Shown here piece by piece: positions 1-64,000 of a stretch of DNA of 64,000 nucleotides. The stretch is taken from NCBI GenBank assembly GCA_944349535.1, contig CALVNA010000001.1:21325-85324 (forward strand), given 5' to 3'. The notes below the pieces were generated by a model. The model saw nothing but the letters and a program-made list of their open reading frames with translations. It made no database searches and was not told the origin of the DNA. The position numbers and the translations under genes are program-made. The stretch comes from an uncultured Clostridia bacterium. Lineage in GTDB: Bacteria; Bacillota; Clostridia; Christensenellales; UBA1242. Numbering within the stretch: the first letter of the stretch is position 1; the number at the start of each line of letters is the position of its first letter.

Positions 1-9757: not shown

Positions 9758-9785
9758 AAACCGCAAAACTGCGGTTTTTTATTTT
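9758..9785. terminator. Bidirectional intrinsic terminator
   Basis: AAACCGCA-AAAC-TGCGGTTT hairpin followed by a T-run, between convergent genes. Confidence 0.6.
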
Positions 9786-10494
9786 AATATGCCACAATTT
9801 CAACTATTGCTTCAATTTCAATCTTGCTGTTGAAAAGTTCTTGCGACATACCTTGATAATAGCTTTGATATTTGCTGTCACACTGATAAGAGCACTCTTC
9901 TTTAAACTTTAAAACAGAAATCTCTTCTTTGCCAAGAAGCTTTTTCGCTTTTGCCTTTGCACTTTCAATGGCAAGGGAAAGAAGATCGTTATATTTTGAC
10001 TGATAGTCTTTGAGCTTAAAATTTATTGAACTGACTTCGCCGCCAGCCTGATACACCTTTTCAATTGAAGAATCTAAAAGAGAAAGGTCGTCAAGTTGAT
10101 AATTTAAAGTGGTGCAAATGCGAGTTCCGCAGCAATTTGAAAAACCTTCTCGAGTCAGATAGGCGCTTGAATAAGAAATTTCAATATTGTCTTTTGAAAC
10201 CCCCTCTTGCTCTAAAGCCAAAATAACTTTTTGCAAAAGCTCTTTATTCTTTTCTTTTGAAACATTTTTGTCAAGGTCGAGCGTTTCAACTTGAACATTA
10301 ACGCAAGCGCTGTCTGCGTCAAACTCTTGTTTGCATGAGCCAGTCACAACAACTTTAGTTTGAGCGGTAACTGATTGCTGAGCTTGATCTTGTGCAAAAC
10401 ACTGCATTCCCATCGTAACTTGACCAAATAATAACCCTAGCATTGCAACAAAAACAATCAAAAGCGAAAAAACTTTCAAATTTGCTTTCTTCAT
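9784..10494 (-). CDS. SIMPL/DUF541-like secreted protein
   Basis: Signal peptide MKKANLKVFSLLIVFVAMLGLLFG. The overall pattern (VVVTGSCKQEF..., ...AIESAKAKAKKLLG..., ...IEAIVEIVAY) resembles the SIMPL family. Confidence 0.5.
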   Translation of the reverse strand: MKKANLKVFSLLIVFVAMLGLLFGQVTMGMQCFAQDQAQQSVTAQTKVVVTGSCKQEFDADSACVNVQVETLDLDKNVSKEKNKELLQKVILALEQEGVSKDNIEISYSSAYLTREGFSNCCGTRICTTLNYQLDDLSLLDSSIEKVYQAGGEVSSINFKLKDYQSKYNDLLSLAIESAKAKAKKLLGKEEISVLKFKEECSYQCDSKYQSYYQGMSQELFNSKIEIEAIVEIVAY

Positions 10495-10797
10495 TTCTAC
10501 CTCCTGCTGTTAAGTTGTGAGAAAAACTTAAAAATATTTTCAAAAGACAAAAAAAGACAAAAACATTGTTTTTTCACATCTTTCTCGCAATCTCTGCTGT
10601 TTGCATAGGATTTTTCTTTACTTTTTTTTTGATATTTGTTAAACTTGGTCTATGAACAAAAAAAATCAAAAAACAGTCGAAAAACAGAACAAAGCCAAAA
10701 TAAAAAACACTGCAAACAAATTTAAAACAAGATATTTTGATTTTTACGATGACGTGAAAGATCCTTCGCATAAAATAGTAGATTGGTAGGTGAATAT

Positions 10798-12048
10798 ATG
10801 GAAAAGAAATTGAATATTGGCTTGTTCTGCGACTCTTTTTATCCTATGGTGGATGGGGTTATTCAGGTTGTTGACAATTACGCAAAATATTTAAGTAAAA
10901 ATTGCAACGTGATTGTTTTTGTCCCTAAAGGAAGAAAAAAATATAATGACAATTTTCCTTACAGAGTTGTGCGAAGCAATATTATGAGAGTGTTTTTTTT
11001 GGATTATGACCTGCCCGCCCCAAGCTTTGACCAAAAGTTTAGAAAAATTTTGAAAGATGCAAATCTTGACATTGTTCATATTCATTCGCCTTTTACTCTG
11101 GGTAAGGTTGGGCTTGATTATGCAAAAAAACATCACATACCATGTGTTGCAACAATGCATAGTCAATTCAAAAAAGATTTTAAGCGCAGTGCAAAAACGC
11201 CTTTTTTGGCGCCTGTTGTTGAAATTTTGATGGCTTCAATTAGGGCGATTTTCAACCATACAACAGAAAATTGGGCTGTCAATCAGGAAGTGGGCAGAAT
11301 ATTTTATGAAGAATACAAAATCAAAAACAAACCTCTTGTTATGCTCAACGGCACAGACATGAAACCTTTTGAAGATGAAAAATATTTGACTGAGCTGAAA
11401 AGCGAATATGGAATAAAACCAAATGAAAAAATTTTATTGTTTGTGGGAAGGCTCAATCTTTTGAAAAATCTTGATTTTCTCGTCAAAAGCCTTGAATGTT
11501 TGAAACAAAAAGATTTTAAATTTAAAATGCTTTTTGTTGGAACTGGCCAAGATGAAGAATACATAAAAAAAGAAGTCAAAAAACTAAAGCTTGAAGATGA
11601 AGTTTTGTTTCTTGGCAAAATTACTGACAGAAACAAACTTAGCGCAATTTATGCTCTTGCCGATTTGTTTTTGTTTCCTTCACTTTACGATTGTTCTTCG
11701 CTTGTTCAAATTGAAGCTGCAAGCCAAAAAACTCCTGCTTTGTTTTTGAAAGGAGCCGCAACGGCAGACACTGTTACGGACAACATCAATGGGTATTTAG
11801 CTGAAAATGACAAAGAACTCTATGCTGAAAAAATTATCGAAATTTTTGAAAACGAAACAGAATATCAAAAAGTTTGTCAACAAGCCTTTGATGATCTGTA
11901 TCTGCCATGGCCAAAAGTTGTTGAAAAAGCTTACCAAAGATATTTGTTTTTGATTGAAAAAGTCAAAAAAGAAAATGAAGAAAAAGCTTTAAAAAAATAT
12001 GCGAAAAAGCAAAAAAGAAAACAGAGGACTATTAAAAATTTGGCATAA
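10798..12048 (+). CDS. Glycosyltransferase family 4 (diacylglycerol glycosyltransferase-like)
   Basis: N-terminus IGLFCDSFYPMVDGV, and C-terminal GT-B features (LFVGRL..., FLFPSLYDCSSLVQIEA). ATG 10798 is preceded by GGTAGGTG. Confidence 0.75.
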   Translation: MEKKLNIGLFCDSFYPMVDGVIQVVDNYAKYLSKNCNVIVFVPKGRKKYNDNFPYRVVRSNIMRVFFLDYDLPAPSFDQKFRKILKDANLDIVHIHSPFTLGKVGLDYAKKHHIPCVATMHSQFKKDFKRSAKTPFLAPVVEILMASIRAIFNHTTENWAVNQEVGRIFYEEYKIKNKPLVMLNGTDMKPFEDEKYLTELKSEYGIKPNEKILLFVGRLNLLKNLDFLVKSLECLKQKDFKFKMLFVGTGQDEEYIKKEVKKLKLEDEVLFLGKITDRNKLSAIYALADLFLFPSLYDCSSLVQIEAASQKTPALFLKGAATADTVTDNINGYLAENDKELYAEKIIEIFENETEYQKVCQQAFDDLYLPWPKVVEKAYQRYLFLIEKVKKENEEKALKKYAKKQKRKQRTIKNLA

Positions 12049-12052
12049 AAAA

Positions 12053-12077
12053 GCTCAAAGAAATCTTTGAGTTTTTT
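12053..12077. terminator. Intrinsic terminator
   Basis: CTCAAAG-AAAT-CTTTGAG hairpin followed by TTTTTT. Confidence 0.55.
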
Positions 12078-12864
12078 ATTTGCAATAAAGCTTTTTTACT
12101 ATAAAATTGACAAGCCTGGTTGGCAAAATTCTTGTCAAAAAACTTACACACTTATATGAAAACCCAACGGTCTTTCGCAGTGGAGGCCTTTTCATGTTTG
12201 CAACTTTCTTTACCACCTTGGCAACACTTTCAGGCCCTTTGCCGCTCAGCTCGTCTTTCTCAACTTTCTTGATGCTTTTGTCAATTCTTTCTCTTTCTTC
12301 CGCTTTTTGTTGCTTGTTTTCCACAATTCTTGCGGTGGTAAAGTTTGTTTTAACATCTCCTGGCAAAATGGCTGTAACCTTGACGCCGCTTCGCTCAAGC
12401 TCGTTTGCCAACGCTCTTGAAAAAATTTCCACACCAGCTTTACTTGCGGAATAAACCGCTTGGTAAGGCAAAGGAACAAGCCCTCCAACTGAAGAAATGT
12501 TGATAATTCTGCCTTTTGACTTTTTAAGATAAGGAATGAAAATTGAGGAAACAGATATGACGGCCGAAAGATTTGTGTCAATCAGCGAATAAATGTTTTG
12601 CGGCGAGCAGTCTTCAACGGCTCCAGCAATGCCAAAACCTGCATTATTGATCAGCAGGTCAATTTTGCCTTCTCGCTCAAAAATCTCTTTGGCGATTTCT
12701 TCAACTTTGAGAAAATCGTTGACGTCAACTTTATAGTTATAAAAAGACCTTTCATTTCCACCCGAACGCGAAAGATTGTAGATCACATATTCTTTTTGTA
12801 ATGTTTTTGCACAGGCTTGGCCTATGCCACTAGAGGCCCCTGTGATTACTGCAACTTTTTTCAT
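12076..12864 (-). CDS. Short-chain dehydrogenase/reductase (SDR) family oxidoreductase
   Basis: TGASSGIG cofactor motif, NNAG, and the YSASK catalytic motif. Confidence 0.85.
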   Translation of the reverse strand: MKKVAVITGASSGIGQACAKTLQKEYVIYNLSRSGGNERSFYNYKVDVNDFLKVEEIAKEIFEREGKIDLLINNAGFGIAGAVEDCSPQNIYSLIDTNLSAVISVSSIFIPYLKKSKGRIINISSVGGLVPLPYQAVYSASKAGVEIFSRALANELERSGVKVTAILPGDVKTNFTTARIVENKQQKAEERERIDKSIKKVEKDELSGKGPESVAKVVKKVANMKRPPLRKTVGFSYKCVSFLTRILPTRLVNFIVKKLYCK

Positions 12865-13736
12865 TCTTCAAGCACCCTTGAAGTTGCCACTGCAAGTGCA
12901 CCGTCTCCAATGTGGCAAGCGACAGAAAGCGAAAGCGGATCAATATATGTCAGTGGCACATTTGGAATTGCTTTTCGCACTTCTTCTGCAAAAGCTTGTG
13001 CTTTTTCTTGACAATTTGTATGAGCAATATAAAGTCGCATTCGTCCCTTTTTTACAAAGTCTTTAAAACGTGTTTCGAAGTCTTTTTTGACAGCTTCAAT
13101 CATTTTGTTTCGAGCAACTTTTTCGTTTAACACTTTGGCAAATTGATCAAGTTTTCCACCTTGGATTTGAAGAACGGGCTTAATTTTCAAAAGCGTGCCG
13201 ATCGCAGCAGCTGCAGGAGTGATTCTTCCGCCTTTTTTAAGATACTTAAGAGTTGAAACCATGATGTAAATGCTGCTGTTTTTCTTATTGTCTTCAAGAG
13301 CTTCTTTTATTTGCTTTGCATCAAAACCTTTTTTGGCAAGTTTGAGAGCATCAAAAACAGACTCTTTAAGCGTTACAGAAATTGCATGGTTGTCAACAAC
13401 TTGAACTTTTCCATCAAATTGTTTAGCAAAATTTTTGGCTGTTTCACACGACATACTAAGAGCACTTGACATTGGAATATGCACCACTTGATCATATTTT
13501 TTCAAAAGTTTTTCCCACAGCTCAACAATATCGCCAATGGCTGGCTGTGATGTTGAAATATCTTCGTTTGAAAGAAGTTTTTGATAAAATTCTTCTTGCG
13601 AAAGGTTGATGTCTTCAAAATATTCTTCTTCCCCTATAGTGAAAGGCATTGGGATAACATAAAGTCCTTCGTAATCTTTTACTTGGCTTTGAGTAATGCC
13701 AGAATTGCTGTCGGTAACTATTGCAACTTTTTTCAT
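12861..13736 (-). CDS. DegV-family fatty-acid-binding protein
   Basis: MKKVAIVTDSNSGI..., ...STLKYLKKGGRI... ATGA overlap with the downstream SDR gene. Start set at ATG 13736. Confidence 0.8.
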   Translation of the reverse strand: MKKVAIVTDSNSGITQSQVKDYEGLYVIPMPFTIGEEEYFEDINLSQEEFYQKLLSNEDISTSQPAIGDIVELWEKLLKKYDQVVHIPMSSALSMSCETAKNFAKQFDGKVQVVDNHAISVTLKESVFDALKLAKKGFDAKQIKEALEDNKKNSSIYIMVSTLKYLKKGGRITPAAAAIGTLLKIKPVLQIQGGKLDQFAKVLNEKVARNKMIEAVKKDFETRFKDFVKKGRMRLYIAHTNCQEKAQAFAEEVRKAIPNVPLTYIDPLSLSVACHIGDGALAVATSRVLEE

Positions 13737-13855
13737 AAATCCATCCTTTTTAGTATTATTTTTCATGTGATTGACACAAGCAAATCACACAACCTATTAT
13801 ACATAAAAGCCTTGTTTTTGCAAAATAAAAAAACGCGATTTGCGTTTTTATATTT

Positions 13856-14089
13856 TCAATCAATCCACAAAATTTTGTTTGCAACAATGAGTGAAATAAT
13901 GTCAACAAGCCACATGAATGGAATTCCTACGATAATCAGAAGAATGCCGAGAACTATTCCCAAAACACTTCCTTTGTCGATAGAACGTGCAAGCCGATAA
14001 ACATTCCAAACAATGTCCAAAAATGGCAATGCAAGAATTATTTTAATCCAAAGTGCAAGTCCGTCCATCCCTTTGATAAAACTTTTCAT
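13856..14089 (-). CDS. Small membrane protein (77 aa, 2 TM), function unknown
   Basis: Complete ORF with RBS AAGGAGGGATT. Two hydrophobic helices. Confidence 0.5.
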   Translation of the reverse strand: MKSFIKGMDGLALWIKIILALPFLDIVWNVYRLARSIDKGSVLGIVLGILLIIVGIPFMWLVDIISLIVANKILWID

Positions 14090-14292
14090 AATCCCTCCTT
14101 ATCACTTGTATTATATGCGTAATATTTTTTTTAGTAAACAAAATATTGTCTTTTTTTGGCGAAAAACAATTTAATTTGATTTAACATTTAATTTCAAAAT
14201 AAAGATTGACTTTTTCAAAGAAAAAGATTAGAATAAAGTGTGCGTATGAATTTTGAAAACGCGAAACGGGAGATAAACTTTTAACGTTTTAT

Positions 14293-14378
14293 GCGGAAGT
14301 GGCGAATCCGGGGTCCCCAAAAATACTGCAAGTTTTTGGGGTGGTAGTGGCAGACGCGAAGGTTTTGAAACCTGCGCG
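14293..14378 (+). pseudogene. Degenerate partial copy of the tRNA-Leu 5' half with an inserted perfect hairpin
   Basis: ATGCGGAAGTGGCGAA (14291-14306) repeats 14423-14438. TGGCAGACGCG (14348-14358) repeats 14440-14450. Between them lies CCCCAAAAA-N9-TTTTTGGGG. There is no T-arm or 3' acceptor strand. Confidence 0.6.
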
Positions 14379-14424
14379 AAAACGAAATATATTTTTTGAT
14401 AAAATATGTTTCTCAATTTAATAT

Positions 14425-14510
14425 GCGGAAGTGGCGAAATGGCAGACGCGCAGGTTTCAGGTACCTGTGGTAGCAATACCTTGTGAGTTCGACTCTCATC
14501 TTCCGCACCA
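14425..14510 (+). tRNA. tRNA-Leu (anticodon CAG), type II with long variable arm, CCA encoded
   Basis: Hand-folded. Acceptor GCGGAAG/CTTCCGC, anticodon arm CAGGT-TTCAGGT-ACCTG, T-arm GTGAG-TTCGACT-CTCAT, 3' ACCA. Confidence 0.85.
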
Positions 14511-14580
14511 AAAAATTTGCCGAAACATTAGACTGGCAAAAAAACAAAGGCGTTGACAAGACATCTTTTGCTCAAAAACA

Positions 14581-14607
14581 AAAACTAGCATAATTTTTGC
14601 TAGTTTT
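14581..14607. terminator. Bidirectional terminator (tRNA-Leu / tilS)
   Basis: AAAACTAGCA-TAATTTT-TGCTAGTTTT, a perfect 10-bp stem. Confidence 0.65.
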
Positions 14608-14608
14608 T

Positions 14609-15940
14609 TTAATCTTTTTTCACTTCAATCATATATGCAGTTGGCACATTTTCCACTTTTACCTTTTCTGAAATTTCAACACCGGCAATAGCATAAATCT
14701 CGTTTCCGTCTGCAAGCACAGGCAAGATGTTTCGAATGCGGAGTGGAATTTTTTTGTCAATCAGATACGATTTTAATTTTTTGCTGCCGCCACCAAATTT
14801 TTCAAAAACATCCCCTTCTTGTCTGAATCGCCAAGTTGCAGTTTTTGGCACTTTGCGATAGTCAACATAAAGAACTCCTGGCTTTGCTTGAAAATCTTTG
14901 ACTCGTTTTACGCAAACCTTGCCAAAACCTTCGACTTCAAATTCTCCACATTTAAACGGTTGCTCCAACGTCTGTTCGTCTTTATGTTTATTGACAATAG
15001 CAACATAGTCATATTCTTTGATTGCAACAGCATCAAAAGGCAAACTGATTCGTTTTCCGTTTTCCATTTTTGCAAGGTCCAAAATCATGTCTATATGCTT
15101 TCTTTCAATATCTTTGGTGATGCCAATATTGCTAAGCGCTCTGAAAATTATGCGAGTGATAAGCGGTCTGTCAAAAAAGAAATAGCTTGTTGGAATTTTT
15201 GCTTCATCGCCATCGATAATCACAGCATCAGCAAAAAGATTTTTGTTGATATACTGATCGTCTTCGCTGACCGCCTGACCAAAAGACGCGATTGCTTTGA
15301 CTGCGTTTGGCCATCTTGTCAAAACGTTTTTCATGATCACATTTCGAATAAAATTTCGATTGTAAGTTGAATCAAAATTTGTTTCATCGTTGACATAGTC
15401 AAGATTGTTGTCTTCAATATATTGCAAAATCTCTTGCTTTGTGGTGCTCAGCATTGGTCTGATATACACATTGTCTCTGATAGGCTCCATTCCTTTTGCG
15501 CCAGACACTCCACTGCCTCTAAAAATGTGCATCAGAATAGTCTCTGCCTGATCTTGCATATGATGAGCAAGAGCAATTTTGTCAACAAGACCTTTTCTGA
15601 GCAACGTTTTAAAAACGCCGTAACGAGCATCTCTTGCAGCCGACTCAATGCTTATGTTTTTTTCTTTTGCAATTTTTGGCGCATCAACTCTGAACTTATA
15701 AAATCTGACGCCAAGCTCTTTTGCTTTTTCTTTTGCAAAGTCTGCATCAACATAACTGTTTTCTCTTATTCCATGGTCAATGTGAATTGCAACAACTTCG
15801 ATATCATATTTTTGCTGATTGCTTGCCAAAAAATGAAGAAGCGCCATTGAATCGCTGCCACCACTAAAGCCAACACCAATCACATCGCCTGGCATTATCA
15901 TTTTTGTCTTGTCAATAAAAGTCTCAATACTGTTTTGCAT
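14609..15940 (-). CDS. tilS: tRNA(Ile)-lysidine synthase
   Basis: PP-loop SGGSDS (GVGFSGGSDSMALLHFL), 443 aa. Lies downstream of spoIIE as in Bacillus. Confidence 0.9.
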   Translation of the reverse strand: MQNSIETFIDKTKMIMPGDVIGVGFSGGSDSMALLHFLASNQQKYDIEVVAIHIDHGIRENSYVDADFAKEKAKELGVRFYKFRVDAPKIAKEKNISIESAARDARYGVFKTLLRKGLVDKIALAHHMQDQAETILMHIFRGSGVSGAKGMEPIRDNVYIRPMLSTTKQEILQYIEDNNLDYVNDETNFDSTYNRNFIRNVIMKNVLTRWPNAVKAIASFGQAVSEDDQYINKNLFADAVIIDGDEAKIPTSYFFFDRPLITRIIFRALSNIGITKDIERKHIDMILDLAKMENGKRISLPFDAVAIKEYDYVAIVNKHKDEQTLEQPFKCGEFEVEGFGKVCVKRVKDFQAKPGVLYVDYRKVPKTATWRFRQEGDVFEKFGGGSKKLKSYLIDKKIPLRIRNILPVLADGNEIYAIAGVEISEKVKVENVPTAYMIEVKKD

Positions 15941-16090
15941 CTTGTCTCCTTAAAATAGTCATTTTTTGCAAAACATATTATACACTAAAAATTAGATCTA
16001 AGCAATAGTAAAATATGAAAAAAACAAATAATTTGCATTTTTAAACAATTTTTTTTCGTAAAATCTGCTTGAAAACTTAAAATTTTTAAA

Positions 16091-18367
16091 TTAAAAAATT
16101 TTTACCACCAAACAAGTCATATCATCGACTGCGTAGCCATTGTTGTTTGCAAGAGCTTTGTCAACCACGCTTTGAGCAAACTCTTGTGGGTTTGTTGTTT
16201 TGATTGTCAGCAAAAAATCTCGATAGTCATTATCGCTGCCAAACGAGTCATTGACACCATCGCTTGAAAGCACAATGAAATCTTTTTCAGAAAGCACAAC
16301 TTTTTTGACCAAAGGTTTTGCTTCTTGAATCACTCCAATAGGCAAAGCTCCACTTTCAAGCACCTGGCAACCGTCTTCGCTTCTGACAAATGAAGCTGTG
16401 GCGCCCATCTTTACAAAATCTGCAATGCCGCTTTTAAGATCGACCACGCAAATATCAATGGTTGAAAACATTTCATCTTTTTCAAGGTTGAGAAGTTTGT
16501 TGACTGAAGACAAAATGATTTCGTTGTCAAAGCCTGCCTTGTAAAAATTTTCAACAAGACCTATGGCCGTTTCTGACTTTTCTTTCGCCTGCTCTCCACT
16601 GCCCATGCCGTCGCAGATGGCAAACATAAATTTGTCGCCGTCAAGCCTTTCAATGCTATGACAATCGCCTGACTGAGCTGAGCCCGATTTGTTTTGCTGA
16701 GCAATGCCAAAAATGCAGTCGTATCTTGGAGCCGTTTTTAAATTGACAGTTGTGAGCCCTGCTTTTGTCGATGGATAGGTCTCATAAATTGCCATATTGT
16801 TGCCGCAGACTTTTGAAACCACCGATTGAAGCTTTGTTTTGATCACATCTTCGTCTCTTACAACCAGTGATGCAATCATCGTTCTTGCGTTTTTGTCATA
16901 CACCACCGCATCAGCACAAGCAATATTGTTGAAGGCTAGCTCATCAATCAATTCTGTTTCTTTGTGATTGTCAAAAGTCAGAATTGGCTCAACCTCTTTT
17001 GACAGATCTTTCATAAGGCCAGCAACTCCTGCAAGTTGATCAGAAATCAACAGTTTGCTGGTGTCAACATTGCCCACCAGCTGACTGTATGATTTATATT
17101 GACTCGTCAAGGTGTTTATTTGGCTGATAAGCATATTGGCCTTGCCACAACGAGAGGTCAAATAGCTTGGCAAATCCAGTATTGTTATGCGACCTTTTTC
17201 AAGAGCTATTGTGACCAATTCTTCAAAAACCTGTTTTGTGTCATTTGAAAAAGTGCGATGACAATGTTTTTCTTCTGGACAATTTTTGCAAATTGTCGAG
17301 CGCAATTCATTATACAGCATTTCTTTGACTTGCTCTGGGCTAAGCTCTGACTTAATCAGCTTTTTAAAAACACTGTTCATCTCAAAAAACACTTCTGAAA
17401 GATTGTCAAGTCTGCGATGAAGCATTTCTCGGTTTCTGTTGATCAGATTTTTCACAGCAACTTTTTGACCGGACGTATTAAACAGTGCGCCAATTTCTTG
17501 ATACCACTTTGATGGAATAGCATAAAAAACAAGGCAAGAAATCAAAACTGGTAAAATTTCAATAATGCCAAAGGTGTAGTATAGCCTAAAATAAAATCCG
17601 CAAATCAGTTCTGCAGCAACAAGTCCAATCACTGAAAAGATGCGATTTTTGGTGGTGAAGATGCTGGCAAACAATGACCACAGCATAAGTGGAGCGAAAT
17701 ATATTGGATTGTTTGAAGAAAGCATACTGCCAAAAGCAATCAGTCCAGCCACAAGCAAGCCAGACCGTGAAGAGCTGGTATAAATAAAGGCAAGAATCAA
17801 AAAACTTGCAAACAACTTCAAGAAAGAAAAAGAAGAAAGGTTGAAATTGTTTAGCCCTGCCGAAAACGCAACAAGAAGAATGCAGGCACAAACCATTTCA
17901 AAATTTGAAAACTTGAAGGCTGTTCCCCGAATGAGCAAAGGCTCAAAAATTGTGATGGCGCTGTAACAAAAAGCAATCGCTGTAAGAAGGTTTATTACAA
18001 TCAAAATTGGGTTGACCCCGCCAAGCGCCTGAAAACAAATGCTTGCCGTTTGACTGACCGCCAGGCACAAAAAAAGCTCCCATTTTTTCATTCCTTTTTT
18101 ACACAAAACATGCACGTAATAAGGCAGCACGAGGGCAAAAATTGTTACAAGAGTGCAAATTGCGTTTTGAAGCGTAAACTGATTGACAAGAGCTGAAATA
18201 ATGTACGCTGGCGACAAAAGCCAAACTTTTTGATTTGCCCAGGCAAGAGCAAAAAGCATAGCAAACGAAAACGGATAAATAAGTCCAGCAATTGACGCAA
18301 GATTTAAAACATAAAATAAAATTATGTAAGCAAGAAATTGAGCAAAAAAGAAAAGCTTTGTTTTCAT
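16091..18367 (-). CDS. spoIIE: Stage II sporulation protein E (membrane PP2C phosphatase)
   Basis: About 10 N-terminal TM segments plus a C-terminal PP2C domain (FAICDGMGSG..., ...VLSSDGVNDSF..., ...DDMTCLVVKI). ATG 18367 is preceded by GGAG. Confidence 0.85.
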   Translation of the reverse strand: MKTKLFFFAQFLAYIILFYVLNLASIAGLIYPFSFAMLFALAWANQKVWLLSPAYIISALVNQFTLQNAICTLVTIFALVLPYYVHVLCKKGMKKWELFLCLAVSQTASICFQALGGVNPILIVINLLTAIAFCYSAITIFEPLLIRGTAFKFSNFEMVCACILLVAFSAGLNNFNLSSFSFLKLFASFLILAFIYTSSSRSGLLVAGLIAFGSMLSSNNPIYFAPLMLWSLFASIFTTKNRIFSVIGLVAAELICGFYFRLYYTFGIIEILPVLISCLVFYAIPSKWYQEIGALFNTSGQKVAVKNLINRNREMLHRRLDNLSEVFFEMNSVFKKLIKSELSPEQVKEMLYNELRSTICKNCPEEKHCHRTFSNDTKQVFEELVTIALEKGRITILDLPSYLTSRCGKANMLISQINTLTSQYKSYSQLVGNVDTSKLLISDQLAGVAGLMKDLSKEVEPILTFDNHKETELIDELAFNNIACADAVVYDKNARTMIASLVVRDEDVIKTKLQSVVSKVCGNNMAIYETYPSTKAGLTTVNLKTAPRYDCIFGIAQQNKSGSAQSGDCHSIERLDGDKFMFAICDGMGSGEQAKEKSETAIGLVENFYKAGFDNEIILSSVNKLLNLEKDEMFSTIDICVVDLKSGIADFVKMGATASFVRSEDGCQVLESGALPIGVIQEAKPLVKKVVLSEKDFIVLSSDGVNDSFGSDNDYRDFLLTIKTTNPQEFAQSVVDKALANNNGYAVDDMTCLVVKIF

Positions 18368-18400
18368 AAAATCTCCATGCTTCAATTATAAAAAACTGTT

Positions 18401-18436
18401 TAAAAAAGACATAGTCGATTGCTGTCAGACTATGTC
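18401..18436 (-). terminator. Intrinsic terminator after the guanylate-kinase-like gene
   Basis: GACATAGTC-N11-GACTATGTC inverted repeat followed by a T-run on the minus strand. Confidence 0.55.
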
Positions 18437-18454
18437 GAAGTTTGCAGAAAATGG

Positions 18455-19003
18455 TCAATTGTGCTCGTCAACAACCTCTAAAATTTTTTTGACCGTTTGA
18501 CTTAAGTCATTGTTTTCAATAACAAGATCGTAATCTTTTTTATAAGTTCTTTCCATTGGTGCTCTTGAAAGCCTAAGTTTTATCTGCTGATCACTTTCGC
18601 CTCTTTTCTTCAAACGCCTTTCAAGCTCTTTATCGTCCGCTTCAAGAAAGATTGACAAGATGTTTTTGTTGTGAAAAAATTTTCGCAGTTTCTGATTGCC
18701 TTTGACATCAATATCTCGAATATAATGATGTTTTTCATCCGTTTTTGCTTTTTCAAGTTCATCTTTTAAAATTCCTCTGTAAGAGTTATGCAAAAACTCA
18801 TATTCAAAAAAAGCTCCTTCTTCAACTTTTTTTAAAAAGTCTTCTGGCGAAACGAAAATATAAAAACCTTTTTGCTCTTCATTTTCTCTTGGCGGTCTGG
18901 TGATAGCAGAGCGAAAAACTTTAAAATCTTTTCGCGTTTTCAAAATTTCTTCAATCACAGTGTTTTTTCCGCTTCCTGAAACACCAGAAAGAACTATAAG
19001 CAT
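18455..19003 (-). CDS. Guanylate kinase family protein
   Basis: P-loop LSGVSGSGKNT, and ITRPPRENEEQKGFYIFVSPEDF, which is typical of GMP kinases. Confidence 0.65.
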   Translation of the reverse strand: MLIVLSGVSGSGKNTVIEEILKTRKDFKVFRSAITRPPRENEEQKGFYIFVSPEDFLKKVEEGAFFEYEFLHNSYRGILKDELEKAKTDEKHHYIRDIDVKGNQKLRKFFHNKNILSIFLEADDKELERRLKKRGESDQQIKLRLSRAPMERTYKKDYDLVIENNDLSQTVKKILEVVDEHN

Positions 19004-19165
19004 TTTGCCTCCTTTGCACTGAATGGTTTTGCTTTTGTGATGGGTTAAAACTCAAAAAGCAAAATCTTTCCTCGACTTTTATTCTGTTTCTTTTCATAAG
19101 TATAAAAAAATTGCAAAGTTTTGTCAAACTCAAAACTTGCAATTTGAAAATTAACCATTTTAAAA

Positions 19166-19855
19166 TCACATATCAAAAAAATTGATTATGCCATAGAGCA
19201 GGCTGTAACAAAAACTTTTTCGATACTGCTCTGTTTGCAAAAGTTTTTCTTCTTCTGGGTTTGACAAAAAACCGCATTCAACAAGACAGGCGGGAATTTC
19301 TGAATAATTGAGCACGAAATAGTCGCCAACACTGACGCAATCTCTTGCGTTTTCAAAACTTTGGCTTAGCGAGGTTTGAACGCTTTTTGCAAGTTCAAAA
19401 CCCAGCCCTGAACCTTTTGCATAAAAAACTTGAGCGCCTGAACTTGAAGGAAGCGGAAAAGCGTTCATGTGAAGACTGATCATAAGGTCGGCGCCTGAAT
19501 TGTTTATGATATTTTTTCGCTTTTCCATCTCGCTTTTCTTTTTATTTGGGGCGCTTTCGTCATATAGTCCATCCATTGTTGATCTTGTAAGCACAACATC
19601 AAACCCAAATTGTTGACAAAGCTCTTTGAGCTCTAAGGCATATTCAAGATTAAGCTTGCTTTCAGTTACGCCTGTGGTTTTGCCAACAGCGCCCCCGTCT
19701 CTTCCGCCGTGCCCTGCATCAATCACAATGGAGTGCTGCGCTCTCGGCGAACTTGTCGCCCTAACTGCAAAACAGACCCCAACACCAAAGCAAAGCAAAA
19801 TTATGCCTGACAAGATAACACACAATGTGCGCTTTTTTACGGTTATAAATTTCAT
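19166..19855 (-). CDS. cwlD: N-acetylmuramoyl-L-alanine amidase, CwlD-like (Amidase_3)
   Basis: N-terminal TM, IVIDAGHGGRDGGAVG, ADLMISLHMNAF, GAQVFY, LVECGFLSNPEE. Length and architecture match germination-specific CwlD. Confidence 0.75.
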   Translation of the reverse strand: MKFITVKKRTLCVILSGIILLCFGVGVCFAVRATSSPRAQHSIVIDAGHGGRDGGAVGKTTGVTESKLNLEYALELKELCQQFGFDVVLTRSTMDGLYDESAPNKKKSEMEKRKNIINNSGADLMISLHMNAFPLPSSSGAQVFYAKGSGLGFELAKSVQTSLSQSFENARDCVSVGDYFVLNYSEIPACLVECGFLSNPEEEKLLQTEQYRKSFCYSLLYGIINFFDM

Positions 19856-19972
19856 ATGGTATTTTATTAGACAATATGATTATATATAACAAAAAAGTTG
19901 GCACTAAACATTGAAAACACAAAAATTTAGGTGTTATTCTTTTTTTGTATTTAAAATAAGAGGAGATTTAAA

Positions 19973-20153
19973 ATGATGAACAAATATGCTCCCAAAAGGT
20001 GCTTGGAACAACGATTTTAGCAAAACACTATCTAAAAAAGATTGGGATAAACTCCGTGAATTTGCAATTAAAAAAGCAAATGGACAGTGCGAAATATTAG
20101 GTGGAGAAACAATCTCAAAAAACTTTGAAATATTGCCACAGGAGGTGTTATAA
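19973..20153 (+). pseudogene. Frameshifted/truncated small gene; N-terminus resembles an HNH-endonuclease-type lead-in (...WDKLREFAIKKANGQCEI...)
   Basis: RBS AGAGGAG sits 8 nt before ATG 19973, which reads MMNKYAPKR... and stops after 15 codons. The +1 frame from ATG 19986 reads MLPKGAWNNDFSKTLSKKDWDKLREFAIKKANGQCEILGGETISKNFEILPQEVL*. Its TAA overlaps the next ATG (TAATG). Confidence 0.45.
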
Positions 20154-20179
20154 TGGGGATGTGTAAACCAAGTGGCGGA
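20100..20179 (+). repeat. 80-bp direct repeat, copy 1 (77/80 identical to 21001-21080)
   Basis: GGTGGAGAAACAATCTCAAAAAACTTTGAAATATTGCCACAGGAGGTGTTATAATGGGGATGTGTAAACCAAGTGGCGGA. It spans the upstream ORF 3' end, the RBS and the first 9 codons of the small His/Trp-rich gene. Confidence 0.9.
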
Positions 20180-20431
20180 GTTGAAAAAGAAGTCGGAAAA
20201 TTAGGAAGCTTGCCACGTAAATACAAAAAACCTAATGTCCGAGTAGATTTGTATAATGACAAAAGAGAACTAATTCAACAAAGATGGTATGGAGCAGATT
20301 GTTGGGTTGTTCATAATAGAGACTATAATCATGGCTACCCTCGCCCACATGACCATTATTGGAATTGGAATGCTAACAAAGGTCCTCAAAGAAGCAAAGA
20401 ACATTCTGCAGTAGATGATAATTTTTGTTAA
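20153..20431 (+). CDS. Small His/Trp/Asn-rich protein T1 (92 aa), candidate stand-alone toxin-tip-like domain
   Basis: Complete ORF with RBS GGAGGTG. Paralog of 21054-21350. Shared motifs: MGMCKPSGG, GSL, R[VI]DLYN, QQRWY, NRD, PHDH.W.W, and a C-terminal Cys. Confidence 0.6.
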   Translation: MGMCKPSGGVEKEVGKLGSLPRKYKKPNVRVDLYNDKRELIQQRWYGADCWVVHNRDYNHGYPRPHDHYWNWNANKGPQRSKEHSAVDDNFC

Positions 20432-20441
20432 AGGAGAAAAA

Positions 20442-20900
20442 ATGGAAAAAGAGATTAAAAGAATAGCAAAATGTGATGTTTGCAAGAACAGGATTGAAAC
20501 AGATCAATATGGAAATAGTAATGCCTGCCCGAATTGCGGTTGGATACAATCAGAAGAATCTTATCAACATCCAAACGTTCCTGGTATAAGAAATATTCCA
20601 TCTTTGAATAATGCTATAAAACAATATAACAATGGAAAGTCTGCTACATTAGCAAATTTCAATGATTTTATTGAAACATATAACAATTATGGAGAAGTCG
20701 AGTTTACCTTAAATAACACAAGGTATGGCGTTTTATATGATGATGATAATAAAAAAATAGCATTATTAAATATACAAACAAATGAAAAACAATTATTCAA
20801 TGATATATATGATTTTGAACAAAATGCAAAAATAAATGGAAAACTATTAAAAGGCTTATGGGATAATGTAACTTTAACTGATTTTTTGCAAGAAACTTAA
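20442..20900 (+). CDS. CPCC-like zinc-ribbon protein I1 (152 aa), candidate cognate immunity protein
   Basis: RBS AAAGGAG. CDVC..(14)..CPNCGW followed by P..IPSLNNAIKQY and a C-terminal domain shared with two paralogs. Confidence 0.6.
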   Translation: MEKEIKRIAKCDVCKNRIETDQYGNSNACPNCGWIQSEESYQHPNVPGIRNIPSLNNAIKQYNNGKSATLANFNDFIETYNNYGEVEFTLNNTRYGVLYDDDNKKIALLNIQTNEKQLFNDIYDFEQNAKINGKLLKGLWDNVTLTDFLQET

Positions 20901-21000
20901 TATATAAAAGGTGCCAATAAAAAGGCTCCTTTTTCTATACAATAAAATTCATTTGTTTATCGTTATCAGCAAGAATTTAAAATTCAAAATTATAGGTATG

Positions 21001-21080
21001 GGTGGAGAAACAATCTCAAAAAACTTTGAAATTTTGCCACAGGAGGTGCTATAATGGGAATGTGTAAACCAAGTGGCGGA
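21001..21080 (+). repeat. 80-bp direct repeat, copy 2
   Basis: Three mismatches versus 20100-20179, located 901 bp downstream of copy 1. Confidence 0.9.
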
Positions 21081-21350
21081 ATAAAACCACAATTGGGGAA
21101 AATAGGTAGTTTAAAAGCTTATGGAGACCCGAATACAAGAATTGATTTGTATAACATTGAAAATCCAAATGAATTATTACAACAAAGATGGTACGATTCA
21201 AATGGGAGAGCCGAAATGAATAGAGATTGGAAACATTCCAATAAAGGCGAAGAACATAAATTCCCACATGACCATCCATGGGATTGGACTAAAAAGAATC
21301 CAAGGCTAAAATACGATCCAAATAGGGAAATCAATAATCACTATTGTTAA
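21054..21350 (+). CDS. Small His/Trp-rich protein T2 (98 aa), paralog of T1
   Basis: MGMCKPSGGIKPQLGKIGSL...QQRWYDSNGRAEMNRDWKHSNKGEEHKFPHDHPWDW...HYC. Confidence 0.6.
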   Translation: MGMCKPSGGIKPQLGKIGSLKAYGDPNTRIDLYNIENPNELLQQRWYDSNGRAEMNRDWKHSNKGEEHKFPHDHPWDWTKKNPRLKYDPNREINNHYC

Positions 21351-21358
21351 AAGGAGAT

Positions 21359-21829
21359 ATGATGAAAAATAAAAGCATTTACGATGAAATTTTTGACAAA
21401 CCCTGTTCGGTTTGCAAAGAGATGATAAAAAAGGATGTCTATGACCAAGGTGATTGCCCATACTGCAAATGGAAAAACAACTTTTTAGCCGACGAAAATC
21501 CAAATAGAGTCATCTATCCAAACTTAATTTCTCTAAATAAAGCGAAAAAACTTTATAGCGAAGGCAGGCCTTTTGAGCCTAATCTTGATGATTTTGTTGA
21601 AGCATTGTTCTTTTATAGTGAAATGCAATTTGAATATAATGGAACATATTATGCTGTTGAAATTGTAAATGATAAAAATAAAAATCTTATAATTCGTCTT
21701 TATAATTCTAAAACAAAAGAAACAACACTTTTTAACAATGATGAAGATTTCAAAAACAATGCCAAGGTCGATGGTAAACTTTTAAAAGATATTTGGAATG
21801 ACGCTACCGACAAATACTGGTTGCAATAA
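21359..21829 (+). CDS. CPCC-like zinc-ribbon protein I2 (156 aa)
   Basis: RBS AAAGGAG. CSVC..CPYCKW, NLISLNKAKKLY, PNLDDFVEA, and a C-terminal ...DFKNNAKVDGKLLKDIW. Confidence 0.6.
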   Translation: MMKNKSIYDEIFDKPCSVCKEMIKKDVYDQGDCPYCKWKNNFLADENPNRVIYPNLISLNKAKKLYSEGRPFEPNLDDFVEALFFYSEMQFEYNGTYYAVEIVNDKNKNLIIRLYNSKTKETTLFNNDEDFKNNAKVDGKLLKDIWNDATDKYWLQ

Positions 21830-21840
21830 AAAAGGTAAAA

Positions 21841-22296
21841 ATGAAAAATACAAATATATATGATAAAATTTTCGAAAAAAAGTGTGCAGTTTGCGATCAT
21901 AAATATATGGCTGATATCTATGACCAGGGAGAATGCTCAAATTGTGGGTGGTATAATGGCAAAATATACAGCGAGTTTCCTGATAATGTTATATTTTCAA
22001 ACTTAGCCTCTTTAAACAAAGCAAAAAAATTATATAAAGAAAACAAACCCATGAATCCCGATTTAGACGATTTTCTTGAAGCATTTGAACATTATGGCGA
22101 AACAGGATTTGATTATCAGAATATAGGTTTTTCACTATTTAGATATGGCGAAAATGGAATAGAATTTAGTTGGGGTCCCGAGCCATATGGCACAATATAT
22201 TTCAAAGACAAAGAAGATTTTGTTCAAAATGCAAAAATAGGGAATGAATATGTCCGAAATATTTGGGACAAAATTGAAAATCCTTGTTATCTATAA
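21841..22296 (+). CDS. CPCC-like zinc-ribbon protein I3 (151 aa), no partner small gene
   Basis: CAVC..CSNCGW, NLASLNKAKKLY, PDLDDFLEA, ...DFVQNAKIGNEYVRNIW. Confidence 0.6.
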   Translation: MKNTNIYDKIFEKKCAVCDHKYMADIYDQGECSNCGWYNGKIYSEFPDNVIFSNLASLNKAKKLYKENKPMNPDLDDFLEAFEHYGETGFDYQNIGFSLFRYGENGIEFSWGPEPYGTIYFKDKEDFVQNAKIGNEYVRNIWDKIENPCYL

Positions 22297-22307
22297 GATG
22301 AAAACTT

Positions 22308-22334
22308 AAGCATATCAACCGATATGCTTTTTTC
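22308..22334 (+). terminator. Intrinsic terminator closing the cassette array
   Basis: AAGCATATC-AACC-GATATGCTT followed by TTTTT. Confidence 0.7.
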
Positions 22335-22657
22335 TTTGGCTTTTTTTATCTTCACTGCTTAACAGCCTTGTCTGAAGCGACACGACAAGTTTTGTTAAAC
22401 AAAAACTTTAGGAGCAAAACAAAACAAGCACCTTATACACAAGCAAAAGGCTGCTTAGGCAAAAAGCAAACGCTGTTGCTGCAAAAACAGTTTTAAGTTT
22501 AAAACAAAAAATTTTCATGTTAATATTTATGATCCGACCAAAAAAATTATGAATTTTGGCTTAAAATTTGCCAAAATGCCTGTTTCAAAAAAACAAAAAC
22601 CTTTGGAAATCACTCAAAATTCTTTTGTTTTTGCTAGTAACGACCAAATTCTGCTAA

Positions 22658-22712
22658 TTATCCACAGAGTTATCCACATTTTATCCACAATTGGCGTGAA
22701 AAATGTGGATAA
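22658..22712. promoter_or_regulatory. Cluster of four perfect DnaA boxes (3 direct TTATCCACA + 1 inverted TGTGGATAA)
   Basis: TTATCCACA at 22658-22666, 22670-22678 and 22681-22689. TGTGGATAA at 22704-22712. Confidence 0.8.
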
Positions 22713-22727
22713 TTTTTTTTGCTTTTC

Positions 22728-22756
22728 TTGACAATTTTGTTTGTTTGTGTGATAAT
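22728..22756 (+). promoter_or_regulatory. Sigma-A-type promoter (TTGACA-17-GATAAT) immediately downstream of the DnaA boxes
   Basis: The -35 box is at 22728-22733 and the -10 box at 22751-22756. ATG 22763 is only 7 nt past the -10 box and has no SD sequence. Confidence 0.45.
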
Positions 22757-22762
22757 TCTTAT

Positions 22763-23359
22763 ATGAATTTGCTGCTTTCCATCATGTTTTTATTCTCGTC
22801 TATGGCTGTCAGTTCAGCACCTGTTGAAGTGATTGCTTCGTCATGCTTTCTTTATGAAGAGCCTTCTTTTGAAAGCGAAAAAGTGCAGGCTGGCGACATC
22901 GATCTGGTGCTTGATTTTGGTCAAACACTCACCCTTCTTGTTGAAGAAGATGACTTTGCTCTTGTTAAAACTGCAGAGGGGCAAGTGGGTTATATTTATA
23001 AATATTACATCTCAAACAAAGACGACTTTGAAGTGTATCCTTCCTTTAACGGTTATGTCAGAACTGACAATGCCGTCATTTACAACCTTGAATTTGAGCC
23101 AACATCTTACAAAGCTTCTGCAGGTCAAAGAGTGTTTTTATACCAAGGGTTTGACTCTGAAGGAGATTTTGTGGCCGTGCAAATTGTTTTGGAAGATGGC
23201 AGCCTTTACAACGGCTATATGTTAAAAGCAGACATTGAACCTGACGGCATAAGCGCAACGCTGATTGTTGGCATAACAATCATTGTGGCGGTTGCAACCA
23301 TCATTTTGTCGCTGCTGTTTATCAAAAAGAAAAAGAAAAAATCTGGCAGCAAAGATTGA
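22763..23359 (+). CDS. Secreted, C-terminally membrane-anchored protein with two SH3b-like domains
   Basis: Signal MNLLLSIMFLFSSMAVSS. SH3b-like ...ALVKTAEGQVGYIYKYYIS and ...LYNGYMLKADIEP. C-terminal TM plus KKKKKK. The track start 22703 is less likely. Confidence 0.6.
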   Translation: MNLLLSIMFLFSSMAVSSAPVEVIASSCFLYEEPSFESEKVQAGDIDLVLDFGQTLTLLVEEDDFALVKTAEGQVGYIYKYYISNKDDFEVYPSFNGYVRTDNAVIYNLEFEPTSYKASAGQRVFLYQGFDSEGDFVAVQIVLEDGSLYNGYMLKADIEPDGISATLIVGITIIVAVATIILSLLFIKKKKKKSGSKD

Positions 23360-23404
23360 ATTTGAAAAAACTCCTTTTTAAAATCATAATAAAAGGAGTT
23401 TTTT

Positions 23405-24418
23405 ATGAATATCAACAATATTTTTGACGATCTTGAAAAATTAAAAAAAGAAGTCTGGTATTTGATCAAAAAAGTCATACCAAAGCTTGAAGAGTTGATT
23501 GGCGGTTCTTCTGCTGAAGAAATAACTCAAATAAAGCAGCAATTGAACTCACAAGTTGAGCAAATTGAAACATTGCAGTCGCAAATGGAAGCAGCCACCT
23601 CTCTTGCAAATGCAGCAAACACCACTGCTCAAGGTTTGTCTTCAACAGTTTCAAATCTGCAGAGCGGCTTATCGAGTGCTCAAGAAGAGCTGGACGACAT
23701 TTCTTCAAACCTCACAACAATAAGCCAAGTTGTCGATGGCAATTCTGGCTCAATCATTCAACTTTCAAACTCTCTCTCTTCCGTTGATGCAAAAGCAACC
23801 CAAGCTCTGAGCACAGCAAGCGACTTGAATGATGATGTGGTGGCCGTTTCAAACCAAGCTGCTGCATCAGCCACCAAAATCAACACGATGGAAGATGATA
23901 TTGAAGCTTTAAACACTTTGAGCAGCTCTCAAACTCAAACCCTTACAACTCTATCACAAAGTGTTGAAACAATTTCGTCAAGCATTCAACAGCTTGAGGA
24001 TGAGATTGCAAATGCAAAGCTTGAAGATTGCGATGTGATCTATGATATGTCAAGCACTGATGCTGATGTGAATCGCGGATTTACCAGCGGCATGGTTGGC
24101 GCCAACTTTTTCGCTTTTGACTTCTCGCCTTATCACACGATCAGAATATATGCCAGACTTTTCAGTTCAAACTGCATTCAAGAAGTGCGGGTGCACAACA
24201 GAAAACTAGCAGACATCACTTTGTTTGCTGCCGGCCCAAACCCAATCATCCTGTGCGTGTTGAAAGTTCTTTTTGCAATGGAACCTGCTCTCAACCGCAT
24301 ACAAGTTGGTTCTTATGCAAGATACACCTATTCAGCAAGCACAGGCACCTTCACCTCTGCAACTGGAGCTTCAGATTCCACCTTTTTCATTTACAGAATT
24401 GAAGGCATAAAAAAATAA
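23405..24418 (+). CDS. Coiled-coil protein with C-terminal beta-rich globular domain (phage tail-fibre-like architecture), 337 aa
   Basis: RBS AAAGGAG. About 200 aa of Ser/Thr/Gln/Leu heptad-like sequence, then a Cys/aromatic-containing C-terminal domain. No signal peptide. Confidence 0.5.
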   Translation: MNINNIFDDLEKLKKEVWYLIKKVIPKLEELIGGSSAEEITQIKQQLNSQVEQIETLQSQMEAATSLANAANTTAQGLSSTVSNLQSGLSSAQEELDDISSNLTTISQVVDGNSGSIIQLSNSLSSVDAKATQALSTASDLNDDVVAVSNQAAASATKINTMEDDIEALNTLSSSQTQTLTTLSQSVETISSSIQQLEDEIANAKLEDCDVIYDMSSTDADVNRGFTSGMVGANFFAFDFSPYHTIRIYARLFSSNCIQEVRVHNRKLADITLFAAGPNPIILCVLKVLFAMEPALNRIQVGSYARYTYSASTGTFTSATGASDSTFFIYRIEGIKK

Positions 24419-24443
24419 ACGCTCAAAAGAGCGTTTTTTTTGT

Positions 24444-24755
24444 TTAAAAATTTAATGTTAAAAATCCGGCAGTAAAACCATAAGCAATCAGAAAGACGGT
24501 GCAGCCAAAGAATAAAACCCCTAGCACAGCATTCAAAATTGGTAGCGGTGCGCCGTGTTTGATTTCTTGAACGGAGGTGTTCAGCAAAAAAATAATTCCG
24601 ATAAAATAGCTTTCTATTATAAGACAATACCAGGGGTTGATGCCACCAACAAAATACAGCACCACGCTTGCAGCCACGCAAAGAGAGGCAAAAAGAGCCA
24701 AAAATCTGTTTAAGTTCAACCTTTTTTTCATTCTCTCGTTTCGAGTTCTATCCAT
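24444..24755 (-). CDS. Small membrane protein (103 aa, ~3 TM), unknown function
   Basis: Complete ORF preceded by GGGGGGGGGAG. Hydrophobic helices. Confidence 0.5.
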   Translation of the reverse strand: MDRTRNERMKKRLNLNRFLALFASLCVAASVVLYFVGGINPWYCLIIESYFIGIIFLLNTSVQEIKHGAPLPILNAVLGVLFFGCTVFLIAYGFTAGFLTLNF

Positions 24756-24769
24756 TCTCCCCCCCCCTA

Positions 24770-24907
24770 ACTATATGTGATGATAAAGTTTTATTAATAT
24801 AAAATCTTATAAATTCTGACGAGATTTGTGTGCTATCACCCACTTATCACATAGTATGCACAACCTTCAGGCTCACTCTTACAAGCAAGTTTGACTTCTG
24901 ATAGTAT
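24770..24907. other. Conserved ~137-nt intergenic element, copy A (paralog at 46881-47017); candidate structured RNA / 5' leader
   Basis: Alignable by eye over its whole length to copy B. On the minus strand it abuts the RBS of 24444-24755. Confidence 0.5.
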
Positions 24908-24949
24908 CAGTATATAACAAAAAGTCTTAAAGGTCAAACAAAATCAACC

Positions 24950-25786
24950 TTAAAATTTTGGCACAAACTCAGATTTTGCACTTTCAAGATCTTGAATGTA
25001 GCCATGATTTAAGCCAAGCTTTTTTGCATGACTTACAACAATCTTATATTCCAGCGGCAAAAGTTTTCTGTCAAAAGGCTTGCCAAAAGGAATAAATTGA
25101 CTCATAAGAGATATCAATGGACGATCGACCTCTTTTTTTATTGCATTCAAAACGCCGATACTGTTTTGCACATTTTGCGGCAAAACAAGATGTCGGATGA
25201 GCACTCCTTGTTTGAGTTTGTTGTTTTGCCAGATGTTTGGCTTGAGCCGAGCCATTGTTGAAATTGCTTTTGTTGCCACTTCAAAATAATTTGGAGCAAG
25301 CGAAAGCTTGTTGGCAAGCGTGTTGTCGCTATACTTAAAATCAGGCAAAAAAACATCAACAAATTTTGCGATTTTTTCAATCGTCTGCTCGTTCTCATAT
25401 CCACCACTGTTCCAAACAACAGGGATGGGGCAATCAAAACCTTCAAAAGCTTGCAACAAAAGTGAAGAAAAATGTGTTGGTGTGATAAGCTCAAGGGCAG
25501 AATAATTTTCTAAACAAAAGCTTTCAAGTTTTTGTCTGAACTGAGCTGGAGAAAACTCGTCCCCCACAAGTTGATGCGAAATTTTGTAGTTTTGGCAAAA
25601 ACTGCATCTCAGATTACAGCCTGCCAAAAATATGGCAAGAGTGCCTTTCTCCCCTGTTATGCAAGGCTCTTCCCACATAAAATTTTCTATTATTTTTGAA
25701 ACCACAATTTTGTTTTGTGCAAGACAAAAACCTTTTTCTTTTTGTCTGTCAACCTGGCAAAATCTTGGGCAGTCTGAACATTTCAT
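24950..25786 (-). CDS. Radical SAM protein, PflX/COG1313-like (PFL-activase homolog)
   Basis: CNLRCSFCQN CxxxCxxC motif, plus an N-terminal Cys cluster MKCSDCPRFCQVDR...GFC. Confidence 0.7.
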   Translation of the reverse strand: MKCSDCPRFCQVDRQKEKGFCLAQNKIVVSKIIENFMWEEPCITGEKGTLAIFLAGCNLRCSFCQNYKISHQLVGDEFSPAQFRQKLESFCLENYSALELITPTHFSSLLLQAFEGFDCPIPVVWNSGGYENEQTIEKIAKFVDVFLPDFKYSDNTLANKLSLAPNYFEVATKAISTMARLKPNIWQNNKLKQGVLIRHLVLPQNVQNSIGVLNAIKKEVDRPLISLMSQFIPFGKPFDRKLLPLEYKIVVSHAKKLGLNHGYIQDLESAKSEFVPKF

Positions 25787-25833
25787 AATGATATTATAAT
25801 AAAAAATTTTCTTTTAGGCAATCTAAAAGAAAA

Positions 25834-26172
25834 TTATTTTAAAACAACAATCGTAATACCTGGATTGTTTTTGTTTAAATCTTCATCGTCTGCAAGCGCT
25901 TTTGTTTGCATGATCAATTTTTTTGTCTTTTCATCAAAATTGTTCCATTTATCACCAAAGAAAAAATCTTGAATTTGACCTTTCTTTTTCATTTCAGACA
26001 ATAGTTTGCGACTTCCAGTCAAAATCACCCCGCCTTTGCCATGAGAGCCATAGCCATGCAAAATTTTTAAAACTCTTTCGCCTGCAAAACTTGCCTGTTC
26101 GATTTCAATTTCAACTTGAGCAAGTGCCAGGTCGAGTGGCGGAGAGTTTTCTTTAAGATTTATCACCCACAT
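25834..26172 (-). CDS. Smr-domain-like small protein
   Basis: ...VLKILHGYGSHGKGGVI... resembles the Smr core. Confidence 0.45.
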   Translation of the reverse strand: MWVINLKENSPPLDLALAQVEIEIEQASFAGERVLKILHGYGSHGKGGVILTGSRKLLSEMKKKGQIQDFFFGDKWNNFDEKTKKLIMQTKALADDEDLNKNNPGITIVVLK

Positions 26173-26222
26173 AAACTTTCTCCGTCAATATTTTACACAA
26201 TTTTGTCTTTTAATTCAAGCAT

Positions 26223-26963
26223 TTAGCCTTCCATAATCATTTTGTCTGCGATCAAAGCAATAAGCTCGCCGTTTGTTGGCTTTTCATTGCTGCTGTAAAT
26301 TTTCAAGCCAAAAAGAGTGTTTATGTTTTCAATCTTCCCCCTGTTCCACGCAACTTCGATTGCATGGCGCATTCCTCTTTCAACCTTTGAGGAACTTGTT
26401 TCAAACTTTTCAGCGATTGTTGGGTAAAGTTTTTTTGTGATAGAACCAATGATTTCAGGCTCTTCAACAGCAAGCTTGACAGCTTCTCTTAAAAATTGAT
26501 ACCCTTTGATGTGTGCAGGAATCCCGATGCTGATAAAAATATTGGAGATTTTTTCATCCAGCTGTTTTTCTTCTTTGCTTTCAACAGGCTTCTCTTCCAA
26601 TATGTTTTCAATGCGCTCAGCCAAATTTTCAGGCAAGATTGGCTTTACCATAAAATAGCTTGCGCCTTCTTTGATGGCTTTTGACACAAACCCGCTGTGA
26701 GAAAGATTTGATATGAATATTATTTTTGGCAGGTTTTCTTTCATCTGTTTTTTAAGTGAAGAAAGAACCATAAAACCATCCATGCCTGACAGCATAATTT
26801 CCATCACCAGCACATCAGGTTTTGACTGCACCACTTCTTTGACAACGGTTTGTCCCACCACGCCGCTGCCGACTAAAGCAAATTTTTGGTTTTCTGAAAA
26901 GTATTGTTCAAGAGTTTTGTCTTCTGAATTGTCTGCTAAGTAAATTTTTATTTTATTTTCCAT
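26223..26963 (-). CDS. spo0A: Sporulation master regulator Spo0A homolog (atypical receiver: Glu at the phospho-acceptor position)
   Basis: C-terminal Spo0A-specific domain: IGIPAHIKGYQFLREAV...SITKKLYPTIAEKF...SKVERGMRHAIEVAWNRG...KPTNGELIALIADK. The receiver has PDVLVMEIMLSGMDG where B. subtilis has PDVLVLDIIMPHLDG. ATG 26963 is preceded by AAAGGAG. Confidence 0.85.
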   Translation of the reverse strand: MENKIKIYLADNSEDKTLEQYFSENQKFALVGSGVVGQTVVKEVVQSKPDVLVMEIMLSGMDGFMVLSSLKKQMKENLPKIIFISNLSHSGFVSKAIKEGASYFMVKPILPENLAERIENILEEKPVESKEEKQLDEKISNIFISIGIPAHIKGYQFLREAVKLAVEEPEIIGSITKKLYPTIAEKFETSSSKVERGMRHAIEVAWNRGKIENINTLFGLKIYSSNEKPTNGELIALIADKMIMEG

Positions 26964-27081
26964 TTTGCACTCCTTTCTCGCTCTTTCAATTGCGACAAAT
27001 AAAAGATAACACAATTTTTTGTAAAAAAAAATCATAACCCCTGCCAGTTTTTGCCGAGTTATGATTATTTTTGTAGAAATT

Positions 27082-27115
27082 TGTCGAAAGCCTTTGCTTT
27101 CAGAAATTTGTCTAA
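27082..27115. promoter_or_regulatory. Candidate Spo0A (0A) boxes upstream of spo0A
   Basis: TGTCGAA at 27082-27088 (perfect 0A-box consensus) and TGTCTAA at 27109-27115, each within a repeated AGAAATTTGTC. Confidence 0.35.
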
Positions 27116-27120
27116 AATTG

Positions 27121-28452
27121 TTACAAACTCTTGCCTATCAGCTGATAGCTGCCGTTGCCTGAAAGTGAAGCTCTGTAAAGATAATAGTTTTCATCAACTT
27201 CTTCTGAATCGGAGCTGTCATCTTCTGTTTGTTCAATTTGAGCAAAGAAATAGATGTATCCATCGCTCAGTCCATATGTGCCTGAAATGATTGAGCTCAT
27301 GCTGACAACTGTTTCAACTTCGCCGCTCAAAACGCTAGCTCTGCTTATTTGAGTTGAAGTTGAATAATAAATCCAACCATTTTGCTCAAACAGCACATCA
27401 AAAGTTGTGTCTGAAGAAATCAAAACTTTGGTTGCACCGCTTAAAGTCTTATACACCAAAGAACCGTTTTCTGTGATAAACGCAAAACCTTCTTCAGTTG
27501 CAATCACATTTGAAATTGAATCGTCTGAGTAAAATCTTCCAGTTGCGTCAAAGTTGTTTGACTGAGTGATGTTTTTTTGATAAACTTCAACATCCGAAAC
27601 GTCTGTATCCAAACTATAGAACACAACATCTCCACATCTGTCAAGCAAAGTCAGTTCTGCAGCTTGTGGATATGAATAATCCGTAATTTGACCATTTGCG
27701 AAATCGACTGCTTTGATTTCTATTTCGCCGTCATCATTTGTTGCTGCGTAAACAACATTTTTTAAAGAAGAATTTTCGTCTGCGATTGCGTAACTTTCAA
27801 CATTTTCAGCCAAAATTGTGTTCTCGCCAAGGCTGTCGCCTATTCGGATAGAAGAAAGTTGATATTCTTCTTCGCTGTTTTGAGCACAAATGACATAGTA
27901 ATAATTTCCATCCGAGCCCTTTTGCACTGTGATCTGAGAATTGTCGTCATAACGAGTTGTGTAAATTTCTTGCAAGCCATCTCCATTAAATTTGACTCTT
28001 AAAAGAGTAACTCTGCTATAGTCGTTTTGCAGCTCATCTGTTCTGTGAGTGTTTGTTGAAGTAAAATATATATAAGAGCCATAAACAAACATATCTTGAT
28101 TTTGATAGCCAACAAAACGGTCAGAAACCTTTTCGCTGCCAAGCGGACTTGAATTGTTTGTGTCAGCCCTATCGTCGTCAAAAGTGAAGGATTGACCCAA
28201 ATTCAATCTTGCAAGATATCCTGTCTGTGAAGCCGCACCATAATCAAATTCTTCTGCCGATGAGTCGCTATAGCCGTTTGCAAAATAAAGATAATCGCCA
28301 ATCTGAGCAATTTGCCCACCAAAATGAACAACTTCTTCAAAATAGTAAGGTTGCCCGTTTTCATCAAAAATATCGCTGACAGTTGCACAACCTGTAAGAA
28401 GCAGTGCCACTGCAAAAATCATTGTAAACAATTTTAAAAATTTCTTTTTCAT
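27121..28452 (-). CDS. Lipoprotein, beta-propeller (DUF5050/TolB-like) repeats
   Basis: Lipobox LLLTGC. Recurring blades of the type [GD]xYxYF... Confidence 0.6.
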   Translation of the reverse strand: MKKKFLKLFTMIFAVALLLTGCATVSDIFDENGQPYYFEEVVHFGGQIAQIGDYLYFANGYSDSSAEEFDYGAASQTGYLARLNLGQSFTFDDDRADTNNSSPLGSEKVSDRFVGYQNQDMFVYGSYIYFTSTNTHRTDELQNDYSRVTLLRVKFNGDGLQEIYTTRYDDNSQITVQKGSDGNYYYVICAQNSEEEYQLSSIRIGDSLGENTILAENVESYAIADENSSLKNVVYAATNDDGEIEIKAVDFANGQITDYSYPQAAELTLLDRCGDVVFYSLDTDVSDVEVYQKNITQSNNFDATGRFYSDDSISNVIATEEGFAFITENGSLVYKTLSGATKVLISSDTTFDVLFEQNGWIYYSTSTQISRASVLSGEVETVVSMSSIISGTYGLSDGYIYFFAQIEQTEDDSSDSEEVDENYYLYRASLSGNGSYQLIGKSL

Positions 28453-28534
28453 TTTTTCTCCGTATTTCTAAGCTAAAAAATTTTACAATAAAAGCTTGCA
28501 AAAGTCAATCAATTCTTTCCAAAAACTTGCAAAA

Positions 28535-29230
28535 TTAAACCTTGTCAATCAAAACAAGTTGTTGCCCCACCATGTCGCAGGAAGTCAAATAGTATTGAAT
28601 GCCATTTTTTTCGTATAACAGTTCAGGATTTTTCTTTGCATGAAGATGCCCATAAACAACTTTGCAAACTCCATATTTTTCAATAAGGTTTGTAAAGCCG
28701 GTGTCTAATTTTGCTGGAGTGGTTGGCGGATAGTGAAGAAGACAATAAATTTTTTCGCTATCAGTTTTCAGTTCTTGCGCTTTTTTCAAACTCATTTCAA
28801 GCCTGATAATTTCGCGGTCATATATTTTTTGATTTTCTGCCGAAAAATTCTCGTCTGGCAAAAGCCATCCTCGAGTGCCACAAAAAATGCAGTTTTCAAA
28901 CTTAAGTGCATCGTTTTGAAGCGCATAAAAGTTTTCTGGCAAGATTTTTCGAAGCGCTGAAATTGAACTCCACCAATAGTCGTGATTGCCTTTGATGATG
29001 ATTTTTTTGCCCGGCAAAGCTTTCAGCAAATCAAAGTCGGCTTTTGCCTCTTCAAGCCTCATCGCCCAAGAAAAATCGCCTGCCATAAGCACTATGTCGT
29101 TTTCTTCAACTTTCACCTTCCAGTCAGCAAAAACATTGTCAACATAGTCATCCCACGCCGGCCCAAAAATATCCATCGGCTTTGGATTGTTGACAGAAAG
29201 ATGAAGATCGCTTATCGCCCAGATTTTCAT
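28535..29230 (-). CDS. Metallophosphoesterase
   Basis: ISDLHL, AGDFS, GNHDYWW, GHLH motifs. Confidence 0.8.
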   Translation of the reverse strand: MKIWAISDLHLSVNNPKPMDIFGPAWDDYVDNVFADWKVKVEENDIVLMAGDFSWAMRLEEAKADFDLLKALPGKKIIIKGNHDYWWSSISALRKILPENFYALQNDALKFENCIFCGTRGWLLPDENFSAENQKIYDREIIRLEMSLKKAQELKTDSEKIYCLLHYPPTTPAKLDTGFTNLIEKYGVCKVVYGHLHAKKNPELLYEKNGIQYYLTSCDMVGQQLVLIDKV

Positions 29231-29652
29231 TGAAGACCTTTTAAGACTTCTTGAACAAGCCTCATATCACATTTGCCATTGAAGTTTTGTTTGAAGTGCT
29301 TCATGACAGTTGGAATTGATTTGTCTTGAAGAGAATTGATTTCCTGAGCAATTTCTTCTCTGCTCATCATTTTTGGCAAATAGCTTGAAGCAATTTCTAT
29401 CTGTTTTTCAATAAGCGTCACTTCTTCGCTGTTGCCCACCTTTGCATAATTTTCCTTTTCTTCACTAAGTTCCTTTATCGTCTTTTGCAAAATGTTGGAG
29501 ATGTCTGCGTCTTCGACCTCTCCACCCTTTTCTCTTTTCTTGATATTTTCAAGCATAATTTTGTTGAGCAGAACGCTATAGATGCTTCTTGCCACAGAGT
29601 CTTTGTCTTTCATTGCTTGAATGTTTGCTTGTTTAATTTTTTCGTATAACAT
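29227..29652 (-). CDS. GatB/YqeY domain protein
   Basis: 141 aa. ...ARSIYSVLLNKI... and the overall YqeY pattern. Confidence 0.65.
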   Translation of the reverse strand: MLYEKIKQANIQAMKDKDSVARSIYSVLLNKIMLENIKKREKGGEVEDADISNILQKTIKELSEEKENYAKVGNSEEVTLIEKQIEIASSYLPKMMSREEIAQEINSLQDKSIPTVMKHFKQNFNGKCDMRLVQEVLKGLQ

Positions 29653-29852
29653 AATTTCTCCTTTTTTATATTATATTAAAATTTAAAATTTTTTCAAAAT
29701 AAATTGACGCTGCAATAGGTTGAGAGCGTCTTAAAAAGGTTGTATTTTGCCGAAAGCGACCATTTTTTGTTTTTTGTTGCAAAAAATCATTGACTTTTCT
29801 TGACCAAATGAATATAATCTTGTTTGTATCCTTTTGGATATCCCTCTTCTTT

Positions 29853-29929
29853 GGCAGCATAGCTCAGGTGGCTAGAGCGCAAGATTCATACTCTTGAGGT
29901 CACTGGTTCGATCCCAGTTGCTGCTACCA
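29853..29929 (+). tRNA. tRNA-Met (anticodon CAT; elongator-like loop TTCATAC), CCA encoded
   Basis: Hand-folded. Acceptor GGCAGCA/TGCTGCT, D-arm GCTC-AGGTGGCTA-GAGC, anticodon arm CAAGA-TTCATAC-TCTTG, T-arm ACTGG-TTCGATC-CCAGT. A lysidine-modified tRNA-Ile2 cannot be fully excluded. Confidence 0.8.
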
Positions 29930-29935
29930 AATAAA

Positions 29936-29960
29936 ACGAAGACTTCCTCTTCGTTTTTTT
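29936..29960 (+). terminator. Intrinsic terminator after tRNA-Met
   Basis: ACGAAGA-CTTCC-TCTTCGT followed by TTTTTT. Confidence 0.7.
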
Positions 29961-29981
29961 AGTTCATTTATTACCTTTTAA

Positions 29982-30064
29982 GGATCGAACCAGTGAAACG
30001 GTTCGTCCGGGTTCCCTGAAAATCGTCAGATTTTTAGGGTAAGGTCCCAGTTGCTGCTACCAAA
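29982..30064 (+). pseudogene. Rearranged tRNA-Met remnant (inverted T-arm piece + direct copy of the 3' end)
   Basis: GGATCGAACCAGTG (29982-29995) is the reverse complement of 29901-29914. TCCCAGTTGCTGCTACCAAA (30045-30064) repeats 29912-29931. There is no 5' acceptor strand. Confidence 0.6.
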
Positions 30065-30072
30065 ATAATGAA

Positions 30073-30097
30073 ACGAAGAATTTTCTTCGTTTTTTTT
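30073..30097 (+). terminator. Second, diverged copy of the tRNA-Met terminator
   Basis: ACGAAGA-ATTT-TCTTCGT followed by TTTTTTT. Confidence 0.6.
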
Positions 30098-30218
30098 GTT
30101 TTATAAAATAATGATAAAGCAAAATTTTTCTTTTAACAGCGGCAAATTTTGTAAAAGCAAAAAGAAAACTTGTTTGACTTTTTTGTTTTTACAAACTATT
30201 CTTAGTATAGGAGAAATT

Positions 30219-30491
30219 ATGATTCATTCACTTTCTGGCGGAGAGCTTAAGCTAAACAAAAACTATGATTTTGCAAAGGTCGAAATACAAGAAGGTTTTG
30301 AAAAAGGCCGTCCGTACTGGTTTATCTGTCCTTTTAAAGATGTTTGTCAAAACGACCTGGTGCTCGTTCCGCTTGGGCAAGAAAACACTCCAACAAAAGC
30401 TCTTGTTTTGCGTGTTGACAAAAATATCAGCGAGCAGACCAGCCCTTTGCCAATAAAGCGCATGAAAAAGATTTTGCAAAAACTAAACTGA
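30219..30491 (+). CDS. Hypothetical protein (90 aa)
   Basis: TAGGAGAAATTATG start. The upstream part of the track ORF is AT-rich leader. Confidence 0.45.
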   Translation: MIHSLSGGELKLNKNYDFAKVEIQEGFEKGRPYWFICPFKDVCQNDLVLVPLGQENTPTKALVLRVDKNISEQTSPLPIKRMKKILQKLN

Positions 30492-30536
30492 ACATTCAAG
30501 CAACACAGAAAAAACAAACCGTTTTTGGTTTGTTTT

Positions 30537-31880
30537 TTATTTCAAAAGTTCTTCAAGCTTTTTGCATCTTTCTTCGTCCATTTCTGGCACATCTTTCAAG
30601 CGATATGGTATTTTCAAGTCTTGATATTTATGAACGCCAATGGTTTTGTAAGGCAACAATTCAACTTTTTCAACATTCTTGAGCTTTTCGGCAAACTCTT
30701 TGAGTTTCAAAATGTGCTGTTTGTCATCGTTTATGCCTGGCACAATAACTTGCCGCAGCCAAAGTTTGTTGCCGTTTTTTTGCACAGCTTGCAAAAACTG
30801 CTTAAAATATTTTATTGGCTGACCAGTCAATTCAAAATATTCTTTTTCGTCAACCGCCTTGACATCCAAAATCACAAGGTCAACATATTTTAAAATTTCG
30901 TCATAGTCGCCAAACCCCACACCTGCTGTATCTAGTGCTGTATTTATTGCTTTTTGCTTGCATAGTCTTAAACATTCCAGCAAAAATTGCGGCTGCAAAA
31001 GAGGTTCTCCACCAGAAAAGGTTGCTCCGCCGTCCTGCCCATAATAGTTTTTATACCGCTCTATTTTTTTTACAAGCTCTGCTGCTGAAAGTTCTTCGCT
31101 TTGCCCATCCATCGCCCACGTTTCAGGGTTGTGGCAATATTTGCACCTTAAATGACAGCCTTGCAAAAAACTGACAAATCTTATTCCTGGCCCATCAACC
31201 AGCCCCATAGTTTCAATGCTATTTATTTTTCCCAAGATCTCTTTCTGTGTGCAATCAATGACAAGGTCGCAATCAAATTTTTGATCTGTGTTGACATCGT
31301 TTTTAATTCCAACTGTTTTCACCCCTAAATGTTTGCCGAGTGATAATGTGGAAGAAGAATCTTCAAACAAAACAATCTGCTCAGGTGAAAAATTGATAAA
31401 ATGCTTTATTTTTTTCAAAAATTGATCTTTTTTTAAGTTTAATGAAGGCATTGAAAACACTTTGTCAAAAAATTTGTAAATTTTTTTGCTTTTCAAAACC
31501 TCTGTTATTGTGTTTTCATCTTGATTTGAAGCTATAAAATAATGAGCGTTTGGAAAAGCTTTTGTGATTGAAAAGAAATAGTCAAAGATTTTGACGTCTT
31601 TTTTCTTTAGCATGGTAAGAGAATATTTTTGCTTGTCTGCCATTGCTTTTTGTTTGTCAATATTGCCACAAGCGGAAATCTCTTCAAAAATATCAACATC
31701 CCTTTTCCCGATAAACCTTTTAAAATCTTCTTTTGTAAAAATCTTGTCTGGAAAAAGCTCTTCAATCACTTTTTTGTGTGAAAGAAAATGACAGGGCTCA
31801 CTGTTAAGCAAAGTCCCGTCAAAATCAAATACAAAAACATTTCTTTGCCAAGAATTGATCTCTTGAAGAAATTGATCCAT
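30537..31880 (-). CDS. pflA: HAD-hydrolase domain fused to pyruvate formate-lyase activating enzyme
   Basis: N-terminal ~210 aa has HAD motifs: FDFDGTL, IASNQ, FEDS. The C-terminus has GPGIRFVSFLQGCHLRCKYCHNPETW and GGEPLLQ. The start overlaps the pflB stop (TAATG). Confidence 0.85.
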   Translation of the reverse strand: MDQFLQEINSWQRNVFVFDFDGTLLNSEPCHFLSHKKVIEELFPDKIFTKEDFKRFIGKRDVDIFEEISACGNIDKQKAMADKQKYSLTMLKKKDVKIFDYFFSITKAFPNAHYFIASNQDENTITEVLKSKKIYKFFDKVFSMPSLNLKKDQFLKKIKHFINFSPEQIVLFEDSSSTLSLGKHLGVKTVGIKNDVNTDQKFDCDLVIDCTQKEILGKINSIETMGLVDGPGIRFVSFLQGCHLRCKYCHNPETWAMDGQSEELSAAELVKKIERYKNYYGQDGGATFSGGEPLLQPQFLLECLRLCKQKAINTALDTAGVGFGDYDEILKYVDLVILDVKAVDEKEYFELTGQPIKYFKQFLQAVQKNGNKLWLRQVIVPGINDDKQHILKLKEFAEKLKNVEKVELLPYKTIGVHKYQDLKIPYRLKDVPEMDEERCKKLEELLK

Positions 31881-34147
31881 TATTTTATCCTTTCATGAAA
31901 AGTTCTTGCAATAACTTCTTCTTGGTGAGCACGAGAAAGTTTGTTAAAGTTGACAGCATAGCCAGAAACTCTGATTGTAAGGGTTGGATATTTGTCTGGA
32001 TGATCCATAGCGTCAATAAGTTTTTCACGATTGAGAACGTTGACATTGATGTGCTGAGCGCCTTGCTTAAAATATCCATCCAAAATGCCTACCAAGTTTT
32101 TAACCCTTTCTTTCTCGTCATGCCCAAGAGCGTTTGGCACTATTGAGAAGGTGTTTGAAACTCCATCTTGGCAGCAATCGCAATATGGAATTTTTGCAAC
32201 TGAATTGAGTGATGCAAGAGCCCCCGAACTGTCTCGTCCGTGCATTGGATTTGCCCCTGGAGCAAACGGACATCCTGCCTTTCTGCCGTCTGGAGTGTTG
32301 CCTGTTTTTTTGCCATACATAACATTTGATGTGATGGTAAGCGCAGACAGTGTGTGTTTTGCATTGCGATAAAGCTTGTTTTTCTTCAAGCTTGCAATAA
32401 AATGCTGCACAATTTCGACTGCAATTTGGTCAACCCTGTCATCATCATTGCCGTATTTTGGATAGTCGCCGTCAATTTTGAAATCAACAGCAACTCCTTG
32501 TTCATTTCTTATTGGCGATACTTTGGCATATTTGATGGCAGAAAGAGAATCTGTTGCCACCGAAAGCCCTGCCACACCAAAAGCCATAAGCCTTTCAACA
32601 TTTGTGTCGTGAAGTGCCATTTGTCCAGCTTCATAGGCATATTTGTCATGCATGTAGTGGATGATATTCATTGCATCAACATAGGTTTTTGCAACTTTAT
32701 CAAGCACTTCAAAATATGCTTTTTTGACTTTTTCATACTTCAAAACCTTGTCTGGCATTGACTTAACGCCTTCAACAACAAGCTTTCCACTTTTTTCGTC
32801 TTTTCCTTCATTGATTGAGTAAAGCAATGATTTTGCCAAGTTGCATCTTGCCCCAAAAAATTGCATTTGTTTGCCAACTTTCATTGCAGAAACGCAGCAA
32901 GCGATGGCATAGTCGTGCCCATAGATTGGACGCATCACATCATCACTTTCATATTGAATGCTGTCTGTAAGAATTGAAATTTTTGCACAATATTTTTTGA
33001 AATTCATTGGCAATAAGTTTGACCACAAAACTGTTAAGTTTGGTTCTGGAGATGGGTCAAGGTTGATAAGACTATGCAAAAATCTGAAACTGTTTTTGGT
33101 AACCAAACTGTGTTTGTCGTCAAGCATTCCGCCAATGCTTTCAGTAACCCAAGTTGGATCTCCACCGAAAATCTCGTCATATTCAGGAGTCCTTAAATGT
33201 CTTACAAGACGAAGTTTGATTGTGAACTGATCAACAAGTTCTTGAGCCTGTTCTTCGTTGATCAAACCTTTTTTCATATCTCTTTCAAGATAGATGTCAA
33301 GAAAGGTTGAAGTTCTACCCAAACTCATTGCTGCACCGTTGTTTTCTTTAACGGCGGCAAGGTAGGCAAAATATGTCCATTGAAAAGCTTCCTGAGCATT
33401 TCTTGCTGGTTGAGATATATCAAATCCGTAACGGCTTGCCATATCTTTTATTTTTCCAAGCGCTTTGATCTGCTCGTTGACTTCTTCGCGAAGCCTGATT
33501 GACTCTTCGCCGTCAATTTTTGTCATTTGCTCGCTGATAAGGTCTTTCTTTTTTTCTTCAATAAGTCTGTCGATGCCGTAAAGTGCAACTCGGCGATAAT
33601 CTCCAATAATTCTTCCGCGGCCATAAGCATCTGGAAGCCCTGTGATAAGCCCAGCGCTTCTTGCCCTTCGGATTTCTGGTGTGTATGCATCAAAAACGCC
33701 ATCGTTATGAGTTTTTCTCACTCCGTTTGTAAAAATGCTTTCAAGGTTTTTGTCAAAATGACGATTGTAAGCTTTAAGAGCTTGTTGAACCATTCTTAGC
33801 CCGCCATAAGGATTGACAATCCTTTTAAGAGGAGCATCTGTTTGAAGCCCAACAACAACTTCATTTTTCTTGTCAATATATCCCGCATCAAAGCTGTTGA
33901 TGCCTGAAATATGTTTTGTGTCAACATCTAAAAGCCCTTTTTTAAGTTCTTCCTTCAAAAGTTTTTCGCATTTTGCCCAAACTTTTGCCGTCTTTTTGCT
34001 TTTTGGTGTTAAAAAGGAGTCATCTCCTTTGTATTCTTTATAGTTATTGTCAATAAAGTCAGAAACATTTATCTCATTTTTCCACTTTTCCCCTTTAAAA
34101 AGGTGCCAAGCATCTTGTTTTTCAATGATTTTTTCTGCTGTTTTCAT
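31880..34147 (-). CDS. pflB: Formate C-acetyltransferase (pyruvate formate-lyase)
   Basis: 755 aa from ATG 34147 (RBS AAAGGAGAG). Glycyl-radical motif [11 protein letters not shown] and active-site CCVSAM. Confidence 0.9.
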
Positions 34148-34222
34148 AATCTCTCCTTTTGCAAAAAGATTATACAATTTTGAGTAAAGCAAAGTCAAAT
34201 GAAAACAACAAAATTGTTTTTA

Positions 34223-34702
34223 TTATAAAGTTTTTGTTCCAATGATGTGAACTGCTTGAAGCTCTATAAAATTATAAGTTGAAAGAGATCTGTCAAGAGA
34301 ATCGTCAGAATGTGCACAGACAAAAATTTGTCCGTTTTCAATTTTTGAAATGATGACTGAATGATTGAATCTTAAAGGATTTTGTCTTAAAAAAATCAAA
34401 TCTCCCTTCTCCAAACTTTCAAGATTTTTCACTTCACCAAACGGTCCAACACGATCTTTTGTTAAAAGAAAATTTTGCAAAAAATTCACTCCACTCCAGC
34501 TTGCTGAGCGATTGTATGAGTTTATGTAAAACCAGCCATTGCTGCTATAGTTCATCTCTGCCTGACCTGCAAGAAGACACTGCGATACAAAATTTGTGCA
34601 GTCGCCGCCCAGCCCTCCAAAATGATAGAATTCTGGATTTGCGCCAAGTGCCCACTTTTGAGCATAGGCTACCGCTTTTTCTCTGTTATAGTCTCTGATC
34701 AT
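34223..34702 (-). CDS. Putative amidase-domain (NlpC/P60-superfamily-like) protein
   Basis: ...AVAYAQKWA...GGDCTNFVSQCLLAG...NHSVII... pattern. Confidence 0.55.
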   Translation of the reverse strand: MIRDYNREKAVAYAQKWALGANPEFYHFGGLGGDCTNFVSQCLLAGQAEMNYSSNGWFYINSYNRSASWSGVNFLQNFLLTKDRVGPFGEVKNLESLEKGDLIFLRQNPLRFNHSVIISKIENGQIFVCAHSDDSLDRSLSTYNFIELQAVHIIGTKTL

Positions 34703-34815
34703 ATCAATATATATTACTTTTTAAAATATACTGACAATATTTTTATAAAAAATAATGTTTTCAAACGAAACGCATAAAAAGAAAATCTTGTTTCAAACTA
34801 AAGCAAAGGATTTTT

Positions 34816-35394
34816 ATGCAAAAAGTTTTGTTTTTTATGATGATTTTTCCAATTTTGTTTTGTTCGTCTGTTGCAAATGTGATAGACTTGTTTCGCGAGG
34901 CAGATATGATTGTTTTTTATAAGGAAGGACAACAAGTTTATTTATCAGAAAACGACCAATCTCAAATTGATCAACTTTTTTCTGATGCGATTGAAAAAAG
35001 TTATTCGATGCCTGCTTTTGCTGTGAGCATTGATAATCTCACCAAAGAATCTATGAAGTCTGGGCTTTGGATTGAATTTGTTTTTGACAAAACAATGGCT
35101 GCCAGCGAAATGCCTTTTGACAGTTTGCTTGTCAATATAACGCAGAGTCAATATGGAATAAACCTTATCAGAGGCAATGCTGGCGTGTATGAAGGGAGAT
35201 GCTTTTATCTTGATTTAAACGGAAACAATCTTGACAAATTGTATGATTATCTTTCAAATTTAAATATCCCGAGCGAAACGTTTGAAGTTGAAAGTCAAGA
35301 GATTGAAGAAACTGAAATTGTTGAAGAAGAAAATGAGAAAAAAGATAAAGAGTTGATCAAAAGCCAAAAAACATTGCTTGAAAAACTGAAATGA
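34816..35394 (+). CDS. Secreted hypothetical protein with acidic C-terminus
   Basis: Signal peptide MQKVLFFMMIFPILFCSSVA. No recognisable motif. Confidence 0.45.
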   Translation: MQKVLFFMMIFPILFCSSVANVIDLFREADMIVFYKEGQQVYLSENDQSQIDQLFSDAIEKSYSMPAFAVSIDNLTKESMKSGLWIEFVFDKTMAASEMPFDSLLVNITQSQYGINLIRGNAGVYEGRCFYLDLNGNNLDKLYDYLSNLNIPSETFEVESQEIEETEIVEEENEKKDKELIKSQKTLLEKLK

Positions 35395-35459
35395 GTCTTC
35401 AATAGGAAGACTTTTTTATTGTCAAAATTCAAAAAGTGTTGTATAATAAAAAAGCAATT

Positions 35460-37334
35460 ATGGAAAATACAGAAAAATTTGAAGCCGTTGTCATTGGTGC
35501 AGGACACGCTGGCTGTGAAGCAGCTCTAGCCCTTGCACGAAAAGGACACAAAACACTACTTCTTTCACTGAACCTAGACGCAGTGGCTTTTTTGGCGTGC
35601 AATCCGTCAATTGGAGGAACAGCAAAAGGTCAACTAGTGTGTGAAATTGATGCTCTCGGCGGAGAAATGGGGGTAAACACAGATAAAACGCTTATCCAAC
35701 TTCGAATGCTCAACCGTGGAAAAGGTCCCGCTGTGCAAAGTTTGCGAGCTCAAGCTGACAAAATTGATTATCACAACCAGATGAAAAAAACTCTTGAAGA
35801 GTGTGAAAATCTTTTTTTGCGACAAGGTGAAGCAATCTCTATAACTGAAAATAAAGATGGCAGCATAACTGTTGAAACTGCTGTTGGTCAAAAATATAAT
35901 GCAAAAGTAGTGGTTTTTGCCACAGGAGTTTATTTAAAAAGCAGAATTATCATTGGTTCTTACACAAAAGACAGTGGTCCAAACGGCTTTTCAAACGCAG
36001 AAAAACTTTCAGACAGCTTGAAAAATCTTGGCATAAAACTTTTGCGTTTTAAAACAGGAACTCCTGCCAGAATCAACGGTCGAAGCATTGATTATTCAAA
36101 ACTGGAAGTTCAATACGGCGAAGAAAACATCCAAAATTTTTCTTTTTTGACAAAAACAAATCCTAACAATAAAGCTGTATGCTATTTAACATATACAAAC
36201 AATCAAACTCATGAAATAATAAAAAACAATCTTGACAGAGCACCTGTTTTTTCTGGTCTTATCAAAGGTGTTGGACCAAGATATTGTCCTTCAATTGAAA
36301 CAAAAATTGTTCGTTTTGCTGACAAAGAGCGTCATCAACTTTTTTTGGAACCTGAAAGTTTGTCAACAAATGAAGTGTATATTCAAGGTTTTTCAACTTC
36401 TATGCCTGTTGATGTGCAAGAGCAAATGATCCACTCTGTTGCAGGGCTTGAAAATGCTGAAATCATGAGAGACAGTTATGCAATTGAATATGATTGCATT
36501 GAGCCAACACAACTTCTTCCAACTCTTCAACTTAAAAATCATAAAAACCTGTATTTTGCAGGTCAAATCAATGGCACTTCAGGTTATGAAGAAGCTGCAG
36601 CTCAAGGCATTATTGCTGGCATAAACGCGGCGCTTTGCCTTGAAGGAAAGGAAGAACTTGTTTTGAAAAGAAGCGATGGCTATATTGGTGTGCTGATTGA
36701 TGATATTGTAACTAAAGGAACAAACGAGCCTTATCGAATGATGACTTCAAGAGCTGAATACAGGTTGTTTTTACGCTCAGATAATGCCGACTTAAGACTG
36801 ACTGAAATTGGCAGAAGCGTTGGTCTTGTAAGTGATGAACGCTGGCAAATATATTTAAATAAAAAGAAATCTCTTGAAAAAATTTTTACTTTGCTCTCGA
36901 AAAAATTTAAACCAGAAGAAATAAAATCTTTTTTTGAAGAAAATGGCGAAAGTGTGCCGAAGGAAAGCATTTCAGTCAAAACAATACTTAAACGCAGCAA
37001 TATTGACGCTTTTAAAATCAATGATAAATTTGGAATTTTTAAAGACTTTGACTATGAAATCATCAACGAAATGAATATTATGGTCAAATATGAAGGCTAT
37101 TTAAAACAACAAGAAGAAGAAATTGAAAAATTTAAGAAAAACGAAAAGATTTTAATACCTCAAAATTTTGATTACAAAAAATATCACGGCTTAAGACTTG
37201 AAGCAGCTGAAAAACTTGATCAAATCAAACCTTTGAATATTGGTCAAGCGTCTCGCATCTCTGGCGTTTCGCCTGCCGATATTGCAGTTTTAAGCGTTTT
37301 GGTGAAAAAATTTGCAAAGGAAAACAATGGATAA
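35460..37334 (+). CDS. mnmG: tRNA uridine-5-carboxymethylaminomethyl synthesis enzyme MnmG (GidA)
   Basis: FAD motif VIGAGHAGCEAA, and GQINGTSGYEEAAAQG. Confidence 0.9.
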   Translation: MENTEKFEAVVIGAGHAGCEAALALARKGHKTLLLSLNLDAVAFLACNPSIGGTAKGQLVCEIDALGGEMGVNTDKTLIQLRMLNRGKGPAVQSLRAQADKIDYHNQMKKTLEECENLFLRQGEAISITENKDGSITVETAVGQKYNAKVVVFATGVYLKSRIIIGSYTKDSGPNGFSNAEKLSDSLKNLGIKLLRFKTGTPARINGRSIDYSKLEVQYGEENIQNFSFLTKTNPNNKAVCYLTYTNNQTHEIIKNNLDRAPVFSGLIKGVGPRYCPSIETKIVRFADKERHQLFLEPESLSTNEVYIQGFSTSMPVDVQEQMIHSVAGLENAEIMRDSYAIEYDCIEPTQLLPTLQLKNHKNLYFAGQINGTSGYEEAAAQGIIAGINAALCLEGKEELVLKRSDGYIGVLIDDIVTKGTNEPYRMMTSRAEYRLFLRSDNADLRLTEIGRSVGLVSDERWQIYLNKKKSLEKIFTLLSKKFKPEEIKSFFEENGESVPKESISVKTILKRSNIDAFKINDKFGIFKDFDYEIINEMNIMVKYEGYLKQQEEEIEKFKKNEKILIPQNFDYKKYHGLRLEAAEKLDQIKPLNIGQASRISGVSPADIAVLSVLVKKFAKENNG

Positions 37335-38034
37335 AAGAGAATTCTTAAAACAAGCATTCAGTTCATACAATATCAATTTGAATGAAACTCAGATTGATAA
37401 GTTTTTGCAGTTTTACGATTTTTTGATTGAAGAAAACCAAAAGTTTAATTTGACGGCGATCACCGACTTTGAAGAAGTTGTTTATAAACATTTTATTGAC
37501 AGTGTCTTACCACACAAGAATTTTAAACAAAACAGTTTGGTTGTTGATGTTGGCTCTGGTGCAGGTTTTCCTGCAATTCCATTAAAAATCTTAAGAGACG
37601 ACTTAAAAATAGTTATGGTTGATTCGTTAAACAAAAGAGTTAATTTTTTAAATCAAGTCATAACTCTTTTATCATTAAAAAACATTTCTGCCATTCATGC
37701 TCGCGTTGAAGACTTTGCAAAATCAAATTTTGAAAAGTTTGATTATTCTCTTTCAAGAGCTGTTGCTCAAACTCCCACTTTGTCTGAATATTTGCTTCCG
37801 CTAGTAAAGGTTGGAGGATATGCTGTTATGTATAAATCTCAAAAGCTTGAAGAAGAACTTGCTGCTTCTGAAAAAGCTATTTCAGTTTTGGGTGGCAAAA
37901 TTGAAAGGATTGAAGAGTTTGAGATTAAAGAATATTTATCGTTGAGAAAAATTTTATATCTATTAAAGTTAAAGAATACTCCAAAATTATATCCTAGAGG
38001 AAAAAATCTTCCAAAAACCAAACCTATTGCTTAA
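37327..38034 (+). CDS. rsmG: 16S rRNA m7G527 methyltransferase RsmG (GidB)
   Basis: NLTAITDFEEV..KHF.DS, and the SAM motif DVGSGAGFPAIPLKI. Confidence 0.85.
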   Translation: MDKREFLKQAFSSYNINLNETQIDKFLQFYDFLIEENQKFNLTAITDFEEVVYKHFIDSVLPHKNFKQNSLVVDVGSGAGFPAIPLKILRDDLKIVMVDSLNKRVNFLNQVITLLSLKNISAIHARVEDFAKSNFEKFDYSLSRAVAQTPTLSEYLLPLVKVGGYAVMYKSQKLEEELAASEKAISVLGGKIERIEEFEIKEYLSLRKILYLLKLKNTPKLYPRGKNLPKTKPIA

Positions 38035-38045
38035 GGCATAAGTGG

Positions 38046-38074
38046 TTGACAAAATAATTTTTAAAATCTATAAT
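38046..38074 (+). promoter_or_regulatory. Consensus sigma-A promoter for dnaA (TTGACA-17-TATAAT)
   Basis: The -35 box is at 38046-38051 and the -10 box at 38069-38074, followed by RBS AAGGAG and ATG 38094. Confidence 0.65.
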
Positions 38075-38093
38075 CTTACTTAAGGAGAAAACT

Positions 38094-39449
38094 ATGCAAG
38101 ACTTAACTTCGCTTTGGCAAGCTGTGCTTGACAAACTTGAACTGAACGTTTCAAATGTTTCTTTTATCATGTGGTTTAAACCGCTGAAAGTTTTAGATTA
38201 TTCAGAAGAAAACAAAAAATTGATTATTTCCACAAATTCTTCTTCTGCAAAAAATCAGATTATGAGAAACTATTTTGAAAAGCTTTCGTCTGCAATCAAA
38301 GATATTTTTGGTCAAAACATTGACATTGAAATTCTAGACCCAAATGAAGAAATTGAATTTATCAAATTGCATGGTGAAAAAACAGTTCAGAAAGAAGTTG
38401 AAGTTGCAAAAAATCCTTTCAATTCAAAATATACTTTTGATAATTTTGTAGTTGGAAAAAGCAATCAGTTTGTTTATGCCGCAGCAAGAGCGGTGGCTGA
38501 GCACCCTGGCGAAAAATTTAACCCTCTGTTTATTTACGGTGGTGTTGGACTTGGAAAAACTCACCTTTTGCACGCTATAGGCAATTATATACACGAATTC
38601 AACCCAAATCTTAAAGTTATGTATGTAACTTGTGAGCAGTTTGCAAACGATTATATTGAAAGTTTGGGTTCAAACACTAAAAACAAAGCTATTCTTGAAT
38701 TTAGAACAAAATATCGAAATCTTGATGTGTTAATGGTTGACGACATTCAATTTATTTCAAAGAAAACTTCCACTCAGGAAGAATTTTTCCACACCTTCAA
38801 TGAACTTTTTCAGAATAACAAACAGATTATAATTTCTTCAGACCGTCCACCAAAAGATATTGAAACTTTGGCTGACAGATTGCGATCACGATTTACTTGT
38901 GGTTTAATTCAAGACATTCAAACTCCAGATCTTGAAACAAGAATTGCAATTTTAAGAAAAAAGTGTCAACTTGAAAAATACGTTATTGATGATGATGTGA
39001 TCGATTTTATTGCAGAAAAAATAAACACCAATATCAGAGAACTTGAAGGTATGCTTTCAAAAGTATATTTCTTGGCAACCTTGATTGGAAAACGTTCAGC
39101 AACCATGGATGAAGCGCGAGAAGCTTTCAACGGTCAGATTGAAGAAGAAAAAAATGAAGGTTTAAACCCCGACCAAATCATTTCAACAGTTTGTCAATAT
39201 TTTGACATTACAAAAGAAGATATTGTTGGAAAAAAGAAAAGCAAAGATGTTGTTGAACCACGAATGATTGCAATTTATTTGATAAGTGAAATCCTTGAAA
39301 TACCTCTTGTTTCAATCGGAAAAATATTTGGCGGACGAGATCACACAACAATCATGCACTCTCGTGATAAAATTTCTGACCAACTCAAAACTTCACACAA
39401 AATTCAATCCTTTGTCAGCGAAATCAAAAAGATGTTGACAAGTGGATAA
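38094..39449 (+). CDS. dnaA: Chromosomal replication initiator DnaA
   Basis: Walker A GGVGLGKTHL, box VII SDRPP, and a C-terminal DNA-binding domain ...GGRDHTTIMHS... Confidence 0.95.
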   Translation: MQDLTSLWQAVLDKLELNVSNVSFIMWFKPLKVLDYSEENKKLIISTNSSSAKNQIMRNYFEKLSSAIKDIFGQNIDIEILDPNEEIEFIKLHGEKTVQKEVEVAKNPFNSKYTFDNFVVGKSNQFVYAAARAVAEHPGEKFNPLFIYGGVGLGKTHLLHAIGNYIHEFNPNLKVMYVTCEQFANDYIESLGSNTKNKAILEFRTKYRNLDVLMVDDIQFISKKTSTQEEFFHTFNELFQNNKQIIISSDRPPKDIETLADRLRSRFTCGLIQDIQTPDLETRIAILRKKCQLEKYVIDDDVIDFIAEKINTNIRELEGMLSKVYFLATLIGKRSATMDEAREAFNGQIEEEKNEGLNPDQIISTVCQYFDITKEDIVGKKKSKDVVEPRMIAIYLISEILEIPLVSIGKIFGGRDHTTIMHSRDKISDQLKTSHKIQSFVSEIKKMLTSG

Positions 39450-39732
39450 CATGAAAAATTGTTCCACAACTTGTCCACAATTCGTTTTTCAAAATAAAGA
39501 AAATTTTTAAGCAATTTATACAATAAAAACACAATATATAGTGAAACAAAAAAGTTATCCACATTTATACATTCACTATTAAAATTATTATTATTTTATC
39601 AAATAAAAAAATAAGTTATCTTAAAAATCTGCCCAAAAACAAAGGCGAAAAAATATTTTAAAAAATAGCCAAAAATGTTGATAAAAATTTTAATTTATGA
39701 TAAAATTGTTTTTGTAAGAAGGAGATGTTTTT
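39441..39732. other. oriC-like dnaA-dnaN intergenic region (DnaA boxes + AT-rich unwinding region)
   Basis: AGTGGATAA at 39441-39449 (8/9), TGTTCCACA at 39460-39468 (7/9), TTGTCCACA at 39471-39479 (8/9), and TTATCCACA at 39555-39563 (9/9). These are followed by ~150 bp of almost pure A/T. Confidence 0.7.
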
Positions 39733-40833
39733 ATGTTAGTAAATTGTCAAGGGCTTGACCTTTCTGAAGCTTTTTTAAGAGTTAGCAAAGCTATTTCAAA
39801 CAAAATCACAAATCCAATTTTGGAAGGAATAAAGATTGTTGCTGAAGACGGAACTTTGACTATGAGTGCCACAGACAGCGAGCTTTAAATTGAAAAAAAA
39901 ATCAAAGCAGATGTGAAAATTGAAGGTGAAACAGTTGTTCCAGGGCGTTTTATCACAGAATTTGTTAAAAAACTCACAAATTCTGAAATTGAACTTTCTT
40001 TAAACGAAAAAAATCAACTTGTTATAAAATACGAAGATAGCCAAAGTATGATTCAATGTTATAACCCTATCGAGTATCCTGGTTTTAAAAAAATAGAAAC
40101 AAATCAATATTTTGGAATAACAAAAAAGGATTTTAAAACTTGTGTAAACAAATCGATTTTTGCAGTTGCAACAGATGATTCAAGACCAATTCTTAAAGGT
40201 GTGCTTTTTGATATCGACAAGAATGAACTCAGCACAGTAGCTCTTGATGGATACAGACTTGCAAGAGTAAAAAAGAACATTGTTTCAAACATCAAAAAGT
40301 CAATAGTTGTGCCAGCAAGAAGTTTGAGTGAAATTTCAAAACTGATTGATGATAGCGATGAAATGATAAATATTTATATTGACACCTACACTATCATGAT
40401 TGATCTTGGTGATACAAAAGTTACCTCAAGACTTTTGGAAGGAGATTATATAAATTACAAACAAATAATTCCAATGAATTATGAAACTTTTGTTGTGATA
40501 AACAAAGAACAATTTGAAGAAGCTCTTGAAAGAGCAACACTTCTTTCAAAAACGTCTCAAAACAACTTTGTGAAATTTGATATCAAAGAAAATAATATTT
40601 GCATAACATCAAACAGTGACCTTGGAAATATCAAAGAAAACATACCAGCAAATGTTTCAGGAAAAGATTTGGTAATTTCGTTTAATCCAAGATATTTTCT
40701 TGAAAGTTTGAGAGTTAACACAAACGAATTTGTAAAAATTTGTTTCAATCAACCTTCATCACCTTGCGTGATTGTTCCAACAGAAGAAGATGAATTTTTG
40801 TATCTCATCTTGCCAGTTAGAGTGATTGGTTAA
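39733..40833 (+). CDS. dnaN: DNA polymerase III beta sliding clamp, interrupted by in-frame TAA at 39886-39888 (codon 52)
   Basis: RBS AAGGAG then ATG 39733, reading MLVNCQGLDLSEAFLRVSKAISNKITNPILEGIKIVAEDGTLTMSATDSEL*IEKKIKADVKIEGE... in a single frame. The track only lists the 3' part from GTG 39913. Confidence 0.85.
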
Positions 40834-40938
40834 AAATAAAAAGCATTGACTAAGTTCAATGTTTTTTTTGTTTTAAATTTAAAGAATATCGTTTTGAAAA
40901 AGAATAAAAAAATGATAAAATATTTATAGGAGAAAATT

Positions 40939-41460
40939 ATGAATTATTTTGAAAAAGAAAATATGATTTATTTTGCAAAATTGAAGGAGAAAGCTGTGAT
41001 TCCAAGCAAAAAGGATGAAGATGCAGGATATGATATTTATGCCTGCTTTGATGAAGATTTTGTAAAAATAGGGGCAAATCAAACAAAGTTGGTGCCAACA
41101 GGTGTGGCATGGGCATGCAGTCCAAATTTTTATCTTCAAATTGAAGAAAGATCCAGCACAGGAACAAAAGGAATAAAAAAAAGTGCAGGGGTGATTGATA
41201 GTGGATATCGTGGAGAGATAAAAATTGCAATAACAAACGCAAACGACAGAGATCTGTTTTTTTCAAACCTTGATGAAGAAGAGTTAAGAAAAAAATATGA
41301 CGTATCAGAAAACGCAATAGTTTACAACACAAAAAAAGCGATTGCTCAAGGAATTATACACAGGGTTGAAAAGATGCAAGTCGAAGAACTTTCTTATGAA
41401 GAGTTGTTAAATATAAAGTCTGAGCGTGGAGATAAAGGTTGGGGAAGCAGTAATAAATAA
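40939..41460 (+). CDS. dut: dUTP diphosphatase
   Basis: AGYDIYA, GVIDSGYRGEI, and a C-terminal RGDKGWGSS. Confidence 0.85.
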   Translation: MNYFEKENMIYFAKLKEKAVIPSKKDEDAGYDIYACFDEDFVKIGANQTKLVPTGVAWACSPNFYLQIEERSSTGTKGIKKSAGVIDSGYRGEIKIAITNANDRDLFFSNLDEEELRKKYDVSENAIVYNTKKAIAQGIIHRVEKMQVEELSYEELLNIKSERGDKGWGSSNK

Positions 41461-41469
41461 AAAAGAAGA

Positions 41470-41781
41470 TTAAAACCAATAATCTTCTTTTTCTTCTTTA
41501 TCATAGATGATTTCAAATTCTTCAACCAAATCTATTATTTCAAGTTTTTCATCTACAAGTTTTTTCAGCTTTCCAATATCTATTTTTAATTCCATATTAG
41601 AGCCATTTGCAAGTCTTTTAAGCAGATTTGAAACAGTTTTTGTTGAGATTGTTTGAGCCTTTTCTTTTTCTTTTATAAGTTCTATAAACAAAATTGAGTT
41701 GTTTCCACTTTCAATAGCAATTTGAATTTTTTTATTTGACTTAAATTTATTTTTAACTTTACTCAAAATAACCGTGTTCAT
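41470..41781 (-). CDS. Hypothetical protein (103 aa)
   Basis: Complete ORF with RBS AGAGGT. No recognisable motif. Confidence 0.4.
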   Translation of the reverse strand: MNTVILSKVKNKFKSNKKIQIAIESGNNSILFIELIKEKEKAQTISTKTVSNLLKRLANGSNMELKIDIGKLKKLVDEKLEIIDLVEEFEIIYDKEEKEDYWF

Positions 41782-41870
41782 TTTAACCTCTTTCTAAAAT
41801 ATATATTCATTAAACAGAAAAAATATGACAAAATAATAAAATTTAGTAAAATAAAAAATGTATATTATAA

Positions 41871-41899
41871 TTGACAAAATCACTTTTATTCTTTATAAT
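41871..41899 (+). promoter_or_regulatory. Consensus sigma-A promoter for the rpmH operon (TTGACA-17-TATAAT)
   Basis: The -35 box is at 41871-41876 and the -10 box at 41894-41899. Confidence 0.6.
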
Positions 41900-41930
41900 A
41901 AAGTAGTTACAACTTAAAAAGGAGGCAATT

Positions 41931-42065
41931 ATGAAAAGAACATATCAACCTAAGAAAAGACAAAGAAGCAAAGTTCATGGTTTTAGAAAAAGAATGCAAA
42001 CCAAAAGCGGAAGAAATGTTTTGAAAAGAAGAAGAAATCGTGGAAGAAAAAAACTCTCTGCTTAA
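41931..42065 (+). CDS. rpmH: 50S ribosomal protein L34
   Basis: Not in the ORF track (44 aa). [55 protein letters not shown]. Confidence 0.95.
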
Positions 42066-42414
42066 CACAAAAGTAAGGTCAGACCATAGACTTAAAAAAG
42101 ATAAACAATTTTCATATATATTTCGTAAAGGAAAAAGAAAATCAACAGACAACTTTACTCTTTACTATATTGAAAGCAAGTTTGATAATTATAAGATTGG
42201 CTATTCGGTTTCAAAGAAACAAGGAAAAGCTGTTGTAAGAAACAAACTTAAAAGAAGACTTAAAGAGATTGTAAGAAAAGAAAAACTTGCTTTAAACAGA
42301 TATAATTATGTTTTATATGCTCGAGAAGGAGCAAGCAGACTTGATTTTAAAGATCTTTCAAATCAAATAAAGAAGTTGTTTGAAAAATTTTATAAAGAGG
42401 AAAACAAAATTTGA
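42040..42414 (+). CDS. rnpA: Ribonuclease P protein component
   Basis: ...[16 protein letters not shown]...[16 protein letters not shown]... The start is uncertain (GTG 42040 overlaps rpmH). Confidence 0.8.
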
Positions 42415-42668
42415 AAAATCCTTTTTCATATATCTTAAAAATACCTGTTTATTTTTATAAATATTGTTTATCTCCAATTCTGCCACATCAATGCAAATTT
42501 ACACCAAGTTGTTCAAACTATTTTCTTCAAAGCGTTGATAATTTTGGATTTTTTAAAGGTGGAATTCTTGGTGTTAAAAGAATTCTAAGATGTGGGCCTT
42601 GGAATAAAAATTGTGGATATGACCCTGTTCCTATAAATATTAAAGGAGAACAAAAATGGCTATTTTAA
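42411..42668 (+). CDS. yidD: Membrane protein insertion efficiency factor YidD
   Basis: CKFTPSCSNY...CGPWNKNCGYDPVP. Confidence 0.85.
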   Translation: MKNPFSYILKIPVYFYKYCLSPILPHQCKFTPSCSNYFLQSVDNFGFFKGGILGVKRILRCGPWNKNCGYDPVPINIKGEQKWLF

Positions 42669-43942
42669 GTTTTTTATTGTCTGTAGCAGAGCCATCGGGT
42701 TTTTGGATAACCATTATCAGAGCGTTTGAAAATGTAACAAACAACTATGTTTTAGCAATCATATTTTTGACAGTTGTTATTAAACTGATTTGGACACCTA
42801 TTGACATGTTTAACAGGCGAAGTCAACAAAAGATGTCTGCAGTCCAAGCAAAAATGCAACCTGAGCTGGAAATTATAAACAAAAAATATGCAAAAGATCC
42901 AAATTTATTAAAACAAAAGCAGAACGAGGTTTACAAAAAATATAATAGCAAAAGTATGGGCGGTTGCTTTTTAATGCTGCTGTTTATGGCGTTAAACTTG
43001 ACAATATTCTTTACCTTGTTTTCTGGCCTTAACACCATGGGAGCTTACCGAATAAGTGAAAGCTATGATTATTTAAAATACAGTTATGCAAATGTTTTGG
43101 AAGTTACAAATGTTTATATTAGTCAAGAAAATTCAAATGTAAGCATTTTTGAAAATCCTGAAAATATTTCTTTTGTTATTGATGAAGAGTCTAAGGAAAT
43201 TATTCTTTTTAATGGACAAACAGAACTTGCAAGAAGCGAGTATAAAACAGACTTTTCATATCAAACAGAAGAAGAGGGTGAAGAAGTTCAAACAGTTACA
43301 ACAAATGATTATTTAAACAATTTGTTGAACAACTTTGATGAAATAACAATAAGAGAAACAGTTGTTGAAGGCAGTGAAGAAACAGAAAAATATACTTTGA
43401 AAAATGCAGTTACTGATGCATCGGCAGAGTTTATAGTGTCAAGATATCAGTCAAACAAAGAAAGCTTTTTATGGATTGATAACATTTGGATTTCAGACAG
43501 TCCATTTAATCAATCTATTGTGAATTATAGCGGATATGTTGGCCAAATAGGCGAAAGCAATGTGCAGGCAGGCGAAGAAACAATTTATAACGCATTTATT
43601 CCAAAGCTTCAAGAAACACAAAGCAGAGTTAATGGTTATTTTATTTTACCAATTCTTTGTATTTTAGTAAGTATTTTGTCTATAATTCTTTCAAGCCGAC
43701 TAGGAAGAAAAAAACAAACTGCAGGACCAAAACAGAATAAATGGCTGATGATAATAATGCCTGTGATCTTTGGAGTTTTTGCATTATTCTATAACAGTGT
43801 TTTTGCGATATATATGCTAACAAGCCAGCTTATGAGCGCTATAACATTGCCTTTACAGAATTTGATATTGAATGCAATAGACAAACGGAAGAAGAAAAAA
43901 GAAGAAGAAAAAGTTGAAATAGATTATACAAGAAAATTTTAA
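42656..43942 (+). CDS. yidC: YidC/Oxa1-family membrane insertase with an enlarged extracytoplasmic loop
   Basis: Core helices and the FLWIDNIWISDSPF motif are present. About 160-200 extra residues precede that motif. Confidence 0.8.
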   Translation: MAILSFLLSVAEPSGFWITIIRAFENVTNNYVLAIIFLTVVIKLIWTPIDMFNRRSQQKMSAVQAKMQPELEIINKKYAKDPNLLKQKQNEVYKKYNSKSMGGCFLMLLFMALNLTIFFTLFSGLNTMGAYRISESYDYLKYSYANVLEVTNVYISQENSNVSIFENPENISFVIDEESKEIILFNGQTELARSEYKTDFSYQTEEEGEEVQTVTTNDYLNNLLNNFDEITIRETVVEGSEETEKYTLKNAVTDASAEFIVSRYQSNKESFLWIDNIWISDSPFNQSIVNYSGYVGQIGESNVQAGEETIYNAFIPKLQETQSRVNGYFILPILCILVSILSIILSSRLGRKKQTAGPKQNKWLMIIMPVIFGVFALFYNSVFAIYMLTSQLMSAITLPLQNLILNAIDKRKKKKEEEKVEIDYTRKF

Positions 43943-43956
43943 ACGGAGGGATAAAA

Positions 43957-44742
43957 ATGATAAGTGTTGAAGCTGTTGGAAAAACAATTGAAAAAGCTAT
44001 AGAAAACGCACTTTTAGAGCTTAAAGCGCCGAGAGAAGATGTTGACATCAAAATTTTGAGCGAAGGCGGAATATTTAAAAAAGCGAAAGTCTTGGTTTCA
44101 ATAAGCGAAGATGCTCTTCCAAAATATGAAAAACACAAAAAATTTGTAAAACAAGAGCAAGAAAAAGAAGTTTCGGAAGAAGCAAAAAAGGAAACTAAAA
44201 AAATTGTTAAAGAAGAGCTCAAAGAAGAGAAAAAGGAAGAAAAAGAAAAGATAAAAATCGCGAAAAAAGAAGAAAAAGAAGCTGAAAAAGAAGAAAAAAC
44301 TTCAAAATATTGCGATCCAGAAGAGTTTTTGAGTGAGCTTTTCAAAATTTTAGGAAAAGAAGTTGAAATTTCAACCCTTGAACAAGAAAAGTATATCACT
44401 TATATGGTAAACGGAGAAAATCTTGGCGAAGTGATTGGACATCGCGGAGAAGGATATTATGCATTAAACACTCTTTTGAAGCAAGTGTCAAAAAAAGGCG
44501 ACAAAAAAATACTTCTTGATATTGGAGCTTTTAAGGAAAAAAGAGCAGAAAGTTTGACACAGCTTGCAAAACGCCTTGCAAACAAAGTGGCAAAAACAGG
44601 AAGATTTATTAAACTTGACCCAATGAATCCAAGCGACAGAAGAATTGTTCATACCGCCCTTCAAGACGACGACCGAGTTACAACACTCAGTAAAGGCAGC
44701 GAACCAAAAAGACAGGTAATCATTTTCCCTAAAGGAGAATAA
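43957..44742 (+). CDS. jag: Jag/KhpB RNA-binding protein (Jag_N-KH-R3H) with a Lys/Glu-rich linker
   Basis: N-terminal VEAVGKTIEKAIENAL, and C-terminal R3H ...PMNPSDRRIVHTALQDD. Confidence 0.8.
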   Translation: MISVEAVGKTIEKAIENALLELKAPREDVDIKILSEGGIFKKAKVLVSISEDALPKYEKHKKFVKQEQEKEVSEEAKKETKKIVKEELKEEKKEEKEKIKIAKKEEKEAEKEEKTSKYCDPEEFLSELFKILGKEVEISTLEQEKYITYMVNGENLGEVIGHRGEGYYALNTLLKQVSKKGDKKILLDIGAFKEKRAESLTQLAKRLANKVAKTGRFIKLDPMNPSDRRIVHTALQDDDRVTTLSKGSEPKRQVIIFPKGE

Positions 44743-44750
44743 AGATTGTT

Positions 44751-44784
44751 AAAAAATATCTTAACAAAAGTTAAGATATTTTTT
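44751..44784. terminator. Bidirectional terminator between jag and mnmE
   Basis: AAAAAATATCTTAAC-AAAA-GTTAAGATATTTTTT, a perfect 15-bp stem. Confidence 0.7.
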
Positions 44785-44814
44785 TAATTTAATAGTAAAA
44801 AAGTTAAAAAAATT

Positions 44815-46149
44815 TTATTTCCCCAAACAAAATTTTGAGAAAATAAGGTCAATAATTGACTCGTTTTCGCATTGTCCGGTGATTTTTCCAAGACTGTTCC
44901 ATAAATTTTTGATAAGCATTGTAACAATATCCATGCTTTCTTCTTGTTTTAAAAGAATTTCTTTGCAAATCAAATAACTTTCTTTAATGTTGGCTGCCTG
45001 ACGCTCATTTACAATCATCATTTGATTAAAATCAATGTTGTCTGTCAATAATTTGTTAAAAATTTGCTGTTTTAACGATTCAACTCCTTCTTCTTTAACT
45101 GCAGAAACCTGGATTTCTTGTTCAAATTGTTGAACTTCTCGTTTGCAGTCAGATTTATTGACAACTATAATATAGTTATACTTTTTAACTTTTTCAAGGA
45201 TTTTTTTATCAGAAGCTTGCAGTTTTTTGCTTCCGTCGATCACGCAAAGCACAATATCAGCGGTTTCTATGCTTTTTTGACTTTTTTCTATGCCAATTTT
45301 TTCAACTTTGTCTTCAGCATCTCTAATGCCGGCAGTATCAATAAAATTAAACTTAATTCCATTATAAAAAATGCTTTCATTGACAATATCTCTGGTTGTT
45401 CCGGGGATTTCAGTAACAATAGCTTTGTCTTGACCAATAAGAGCATTTAAAAGAGAAGATTTTCCCACATTTGGAGAGCCAACAATAGCAATATTGACGC
45501 CTTTATTTATATATTTCAAATTTTCGGCTTGAGAAAGATATTTTTTTAAGTCTTTTTTTATTGATTTTATATTTTCAAAAATGACAGCTTTTACAGATTG
45601 CTCAAAATCTTCTTCTGGATAATCTAAAGTGGCTTCAATTTGAGCTAAAATTTCTGTAAGATCGTTTTGGGTTTTTAAAATTTTTTCTTTCAATTTACCG
45701 TTTGCAAGGTTGAGATTAGCTTTTAGCTCACCGTCGCTTTCAGCGTTTATCTCCCCAATTATAGCTTCTGCTTCATCCAAACTAATTTTACCGTTTTCAA
45801 AAGCCCTCTGCGAAAACTCCCCAGGTTTTGCAAGAAGAGCGCCTTTTTCAATCAAGCAAGACAAAATTTTTTGCGTGAGCAAAATTCCACCATGAATTTG
45901 AAATTCTACGACATCTTCACCTGTATATGAGTTTGGAGCTTTAAAATATACCATAAAACACTTTTCTTTGTTATTTTCAAAGAAAAAATTGCCTAAATAA
46001 AGCTTGTTGGGTTCTATTTTTTCATAATCTAGTTTTTTTGATTGAAAAAGCTTGTAAGCGATTTGAAGAGAATTTTTACCACTCATCCGAATTATGCTTA
46101 TCGCTCCACGACCTAAAGGTGTTGAAATTGCAGCAATAGTTGTTTCCAT
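44815..46149 (-). CDS. mnmE: tRNA modification GTPase MnmE (TrmE/ThdF)
   Basis: G1 GSPNVGKSSL, G3 DTAGIR, NKSD, and a C-terminal ...FCLGK. Confidence 0.9.
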   Translation of the reverse strand: METTIAAISTPLGRGAISIIRMSGKNSLQIAYKLFQSKKLDYEKIEPNKLYLGNFFFENNKEKCFMVYFKAPNSYTGEDVVEFQIHGGILLTQKILSCLIEKGALLAKPGEFSQRAFENGKISLDEAEAIIGEINAESDGELKANLNLANGKLKEKILKTQNDLTEILAQIEATLDYPEEDFEQSVKAVIFENIKSIKKDLKKYLSQAENLKYINKGVNIAIVGSPNVGKSSLLNALIGQDKAIVTEIPGTTRDIVNESIFYNGIKFNFIDTAGIRDAEDKVEKIGIEKSQKSIETADIVLCVIDGSKKLQASDKKILEKVKKYNYIIVVNKSDCKREVQQFEQEIQVSAVKEEGVESLKQQIFNKLLTDNIDFNQMMIVNERQAANIKESYLICKEILLKQEESMDIVTMLIKNLWNSLGKITGQCENESIIDLIFSKFCLGK

Positions 46150-46349
46150 ATCTAAAGTATAGCATATTTTTTTTACAAATTAAAGGTTTTTGCTTATAAA
46201 TTGTTAAAAACTAGACAATAAAAATTTTTAATGTTAAAAAAGTCTGCTATGTATGCTTTTACATTTAAAACGTCTTGCAAAGATTTGTCATATTGCATAA
46301 TAACAAATTTAAATTGCTTAAAAGACTTATTTAAATTATTAAATCATAA

Positions 46350-46655
46350 CTATACAGCTGTATTTTCTTTATCAATCAATTTTTTAACTTTGTTGTATTT
46401 GTCAATTGTCTCTAACAAATAGCGTTCTCTGCCAATTGCATCCAATTTCATAAGTTTGTTCTCATCCATCAAAAACTTCATAGGACTAAGGCTGTAATCA
46501 TCGCTTTGCAGCAGCGTTTTGACTTTATCGTAAAAATCCTTATCATTTTCCGAAACGATTTTAACGGTTTTGATTGTTTGTGCTTCCTTATTGTTTTTGT
46601 TTATCAAGCGATTTTTGGCTTTAAGTGCCAACGCTTTCAATAAATCTGATTTCAT
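46350..46655 (-). CDS. Hypothetical protein (101 aa)
   Basis: RBS AAAAGGAGAG. No recognisable motif. Confidence 0.45.
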   Translation of the reverse strand: MKSDLLKALALKAKNRLINKNNKEAQTIKTVKIVSENDKDFYDKVKTLLQSDDYSLSPMKFLMDENKLMKLDAIGRERYLLETIDKYNKVKKLIDKENTAV

Positions 46656-46880
46656 ATTTCTCTCCTTTTTTATTACGGTTTTATTTTACAATATATGAGC
46701 ATATTTTCCTAAGAGATTTTTGGCGCAAAAAGATTATTTGTGTCGAAATCTGTTGATAAACAAAAAGTATTTATTTATTAAAAAAACTCCTTTATTTTTA
46801 AATACAACAAAAACGGCATTATTTCGACAATAAAAAGCATAAAATTAGTTGTTTTATATTTGTTTTATGTAATTATAATA

Positions 46881-47017
46881 TAACTATGTGATGTTAAAAT
46901 TTTACTATCATAAAATTTTAATAAATTCTTACGAATTTGTGCGTTTCACGCACTCTTCACATAATTTGTATAAACATCAGCCTCACTCTTGCAAGCAAGT
47001 TCGGCTTCCGATAATAT
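46881..47017. other. Conserved ~137-nt intergenic element, copy B
   Basis: See copy A (24770-24907). The shared core is CTCACTCTT[AG]CAAGCAAGTT. Confidence 0.5.
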
Positions 47018-47167
47018 AAACTAAAAAATTTTAACAAAAAAATAAAAACTTTTCTGCAAAGAAAAGCTTTTTGAAAAATTTTAAAAATAAACACAGCGAT
47101 TATTTTGAAAGGATTTTGCTGACAATAAAGCGATTGCAAGGATTTTTAAAAATTTGTGTTCTAGAAA

Positions 47168-47195
47168 ATAAAAAAACACAGCATTTCTGCTGTGT
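47168..47195 (-). terminator. Intrinsic terminator after rubrerythrin
   Basis: ACACAGCA-GAAA-TGCTGTGT followed by a T-run on the minus strand. Confidence 0.7.
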
Positions 47196-47204
47196 TAATT
47201 TCAA

Positions 47205-47747
47205 TTAGAACTCTTCTTTTAAAATTTGGAAGTAAGCTTTTGGATGGTCGCAAACAGGGCAAACCTCTGGTGGTTCTTTTCCAACATGCACATGACCGCA
47301 ATTTCTGCAAATCCACACTTTTTCTTTTGTCTTTTTAAACACTGTTACATTTTTAACATTGCCGAGCAGTTCACTATAACGCTCTTCATGTCTTTTTTCG
47401 ATTGCAGCCACGCCATCGAACTTGTCTGCTATTTCATCAAACCCTTCTTCTCTTGCTTCTTTAGCCATGCGTTTATACATTTCAGTCCACTCACCATTTT
47501 CTCCTTTAACTGCATCAGCCAAATTTTCTAAGGTTTTAGGAACTGCTCCACCATGCAATTCTTTAAACCACATTTTTGCGTGTTCTTTCTCGTTGTTTGC
47601 TGTTTCTTCAAATATTGCAGCAATTTGTTCGTAACCTTCTTTTTTTGCTTGAGAAGCATAATATGTATATTTATTTCTTGCCTGGCTTTCTCCGGCAAAC
47701 GCTTCCATTAAGTTTTTTTCTGTTTTAGTTCCTTTAAGACTTTTCAT
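47205..47747 (-). CDS. rbr: Rubrerythrin
   Basis: Diiron E..H motifs ([18 protein letters not shown]) and a C-terminal rubredoxin-like CRNCG...CPVC. Confidence 0.9.
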
Positions 47748-47937
47748 ATAACACCTCCGCTTGTTCCATTATATCATGTTTTATGTTAAAAGCAAAACAA
47801 TTTTAAAACTTTTCTTTGATAAGGAATAGTAATATTGAAATGCTTTTAAATTTTATTTAAACTAAGCAAAATGTTTACCGCACCATCAATAAAAACCGTA
47901 ATGCAGTTGCGTATGTTTTAGATTTAACACAATAAAT

Positions 47938-47953
47938 TGTTTCACGTGAAACA
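47938..47953. promoter_or_regulatory. parS site (perfect palindrome TGTTTCACGTGAAACA)
   Basis: Matches the Firmicutes parS consensus TGTTNCACGTGAAACA. Confidence 0.85.
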
Positions 47954-48184
47954 TTAAACCAAAACAAACTATATAGCTTTAATTTGTTAAAGGATTGTTA
48001 AACCGCAATGTTTACAAGTGTGCTTTGCAAAAAAAATAATCTGAAATTTTTCTCTCATAAGATTTTAGTTTCAGAGCCGCTTTTTTCATTATCGTTGTTT
48101 GCTTTATACTTTCAAAATTTCCAACACGACACAAAATTTGTCTTTAGCAAAAACGTGTTTAATTTTGTTCTTAGATATTTAAAA

Positions 48185-48200
48185 TGTTTCACGTGAAACA
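48185..48200. promoter_or_regulatory. parS site (second identical copy)
   Basis: TGTTTCACGTGAAACA, located 247 bp from the first copy and ~125 bp from the parB 3' end. Confidence 0.85.
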
Positions 48201-48295
48201 TTTTGTTTTAAATTAAATGTTAAATGTGAGGTGTTAAATTTGAAAGATTGAAGATGATATAAAGTTTAGATAATGGCTTATTTGTCGTTTTTAAC

Positions 48296-48317
48296 AAAAA
48301 AAGCAAGCAGTGCTTGC
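48296..48317 (-). terminator. Intrinsic terminator after parB
   Basis: GCAAGC-ACT-GCTTGC followed by TTTTTTT on the minus strand. Confidence 0.6.
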
Positions 48318-48322
48318 GATTT

Positions 48323-49273
48323 TTATTGATTTGGATGTCTTTTGTTGTAATTTCGTAGATCTCCAAGCGTGATTTCCTTCTTTTTTAGTAGTTCCATTAA
48401 ATCTGACAATCGATCTAAATCATCCCTTGAATAATAGTCTATGTAAATTCGACCTTTGTTATCGTTGCCAATTGCAGAAACTTTGGTAGAAAAGATGCGT
48501 TGCATATCTGAAATCAGTTCTTTGAGTTCTAGTGATTGCTCGGAAACTTTTGTTGCTTTTGGTTTTGAAGGATTAAGATAGTTTTTAACAGCTTTTTCAA
48601 GATCTCGCACAGACATTTTTCCGTCGCATGACTGTTTTGCAAGTTTAATTTGAGCTGTCGTATCAGAAATTGACGCTAAAGTTCTTGCGTGCCCGCTTGA
48701 CAATCTTCCGTCTTCAACCATTTTTATTACATCTGGATATAGAGATAAAAGCCTTAAAGTGTTTGCGATGTTTGATCTGCTTTTTCCGATCCTATCAGCA
48801 ACAACTTCTTGAGTTAAATTATATTCTTCCATAAGCTGTTTTATCGCACGCGCAGCTTCTATTGGGTTTAAATCTTCTCTTTGAAGGTTTTCAATAATTG
48901 AAATTTCTTTAATTTGCTTATCAGTGTAATTTTTGATCACTACGGGAACTTTGTCAAGACCGGCAATTTTTGAAGCTCTCCATCTTCTTTCTCCGGCGAT
49001 GATCATATAATTTCCATTGTCAAGCTTGTTGACAACTAAAGGTTGAATCACTCCGTGCACTTTGATGGAGTCAGCTAGTTCTTGAAGTGCATTTTCGTCA
49101 AAATGCTTTCTTGGCTGATTTGGATTTGGTGTAATTTTTGATATTTCCAGTTCATTCACATTTCCAGCATCTTCATTGATTTTTTTCTTTGTCGCAATAT
49201 CTTCAACTTGCTCGTTTTCATAAAAAGCAAATAAAGACTCGAGACCGCGACCTAAACCTTTTTTCTTATCCAT
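48323..49273 (-). CDS. parB: Chromosome partitioning protein ParB/Spo0J
   Basis: KGLGRGLESLF, ...IIAGERRWRA..., and a helix-turn-helix region. Confidence 0.9.
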   Translation of the reverse strand: MDKKKGLGRGLESLFAFYENEQVEDIATKKKINEDAGNVNELEISKITPNPNQPRKHFDENALQELADSIKVHGVIQPLVVNKLDNGNYMIIAGERRWRASKIAGLDKVPVVIKNYTDKQIKEISIIENLQREDLNPIEAARAIKQLMEEYNLTQEVVADRIGKSRSNIANTLRLLSLYPDVIKMVEDGRLSSGHARTLASISDTTAQIKLAKQSCDGKMSVRDLEKAVKNYLNPSKPKATKVSEQSLELKELISDMQRIFSTKVSAIGNDNKGRIYIDYYSRDDLDRLSDLMELLKKKEITLGDLRNYNKRHPNQ

Positions 49274-50093
49274 TGTTGCTATCTCCTCTTAATTTGATTT
49301 TTGTATCTTTTGAAATAGTGTTGTATTTAACCTTATTTCTATCTAAAAATTCTTCAGCCAACGATAAATACGCCTCTGCGCCTTTTGAATTTGGCTCATA
49401 AATCATTATCGGCTCACCATGGCTTGGAGCTTCCGCAAGACGAATATTTCTTGGAATGTAGGTGAAGAAAACTTTTTTACCAAAAAATTTTATGATTTCA
49501 TCACTGACCTGGCTTGTTAGATTTGAGCGTTTATCTTTCATTGTCATTACAACACCTTCGATGTCAATAGAAGGATTGAGATGGTATTTGATAAGCCGTA
49601 TGGTGTTCATAAGCTGTGTAATCCCCATAAGCGGATAAAACTCACACTGCATTGGAATAATGACAGAGTCGCAAGCTGTCAACGCGTTTACTGTGATAAG
49701 TCCTAAAGAAGGTGGACAGTCAATCATTATGAAATCATAACTATCACGCAGTGGATCAAGGATTTGTTTGATAATTTTTTCTCTTTGTGGCATTTGAACC
49801 ATTTCAATTTCTGCGCCAGCCAAGTCAACAGTTGAAGGTAAAACATCCAAATTTTCAAGCAAAGTATGTTGGACGACTTCATCAGCTGAGCAATCGCCAG
49901 AAATTAAATCGTAAACCGTTTTCATTTCGCTGTCTTTGTCAATCCCAAGACCGCTTGTCGCATTGCCTTGTGGGTCAAGGTCAACAACAAGACATTTTTT
50001 GCCCATGGCACAAATATAGGCAGACAAATTGATGCAAGTCGTGGTTTTTCCAACGCCACCTTTCTGATTTGCAAAAGCAATTATTTTTCCCAT
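49266..50093 (-). CDS. parA: Chromosome partitioning ATPase ParA/Soj
   Basis: Deviant Walker A NQKGGVGKTT. Start set at ATG 50093. Confidence 0.9.
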   Translation of the reverse strand: MGKIIAFANQKGGVGKTTTCINLSAYICAMGKKCLVVDLDPQGNATSGLGIDKDSEMKTVYDLISGDCSADEVVQHTLLENLDVLPSTVDLAGAEIEMVQMPQREKIIKQILDPLRDSYDFIMIDCPPSLGLITVNALTACDSVIIPMQCEFYPLMGITQLMNTIRLIKYHLNPSIDIEGVVMTMKDKRSNLTSQVSDEIIKFFGKKVFFTYIPRNIRLAEAPSHGEPIMIYEPNSKGAEAYLSLAEEFLDRNKVKYNTISKDTKIKLRGDSNNG

Positions 50094-50244
50094 AATCTTT
50101 CCCTTTTGTTTTTTATAACCATATAATAACACAAAATAAAAAAAAATTAAAGAAAAATCACAGTTTTACTCAATTTTAAGTAGAAAAAATAAAATAATTT
50201 GAATTTTTTTTGTTAAAAATGCAAGATATGCTATAATGTTTGTA

Positions 50245-51306
50245 ATGAAAATTGCAAAATTGATATTAAAAAATTTTCGCTCTTATGCCGATAAGGCTTT
50301 TGTGTTCGATGATAAATTAAATGTGCTGGTTGGGGCAAATGCTCAAGGAAAAACAAATGTTCTTGAAGCAATTTTTTATGCTGTTATAGGAAAAAGCTTT
50401 CGAACGAGTAAAGAAAAAGATTTATTAAAGTGGGGTGAAAGTTTCGGAAGCGTTGAAGGAAGTTTTTTTAATGGATTTAGAGATGTTTCAGTTAAAATTT
50501 TGTTTGATAGAGAAAGAAAAAAAAGCGTTTTGATTGATGGTGTTGCAATCCATAAAATTGGAGAACTTTTAGGACGAACTTGTGCGGTGTTTTTCTCTCC
50601 AAACGAACTTAAACTTGTGAAAGAAAGCCCTGAAGATCGAAGAAAGTTTTTAAATATTGCTATTTCGCAGACAAATAAACGATATTTTTATTTGCTAGCA
50701 AGATATGAAAAGGTTTTAGCCAGCCGCAACAAACTTTTAAAAAGCAGTCATAATATAGAAGTAATCAAAGAGACAATTGATATCTGGAACAGAAGTTTGT
50801 GTGAACTTGCTGAAAAAATTTTTCAAGAAAGAAAGAAATTTGTTGAGGAGATGGCTCCTTATGCAGAGAAAGCGCATGAATATTTGTCTAGCGGAAGCGA
50901 AAATTTAAAAATTGAATATAAAAGCGATTTTAAAGATGGCTATGCTCAAAATATGTATAAATATTTAGAAAAAAATTTAGAAAAAGACTTTAAGTTGGGT
51001 TACACTTCAGTTGGTGTGCATCGAGATGATTTGCTGCTTTACGTAAATAATGAAGAAGTTAAAAGCTTTGGCTCTCAAGGGCAGCAACGAACGGTGGCTC
51101 TATCTTTAAAGCTAGCAGAGCTAGAGTGCAATAAAAACAGAATAGGGCAATATCCAATTTTGCTTCTTGACGATGTTTTTAGTGAACTGGATGAAGAACG
51201 AAGGAAAAGGCTTTTAAATTTCACAAAGAAAACTCAAACTATTATCACTTGCACAGAAATTGATGAAAAAATTGATGCAAAAATAATAAAAATATCAAAA
51301 AAATAA
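50245..51306 (+). CDS. recF: DNA replication and repair protein RecF
   Basis: NFRSY, Walker A GANAQGKTN, the signature GSQGQQRT, and Walker B LLLDDV. Confidence 0.9.
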   Translation: MKIAKLILKNFRSYADKAFVFDDKLNVLVGANAQGKTNVLEAIFYAVIGKSFRTSKEKDLLKWGESFGSVEGSFFNGFRDVSVKILFDRERKKSVLIDGVAIHKIGELLGRTCAVFFSPNELKLVKESPEDRRKFLNIAISQTNKRYFYLLARYEKVLASRNKLLKSSHNIEVIKETIDIWNRSLCELAEKIFQERKKFVEEMAPYAEKAHEYLSSGSENLKIEYKSDFKDGYAQNMYKYLEKNLEKDFKLGYTSVGVHRDDLLLYVNNEEVKSFGSQGQQRTVALSLKLAELECNKNRIGQYPILLLDDVFSELDEERRKRLLNFTKKTQTIITCTEIDEKIDAKIIKISKK

Positions 51307-51561
51307 TAAAAAAAACAAAAAAATATCTAAAAAACCAATAGTCTTTTTCGAAAGCTTGTTGTTAAAAGAAAAATAAATTTTGAGAAAAATTCAATAAAGC
51401 TTTAAATTACGAACAATCAGATTTTTTATTTTATTTTTAAAAATGCAGCAAGTTTGAAAAATTTAAAGTAAAACAAAATTGGCATAAAATAAATAAAAAA
51501 TAGCAAAAAATTCAATTTTTTTGCTATTTTTCTTTAATTTTTTCATTTTTTGAAATATTTT

Positions 51562-52617
51562 TTATTTATTTTGAAGTTTTTTGTAGTCCAGTCCCATTGC
51601 GTCTTTCATTTTTGCAAGAGTTTGCTGTGCGGCTTTTCTTGCCCTTTCGCTTCCATCGAACAAGATTTGATAAACGTTATTTATGTTTGCTTCAAGCTCT
51701 TTCCTTTTTTCTCTGATAGGCGTCAGAAGTTCGTTGATTATATTGTTCAAAAAGAGTTTTACTTTAACATCACCAAGTCCGCCTTTTTGATAATGACTTT
51801 TAAGCTGGTCAAGATTTTGGTATTCTGGCAAATATTTTTTGAAATGCTGGTCGGTGCAAAAAGCATCCAAATAAGCAAACACGATGTTGCCTTCAATTTT
51901 TCCTGGATCAGAAACTTTGATATGCCCAGGATCTGTGTATGCCGACATAATTTTTTCTTTAACTGTTTTTTCGTCATCGCAAAGATATATCGCGTTTCCT
52001 GCAGATTTTGACATTTTCACCTTGCCGTCAAGGCCTGGAAGCCGAGCGCAAATTTTAGTTTTTGGCAAAAGCCCTTTGACCTGTCTGAACACTTCTCCAT
52101 AAGAATTATTGAAAGAATGAACAACTTCTCGTGTGACTTCAATCACAGGCAATTGATCTTCCCCGACAGGCACTATGTTTGCGTCAAAGGCAAGAATATC
52201 AGCAGCTTGAGAAACTGGGTAGTTTAAAAAGCCTATTGGTAAAGATCTGTCAAAACCTCTCTGCTTGATTTCTTCTTTAATGGTTGGATTCCGCTGCAGC
52301 CTTGAAACTGACACCAAATTCATAAAATAAGCAGTTATTTCGAATAGCTCTGGCACCATTGATTGAACAAAGATACAAACTTTGTTTGGGTCAATCCCTG
52401 CAGATATGTAATCAATTGCGACTTGAATTATGTTGTTTTTGACCTTGTCAACATTGTTTGCATTGTCAGTCAAAGCTTGAGTGTCGGCAATCATAACATA
52501 ATATTTTTCAAAGCCTCCTTGATTTTGAAGTTCTATTCTGGTTTTAAGGCTGCCCACATAATGTCCAATATGAAGATTTCCTGTTGGTCTGTCGCCTGTT
52601 AAAATAATGTTTTTCAT
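51562..52617 (-). CDS. trpS: Tryptophan--tRNA ligase
   Basis: TGDRPTGNLHIGHYVG (HIGH motif), KMSKS, 351 aa. Confidence 0.9.
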   Translation of the reverse strand: MKNIILTGDRPTGNLHIGHYVGSLKTRIELQNQGGFEKYYVMIADTQALTDNANNVDKVKNNIIQVAIDYISAGIDPNKVCIFVQSMVPELFEITAYFMNLVSVSRLQRNPTIKEEIKQRGFDRSLPIGFLNYPVSQAADILAFDANIVPVGEDQLPVIEVTREVVHSFNNSYGEVFRQVKGLLPKTKICARLPGLDGKVKMSKSAGNAIYLCDDEKTVKEKIMSAYTDPGHIKVSDPGKIEGNIVFAYLDAFCTDQHFKKYLPEYQNLDQLKSHYQKGGLGDVKVKLFLNNIINELLTPIREKRKELEANINNVYQILFDGSERARKAAQQTLAKMKDAMGLDYKKLQNK

Positions 52618-52890
52618 AACTTTTACCTTTTATTTAATTTGTTAAAGTCAACTTCTTGAAAAAGATGTTGAAATTTCAAAAAATATTATAACCAAACAAA
52701 TATTTTTTGTCAAGAAAGATAAAAATAAGAAGAAAAAAATTTTAAAAAATTAAAAAATCTGCAAAAAATCATAAAAAATCGTGAAAAAACTTAAAATAAT
52801 TATTATTTTTTGCAAAAAAAACTAGAAAATAAAAAATTAAAAATAAAAAAAACGACTGAAAAATTTTTGTCATAAAATAAAGTATTTTGT

Positions 52891-52919
52891 TTGCTTTTGT
52901 CAAAGCAAAAAGGTATAAT
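52891..52919 (+). promoter_or_regulatory. Candidate sigma-A promoter (TTGCTT-17-TATAAT) for the giant surface-protein gene
   Basis: The -35 box is at 52891-52896 and the -10 box at 52914-52919. Phased A-tracts lie upstream. Confidence 0.45.
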
Positions 52920-52978
52920 ATATGTATTAAAACTTAAGAAAAAAAACAAAATAGAAATAAGCTGAGAAGGAGAAGATC

Positions 52979-55900
52979 ATGTCGTTAAAATCTTTGAAAA
53001 AAATTTCATTTGTTGCTTTGATTATTTTAAGTTTGGGGGCGGTGTTTTTGCTGACTTCCATTTTTAATCTTTCTGCCAAGGCTGGTGGCGACGAAAACCT
53101 GCTTGAGCAGAGCTCGCAAGAAAGCGGCTCATGGGTTGACAACGTTCTCAACGCGGCAAGTATAACCGAAGAGACTCATTACGGTGTCAATTGCATGGTG
53201 ATTGACTCTGCAGAGGATCTTGCTATGGTTGCCTATATGGTCGGACGGGGCTCTGACACCAATTACATAAACGGCAATTTCTATCTTGCCCAAGACATTG
53301 ATCTTGCAGGAAAGATATGGACACCTATCGGAACGACGGCAACTCCTTTCAACGGCAACTTTTTTGGTAATGGCCATACAATTTCAAACATAACTATCGC
53401 ACAAGCATCACAATACACAAGCAGTGATGTTGGTTTGTTTGGTGCGGTGACAGGTTCCATCGCGGACTTAAAGGTTGATGGTAACTTCTCAGTGTCAGCA
53501 GCTGTTGATAACACTTATGATATTGGAGTTCTTGTTGGAGATCTTCAAGGCAATGGTCAAGTTGTCAACTGCATGGATCAAACTCAAACCTTGGGTGCGG
53601 CAACCGAATATTTGTCAATTGCTGCAACTGCAAGCTCTACAAAAGTGATTTATCCGTCAAGCTTGGACGGCATCACTCCATTATTTGAAGAAACGACTGT
53701 TGAAAATATGCAAACTGCATTGTCTTTTGCAGGAGATGCGCAGGTTGGTTATTCAACCTACTTCAACACTGGCGTAACTTTGGACTCTTCTGAAGTTGAA
53801 GGTGTTGGTGCTGGTTTTTATTCCAATGGATTCTATGCTTTGGGAAGCGCCGCAGAATCTCAACAAGTTCGCGCGGCATTCAGCCAAGTGTCAGAAGATG
53901 GATATTCAAATGTTTTAAATGTAACATTTACTGACTTCAGTTCGGAAAATCAAGAGGGTCAAGAGGATGCCAAAACTATTCCTTTATACACAGATCAGCT
54001 TCCGGTGCTGCGTGAAAATGCGAAAGGAAATCAAGTTTATGCTTTAAGATCAGGGTATAAAGCAACAATCGGCACTCCAACACTTTCAAGCGCCGGCATT
54101 GTAACTCTTGCTTGGGAATCAGAACAAATAAGCATCACCTATGATTATGGCTATGGCGGCAGGAAAGCAATTTTTAAGGTTGGATATGACACTCCGTGGA
54201 ATACAATCATTGCAAACAACCCAATTGAAAGGCTGGGGTTTACAAATCAAGCAAGTGTGGAAGCTTATAAACTTTATTCAGATGAAAAGAAAGAGCAACC
54301 TTTAAACACGACAACTCCAGAAACTTATTCTACATATTACGCAACTAATGGCAACACGGTTTATGTGAGTTGGAAAAATGCAAAAAGCAATTTGACAGGC
54401 TCTTTATATTTTGGTGCGGATCAAAATGAAGGCGGAATTTTTGACAACGCAAACGCAAACAGTGCTGTTTCAAACTTTCAAATTTCAGGGGCTACAGCTT
54501 CAAACAGCACTTCAGGAAACAGCTCTAGTTTGTCTGACATGACTGCTGGGCAAGATGTTGTCATTACTTTCAACTTAAATGCGGGTTATGTTTTCCAAGC
54601 TGCAGGCGTGGGAACAAACCTTACAGAACGCTCTGGCTGGGATCAAGTTTCAACTGTAACAACATTGGCTGGCGGAGCTTACACATACTATCCAAATGAA
54701 ACAGGCTTGGATAGCAACTATGTGGTTGCAACAGGTGGATATTTTGATTCTTACACACCAATTTCAATCGCTGTTTCAAATCAAGATAATGCTTACACAA
54801 TCACCATAAGCAACATTGTTGACCTTGGCGGCGAAATTGTGCTGTTGTTTGGCAGAGAAGAAGAAACGATTTCAATTGAAGGCACAGGGCTTGACCATGT
54901 TTCAAATGCTCAACTCACTTTGACAGGAGAGTCTTCTCAAACCACATTGGATTGGGACGCCAAGACAATCACAACCAAAATTGGCGAAGGTTTCAACTTG
55001 GCGATTTCATCAAGTGGTGAATACTACATTCTTTCTCATACAGCAGAAGGCTTTGAAAGTGTTATTTCAGATTCTGCAGCAACAAATGTTGGGGGAAGAG
55101 ACTATTATCAGCAAACAACTTTTGAAGTTTCAAATTTTACGCCAGACATCAACACTCAAGAATTTACTATTCATATTGATGTAAGTATGCTGCTTACATA
55201 TATTACAGTTCAAATTGGAGAAAACGGAACTTTCTATCAAAACAATTCTGTTCCACATAATAAGCAAGTTGCTCTTTCAGTAACTTCTGGGCAAACAGTC
55301 AATGAAAGCGTTTTAAGCAAAGGCACTTTCCAAGTTTCAATGACAAGCGAGACGGTGATTTCATTTGCTCAAAACGGATTCTTCACAATAGCTTCTGTTT
55401 CAGGAGCTGATGCCGAACTTTTAAATGGAAGTATCACTCAAATTTTCTCAACATTCTCGGGCGATCCTAATGCTCCAGCTTACACAATCACTTTCAATCC
55501 AACACAAACTTATTATGATGTGACAATCAATTATACAATTGATGGACAACCTGTTTCTCAAGAGATTGCGCAAAAGTTTGTAAGCTTTGCTGGAAACACA
55601 CAAGACCTTGACTATAACAACTCCGAATCATACACACTGACTCTGGCAGAAGGTGCGGCAACATGGCTTGGATTTAATATTAATATAGTTGGCAGCAACC
55701 TTGGCAGCAACACCTCTGGCTATCAAGCGTCAGTTGTTGGCAGCAGCAGCACAGGGGTTGTCAACGGAGTATTCAGCGGCGGAAGTTATCAATTCTCTTA
55801 TGCTCCAGGAACCTACAATTCAACTCTCACAATCAATTTGACAAGAAAAGAGATTCAAACTAATTTTACAGGTTTGGTTCTTAACAGCGATAACTCAACA

Positions 55901-58900
55901 ATTCCAAACACAAGCACTATTTATGGATCGTTTACATTAAAATATGATGCAAATGGCAATGGGGCTCTTCAAATTGTAAATGGTGGATTCAGTTCAATTC
56001 AAATTGAAAACGGTTACTATCTGCTAGGTTGGTATCTTTCAAACGGCAGCACAATCAACGCGTTCTCAAACACAGATTTGATTGAAAACGATGATTTTCT
56101 TGATTTTGTGAAGGATGCTGCAGATGACGCAAATGGTGCGGCAACACTTACGGTTACTGTCAACCCTCTCGTTGAAAAAAGAACGGTAAATCTTTCTTAT
56201 GCTCATGGTTTGACCAGCACAGAAGGATTGACTGATGTAACAGAAATTTCAGCGCCAACATATGCTTATGGTGACAGTCCAGTTTCTCTAAACACAGAAA
56301 AATACAAATTGATTGGCTATTCTTTCGCACAATGGAGCGCAGAAAATGGGACAATCAACAACAACACTTTCAGTTTAACCGGAAATGCTTGGAATGAGTT
56401 TTGGGAAAATGATGCTGCAAGTGCAGTTCACAGCTGGATGGCTTTTGCCACGGCGGAAGAGAAGTCAAAAGAAATTGTTTTGACTGCGCAGTTCTCTGCT
56501 TTGCAATATACAGTTTCAGTTGACAATCAAACAACGCTTACAATTTCAATAGGGCAGACAATCACTTTTGAAGCTGCTTCAGACGGCTCTTATGCTGTTT
56601 ACACCAACACAACAACAAATCAGCACGTCAATGGCAGCACTCTTGCAGGATACTCGGCTGTTTCGTTTGAAATTTCAGGAAATCTTGGCGGTGAAGCTTC
56701 ACAAAATGGGCTTACAACATTCACGCTTACTTTGGCAAACATCAGAGCTCTTATTGCAGAGGCAAACTATTATCAAACAGCACAGCAAAACGAACTTTCA
56801 ATTTTGACTGAAAGAACTGCGAATGTTTACAAGTTATACATTCAGGCAAATAAATACTACAAAATTTCTTTGCTTGAAGGAACCACTGCTGAGCAGGGCG
56901 GAACTGACCCAACAGGCACATATGTCAATGTAACTTATGGGCAAAACCCAACCAATCTTTCGCAGGTGGTTGTAACAAGAGATGGTTATGACCCTGCAGG
57001 CTTCACTTTGGCTGGGGAGCCTTTTGAAACAGACCAGCCTTACACCTTGACTCAAAATTCAACTCTCACACCTGTTTTTGAAAGAGATGTTGGCAGCACT
57101 TTTTTCAAAGATAAAATTGTTTTGACTGAAACAGAAGCGTTTAAGGCAACAAACGCGGTAACTCAACAGCAATATCAATTCTATATTGATCCTTCATATT
57201 TTGAAGTTTATGAAGATTTTAATATGATCACAACAAACTATGCCGGCAGAACATTCACAAACGGTGATAGAGAAATTGCGGCTCAGTTCTATCTAACAAG
57301 CAAAGTGCCAAGCGATAGCGTGAGTAGAAATCAAAGCGAGCTTTCTTATCAAGACCTCTTAAATTTCTTGCGCAATGAACAATACGCAAAAACTCTCAAC
57401 CTTTCTTATGTTGTTCAAATTGAAGACAGCTTGACTGGCGATACATATTTGTTGACATATACTGTTCACCAGATCAGTTTTGTTCAAAACGAACTTAAAA
57501 TTTCAGGCGCAGCACTGAAATCTTATTACACTGGAACGGCTGATTATGTTGAAGCACCTTCTTCAACTCTTGGCACAATCATCGGTTCAAGATATGACAT
57601 CAACGGAAATGAAAAAACCGAGCAAGACGCTGTTGGTCAAATGATCGACCAAGTTGTTCAAGATGGCGATTATTCAATAAGTTTGATTGATCCTCAAGCG
57701 AAATACAATGTGGGACAAGGTTACGGTTTTAATTTTGCTTTTGATATTTATGGGGATTTTGAAGAATGGTTTACAAATGTGAAAATTGTTGGACTTGATC
57801 CTACAGTAACGCTCTCAAGCGGAGCTGAAATTGTCAAATCAATTGCAACAATCACATTCGATTCTTCTGTGGGGATTTATGTTGAAAATCTAGCTCAAAC
57901 CATCGCACAAAACGTTTCAAATGCAACTTTCAATGTTGCTGGAAATCCAAGTTACCAGTTTACCTACTCATTTGACAGACTCGGCTTGGTGAATAATGAA
58001 GTGGGCACATACACAGGCAAAAATGATCCTGATCAAGACAAGTTCGTTTTCGTCGTTAAAGGTTTTGCAGTTTATAATGGACTGGAAGAAGTTACAACCA
58101 ATTTCGACTGGGCAATTTCAACATCATCAACTTATCAAGTTGTTGGCGGAGAAGGTTTTAACGGTGCAGAATATCGCTTTGAATCAAGATATTTGACTTC
58201 TTCAAATGGAAGCTTGACGGGTCTTTCAGCAGGCTGGGGACAAGAAGGGTTAGAAAACACTTTCACAATTTCAAATGTAAGTTATAATGACGAAATTGTT
58301 TCTCCAAACAACGGTTCAAGCTTTGCATCTCAATACAATCACATCGTTGGCGGGCAGGTTGTTTTCTCAATCATCGGAAACGGCTCTTACACTTTGGTTG
58401 TTGTGGTCAATGAAGATTTGATCGGACAAAATCCTTTGACATTCAATGTTACAGTCAGCAGCCCATTGACTGAAAAACTTGTGCTTTTCAGCTGGCAAAA
58501 CACAGAAACTGTTGACGAAAGCCTGTTTGGTCAGGCTCTTCCAAATTCAATGACATCTTTTGCATACAGCTCATCAGCTCCAACATCAACTTACGCAGTG
58601 TTCACAGACGCTGCCAAGGTGGATGTTGACTTCAACTTAAAGGAACTATCTTCTGAGACGATTTATGTTTCTTCAAGCGATCCTTATCAGCTTAACGATC
58701 CTTCAGATAGCAGTGGAGAACTTGCATTTGGCGGCTATCAAATTTCTGGCAGCGGCATTGCAACCTCTGATGGCGACGGGATTTACACCATTTCACTTGA
58801 CAGGGCTGGTGAAGCTGCAGCTTTAAAGGCTATGTGGAATTTGACTGAAAACGTTGATATTTCAATTATCGAAGGCAAAGAAACAATAACAATTTCGCCT

Positions 58901-61900
58901 TTGGGTGCGGGCGATTCCTTTACAGTAACCGGCATTTTTAAAAAGAATTTGGTTCATGCATCTCTCAGCGGAAATACCAGTTACGGAGAAGGTTTTGAAG
59001 TTTACAAGGTTGAAGATGACGGCGATGTTCAACTTGAAAAAGAATCATTCCCAGCAACAAACGCTCTCTATCCTTACCTTAACGAAGGAGGGTTGCCAAC
59101 CTTTGAAAATGCTGGGCAATATAAAATTGTTGTAACGTATCAATACAACGATACTATTCAAGGGCTTCAAACAAAAACTAAAACGCTTTACTTCAACATA
59201 TCAGTTGTCAAAGATGTTTATGAAATAAATGACATGACCACTGAAAATGCAGACCTGACTTTTGCAAACAGAGCGCTTGATCAAGAGGTTTCTTTCTCTC
59301 TGACAATCACTTGCTATAACGACTCTGAAGGCAAACAGCAAAACGAAATTCCATTAAGCATTTCAGAGTTTGCACAAGCAGGACAAGGCTCTGCTGTTGC
59401 AACTGTTTACTATAACGCAGATCCATCGCAGCAACTTACATGGGAAAATGCTGTTGCAAGCGCTGGATCAATGCCACCTTTCTATATAAAAATTACAACT
59501 CCATATCCAGAAGATTCAAACGGAAATGCATTCTTCAATGCAGGAGAATATAGTGTTCAGTTTGTGCTTTGGAATATCTTTAAAGAGTATGTAACTTTGC
59601 AAGCGGCAGAGTCGGCAAGTCTTACTCAGACCATTGAGATAGATCAATATACTATCAATTTGGCTTCTTACAACGATCAAATTGATCCGGTCAAATTGGT
59701 TGGAACTGAAGATCCAAATCCAATAACTGACACAATCACGATTGCGGAAAATCAAAACGATTCAGTTGTTTTAAGCTTTGATCGGGCTACTGGCGAAACG
59801 GCAGGATTATACCCTCTTTCAAATCCTCAAATTGTCGATGAAATGGACAAAAACAATTATTTTTTAAATGATGAAGGCTTTGACGCAGATTTTGCAATCG
59901 CTGAAAATGCAAAGGGGCGACTTGTCATCACTTTGCCAAATGGACTTCATTTCACATATGACGGGCAGGCGGTTGATGGCTTTGATCTTGTTTATTCAGA
60001 AGGAAAATTCTTGCTGCAAGCATTAAGAAGCATGACTGTTGTTGCATCAACAGAAGTTCAAGTTCGCATTTCTGTTGCCGATGAAGGCAGCTCTTGGCGA
60101 GAATATGAAATTGCAGAAGAAGCGAGAGATGACATTGCAAACACAATTTCTGTTGCTTTTGCAAGAGGGACAAGCGCAACTGATTATCGTGCTAAAGGTT
60201 ATGCGCTTAGCGTAACCTTGACAAATGACGACTTCCAGTCTGTAGGGTTTAGCGAGAGCTCTGACGGCAGCTTCTATATCGACCAAAGACCTCTTACACT
60301 CAAAACTGTTTCAAAAGAGTTTGACGCAACTGCAGACTTTACTGACGACACAACAATTGAGTTTAAAGGAGATGTTAAAGGGCACAGCCTTACAATCAGC
60401 GGAAGTTTTGCTTCGGCTCATGCAGGAGAGCAGTCTCTTAGCGGGCTTTCGATTTCAGGAGATCATAGCCGCAACTACTATATAGAAAATGCTGATTCGT
60501 TCAAAGGCTCCATCACACCTAAGGCTGCAACTAATGTTTCAATAGAGATTGCAAACGCAAGCAATTTGGTTTATGGACAAATTGCTCAAAACACAAACTT
60601 GCAGCAATATCTTGCTGTTTTGGGGCAAATCACTATTACAGTTGACGAGCTTGAATTTGTTTTGACAGATGGTGCAAATGAATTCGTTTCAATTTCAAGT
60701 ATAACGCCAAGCGGCACAGGTATTTATTCAACAGGCTTAAAACTCAAAGCTGGCGGTCAAACTCTTGTGTTTATGCTTTCTTCAAGCGATTTCACTTCGC
60801 TTAACGACACAGATGAAAGCGGAAGAGATTTGGCTGTAACGATCAAAACAAAACAGCTCGATCTTTCAGACACCGTCATCTCAAAAGTATATGATGGAAC
60901 AACCGCTCTGCCTGCCGGCATTGCATGGCAAGGTTTCGACATTGAAATTGGAGATTTAGTTTCAGTTGACCTTGACGGAGAAAATTCATTCTTTGCAAGC
61001 AACTTCGGCAACGACCTTGTTGTTACAGTCGCATTCACAGGTGCGGACAGCAGCAACTACTCGCTTTCTTCAGAGCAAATTTTGGGAGATATCACTCAGG
61101 CAAGCATCATCTTGCAAGTTGATGTAACTGAGAATTTGCCAAACGATGCAGAAGGTGGCTTGCCTGGCTTTGTTGATGGCGAGCAAGAGATCACAAACGC
61201 AACAATTCAGATATCAGTTTCTTATCCTTTTGCTGAAGAAGCAAATTTGGATGATATAATAAATGGCTGGGCAAAACCAGAAAGAGTTGGCTATACTGTT
61301 ACTGGCTATAGCTATAAAACGGCAGAAGGCAGTTTTGTAACGCTCACAGCTGACAACCTTAAGGATTTCCTTGATGCCATTATAGCACAAGATCAAGAAG
61401 CAAAAATTTATCCAAATTGGCAAAGAAGAAGCTTCAATGTTACAATTACAGCTGGGAATATTGCTTCTATATCAGATCCAAGCGATAGCTTAACAGGAGC
61501 CGACGGAGATATCGCAGACGGGCAAGTTGTTTACACAATTCTTTATTATGAAGATTTCAACTTGACATTTAATGCTGATGCTGGTTACAAGATTACAGAG
61601 TTTGTCGTTTCAAGCAACTATGTAAGCAAAACTGAAGGTGAAAAAGGTAGCGACACTTGCACTCTTAATATCACTTCGGTTACTGGCAATCTTTCAATCA
61701 ATGTTATCACCCAGTCAATTGTGATCAACTTTGTTATTGACAAAGCAATTCCTTCAGTTGACGGAGTTGACATTTCTGAAACATCTTCTGCTTGGGAAAG
61801 AAATTCAGTCAACTATGCAGAAATCGGCGATCAGCTCTTGACAGATTTCTTGCCTGAAATTGTGCTGACTGATGGAACTTTCCTTTTGACAGTCTTTGAC

Positions 61901-64000
61901 AACGGCGATCATGACATCACTCTGGAAACAGAAGAAAGAACTTTGAAGCAATATATTGACAGCATTTATCAAGCACTTGACGGCGATAAGACAATCAATT
62001 TGACTGCTCAGTGGCAGGGAGAAAGTTATACAATTCACTTCAATGGCGGTCAAGGGGGACAAATAAGCGAAAACTTTGATGCCACAGCAGTGTTTGGTGG
62101 GCAAATCACTTTGCCTGAAGGCAAATCAACCTTCCCAGTTGCAACAAGAGAAGGCATGATTTACACCTACTATGATGCTCAAGAAGGTGGAAAGCCTTAC
62201 TCAGAATCTTCAACCTTCACAACAATCGATCCAGACAACGATGTTACTTTCTACGCAATTTGGTCAAATGGTGTTTATGACATCACTTTTGAAATTGATG
62301 AGCACCTGACAGTCAGAAAAGATGGTGTGATCGTCAATGAAGAAACTGTTTCTATCAATTATAGCGAAAGTTGGAACTTTGAAATTATTGCAGATGCCGG
62401 CTATCATTTCAATATTGACACAACAAACTTCCACGGACAAGCTTCAGATCCAGTAATTTCTCCATTTACAATCAGCGGGGTTTATGCAGATTCAACATTA
62501 AAATTTGAAGCTGTTGCAAACGATAATGATTTGGTTTTGAGCTATGAAGAAGATCACATTCAAGATGTTTCAATTCAAGTTGACGCACAGCATTATGAAG
62601 AAAGCGATCTTGTTTTCAAGACTGGCACAACAGTCACCATCACATTGACGGCGGCTGCAGGATATGAATTTAATGAGTTAAGCGCGATTCTTTCTGGCAG
62701 CGGCAGAATATCAACCGAGCTCAGCGTTCAAAACACAGTGCTTACAATCACATGGTCTGGCTTTACAGATGACGCATCAATTTCCGTCACTGCACAACCA
62801 AAAACCATCACAATTTCTTGGGATGACCTTTCTGATTATGTAAGCGATCTTTCAATCAACGACCAAAGTGTGCTTGAAAGCGGTTCGTTCAAAACTCAAG
62901 TTGGGCAAACTCTTTCAGTTGTCTTAACTCTCCGATATGGTTATCAAAACGCAGACCTTTCAAGTGAAGGTGCAACTATCGCAATGACAAGTGAAGGGTT
63001 TAATTCAAGCAGAGTTTGGGTCTACAATGCAACGATCACAGATTTTGCTGAAGATTTTACACTCAGCTTGGATGTCGAAAATCGCACATACACTGTCTCT
63101 GTCAGCACAGAGGATTATGGCGAAGAAAACCGCGGCAGCGCAACTGTTTCTCCAGAAGGGGAAAACAACTTGATATTTGGATCTTCCGTTACATTAACAG
63201 CGTCGCCAAGCAGCAATGAATTCAGATTTGTTGGTTGGTATCTTGGACAAGACTTAGTAAGCGAAGACAGCTCTTATGTTGTTTATGCAAATGAAGAAAA
63301 CAGACAACTTCTTGAGAGTGGAAACTTGAACTATCAAGCAAGATTTGATTATAACTCGAAGGAATTTACTTTCTCAAGTGGCAGCCATGGACAGCTTGAA
63401 GTTGAAATTTATGCAAATGGAAATCAAGAGCCAAGCGAAATCTTTGTTGTTGGTGCAGACGCAAGCCAAACTCGCACATTGTTTGTGGGCACAAAAGTTG
63501 TTCTATTATTCCATCCTGACACAGGGTATGAAATCGGACAGTTCATGGCAGGCGAAGCCAATCTGACCGAGCAAATACAAGAAGGTCAATATGAATTTAC
63601 TATTGCTGCTCAAGGCTATACAAACTTTGAAGTAACATATGATCCTTGCGAAGTTTATGTCAACATCAAAACAGCAGTTCAACTCAACTTTGTCAACCAT
63701 GAAGGTTTGACAATGGGCGGCAGAGTATATCTTGCTAGTGAAGCAGGGGATAAGCTGGAGGAAGGTTATTTGACACCAAGCGAAGGCGAACTTGTTCAAG
63801 GCATCAATTATCAAGTGCTTACCTATACTGATGATGTCTTCTATTTGATTGCTGAAGTAAACGCAGGTTACAGCTTCTCACTTTCTGTTCGAGATGGCAG
63901 GGCAACGATTGATCAAGTGACGACAGAAAGTGGCGTTACAATTTATCGAATTTCAAACGCACAAAATCTTTCAACTATTTTGGGAATTTTCAGAGCTGAA
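52979..64000 (+). CDS. Giant secreted surface/adhesin-like protein, N-terminal >=3674 aa in window; 3' end beyond window
   Basis: Absent from the ORF track (no in-window stop). RBS GAAGGAGAAG, ATG 52979, signal MSLKSLKKISFVALIILSLGAVFLLTS. Contains Listeria-Bacteroides-repeat-like units (e.g. YTIHFNGGQGG...TREGMIYTYYD, GYSFAQWS) and MBG-like units (KVYDGTTALPAG, ITPKAATNV). All listed plus-strand ORFs in the span are in another frame. Confidence 0.85.
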   Translation, partial: MSLKSLKKISFVALIILSLGAVFLLTSIFNLSAKAGGDENLLEQSSQESGSWVDNVLNAASITEETHYGVNCMVIDSAEDLAMVAYMVGRGSDTNYINGNFYLAQDIDLAGKIWTPIGTTATPFNGNFFGNGHTISNITIAQASQYTSSDVGLFGAVTGSIADLKVDGNFSVSAAVDNTYDIGVLVGDLQGNGQVVNCMDQTQTLGAATEYLSIAATASSTKVIYPSSLDGITPLFEETTVENMQTALSFAGDAQVGYSTYFNTGVTLDSSEVEGVGAGFYSNGFYALGSAAESQQVRAAFSQVSEDGYSNVLNVTFTDFSSENQEGQEDAKTIPLYTDQLPVLRENAKGNQVYALRSGYKATIGTPTLSSAGIVTLAWESEQISITYDYGYGGRKAIFKVGYDTPWNTIIANNPIERLGFTNQASVEAYKLYSDEKKEQPLNTTTPETYSTYYATNGNTVYVSWKNAKSNLTGSLYFGADQNEGGIFDNANANSAVSNFQISGATASNSTSGNSSSLSDMTAGQDVVITFNLNAGYVFQAAGVGTNLTERSGWDQVSTVTTLAGGAYTYYPNETGLDSNYVVATGGYFDSYTPISIAVSNQDNAYTITISNIVDLGGEIVLLFGREEETISIEGTGLDHVSNAQLTLTGESSQTTLDWDAKTITTKIGEGFNLAISSSGEYYILSHTAEGFESVISDSAATNVGGRDYYQQTTFEVSNFTPDINTQEFTIHIDVSMLLTYITVQIGENGTFYQNNSVPHNKQVALSVTSGQTVNESVLSKGTFQVSMTSETVISFAQNGFFTIASVSGADAELLNGSITQIFSTFSGDPNAPAYTITFNPTQTYYDVTINYTIDGQPVSQEIAQKFVSFAGNTQDLDYNNSESYTLTLAEGAATWLGFNINIVGSNLGSNTSGYQASVVGSSSTGVVNGVFSGGSYQFSYAPGTYNSTLTINLTRKEIQTNFTGLVLNSDNSTIPNTSTIYGSFTLKYDANGNGALQIVNGGFSSIQIENGYYLLGWYLSNGSTINAFSNTDLIENDDFLDFVKDAADDANGAATLTVTVNPLVEKRTVNLSYAHGLTSTEGLTDVTEISAPTYAYGDSPVSLNTEKYKLIGYSFAQWSAENGTINNNTFSLTGNAWNEFWENDAASAVHSWMAFATAEEKSKEIVLTAQFSALQYTVSVDNQTTLTISIGQTITFEAASDGSYAVYTNTTTNQHVNGSTLAGYSAVSFEISGNLGGEASQNGLTTFTLTLANIRALIAEANYYQTAQQNELSILTERTANVYKLYIQANKYYKISLLEGTTAEQGGTDPTGTYVNVTYGQNPTNLSQVVVTRDGYDPAGFTLAGEPFETDQPYTLTQNSTLTPVFERDVGSTFFKDKIVLTETEAFKATNAVTQQQYQFYIDPSYFEVYEDFNMITTNYAGRTFTNGDREIAAQFYLTSKVPSDSVSRNQSELSYQDLLNFLRNEQYAKTLNLSYVVQIEDSLTGDTYLLTYTVHQISFVQNELKISGAALKSYYTGTADYVEAPSSTLGTIIGSRYDINGNEKTEQDAVGQMIDQVVQDGDYSISLIDPQAKYNVGQGYGFNFAFDIYGDFEEWFTNVKIVGLDPTVTLSSGAEIVKSIATITFDSSVGIYVENLAQTIAQNVSNATFNVAGNPSYQFTYSFDRLGLVNNEVGTYTGKNDPDQDKFVFVVKGFAVYNGLEEVTTNFDWAISTSSTYQVVGGEGFNGAEYRFESRYLTSSNGSLTGLSAGWGQEGLENTFTISNVSYNDEIVSPNNGSSFASQYNHIVGGQVVFSIIGNGSYTLVVVVNEDLIGQNPLTFNVTVSSPLTEKLVLFSWQNTETVDESLFGQALPNSMTSFAYSSSAPTSTYAVFTDAAKVDVDFNLKELSSETIYVSSSDPYQLNDPSDSSGELAFGGYQISGSGIATSDGDGIYTISLDRAGEAAALKAMWNLTENVDISIIEGKETITISPLGAGDSFTVTGIFKKNLVHASLSGNTSYGEGFEVYKVEDDGDVQLEKESFPATNALYPYLNEGGLPTFENAGQYKIVVTYQYNDTIQGLQTKTKTLYFNISVVKDVYEINDMTTENADLTFANRALDQEVSFSLTITCYNDSEGKQQNEIPLSISEFAQAGQGSAVATVYYNADPSQQLTWENAVASAGSMPPFYIKITTPYPEDSNGNAFFNAGEYSVQFVLWNIFKEYVTLQAAESASLTQTIEIDQYTINLASYNDQIDPVKLVGTEDPNPITDTITIAENQNDSVVLSFDRATGETAGLYPLSNPQIVDEMDKNNYFLNDEGFDADFAIAENAKGRLVITLPNGLHFTYDGQAVDGFDLVYSEGKFLLQALRSMTVVASTEVQVRISVADEGSSWREYEIAEEARDDIANTISVAFARGTSATDYRAKGYALSVTLTNDDFQSVGFSESSDGSFYIDQRPLTLKTVSKEFDATADFTDDTTIEFKGDVKGHSLTISGSFASAHAGEQSLSGLSISGDHSRNYYIENADSFKGSITPKAATNVSIEIANASNLVYGQIAQNTNLQQYLAVLGQITITVDELEFVLTDGANEFVSISSITPSGTGIYSTGLKLKAGGQTLVFMLSSSDFTSLNDTDESGRDLAVTIKTKQLDLSDTVISKVYDGTTALPAGIAWQGFDIEIGDLVSVDLDGENSFFASNFGNDLVVTVAFTGADSSNYSLSSEQILGDITQASIILQVDVTENLPNDAEGGLPGFVDGEQEITNATIQISVSYPFAEEANLDDIINGWAKPERVGYTVTGYSYKTAEGSFVTLTADNLKDFLDAIIAQDQEAKIYPNWQRRSFNVTITAGNIASISDPSDSLTGADGDIADGQVVYTILYYEDFNLTFNADAGYKITEFVVSSNYVSKTEGEKGSDTCTLNITSVTGNLSINVITQSIVINFVIDKAIPSVDGVDISETSSAWERNSVNYAEIGDQLLTDFLPEIVLTDGTFLLTVFDNGDHDITLETEERTLKQYIDSIYQALDGDKTINLTAQWQGESYTIHFNGGQGGQISENFDATAVFGGQITLPEGKSTFPVATREGMIYTYYDAQEGGKPYSESSTFTTIDPDNDVTFYAIWSNGVYDITFEIDEHLTVRKDGVIVNEETVSINYSESWNFEIIADAGYHFNIDTTNFHGQASDPVISPFTISGVYADSTLKFEAVANDNDLVLSYEEDHIQDVSIQVDAQHYEESDLVFKTGTTVTITLTAAAGYEFNELSAILSGSGRISTELSVQNTVLTITWSGFTDDASISVTAQPKTITISWDDLSDYVSDLSINDQSVLESGSFKTQVGQTLSVVLTLRYGYQNADLSSEGATIAMTSEGFNSSRVWVYNATITDFAEDFTLSLDVENRTYTVSVSTEDYGEENRGSATVSPEGENNLIFGSSVTLTASPSSNEFRFVGWYLGQDLVSEDSSYVVYANEENRQLLESGNLNYQARFDYNSKEFTFSSGSHGQLEVEIYANGNQEPSEIFVVGADASQTRTLFVGTKVVLLFHPDTGYEIGQFMAGEANLTEQIQEGQYEFTIAAQGYTNFEVTYDPCEVYVNIKTAVQLNFVNHEGLTMGGRVYLASEAGDKLEEGYLTPSEGELVQGINYQVLTYTDDVFYLIAEVNAGYSFSLSVRDGRATIDQVTTESGVTIYRISNAQNLSTILGIFRAE

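Follow-up and report, generated by a model that had tools for sequence, protein, structure and literature searches.

Clusters of DnaA boxes outside the replication origin have, to our knowledge, been studied almost only in Bacillus subtilis, Escherichia coli and Streptomyces. The datA and DARS loci of E. coli are chromosomal box clusters outside oriC that tune initiator activity in that organism, and datA and DARS2 rely on IHF or Fis sites and on specific box geometries. IHF is not known from Firmicutes. Within that phylum, DnaA-box clusters occur close to oriC and precede different genes from one member to another, and those of B. subtilis both control the genes beside them and hold back initiation (PMC2533591, PMC3245932). 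The B. subtilis initiator activates sda through upstream boxes and represses ywlC, yydA and dnaA (PMC2533591, PMC3245932), while the upstream boxes of nrdAB mediate a dual response (PMC8203912).

Here, we report four perfect DnaA boxes a short way upstream of a strong promoter in the window, by which we mean the whole 64-kb stretch of DNA from an uncultured clostridial bacterium that was analysed. We favour, at a probability of roughly 60%, the reading that they mark a DnaA-controlled promoter, probably repressed or modulated, which doubles as an origin-proximal DnaA-box cluster. The locus would then be a phylogenetically dated example, in uncultured gut Clostridia, of a known origin-proximal type of cluster. 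What makes it useful is a very high predicted affinity, the datable gain of boxes on an older and predictedly leaderless promoter, and a dnaA gene without autoregulatory boxes. As the promoter appears to have come first and the boxes later, in one clade, matched species with and without boxes are available as natural comparators.

Layout and predicted affinity of the DnaA boxes

The cluster is housed in the intergenic region 22297–22762, and the features of this region and of the dnaA region are collected in Table 1. The original prediction of three direct perfect boxes within 32 bp and a fourth in inverted orientation was reproduced in both position and spacing, with start-to-start distances of 12 and 11 bp among boxes 1 to 3 and with box 4 beginning 15 bp past the end of box 3. 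The 3-nt spacer between boxes 1 and 2 is GAG in the window and either GAG or TAG in all ten cluster-bearing species, and the 2-nt spacer between boxes 2 and 3 is TT in the window. The gap between boxes 3 and 4 is nearly fixed in length (14 bp in nine species, 12 bp in L016) and variable in sequence (58% identity). An Rfam search of the window returned two tRNAs only, and thus no known RNA element at the cluster. A mechanically predicted 60-aa reading frame at 22549–22731 was rejected for lack of conservation upstream of box 1.

Table 1. Positions of the features of the DnaA-box module, the genes downstream of it and the dnaA region in the window.
Feature	Coordinates	Strand	Remarks
DnaA box 1	22658–22666	+	TTATCCACA; perfect in 8/10 species, TTTTCCACA in L012 and L020
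DnaA box 2	22670–22678	+	TTATCCACA; perfect in 9/10 species
DnaA box 3	22681–22689	+	TTATCCACA; invariant, 10/10 species
DnaA box 4, inverted	22704–22712	-	TGTGGATAA on the plus strand; invariant, 10/10 species
T-rich tract	22713–22727	+	15 bp, from box 4 to the -35 element, at the position of an UP element
Sigma-A-type promoter	22728–22756	+	TTGACA-17 bp-GATAAT, TG before the -10 element; 11/12 match
Membrane-anchored protein gene	22763–23359	+	Two tandem SH3b domains; no Shine-Dalgarno sequence
Intergenic hairpin	23365–23404	+	-16.5 kcal/mol, z = -4.7
Second gene	23405–24418	+	Coiled coil of ~200 residues and C-terminal beta-sandwich head, phage-tail-fibre-like; pLDDT 82
mnmG	35436–37334		
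rsmG	37312–38034		
dnaA promoter	38046–38074	+	TTGACA-17-TATAAT; 12/12 match; no DnaA box nearby
dnaA	38094–39449	+	
Probable oriC, dnaA-dnaN spacer	39441–39732		One perfect and three one-mismatch boxes, then AT-rich TTATTATTATT repeat
dnaN	from 39733		Followed on the same strand by dut, rpmH, rnpA, yidD, yidC and jag

Perfect boxes are otherwise scarce. The sole further one in the window is located at 39555 and is, as had been claimed, the only perfect box of the dnaA-dnaN spacer. Dinucleotide shuffles of the window (n = 100) contained on average 0.46 perfect boxes and at most 3, so that none reached the count of 5. Related loci amounting to about 738 kb held 50 perfect boxes, 33 of them within orthologous clusters, and the background outside these clusters is about one per 40 kb. 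A scatter of perfect boxes at similar density, named beforehand as a reason to abandon the idea of a specific cluster, was therefore not seen. The examined part of this genome being 64 kb, further clusters may exist elsewhere in it.

The strength of DnaA binding was predicted with the index A of Ishikawa 2007, the summed affinity of four successive boxes divided by their mean distance (PMC2533591). In B. subtilis the threshold for stable DnaA binding is A = 0.3 (PMC2533591), and eight regions bound by DnaA in vivo score from 0.36 to 1.64 (PMC2533591, Table 2). The cluster reaches A = 2.18 (affinity sum 16, mean distance 7.3), against a highest value of 0.67 among 200 shuffles and a value of 0.10 for the window's own dnaA-dnaN spacer, which bears out the claim that it is denser and nearer to consensus than the spacer boxes. 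By this index the cluster is a predicted DnaA-binding site far stronger than the origin of the organism itself.

In these properties the locus resembles the B. subtilis DnaA-box clusters: four or more boxes in close succession score well above 0.3, and they are intergenic, upstream of a gene and outside oriC yet near it, at 15.4 kb from the start of dnaA and 16.9 kb from the perfect box of the spacer. Placement upstream of differing genes in differing lineages is a further shared trait. Unlike the B. subtilis clusters, this one exceeds an index of 1.64, all four boxes being of the top-affinity TTATCCACA type, and it consists of just four boxes in a rigid layout of three direct and one inverted, known here from sequence. 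The host also differs, being an uncultured clostridial clade, and no B. subtilis target is related to the gene downstream.

An older promoter and a younger set of boxes

The TTGACA-17-GATAAT promoter was found where it had been predicted; box 4 does not directly abut it, as was thought, since the 15-bp T-rich tract intervenes. DnaA boxes within or beside a recognisable promoter are the arrangement of sda, ywlC, yydA, dnaA and nrdAB, and in the present case boxes and promoter are conserved jointly across ten species. All of these share one -35 hexamer and a spacer of 17 bp, and their -10 hexamer reads (G/A)ATAAT. Box 4 is separated from the -35 element by 15–16 bp in eight species, L014 and L016 having 31 bp instead. 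In the eight, the centres of the boxes and the -35 element follow each other at 12, 11, 23 and about 22.5 bp, which places them on one face of the helix. The 15-bp insertion in L014 and L016 breaks this phasing, and a strict face-of-helix contact with RNA polymerase is therefore unlikely.

Nine of the ten cluster-bearing species have exactly 6 nt between the -10 hexamer and the ATG, without a Shine-Dalgarno sequence. Given this distance the mRNA is predicted to be leaderless, and the SH3b gene is probably expressed in this way across the family. The tenth lineage (L005/L017) carries a 137-bp insertion with inverted ends between the -10 hexamer and the ATG, and the boxes remain by the promoter. 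The same CTTGACAA-17-(A/G)ATAAT-6 nt-ATG arrangement is found in most cluster-less relatives inspected, often with the promoter directly 3' of the upstream gene's terminator, and the CTTTTT-CTTGACAA motif occurs in cluster-less relatives too.

The distribution of the boxes follows the divergence of the SH3b protein, for which 42 relatives were found in the protein database (E up to 0.001) and 48 loci in a scan of GTDB species genomes, nearly all labelled as metagenome-assembled genomes of uncultured Clostridia or other Firmicutes. Four boxes with the same spacing are kept in the window and in all nine GTDB species with an SH3b orthologue of 53% identity or more, while boxes were found in none of the 39 species scanned with an orthologue at 52% identity or less. 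Mean pairwise identity among the ten species is 0.96–1.00 for the boxes, 1.00 for the -35 hexamer and 0.91 for the -10 hexamer, and falls to 0.49–0.58 in the variable spacers and 0.38 in the 60-bp upstream flank. The 4-fold degenerate sites of spo0A are 0.46 identical with 0.31 expected by chance, and are thus near saturation. That boxes and promoter are conserved while the flanks and these sites are near saturation indicates purifying selection on the module.

Since the cluster-less relatives inspected mostly share the promoter and none of those scanned has the boxes, the boxes appear to be a clade-specific addition to an older promoter. The comparison places their gain at the root of a single genus-level clade of uncultured gut Clostridia and indicates that the promoter is ancestral. 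The promoter was not weakened after the gain of boxes, which argues against DnaA as a required activator.

Genes downstream of the promoter and their neighbourhood

Protein alignment places the start of the first gene at the ATG at 22763, and the 218-aa mechanical reading frame that begins at the ATG at 22703 was rejected on that account. The encoded protein combines a signal peptide and a pair of beta-rich domains with a membrane helix at the C-terminus and a poly-Lys tail. Pfam gave a weak match to SH3_3 (E = 1.7e-4), and the AlphaFold model (pLDDT 82) was matched by Foldseek to the tandem SH3b domains of YrvJ, of NlpC/P60 proteins and of a phage endolysin. These are cell-wall hydrolases, and the label of SH3b membrane protein given in the original prediction is upheld by them. 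The predicted head of the second protein resembles phage tail-fibre or baseplate tips, with Foldseek matches to a phi812 baseplate chain (E = 1.8e-4) and to phage long-tail-fibre models (E = 5e-5 to 4e-4). Searches of Pfam, NCBIfam, PHROGs and PDB sequences with both products returned only weak SH3_3 and generic coiled-coil matches. As a side observation, the fibre-like fold of the second gene is suggestive of a phage origin.

The hairpin between the two genes has the Shine-Dalgarno sequence of the second gene (AAGGAG) in its 3' arm and a U-run at its end, and it is kept in nine species, where changes in the two arms are matched (ACTCC/GGAGT versus TCTCC/GGAGA). Possible roles are those of a terminator, an attenuator or an element that sequesters the ribosome-binding site. 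With a conserved hairpin between them the two genes may not form a simple operon, and the second gene may not simply share any control by the boxes.

Synteny of the gene pair extends over the whole family. Its neighbourhood holds the sporulation genes cwlD, spoIIE and spo0A, the last at 3.5 kb from the module, and upstream of the cluster lies a hypervariable, co-directional cassette of toxin/immunity-like genes. A prophage or mobile origin of the module was considered and rejected, as the exact module is absent from IMG/VR, blastn against phage genomes gave no match and the gene pair is syntenic family-wide.

Candidate roles of the cluster

As a DnaA-controlled promoter, the locus would work through four boxes that form a high-affinity landing pad for DnaA a little upstream of the older promoter, a strong one of the sigma-A type that is predicted to give a leaderless mRNA. 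Boxes 1 to 3 stand head-to-tail about one helical turn apart, the spacing of side-by-side DnaA packing, and box 4 opposes them across 14 bp. With the start of transcription taken as the A of the ATG at 22763, the boxes cover about -105 to -51, and a compact DnaA oligomer would occupy the same stretch. Bound DnaA would sit just upstream of the -35 element, over the would-be UP-element region, where it may modulate RNA polymerase. Expression of the SH3b envelope protein, and perhaps also of the fibre-like protein, would then follow the DnaA level and the replication status. From sequence we infer that DnaA binds, that transcription responds and in which direction, and that initiation may be affected. 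Repression or damping seems likelier than activation because the promoter is near consensus and occurs without boxes in cluster-less relatives. The sign of regulation is nevertheless uncertain, since the boxes lie upstream of the -35 element and not over the core promoter, and at sda such a layout activates. Perfect-consensus boxes should also fill at low DnaA and with both nucleotide forms, which would make the site a poor sensor.

The closest known promoters share parts of this picture. At sda, as here, several boxes lie upstream of the promoter, and a sporulation-gene neighbourhood (cwlD, spoIIE, spo0A) is seen at the present locus. The B. subtilis sda gene, however, encodes a small kinase inhibitor that acts in a replication/sporulation checkpoint and its promoter needs DnaA, whereas the genes here encode SH3b envelope and fibre-like proteins; required activation is unlikely for a near-consensus promoter that relatives possess without boxes. 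The E. coli nrdAB and dnaA promoters likewise combine high-affinity boxes with an adjacent promoter of the sigma-70 type, where the DnaA-ATP level may influence the outcome (PMC8203912). They differ from the present case in organism, box layout and gene, and no weak ATP-dependent boxes were identified here over the core promoter. Should DnaA indeed control the promoter, it would show rewiring of the DnaA regulon between lineages and would connect the state of replication with an envelope protein whose gene neighbours spo0A.

Three options had been offered for the cluster. A B. subtilis-type cluster or sda-like site and a DnaA-controlled promoter both agree with a module conserved in ten species and with an index above threshold; the third, a displaced half of the origin, fares poorly and is taken up below.

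A pure DnaA sink would restrain initiation by titration or inactivation, as do DBC[yydA-yycS] of B. subtilis or datA of E. coli, and would lie beside a promoter only incidentally, where intergenic space was available. This is a possible but rather unlikely account, and it is compatible with a DnaA-controlled promoter, the difference being mainly one of emphasis. At 15–17 kb from oriC and much denser than oriC, the cluster must in either case also hold DnaA near the origin, if DnaA binds as predicted. The dnaA promoter is perfect and has no autoregulatory boxes, so another route of feedback would be useful and an external cluster could provide it; cluster-less relatives with the same type of dnaA promoter and the same oriC, however, manage without one. 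The insertions in L014 and L016 show that the distance between boxes and promoter is not strictly fixed, which suits a sink. Against this, the distance is held at 15–16 bp in eight of ten species, the boxes are kept with the promoter despite the 137-bp insertion downstream, and four boxes would accommodate few DnaA molecules.

Speculatively, and improbably in our judgement, bound DnaA could be a roadblock or insulator that stops read-through from the upstream toxin/immunity-like cassette and so shields the leaderless promoter. The region upstream is highly variable and has the same orientation, and a gene without a Shine-Dalgarno sequence should be translated only from transcripts that start at its ATG. 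In L001 a mere 37 bp separate the upstream stop codon from box 1, too little to accommodate a terminator. The window itself, however, has a good terminator at 22308–22329, 330 bp upstream of the boxes, and in cluster-less relatives, which do without boxes, a terminator immediately precedes the same promoter.

Two further roles may be grouped as a long shot: a positive, clade-specific DnaA reservoir or loading site that loops over 17 kb to the dnaA-dnaN spacer and makes a box-poor origin functionally split, or an independently evolved clostridial checkpoint of the sda kind that couples DnaA status to the envelope/fibre gene pair beside spo0A.

It is very unlikely that the cluster is the displaced second half of a two-part oriC, needed for initiation and looping 17 kb to the dnaA-dnaN spacer. 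The idea draws on the box-poor spacer (A = 0.10) and on the three-box unit, which with its 3- and 2-nt spacers is identical to tandem arrays at oriC or at dnaA promoters in other phyla. The unit was found in at least 120 metagenome contigs and is common beside dnaA in many phyla, 22 of the 80 loci fetched having the exact array there; L078/L127 even has three direct boxes, one inverted box and a promoter upstream of dnaA. The unit was present in 26 viral contigs as well. Unlike those tandem arrays, the unit described here stands on an unrelated promoter 15 kb away from dnaA and lacks an unwinding element beside it. Far from directly flanking dnaA, it is separated from it by about a dozen genes. 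Genome annotators should be wary of equating oriC with whichever DnaA-box cluster near dnaA is densest.

The region upstream of dnaA was examined in relatives as well. The gene map and a search at up to one mismatch agree with the claim that mnmG-rsmG lies directly upstream of dnaA without boxes, none being found between 27673 and 38785. Loci of dnaA were fetched from one cluster-less species (L179, on the same scaffold as its SH3b locus, and L180 from a second sample), from a second species that is probably cluster-less, its status being inferred (L181), and from a cluster-bearing one (L182, on the same scaffold as L003, and L183 from a second sample). In L179, L180 and L181 the 320–360-bp regions upstream of dnaA hold no box at up to one mismatch and no other box cluster lies within 10 kb on either side of dnaA, so that these relatives carry no equivalent of a second cluster there. 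In these three loci mnmG-rsmG is not directly upstream of dnaA, and the boxless state of that region is thus not due to insertion of these genes. The dnaA-dnaN spacer has the same boxes and an AT-rich TTATTATTA-type repeat in all four spacers aligned, with or without a cluster. As cluster-less relatives are boxless upstream of dnaA and share the spacer, a one-part origin is ancestral and sufficient.

The composition of the cluster region points the same way. Beyond boxes and promoter nothing is conserved; the flanks are unalignable (38% identity) and hold no conserved AT-rich unwinding element or DnaA-trios beside the cluster, features of the unwinding type being located in the dnaA-dnaN spacer instead. 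No switch in strand composition is seen at the site in the GC skew of the window, the cumulative minimum of which, a local measure confounded by gene strand, falls at about 34–35 kb and not at 22.7 kb.

That the boxes are a chance or neutral feature without function, for which the AT-rich background and nothing else speaks, is effectively refuted by the shuffles and by conservation in ten species whose flanks and synonymous sites are near saturation.

The position of mnmG-rsmG deserves a last remark, since a move of these genes to dnaA would also fit a displaced origin half. They adjoin dnaA upstream in both cluster-bearing species compared (the window and L182) and in neither of the two cluster-less ones, which is only a lead, and a clade-specific DnaA reservoir may have arisen together with this move.

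The start of the SH3b gene and its promoter module

The gene for the membrane-anchored tandem-SH3b protein appears, from the arrangement of its start region, to be leaderless. Exactly 6 nt lie between its -10 hexamer and the ATG (22751-22765), and no Shine-Dalgarno sequence was found. At the corresponding position in the SH3b loci L011-L058, this arrangement is common to most family members inspected, box-less species included. In one cluster-bearing lineage (loci L005, 9829-9965, and L017) a MITE-like insertion of 137 bp with the inverted ends GATGCAA...TTGCATC is found between the -10 hexamer and the ATG.

A close parallel to the four-box promoter module of the window is found in another organism, there beside dnaA. 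In two metagenome contigs with a GC content of 0.41 (L078, 285-316, and L127, 2698-2729), the region preceding dnaA contains three boxes in direct orientation and one inverted, together with a TTGACT-17-TATAAT promoter, apparently oriented away from that gene.

Neighbourhood of the cluster

The cluster is surrounded by the sporulation genes spoIIE, a cwlD-like amidase gene and spo0A (14609-28452), and the linkage of the SH3b gene to cwlD and spo0A is kept in most of 48 species. The interval between cwlD and the SH3b gene is completely different from relative to relative, and in the window it holds the repeated cassette listed in the table, which looks like a polymorphic toxin/immunity array. 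It encodes two proteins of 92-98 aa beginning 'MGMCKPSGG...' and three Cys-rich proteins of 151-161 aa; two of the latter three were tested, and both match Pfam Cys_rich_CPCC just below the cut-off.

The hairpin downstream of the SH3b gene shows paired changes in 9 species. The AAGGAG of the coiled-coil gene forms its 3' arm and is followed by a U-run and then the ATG, and the structure may act as a terminator or as a ribosome-binding-site trap.

Features located in the window around the cluster and dnaA
Feature	Position	Strand	Location	Properties
Repeated cassette	20153-22296	+	between cwlD and SH3b gene	
Conserved hairpin	23365-23404		between SH3b and coiled-coil genes	-16.5 kcal/mol, z = -4.7
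dnaA promoter	38046-38074		59-bp gap after rsmG	perfect 12/12 TTGACA-17-TATAAT

The origin region

The gene order of the origin region (35436-44742) is unusual for Firmicutes. Throughout the family, the block rpmH-rnpA-yidD-yidC-jag is found on the dnaN strand, downstream of that gene, as seen in the window, the cluster-less L179, the probably cluster-less L181 and the cluster-bearing L182; among these four, it is only in the two cluster-bearing species that mnmG-rsmG immediately precedes dnaA. No DnaA box was found near the dnaA promoter, so that dnaA lacks the customary autoregulatory arrangement.

The dnaN gene (39733-40833) is intact apart from an in-frame TAA at codon 52 (39886-39888), a codon that reads TCT (Ser) in four relatives; the stop may stem from misassembly or from a nonsense mutation at strain level, or it may be a site of read-through.

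Towards the window end, a single ORF of at least 3680 codons (~52961-64000, + strand) continues past the last position. In the relative L181, a protein of 6445 aa that carries a YDG domain is encoded near dnaA.

Follow-up and report, generated by a model that had tools for sequence, protein, structure and literature searches.

A Spo0A with glutamate at the phospho-acceptor site, shared across a clade of uncultured gut Clostridia

Spo0A and receivers that lack the acceptor aspartate

Phosphorylated Spo0A (Spo0A~P) is the textbook phosphorylation-gated developmental switch, and its threshold-dependent regulon is the accepted basis of the sporulation decision in Firmicutes. The deletion forms of the Sad67 type in B. 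subtilis represent Spo0A without its receiver. We describe here a Spo0A, encoded in a 64000-nucleotide stretch of DNA from an uncultured Clostridia bacterium (referred to throughout as the window), that keeps its receiver but has Glu in place of the phospho-acceptor Asp. Compared with the canonical Spo0A of B. subtilis and G. stearothermophilus (1qmp, 1dz3, 1lq1 and 1fc3), it has the same two domains, recognition helix and receiver fold, the same first acidic residue (DD1), Thr/Ser, Lys-Pro and switch aromatic, and 0A boxes both at its own promoter and at spoIIE. It differs in the acceptor (Asp to Glu), in the second acidic residue (DD2, which is Asn or variable), at D+4 (Pro to Ser) and at T+1 (Ala to Asn), in a new invariant LSHSGF motif at β4-α4, and in that spoIVB is not adjacent.

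Receivers of this kind have been described with other outputs. Aspartate-less receivers (ALRs) were defined as receiver-domain matches without a phosphorylatable Asp (Maule et al. 2015), and pseudo-receivers as those missing one or more of the five catalytic residues DD, D, T and K (Bourret et al. 2025); a residue other than Pro at D+4 and other than Ala or Gly at T+1 are further marks, enriched among pseudo-receivers and tied to loss of phosphorylation chemistry. ChxR of Chlamydia, RitR and HP1043 are likewise recognized as receivers by profile searches with catalytic residues missing, and they follow the pattern that we find here, with Glu as the commonest replacement, DD1 and Lys mostly kept and DD2 mostly lost. 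ChxR, which has Glu at the acceptor site, binds DNA and dimerizes without phosphorylation. These proteins, however, carry OmpR/PhoB-type or other outputs and control unrelated regulons. In the papers that we found, no Spo0A-type output is described on such a receiver, and a 2025 review of pseudo-receivers does not mention Spo0A. Our search for an earlier account of an Asp-less Spo0A was also negative, a weak negative with subscription journals mostly outside the search.

Three further systems invite comparison. Engineered phosphomimics such as NtrC D54E carry the same substitution at the same site, and in several regulators Asp-to-Glu gives phosphorylation-independent activity, but these are laboratory point mutants with pockets that are otherwise intact, whereas the change described here is natural and ancient and is accompanied by remodelling of DD2, D+4 and T+1. 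In the plant PRR/TOC1 proteins and fungal Rim15p, too, Glu has taken the place of the acceptor Asp throughout a lineage. These are developmental or timing regulators whose domain is retained under selection, but they are eukaryotic, have other outputs and, in the case of the PRRs, are controlled by phosphorylation at other sites, degradation and partner binding. Lastly, phage-encoded truncated spo0A homologues have an output uncoupled from the phosphorelay, as would be the case here, but in those the receiver has been removed, whereas here it is kept and strongly conserved, an indication that it still has a function.

Identity of the protein and residues of the receiver pocket

The gene at 26223–26963 on the reverse strand, as are the other features given by coordinates below, encodes a full-length Spo0A of 246 amino acids plus the stop codon, as seen from the list of open reading frames and from matches to two Pfam domains and one NCBIfam model. 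It starts with the ATG at 26963, 5′ of which lies AAGGAG (26970–26975), and its stop codon ends at 26223. The whole protein scores 231.9 bits against the equivalog model TIGR02875 (spore_0_A), above the cutoff of 200. The Spo0A_C domain (PF08769; 1.1e-38), responsible for DNA binding and transcription activation, occupies residues 139–241 (26241–26549) and covers 103 of the 104 profile positions; 1lq1 and 1fc3 are matched at E ~1e-37 with 54% identity over the aligned C-terminal domain, the recognition helix VER..RHAIEVAW is kept, and Foldseek places the model on known structures with TM 0.87–0.90. The preliminary description, made from the sequence, had called this domain very well conserved, and both these matches and its dN/dS of 0.00–0.02 among relatives bear this out.

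The receiver spans residues 3–122 (26598–26957), with a Pfam Response_reg match (PF00072; 1.9e-14, 54.2 bits) over residues 18–119 and HMMER alignments to 1dz3, 9phz and 5wq0. Its AlphaFold secondary structure is that of a (βα)5 fold, Foldseek comparison with 5wq0 and 1qmp gave TM values of 0.85–0.88 and rmsd of 1.3–2.2, and both domains are intact and confidently folded in the model.

The alignment to the G. stearothermophilus receiver (1dz3/1qmp) is free of gaps and sets 'dvlvmEimlsgmdgf' opposite 'dilllDiimphldgl', which places Glu55 (codon GAA, 26799–26801) at the position of Asp56 in B. subtilis Spo0A; in the AlphaFold model strand β3 terminates exactly at this residue. A shift of register that would restore an acceptor Asp is ruled out, since the only nearby aspartates, D50 and D62, correspond to those of 'PD' and 'DG', both found in canonical Spo0A too. 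In the acidic pocket (26928–26933), 'ADN' lies opposite 'ADD', so that DD1 is kept as Asp11 (GAC, 26931–26933) and the metal-binding DD2 is Asn12 (AAT, 26928–26930). These data agree with what had been read from the sequence earlier, namely Glu for the acceptor, Asn for the second pocket Asp and retention of the conserved Lys.

The rest of the pocket is retained, with Ser85 at the Thr/Ser position and, between 26640 and 26654, Phe104 (the K-3 switch aromatic), the pocket Lys107 and the cis-Pro Pro108 (Lys-Pro codons at 26640–26645), none of which varies among the 81 clade members. At D+4 the usual Pro is replaced by Ser59, and at T+1 the usual small residue, Ala or Gly, by Asn86; Ser85, Asn86 and a clade-invariant β4-α4 motif, LSHSGFVSK, together occupy 26679–26711. 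These two marks were absent from the preliminary description and point in the same direction as the changes that it listed. The protein is thus a receiver by profile with no phosphorylatable Asp, an ALR in the sense of Maule et al. (2015); with D replaced by Glu, DD2 by Asn, and DD1, T and K kept, it is also a pseudo-receiver in the sense of Bourret et al. (2025), and it carries both secondary marks. With E55 and N12, it does not have the complete acidic pocket (DD plus D) of a phosphorylatable receiver, which serves Mg2+ and the phosphoryl group. As Glu occupies the site of the activating phosphate, this Spo0A is probably not activated by textbook phosphorylation.

Fixation and selection of the Glu form

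The preliminary description had treated the Glu form as an oddity of one genome and had called for a comparison with orthologues. In that comparison the trait proved to be clade-wide, Glu occupying the acceptor site in 79 of 81 species-level members (the window and 80 relatives), in 78 of 80 species-representative genomes and in all 120 of the closest database homologues (75–96% identity; 121/121 counting the query). Both Glu codons are used within the clade (GAA 58, GAG 21), and an identical protein is encoded in 35 blocks of the assembly collection, from independent metagenomes. Four independent assemblies, read as DNA, have GAA at codon 55 and differ from the window gene at 0–7 positions, every one of them synonymous. 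The dN/dS is 0.02–0.11 for the receiver and, as given above, close to zero for the DNA-binding domain. A sequencing or assembly error is therefore ruled out, given GAA in independent assemblies and Glu in some 80 species through both codons, and so is a decaying pseudogene, given dN/dS far below 1, two intact domains and differences between strains that are all synonymous; no point in favour of either was found.

Around the Glu, the pocket has been remodelled across the clade. DD1 is Asp in 81/81 and the T position is Ser or Thr in 81/81 clade members, whereas DD2 is acidic in just five (otherwise N, T, K, S, A or G). D+4 is Pro in only 2/81, and T+1 is N in 66, S in eight and H in four of 81, but never Ala or Gly; among Asp-type representatives, Pro is found at D+4 in 54/84 and Ala or Gly at T+1 in 47/84. 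Compared with an Asp-type reference set that is itself far more divergent, conservation is uneven along the domain, as α1 and the DD loop are variable and β4-α4-β5 is near-invariant, with an entropy of 0.4–0.6 bits in the region of the β4-α4 motif against 2.3 bits in α1. His89, Gly91, Phe92 and Lys95 are invariant in the clade.

These counts bear on whether the protein could still be activated by phosphotransfer, with Glu (forming an acyl phosphate) or a residue close to it as the acceptor. In favour of this, none of DD1, Thr/Ser and Lys has been lost. The α1 helix is the usual kinase-docking helix in two-component systems, yet it is the most variable part of this receiver. The metal-binding DD2 is non-acidic in 76/81 clade members and Lys in 17, and the absence of Pro at D+4 and the bulky T+1 residue both go with a loss of phosphorylation chemistry. 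Maule et al. allow that Glu could in principle take a phosphate, but knew of no phospho-Glu signalling in bacteria. We therefore regard phosphotransfer as a very remote prospect.

In a neighbour-joining tree the Glu clade is monophyletic, and its sister sequences are canonical (D at the acceptor site, DD2=D and D+4=P). Two species nested within the clade have reverted to Asp, but their DD2 is still non-acidic (Thr in one and Lys in the other), which suggests that an acidic side chain at site 55, of whichever kind, has a structural and not a catalytic role. Taken as sequence evidence, these data support the view that canonical Asp phosphorylation has been lost as a fixed trait, one that is under selection.

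Loss of the acceptor Asp also recurs elsewhere in the Spo0A family. Approximately one-quarter of diverse Spo0A cluster representatives lack it, the residue there being E, G, N, S or Q, and in a separate large lineage, with 'Candidatus Coproplasma' names, 83 of 120 proteins have Asn at this site and all 120 a non-acidic DD2. By neighbour joining and parsimony we count 32 changes, an upper bound on the number of independent losses of Asp.

Promoter region, 0A boxes and sporulation genes

Upstream of spo0A, at 27072–27088, stand two tandem 0A boxes in a 10-bp register, TTCGACA-aat-TTCTACA, found by exact box match and checked in the sequence. They are invariant in the eight closest species (the window and seven related loci) despite saturated synonymous sites. 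More widely, 32 of 80 species have an exact 0A box in the 300 nt upstream of spo0A, approximately 12 times as many as a background of 0.034 per 300 nt would give; most of these boxes stand between −105 and −145, and almost all share one orientation. Across the 64 kb of the window, TGTCGAA occurs 10 times against 7.4 expected, which is not a significant enrichment, and TGNCGAA 44 times against 31.7, a mild excess, with two of 100 shuffles reaching the observed count; we used only positional evidence on 0A boxes. A 101-amino-acid ORF with two 0A boxes upstream was considered as an AbrB candidate and rejected; it has no Pfam or NCBIfam match and is unlike AbrB.

Between the boxes and the gene, RNA folding predicts a hairpin with a U9 tract (27022–27072; −15.5 kcal/mol, z = −5.4), and two relatives give −20.4 kcal/mol (z = −7.4) and −13.6 kcal/mol (z = −6.0). 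We read the hairpin as an intrinsic terminator that closes the upstream lipoprotein gene and sets spo0A apart from it. A block at 26991–27011, aligned as invariant in seven to eight of the eight species, is a putative spo0A promoter/operator, containing the extended −10-like TGtTATCTT (27003–27011) and, just downstream of it, the 0A-like box TGTCGCA (6/7 match, 26991–26997). A scan for consensus promoters and terminators did not call the hairpin and gave no convincing sigma-70 promoter. As the recognition residues are conserved and boxes are conserved at its own promoter, the C-terminal domain probably still recognizes canonical 0A boxes.

Two further genes in the window resemble sporulation genes. 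A spoIIE-like gene (16091–18367; 758 amino acids, ATG at 18367) matches Pfam SpoIIE_N (1.7e-37) and SpoIIE/PP2C (1.8e-27), and upstream of it (18385–18439) an exact 0A box, TTCGACA (18433–18439), stands 43 bp upstream of a TATAAT (18385–18390). A cwlD-like N-acetylmuramoyl-L-alanine amidase gene (19166–19855) matches Pfam Amidase_3 (3.1e-43). Both lie less than 10 kb from spo0A and are linked to it in several relatives, spoIIE in six related loci. The preliminary description had taken spoIIE and cwlD as kept; their best matches are indeed to these families and run full length, but both score below the NCBIfam equivalog cutoffs (TIGR02865, 396.8 against 490.8 bits; TIGR02883 spore_cwlD, 171.7 against 221.55 bits). 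In the six distant loci that carry spoIIE the exact 0A box was absent, with paired [AT]GACAAAA motifs in its place, an observation that runs against the reading preferred below. The Glu-type spo0A, otherwise strongly selected, thus appears from its sequence context to be still tied to 0A boxes and spoIIE.

The conserved neighbours of spo0A encode a lipoprotein, an Smr-like protein and a radical-SAM enzyme, none with a known link to Spo0A. The conserved upstream lipoprotein, of 443 amino acids, was considered as a stand-in for spoIVB and rejected; it matches no model of Pfam or NCBIfam, and therefore shows no Peptidase_S55 or PDZ signal, and a terminator separates it from spo0A. No histidine kinase, Spo0F or Spo0B was found among the scanned ORFs of the window, and an Rfam scan of the window gave no rRNA and two tRNAs only.

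This setting also bears on whether the Glu form might be a paralogue or repurposed regulator that no longer governs sporulation, sporulation having been lost or a second, canonical Spo0A being encoded elsewhere. The relatives are all uncultured metagenome-assembled genomes, so no sporulation phenotype is known for them, and cultured Christensenella species are described in one paper as non-spore-forming. Separation of spo0A from spoIVB, in the window and in related loci, and the sub-threshold scores of spoIIE and cwlD also fit such a history. Against it, the protein passes the Spo0A equivalog cutoff, each species locus has a single spo0A in conserved synteny, a cwlD-like gene and a full-length spoIIE preceded by an exact 0A box are close by, and constraint on the DNA-binding domain is extreme. 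The Galperin preprint reports Spo0A in some asporogenous genomes and paralogues in some Clostridiales, in approximately 9% of Spo0A-positive genomes, but a single copy in 107 of 118. On balance we consider repurposing improbable.

A proposed mode of action and its meaning

Our preferred reading, to which we give a probability of approximately 0.6 as a whole, is that this is a lineage-fixed pseudo-receiver Spo0A, functional in an uncultured, low-GC lineage of gut Clostridia, which would still bind DNA at 0A boxes but would no longer be activated by His-Asp phosphotransfer. Judged from the sequence, the phosphorelay could no longer act on it because the acceptor Asp has become Glu, the DD2 Asp and the β3-α3 Pro are gone and T+1 is bulky. 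The Glu carboxylate may engage the Thr/Lys switch residues as a phosphomimic and so hold the receiver in or near an active, dimer-competent state. The decision to act would then be set by the amount of Spo0A, through the autoregulated and tightly conserved promoter, and a partner protein docking on the α4-β5-α5 face may contribute too, with no role for kinase input. Control has probably moved to autoregulated expression, to a partner on this near-invariant face, or to both. The receiver is in keeping with this under strong purifying selection, as Glu, Ser/Thr85, Phe104 and Lys107 are (near-)invariant and the α4-β5-α5 face is almost frozen. Of the original proposal of a phosphorylation-independent phosphomimic, loss of canonical Asp phosphorylation stands as a fixed trait, whereas constitutive activity through Glu is not established. 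In B. subtilis Spo0A the Asp-to-Glu change alone was insufficient for constitutive activity, according to Maule et al. (2015), who cite Green et al. (1991), and the fact that Thr/Ser, Lys and the switch aromatic are all kept, which counts against our reading, could mean that something still occupies the pocket.

Alternatively, the pseudo-receiver may not be constitutively on but may be a regulated switch with a different input, which we consider rather unlikely, if a more serious contender than those discussed above. The input might be an anti-activator or co-activator binding the invariant α4-β5-α5 face, methylation of the Glu, or phosphorylation of a Ser, Thr or His of the invariant LSHSG loop. 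The reported insufficiency of Asp-to-Glu in B. subtilis Spo0A speaks for it, reviews count the binding of partners and modifications of other kinds among the known or proposed ways in which pseudo-receivers work, plant PRRs with Glu are phosphorylated at other sites, and the β4-α4 loop, α4 and β5, with the four invariant residues noted above, are far more conserved here than the remainder of the receiver. However, no candidate partner is evident among the neighbours, and as α4-β5-α5 is the normal dimerization surface, its conservation is expected for a constitutive dimer as well.

Returning to the preferred reading of a Spo0A uncoupled from phosphotransfer, the Glu clade comprises at least 79 species, and given the losses elsewhere in the family it is possible, if somewhat doubtful, that entry into sporulation without Asp phosphorylation of Spo0A is recurrent and common in uncultured gut Clostridia. 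A large and prevalent group of gut Clostridia whose Spo0A refuses phosphate would need another route to the decision, and this bears on the host-to-host transmission of gut commensals, on tools that infer sporulation simply from finding a spo0A gene, and on how bacterial pseudo-receivers are controlled. It would also offer, if Glu acts as proposed, a natural, evolution-tested 'phosphomimic' Spo0A for structural work on the active state. If such proteins are the sole copies of Spo0A in spore-formers, the kinase/phosphorelay paradigm would fail for a sizeable part of gut spore-former diversity, and sporulation in those organisms would be triggered by some other mechanism.

Glutamate at the acceptor site of Spo0A

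The spo0A gene encodes 246 amino acids on the minus strand (26963 to 26223); the ORF as listed opens at an upstream ATG (27035), but the true start is the ATG at 26963, which has AAGGAG ahead of it and is where every homologue starts. The product contains Spo0A_C (1.1e-38) and receiver (1.9e-14) domains in Pfam and passes the NCBI Spo0A equivalog model, scoring 231.9 bits where 200 are required. Searched against PDB sequences with HMMER, residues 132–245 match two DNA-binding domains, 1lq1 and 1fc3 (E about 1e-37), and keep the recognition helix (VER..RHAIEVAW); residues 5–122 give an ungapped alignment to the receiver of G. stearothermophilus (1dz3/1qmp), placing 'vlvmEimlsgmDGf' opposite 'illlDiimphlDGl' and 'ADN' opposite 'ADD'. 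Codon 55 is GAA on checking the sequence (26799–26801, minus strand). In an AlphaFold model (pLDDT 82) the receiver is a regular (βα)5 fold with β3 ending at residue 55, and both halves of the model matched solved Spo0A domains in Foldseek (TM 0.85–0.90). The alignment, model and structural matches thus bear out the preliminary description, which had put Glu55 at the phospho-acceptor position, and a register shift restoring an aspartate is ruled out. For the acceptor assignment we rely on the PDB alignment, with which the B. subtilis Spo0A sequence in our scripts agrees.

A sequencing error or a decaying pseudogene had been raised as alternatives. GAA was found at codon 55 in all four independent assemblies read as DNA, which differ from the window gene at 0–7 nucleotides, every one synonymous, showing that the codon is genuine, and the public assembly collection contains the identical protein in 35 of its blocks. 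For close pairs, with synonymous sites near saturation, Nei–Gojobori dN/dS values were 0.02–0.11 in the receiver and 0.00–0.02 in the DNA-binding domain; these low values, with the synonymous-only strain differences, rule out decay, and we give an artefact no weight.

Conservation of Glu55 and remodelling of the receiver pocket

Comparison with close orthologues likewise upheld the substitution: glutamate is present in all 120 closest database proteins listed (75–96% identity) and in 78 of 80 spo0A loci from one scan of species-representative genomes (66–94% identity), the remaining two having aspartate. These 80 are all uncultured Clostridia-type MAGs, from the gut of human, mouse, rabbit, deer and ruminants. 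With the window sequence they number 81 (acceptor codons GAA 58, GAG 21, GAC 1 and GAT 1) and form a single clade in a neighbour-joining tree without support values, with the two Asp forms nested within. Its sisters P0125 and P0126, Spo0A-like cluster representatives, have a canonical pocket (Asp at the acceptor site and at DD2, Pro at D+4); one member of the P0125 cluster carries the NCBI name 'Faecalibacterium sp.' / 'Eubacteriales bacterium'.

Pocket landmarks were taken from reviews on aspartate-less and pseudo-receivers and counted over the 81 clade members. The first residue of the acidic pair (DD1, Asp11) is Asp in 81/81, whereas the second (DD2, Asn12) is acidic in only five (N 19, T 17, K 17, S 12, others fewer), and the acceptor is Glu in 79. 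Ser/Thr at the T landmark (Ser85), Phe at K−3 and Lys-Pro at K and K+1 (K being Lys107) are invariant. Pro occupies D+4 in 2/81, against 54 of 84 Asp-type representatives; T+1 is never Ala or Gly (Asn in 66), against 47/84 in the Asp-type set, or 61/84 if Ser is counted too. Published pseudo-receivers mostly retain DD1 and the Lys, have mostly lost DD2 and carry Glu as the commonest substitute (Maule et al., 2015; Bourret et al., 2025), and judged by sequence the clade pocket is this signature. Since both Asp-bearing species keep a non-acidic DD2 (Thr in one, Lys in the other), the side chain at position 55 would be acidic for a structural reason and not as a phosphoryl acceptor. That the Glu-type protein, with its invariant Lys107, is still residually phosphorylated is highly improbable.

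Within-clade entropy is maximal in helix α1 (2.3 bits) and the DD loop (1.9), and minimal (0.1–0.6) in the β4–α4 loop, α4 and β5, which include the invariant motif LSHSGF..K. In two-component systems, α1 is the usual kinase-docking helix and α4–β5–α5 the usual dimerisation and output face. This pattern fits the loss of a phosphodonor partner with output function kept, the Asp-type comparison set being far more divergent. On the sequence evidence, the protein is a conserved Spo0A under selection whose DNA-binding domain is intact and whose receiver lacks the acceptor Asp and the metal ligand.

0A boxes and genomic neighbourhood

Exact TGTCGAA sites show no excess over chance in the window (10 observed, 7.4 expected). 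Four are intergenic: one some 120 nt ahead of spo0A, another 43 bp before a TATAAT that precedes the full-length spoIIE-like gene, and two (46741–46747 and 46823–46829) upstream of a 101-aa ORF. Upstream of spo0A lies a tandem pair in 10-bp register, TTCGACA-aat-TTCTACA (27072–27088). An exact box occurs within 300 nt upstream of spo0A in 32 of the 80 species (background 0.034 per 300 nt), and the upstream boxes lie mostly at −105 to −145, in nearly always the same orientation. Among the eight closest species, with synonymous sites saturated, the region from box to start codon is almost invariant; it contains a TGtTATCTT element and a hairpin with U9 (ΔG −15.5 kcal/mol, z −5.4), the predicted terminator of the gene upstream, and a second 0A-like box, TGTCGCA, adjoins the likely start site. 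We infer that this is an autoregulated promoter. Output thus seems to be preserved, with wiring like that of known Spo0A systems.

In loci L027, L029, L046, L053, L059 and L060, from distant relatives, no exact TTCGACA was found upstream of spoIIE; in each, a same-strand pair of [AT]GACAAAA, which may be a lineage-specific form of the 0A box, lies about 40–150 nt upstream. The 101-aa ORF (46350–46655, minus strand) has no Pfam or NCBIfam match; with both exact boxes in the 550-nt intergenic region upstream of it (46656–47204), it is a candidate Spo0A-controlled gene.

The spoIIE-like gene near spo0A encodes SpoIIE_N and PP2C domains (Pfam) and aligns along the whole of TIGR02865, scoring 396.8 bits where the cutoff is 490.8, and the nearby cwlD-like gene best matches TIGR02883 (171.7 bits, below 221.55); linkage of both to spo0A was seen in several of the 80 loci. 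The order YqeY, metallophosphoesterase, 443-aa lipoprotein, spo0A, Smr-like protein and radical-SAM enzyme is kept in most. No spoIVB adjoins spo0A, and no histidine kinase was found among the window ORFs scanned. That the Glu-type protein is a paralogue or serves a non-sporulation role is unlikely.

The predicted lipoprotein gene (27121–28452, minus strand; no Pfam or NCBIfam match, repeated aromatic 'Y-I-Y-F'-like motifs) lies directly upstream of spo0A in 62/80 related loci, with a terminator between, and occupies the place of spoIVB in model organisms. The window also contains the replication-origin region (dnaA, dnaN, parAB, jag, yidC, mnmE/G, rsmG), with dnaA/dnaN (38094–40833, plus strand) only about 11 kb from spo0A (26223–26963); in B. 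subtilis spo0A is far from the origin. Elsewhere, an ORF of at least 3679 aa (52961–64000, plus) running past the window end has zero Pfam matches, and one of at least 1649 aa (2–4948, minus) running past its start is probably a surface protein, as its sole matches are to GLUG motifs and a Peptidase_M26 N-terminal region. At 20415–20900, 21344–21829 and 21841–22296 (plus), three paralogous ORFs in tandem, about 150–160 aa long, each match Cys_rich_CPCC weakly. ORF 30537–31880 (minus) follows directly on the gene for a pyruvate-formate-lyase-like glycyl-radical enzyme, and its Pfam matches suggest a fusion of HAD-type hydrolase (residues 15–192) and radical-SAM activase (residues 228–392).

Asp-less Spo0A in the wider family and its possible mode of action

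A complete HMMER scan (1.84 billion cluster representatives) supplied the top 150 Spo0A-like proteins. The receiver was assessable in 123, with Asp in 95 and another residue in 28 (E 12, G 6, N 5, S 4, Q 1), a fraction possibly inflated because the list is ranked by likeness to a pseudo-receiver query; a MAFFT-based count gave 30 of 114 without Asp. Parsimony on the neighbour-joining tree sets an upper bound of 32 acceptor-site changes. P0129, a representative with Asn at this site, heads a cluster of 156 members on contigs of up to 424 kb; among the 120 proteins nearest to it, some of them named 'Candidatus Coproplasma', Asn is found in 83 and Asp in 37, and none has an acidic DD2 or Pro at D+4. 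Asp-less Spo0A has therefore been fixed independently in at least two large lineages, the Glu clade and the P0129 Asn lineage. Four other representatives (P0122, P0123, P0128 and P0132; about 390–450 aa) lack a receiver domain and carry three or four Spo0A_C-like stretches in tandem.

As a class, aspartate-less and pseudo-receivers are already well known, making up 4–13% of receivers, again with Glu as the commonest substitute, and including ChxR, plant PRRs and fungal Rim15p (Maule et al., 2015, and a second review on the class). We found no description of a Spo0A with a pseudo-receiver in a literature search reaching few subscription journals: Spo0A goes unmentioned in the 2025 review, appears in Maule et al. 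(2015) for a laboratory mutant only, and the Galperin preprint on sporulation gene sets is silent on Asp-less forms. The spo0A homologues of phages differ in that the receiver is absent altogether.

We favour, at a probability of about 0.6, a functional Spo0A that makes no use of Asp phosphorylation. Roughly a third of that reading goes to a purely constitutive phosphomimic, because Asp-to-Glu by itself is reportedly insufficient for constitutive activity in B. subtilis Spo0A (Maule et al., 2015, citing Green et al., 1991). A switch placed under different regulation is a less likely alternative. In a Spo0A working without Asp phosphorylation, His–Asp phosphotransfer would not activate the protein, and Glu55 with the invariant Ser/Thr85, Lys107 and Phe104 would keep the receiver at or close to its active conformation. 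Spo0A abundance, set via the autoregulated promoter, would then make the decision, in which a partner on the α4–β5–α5 face may possibly share.
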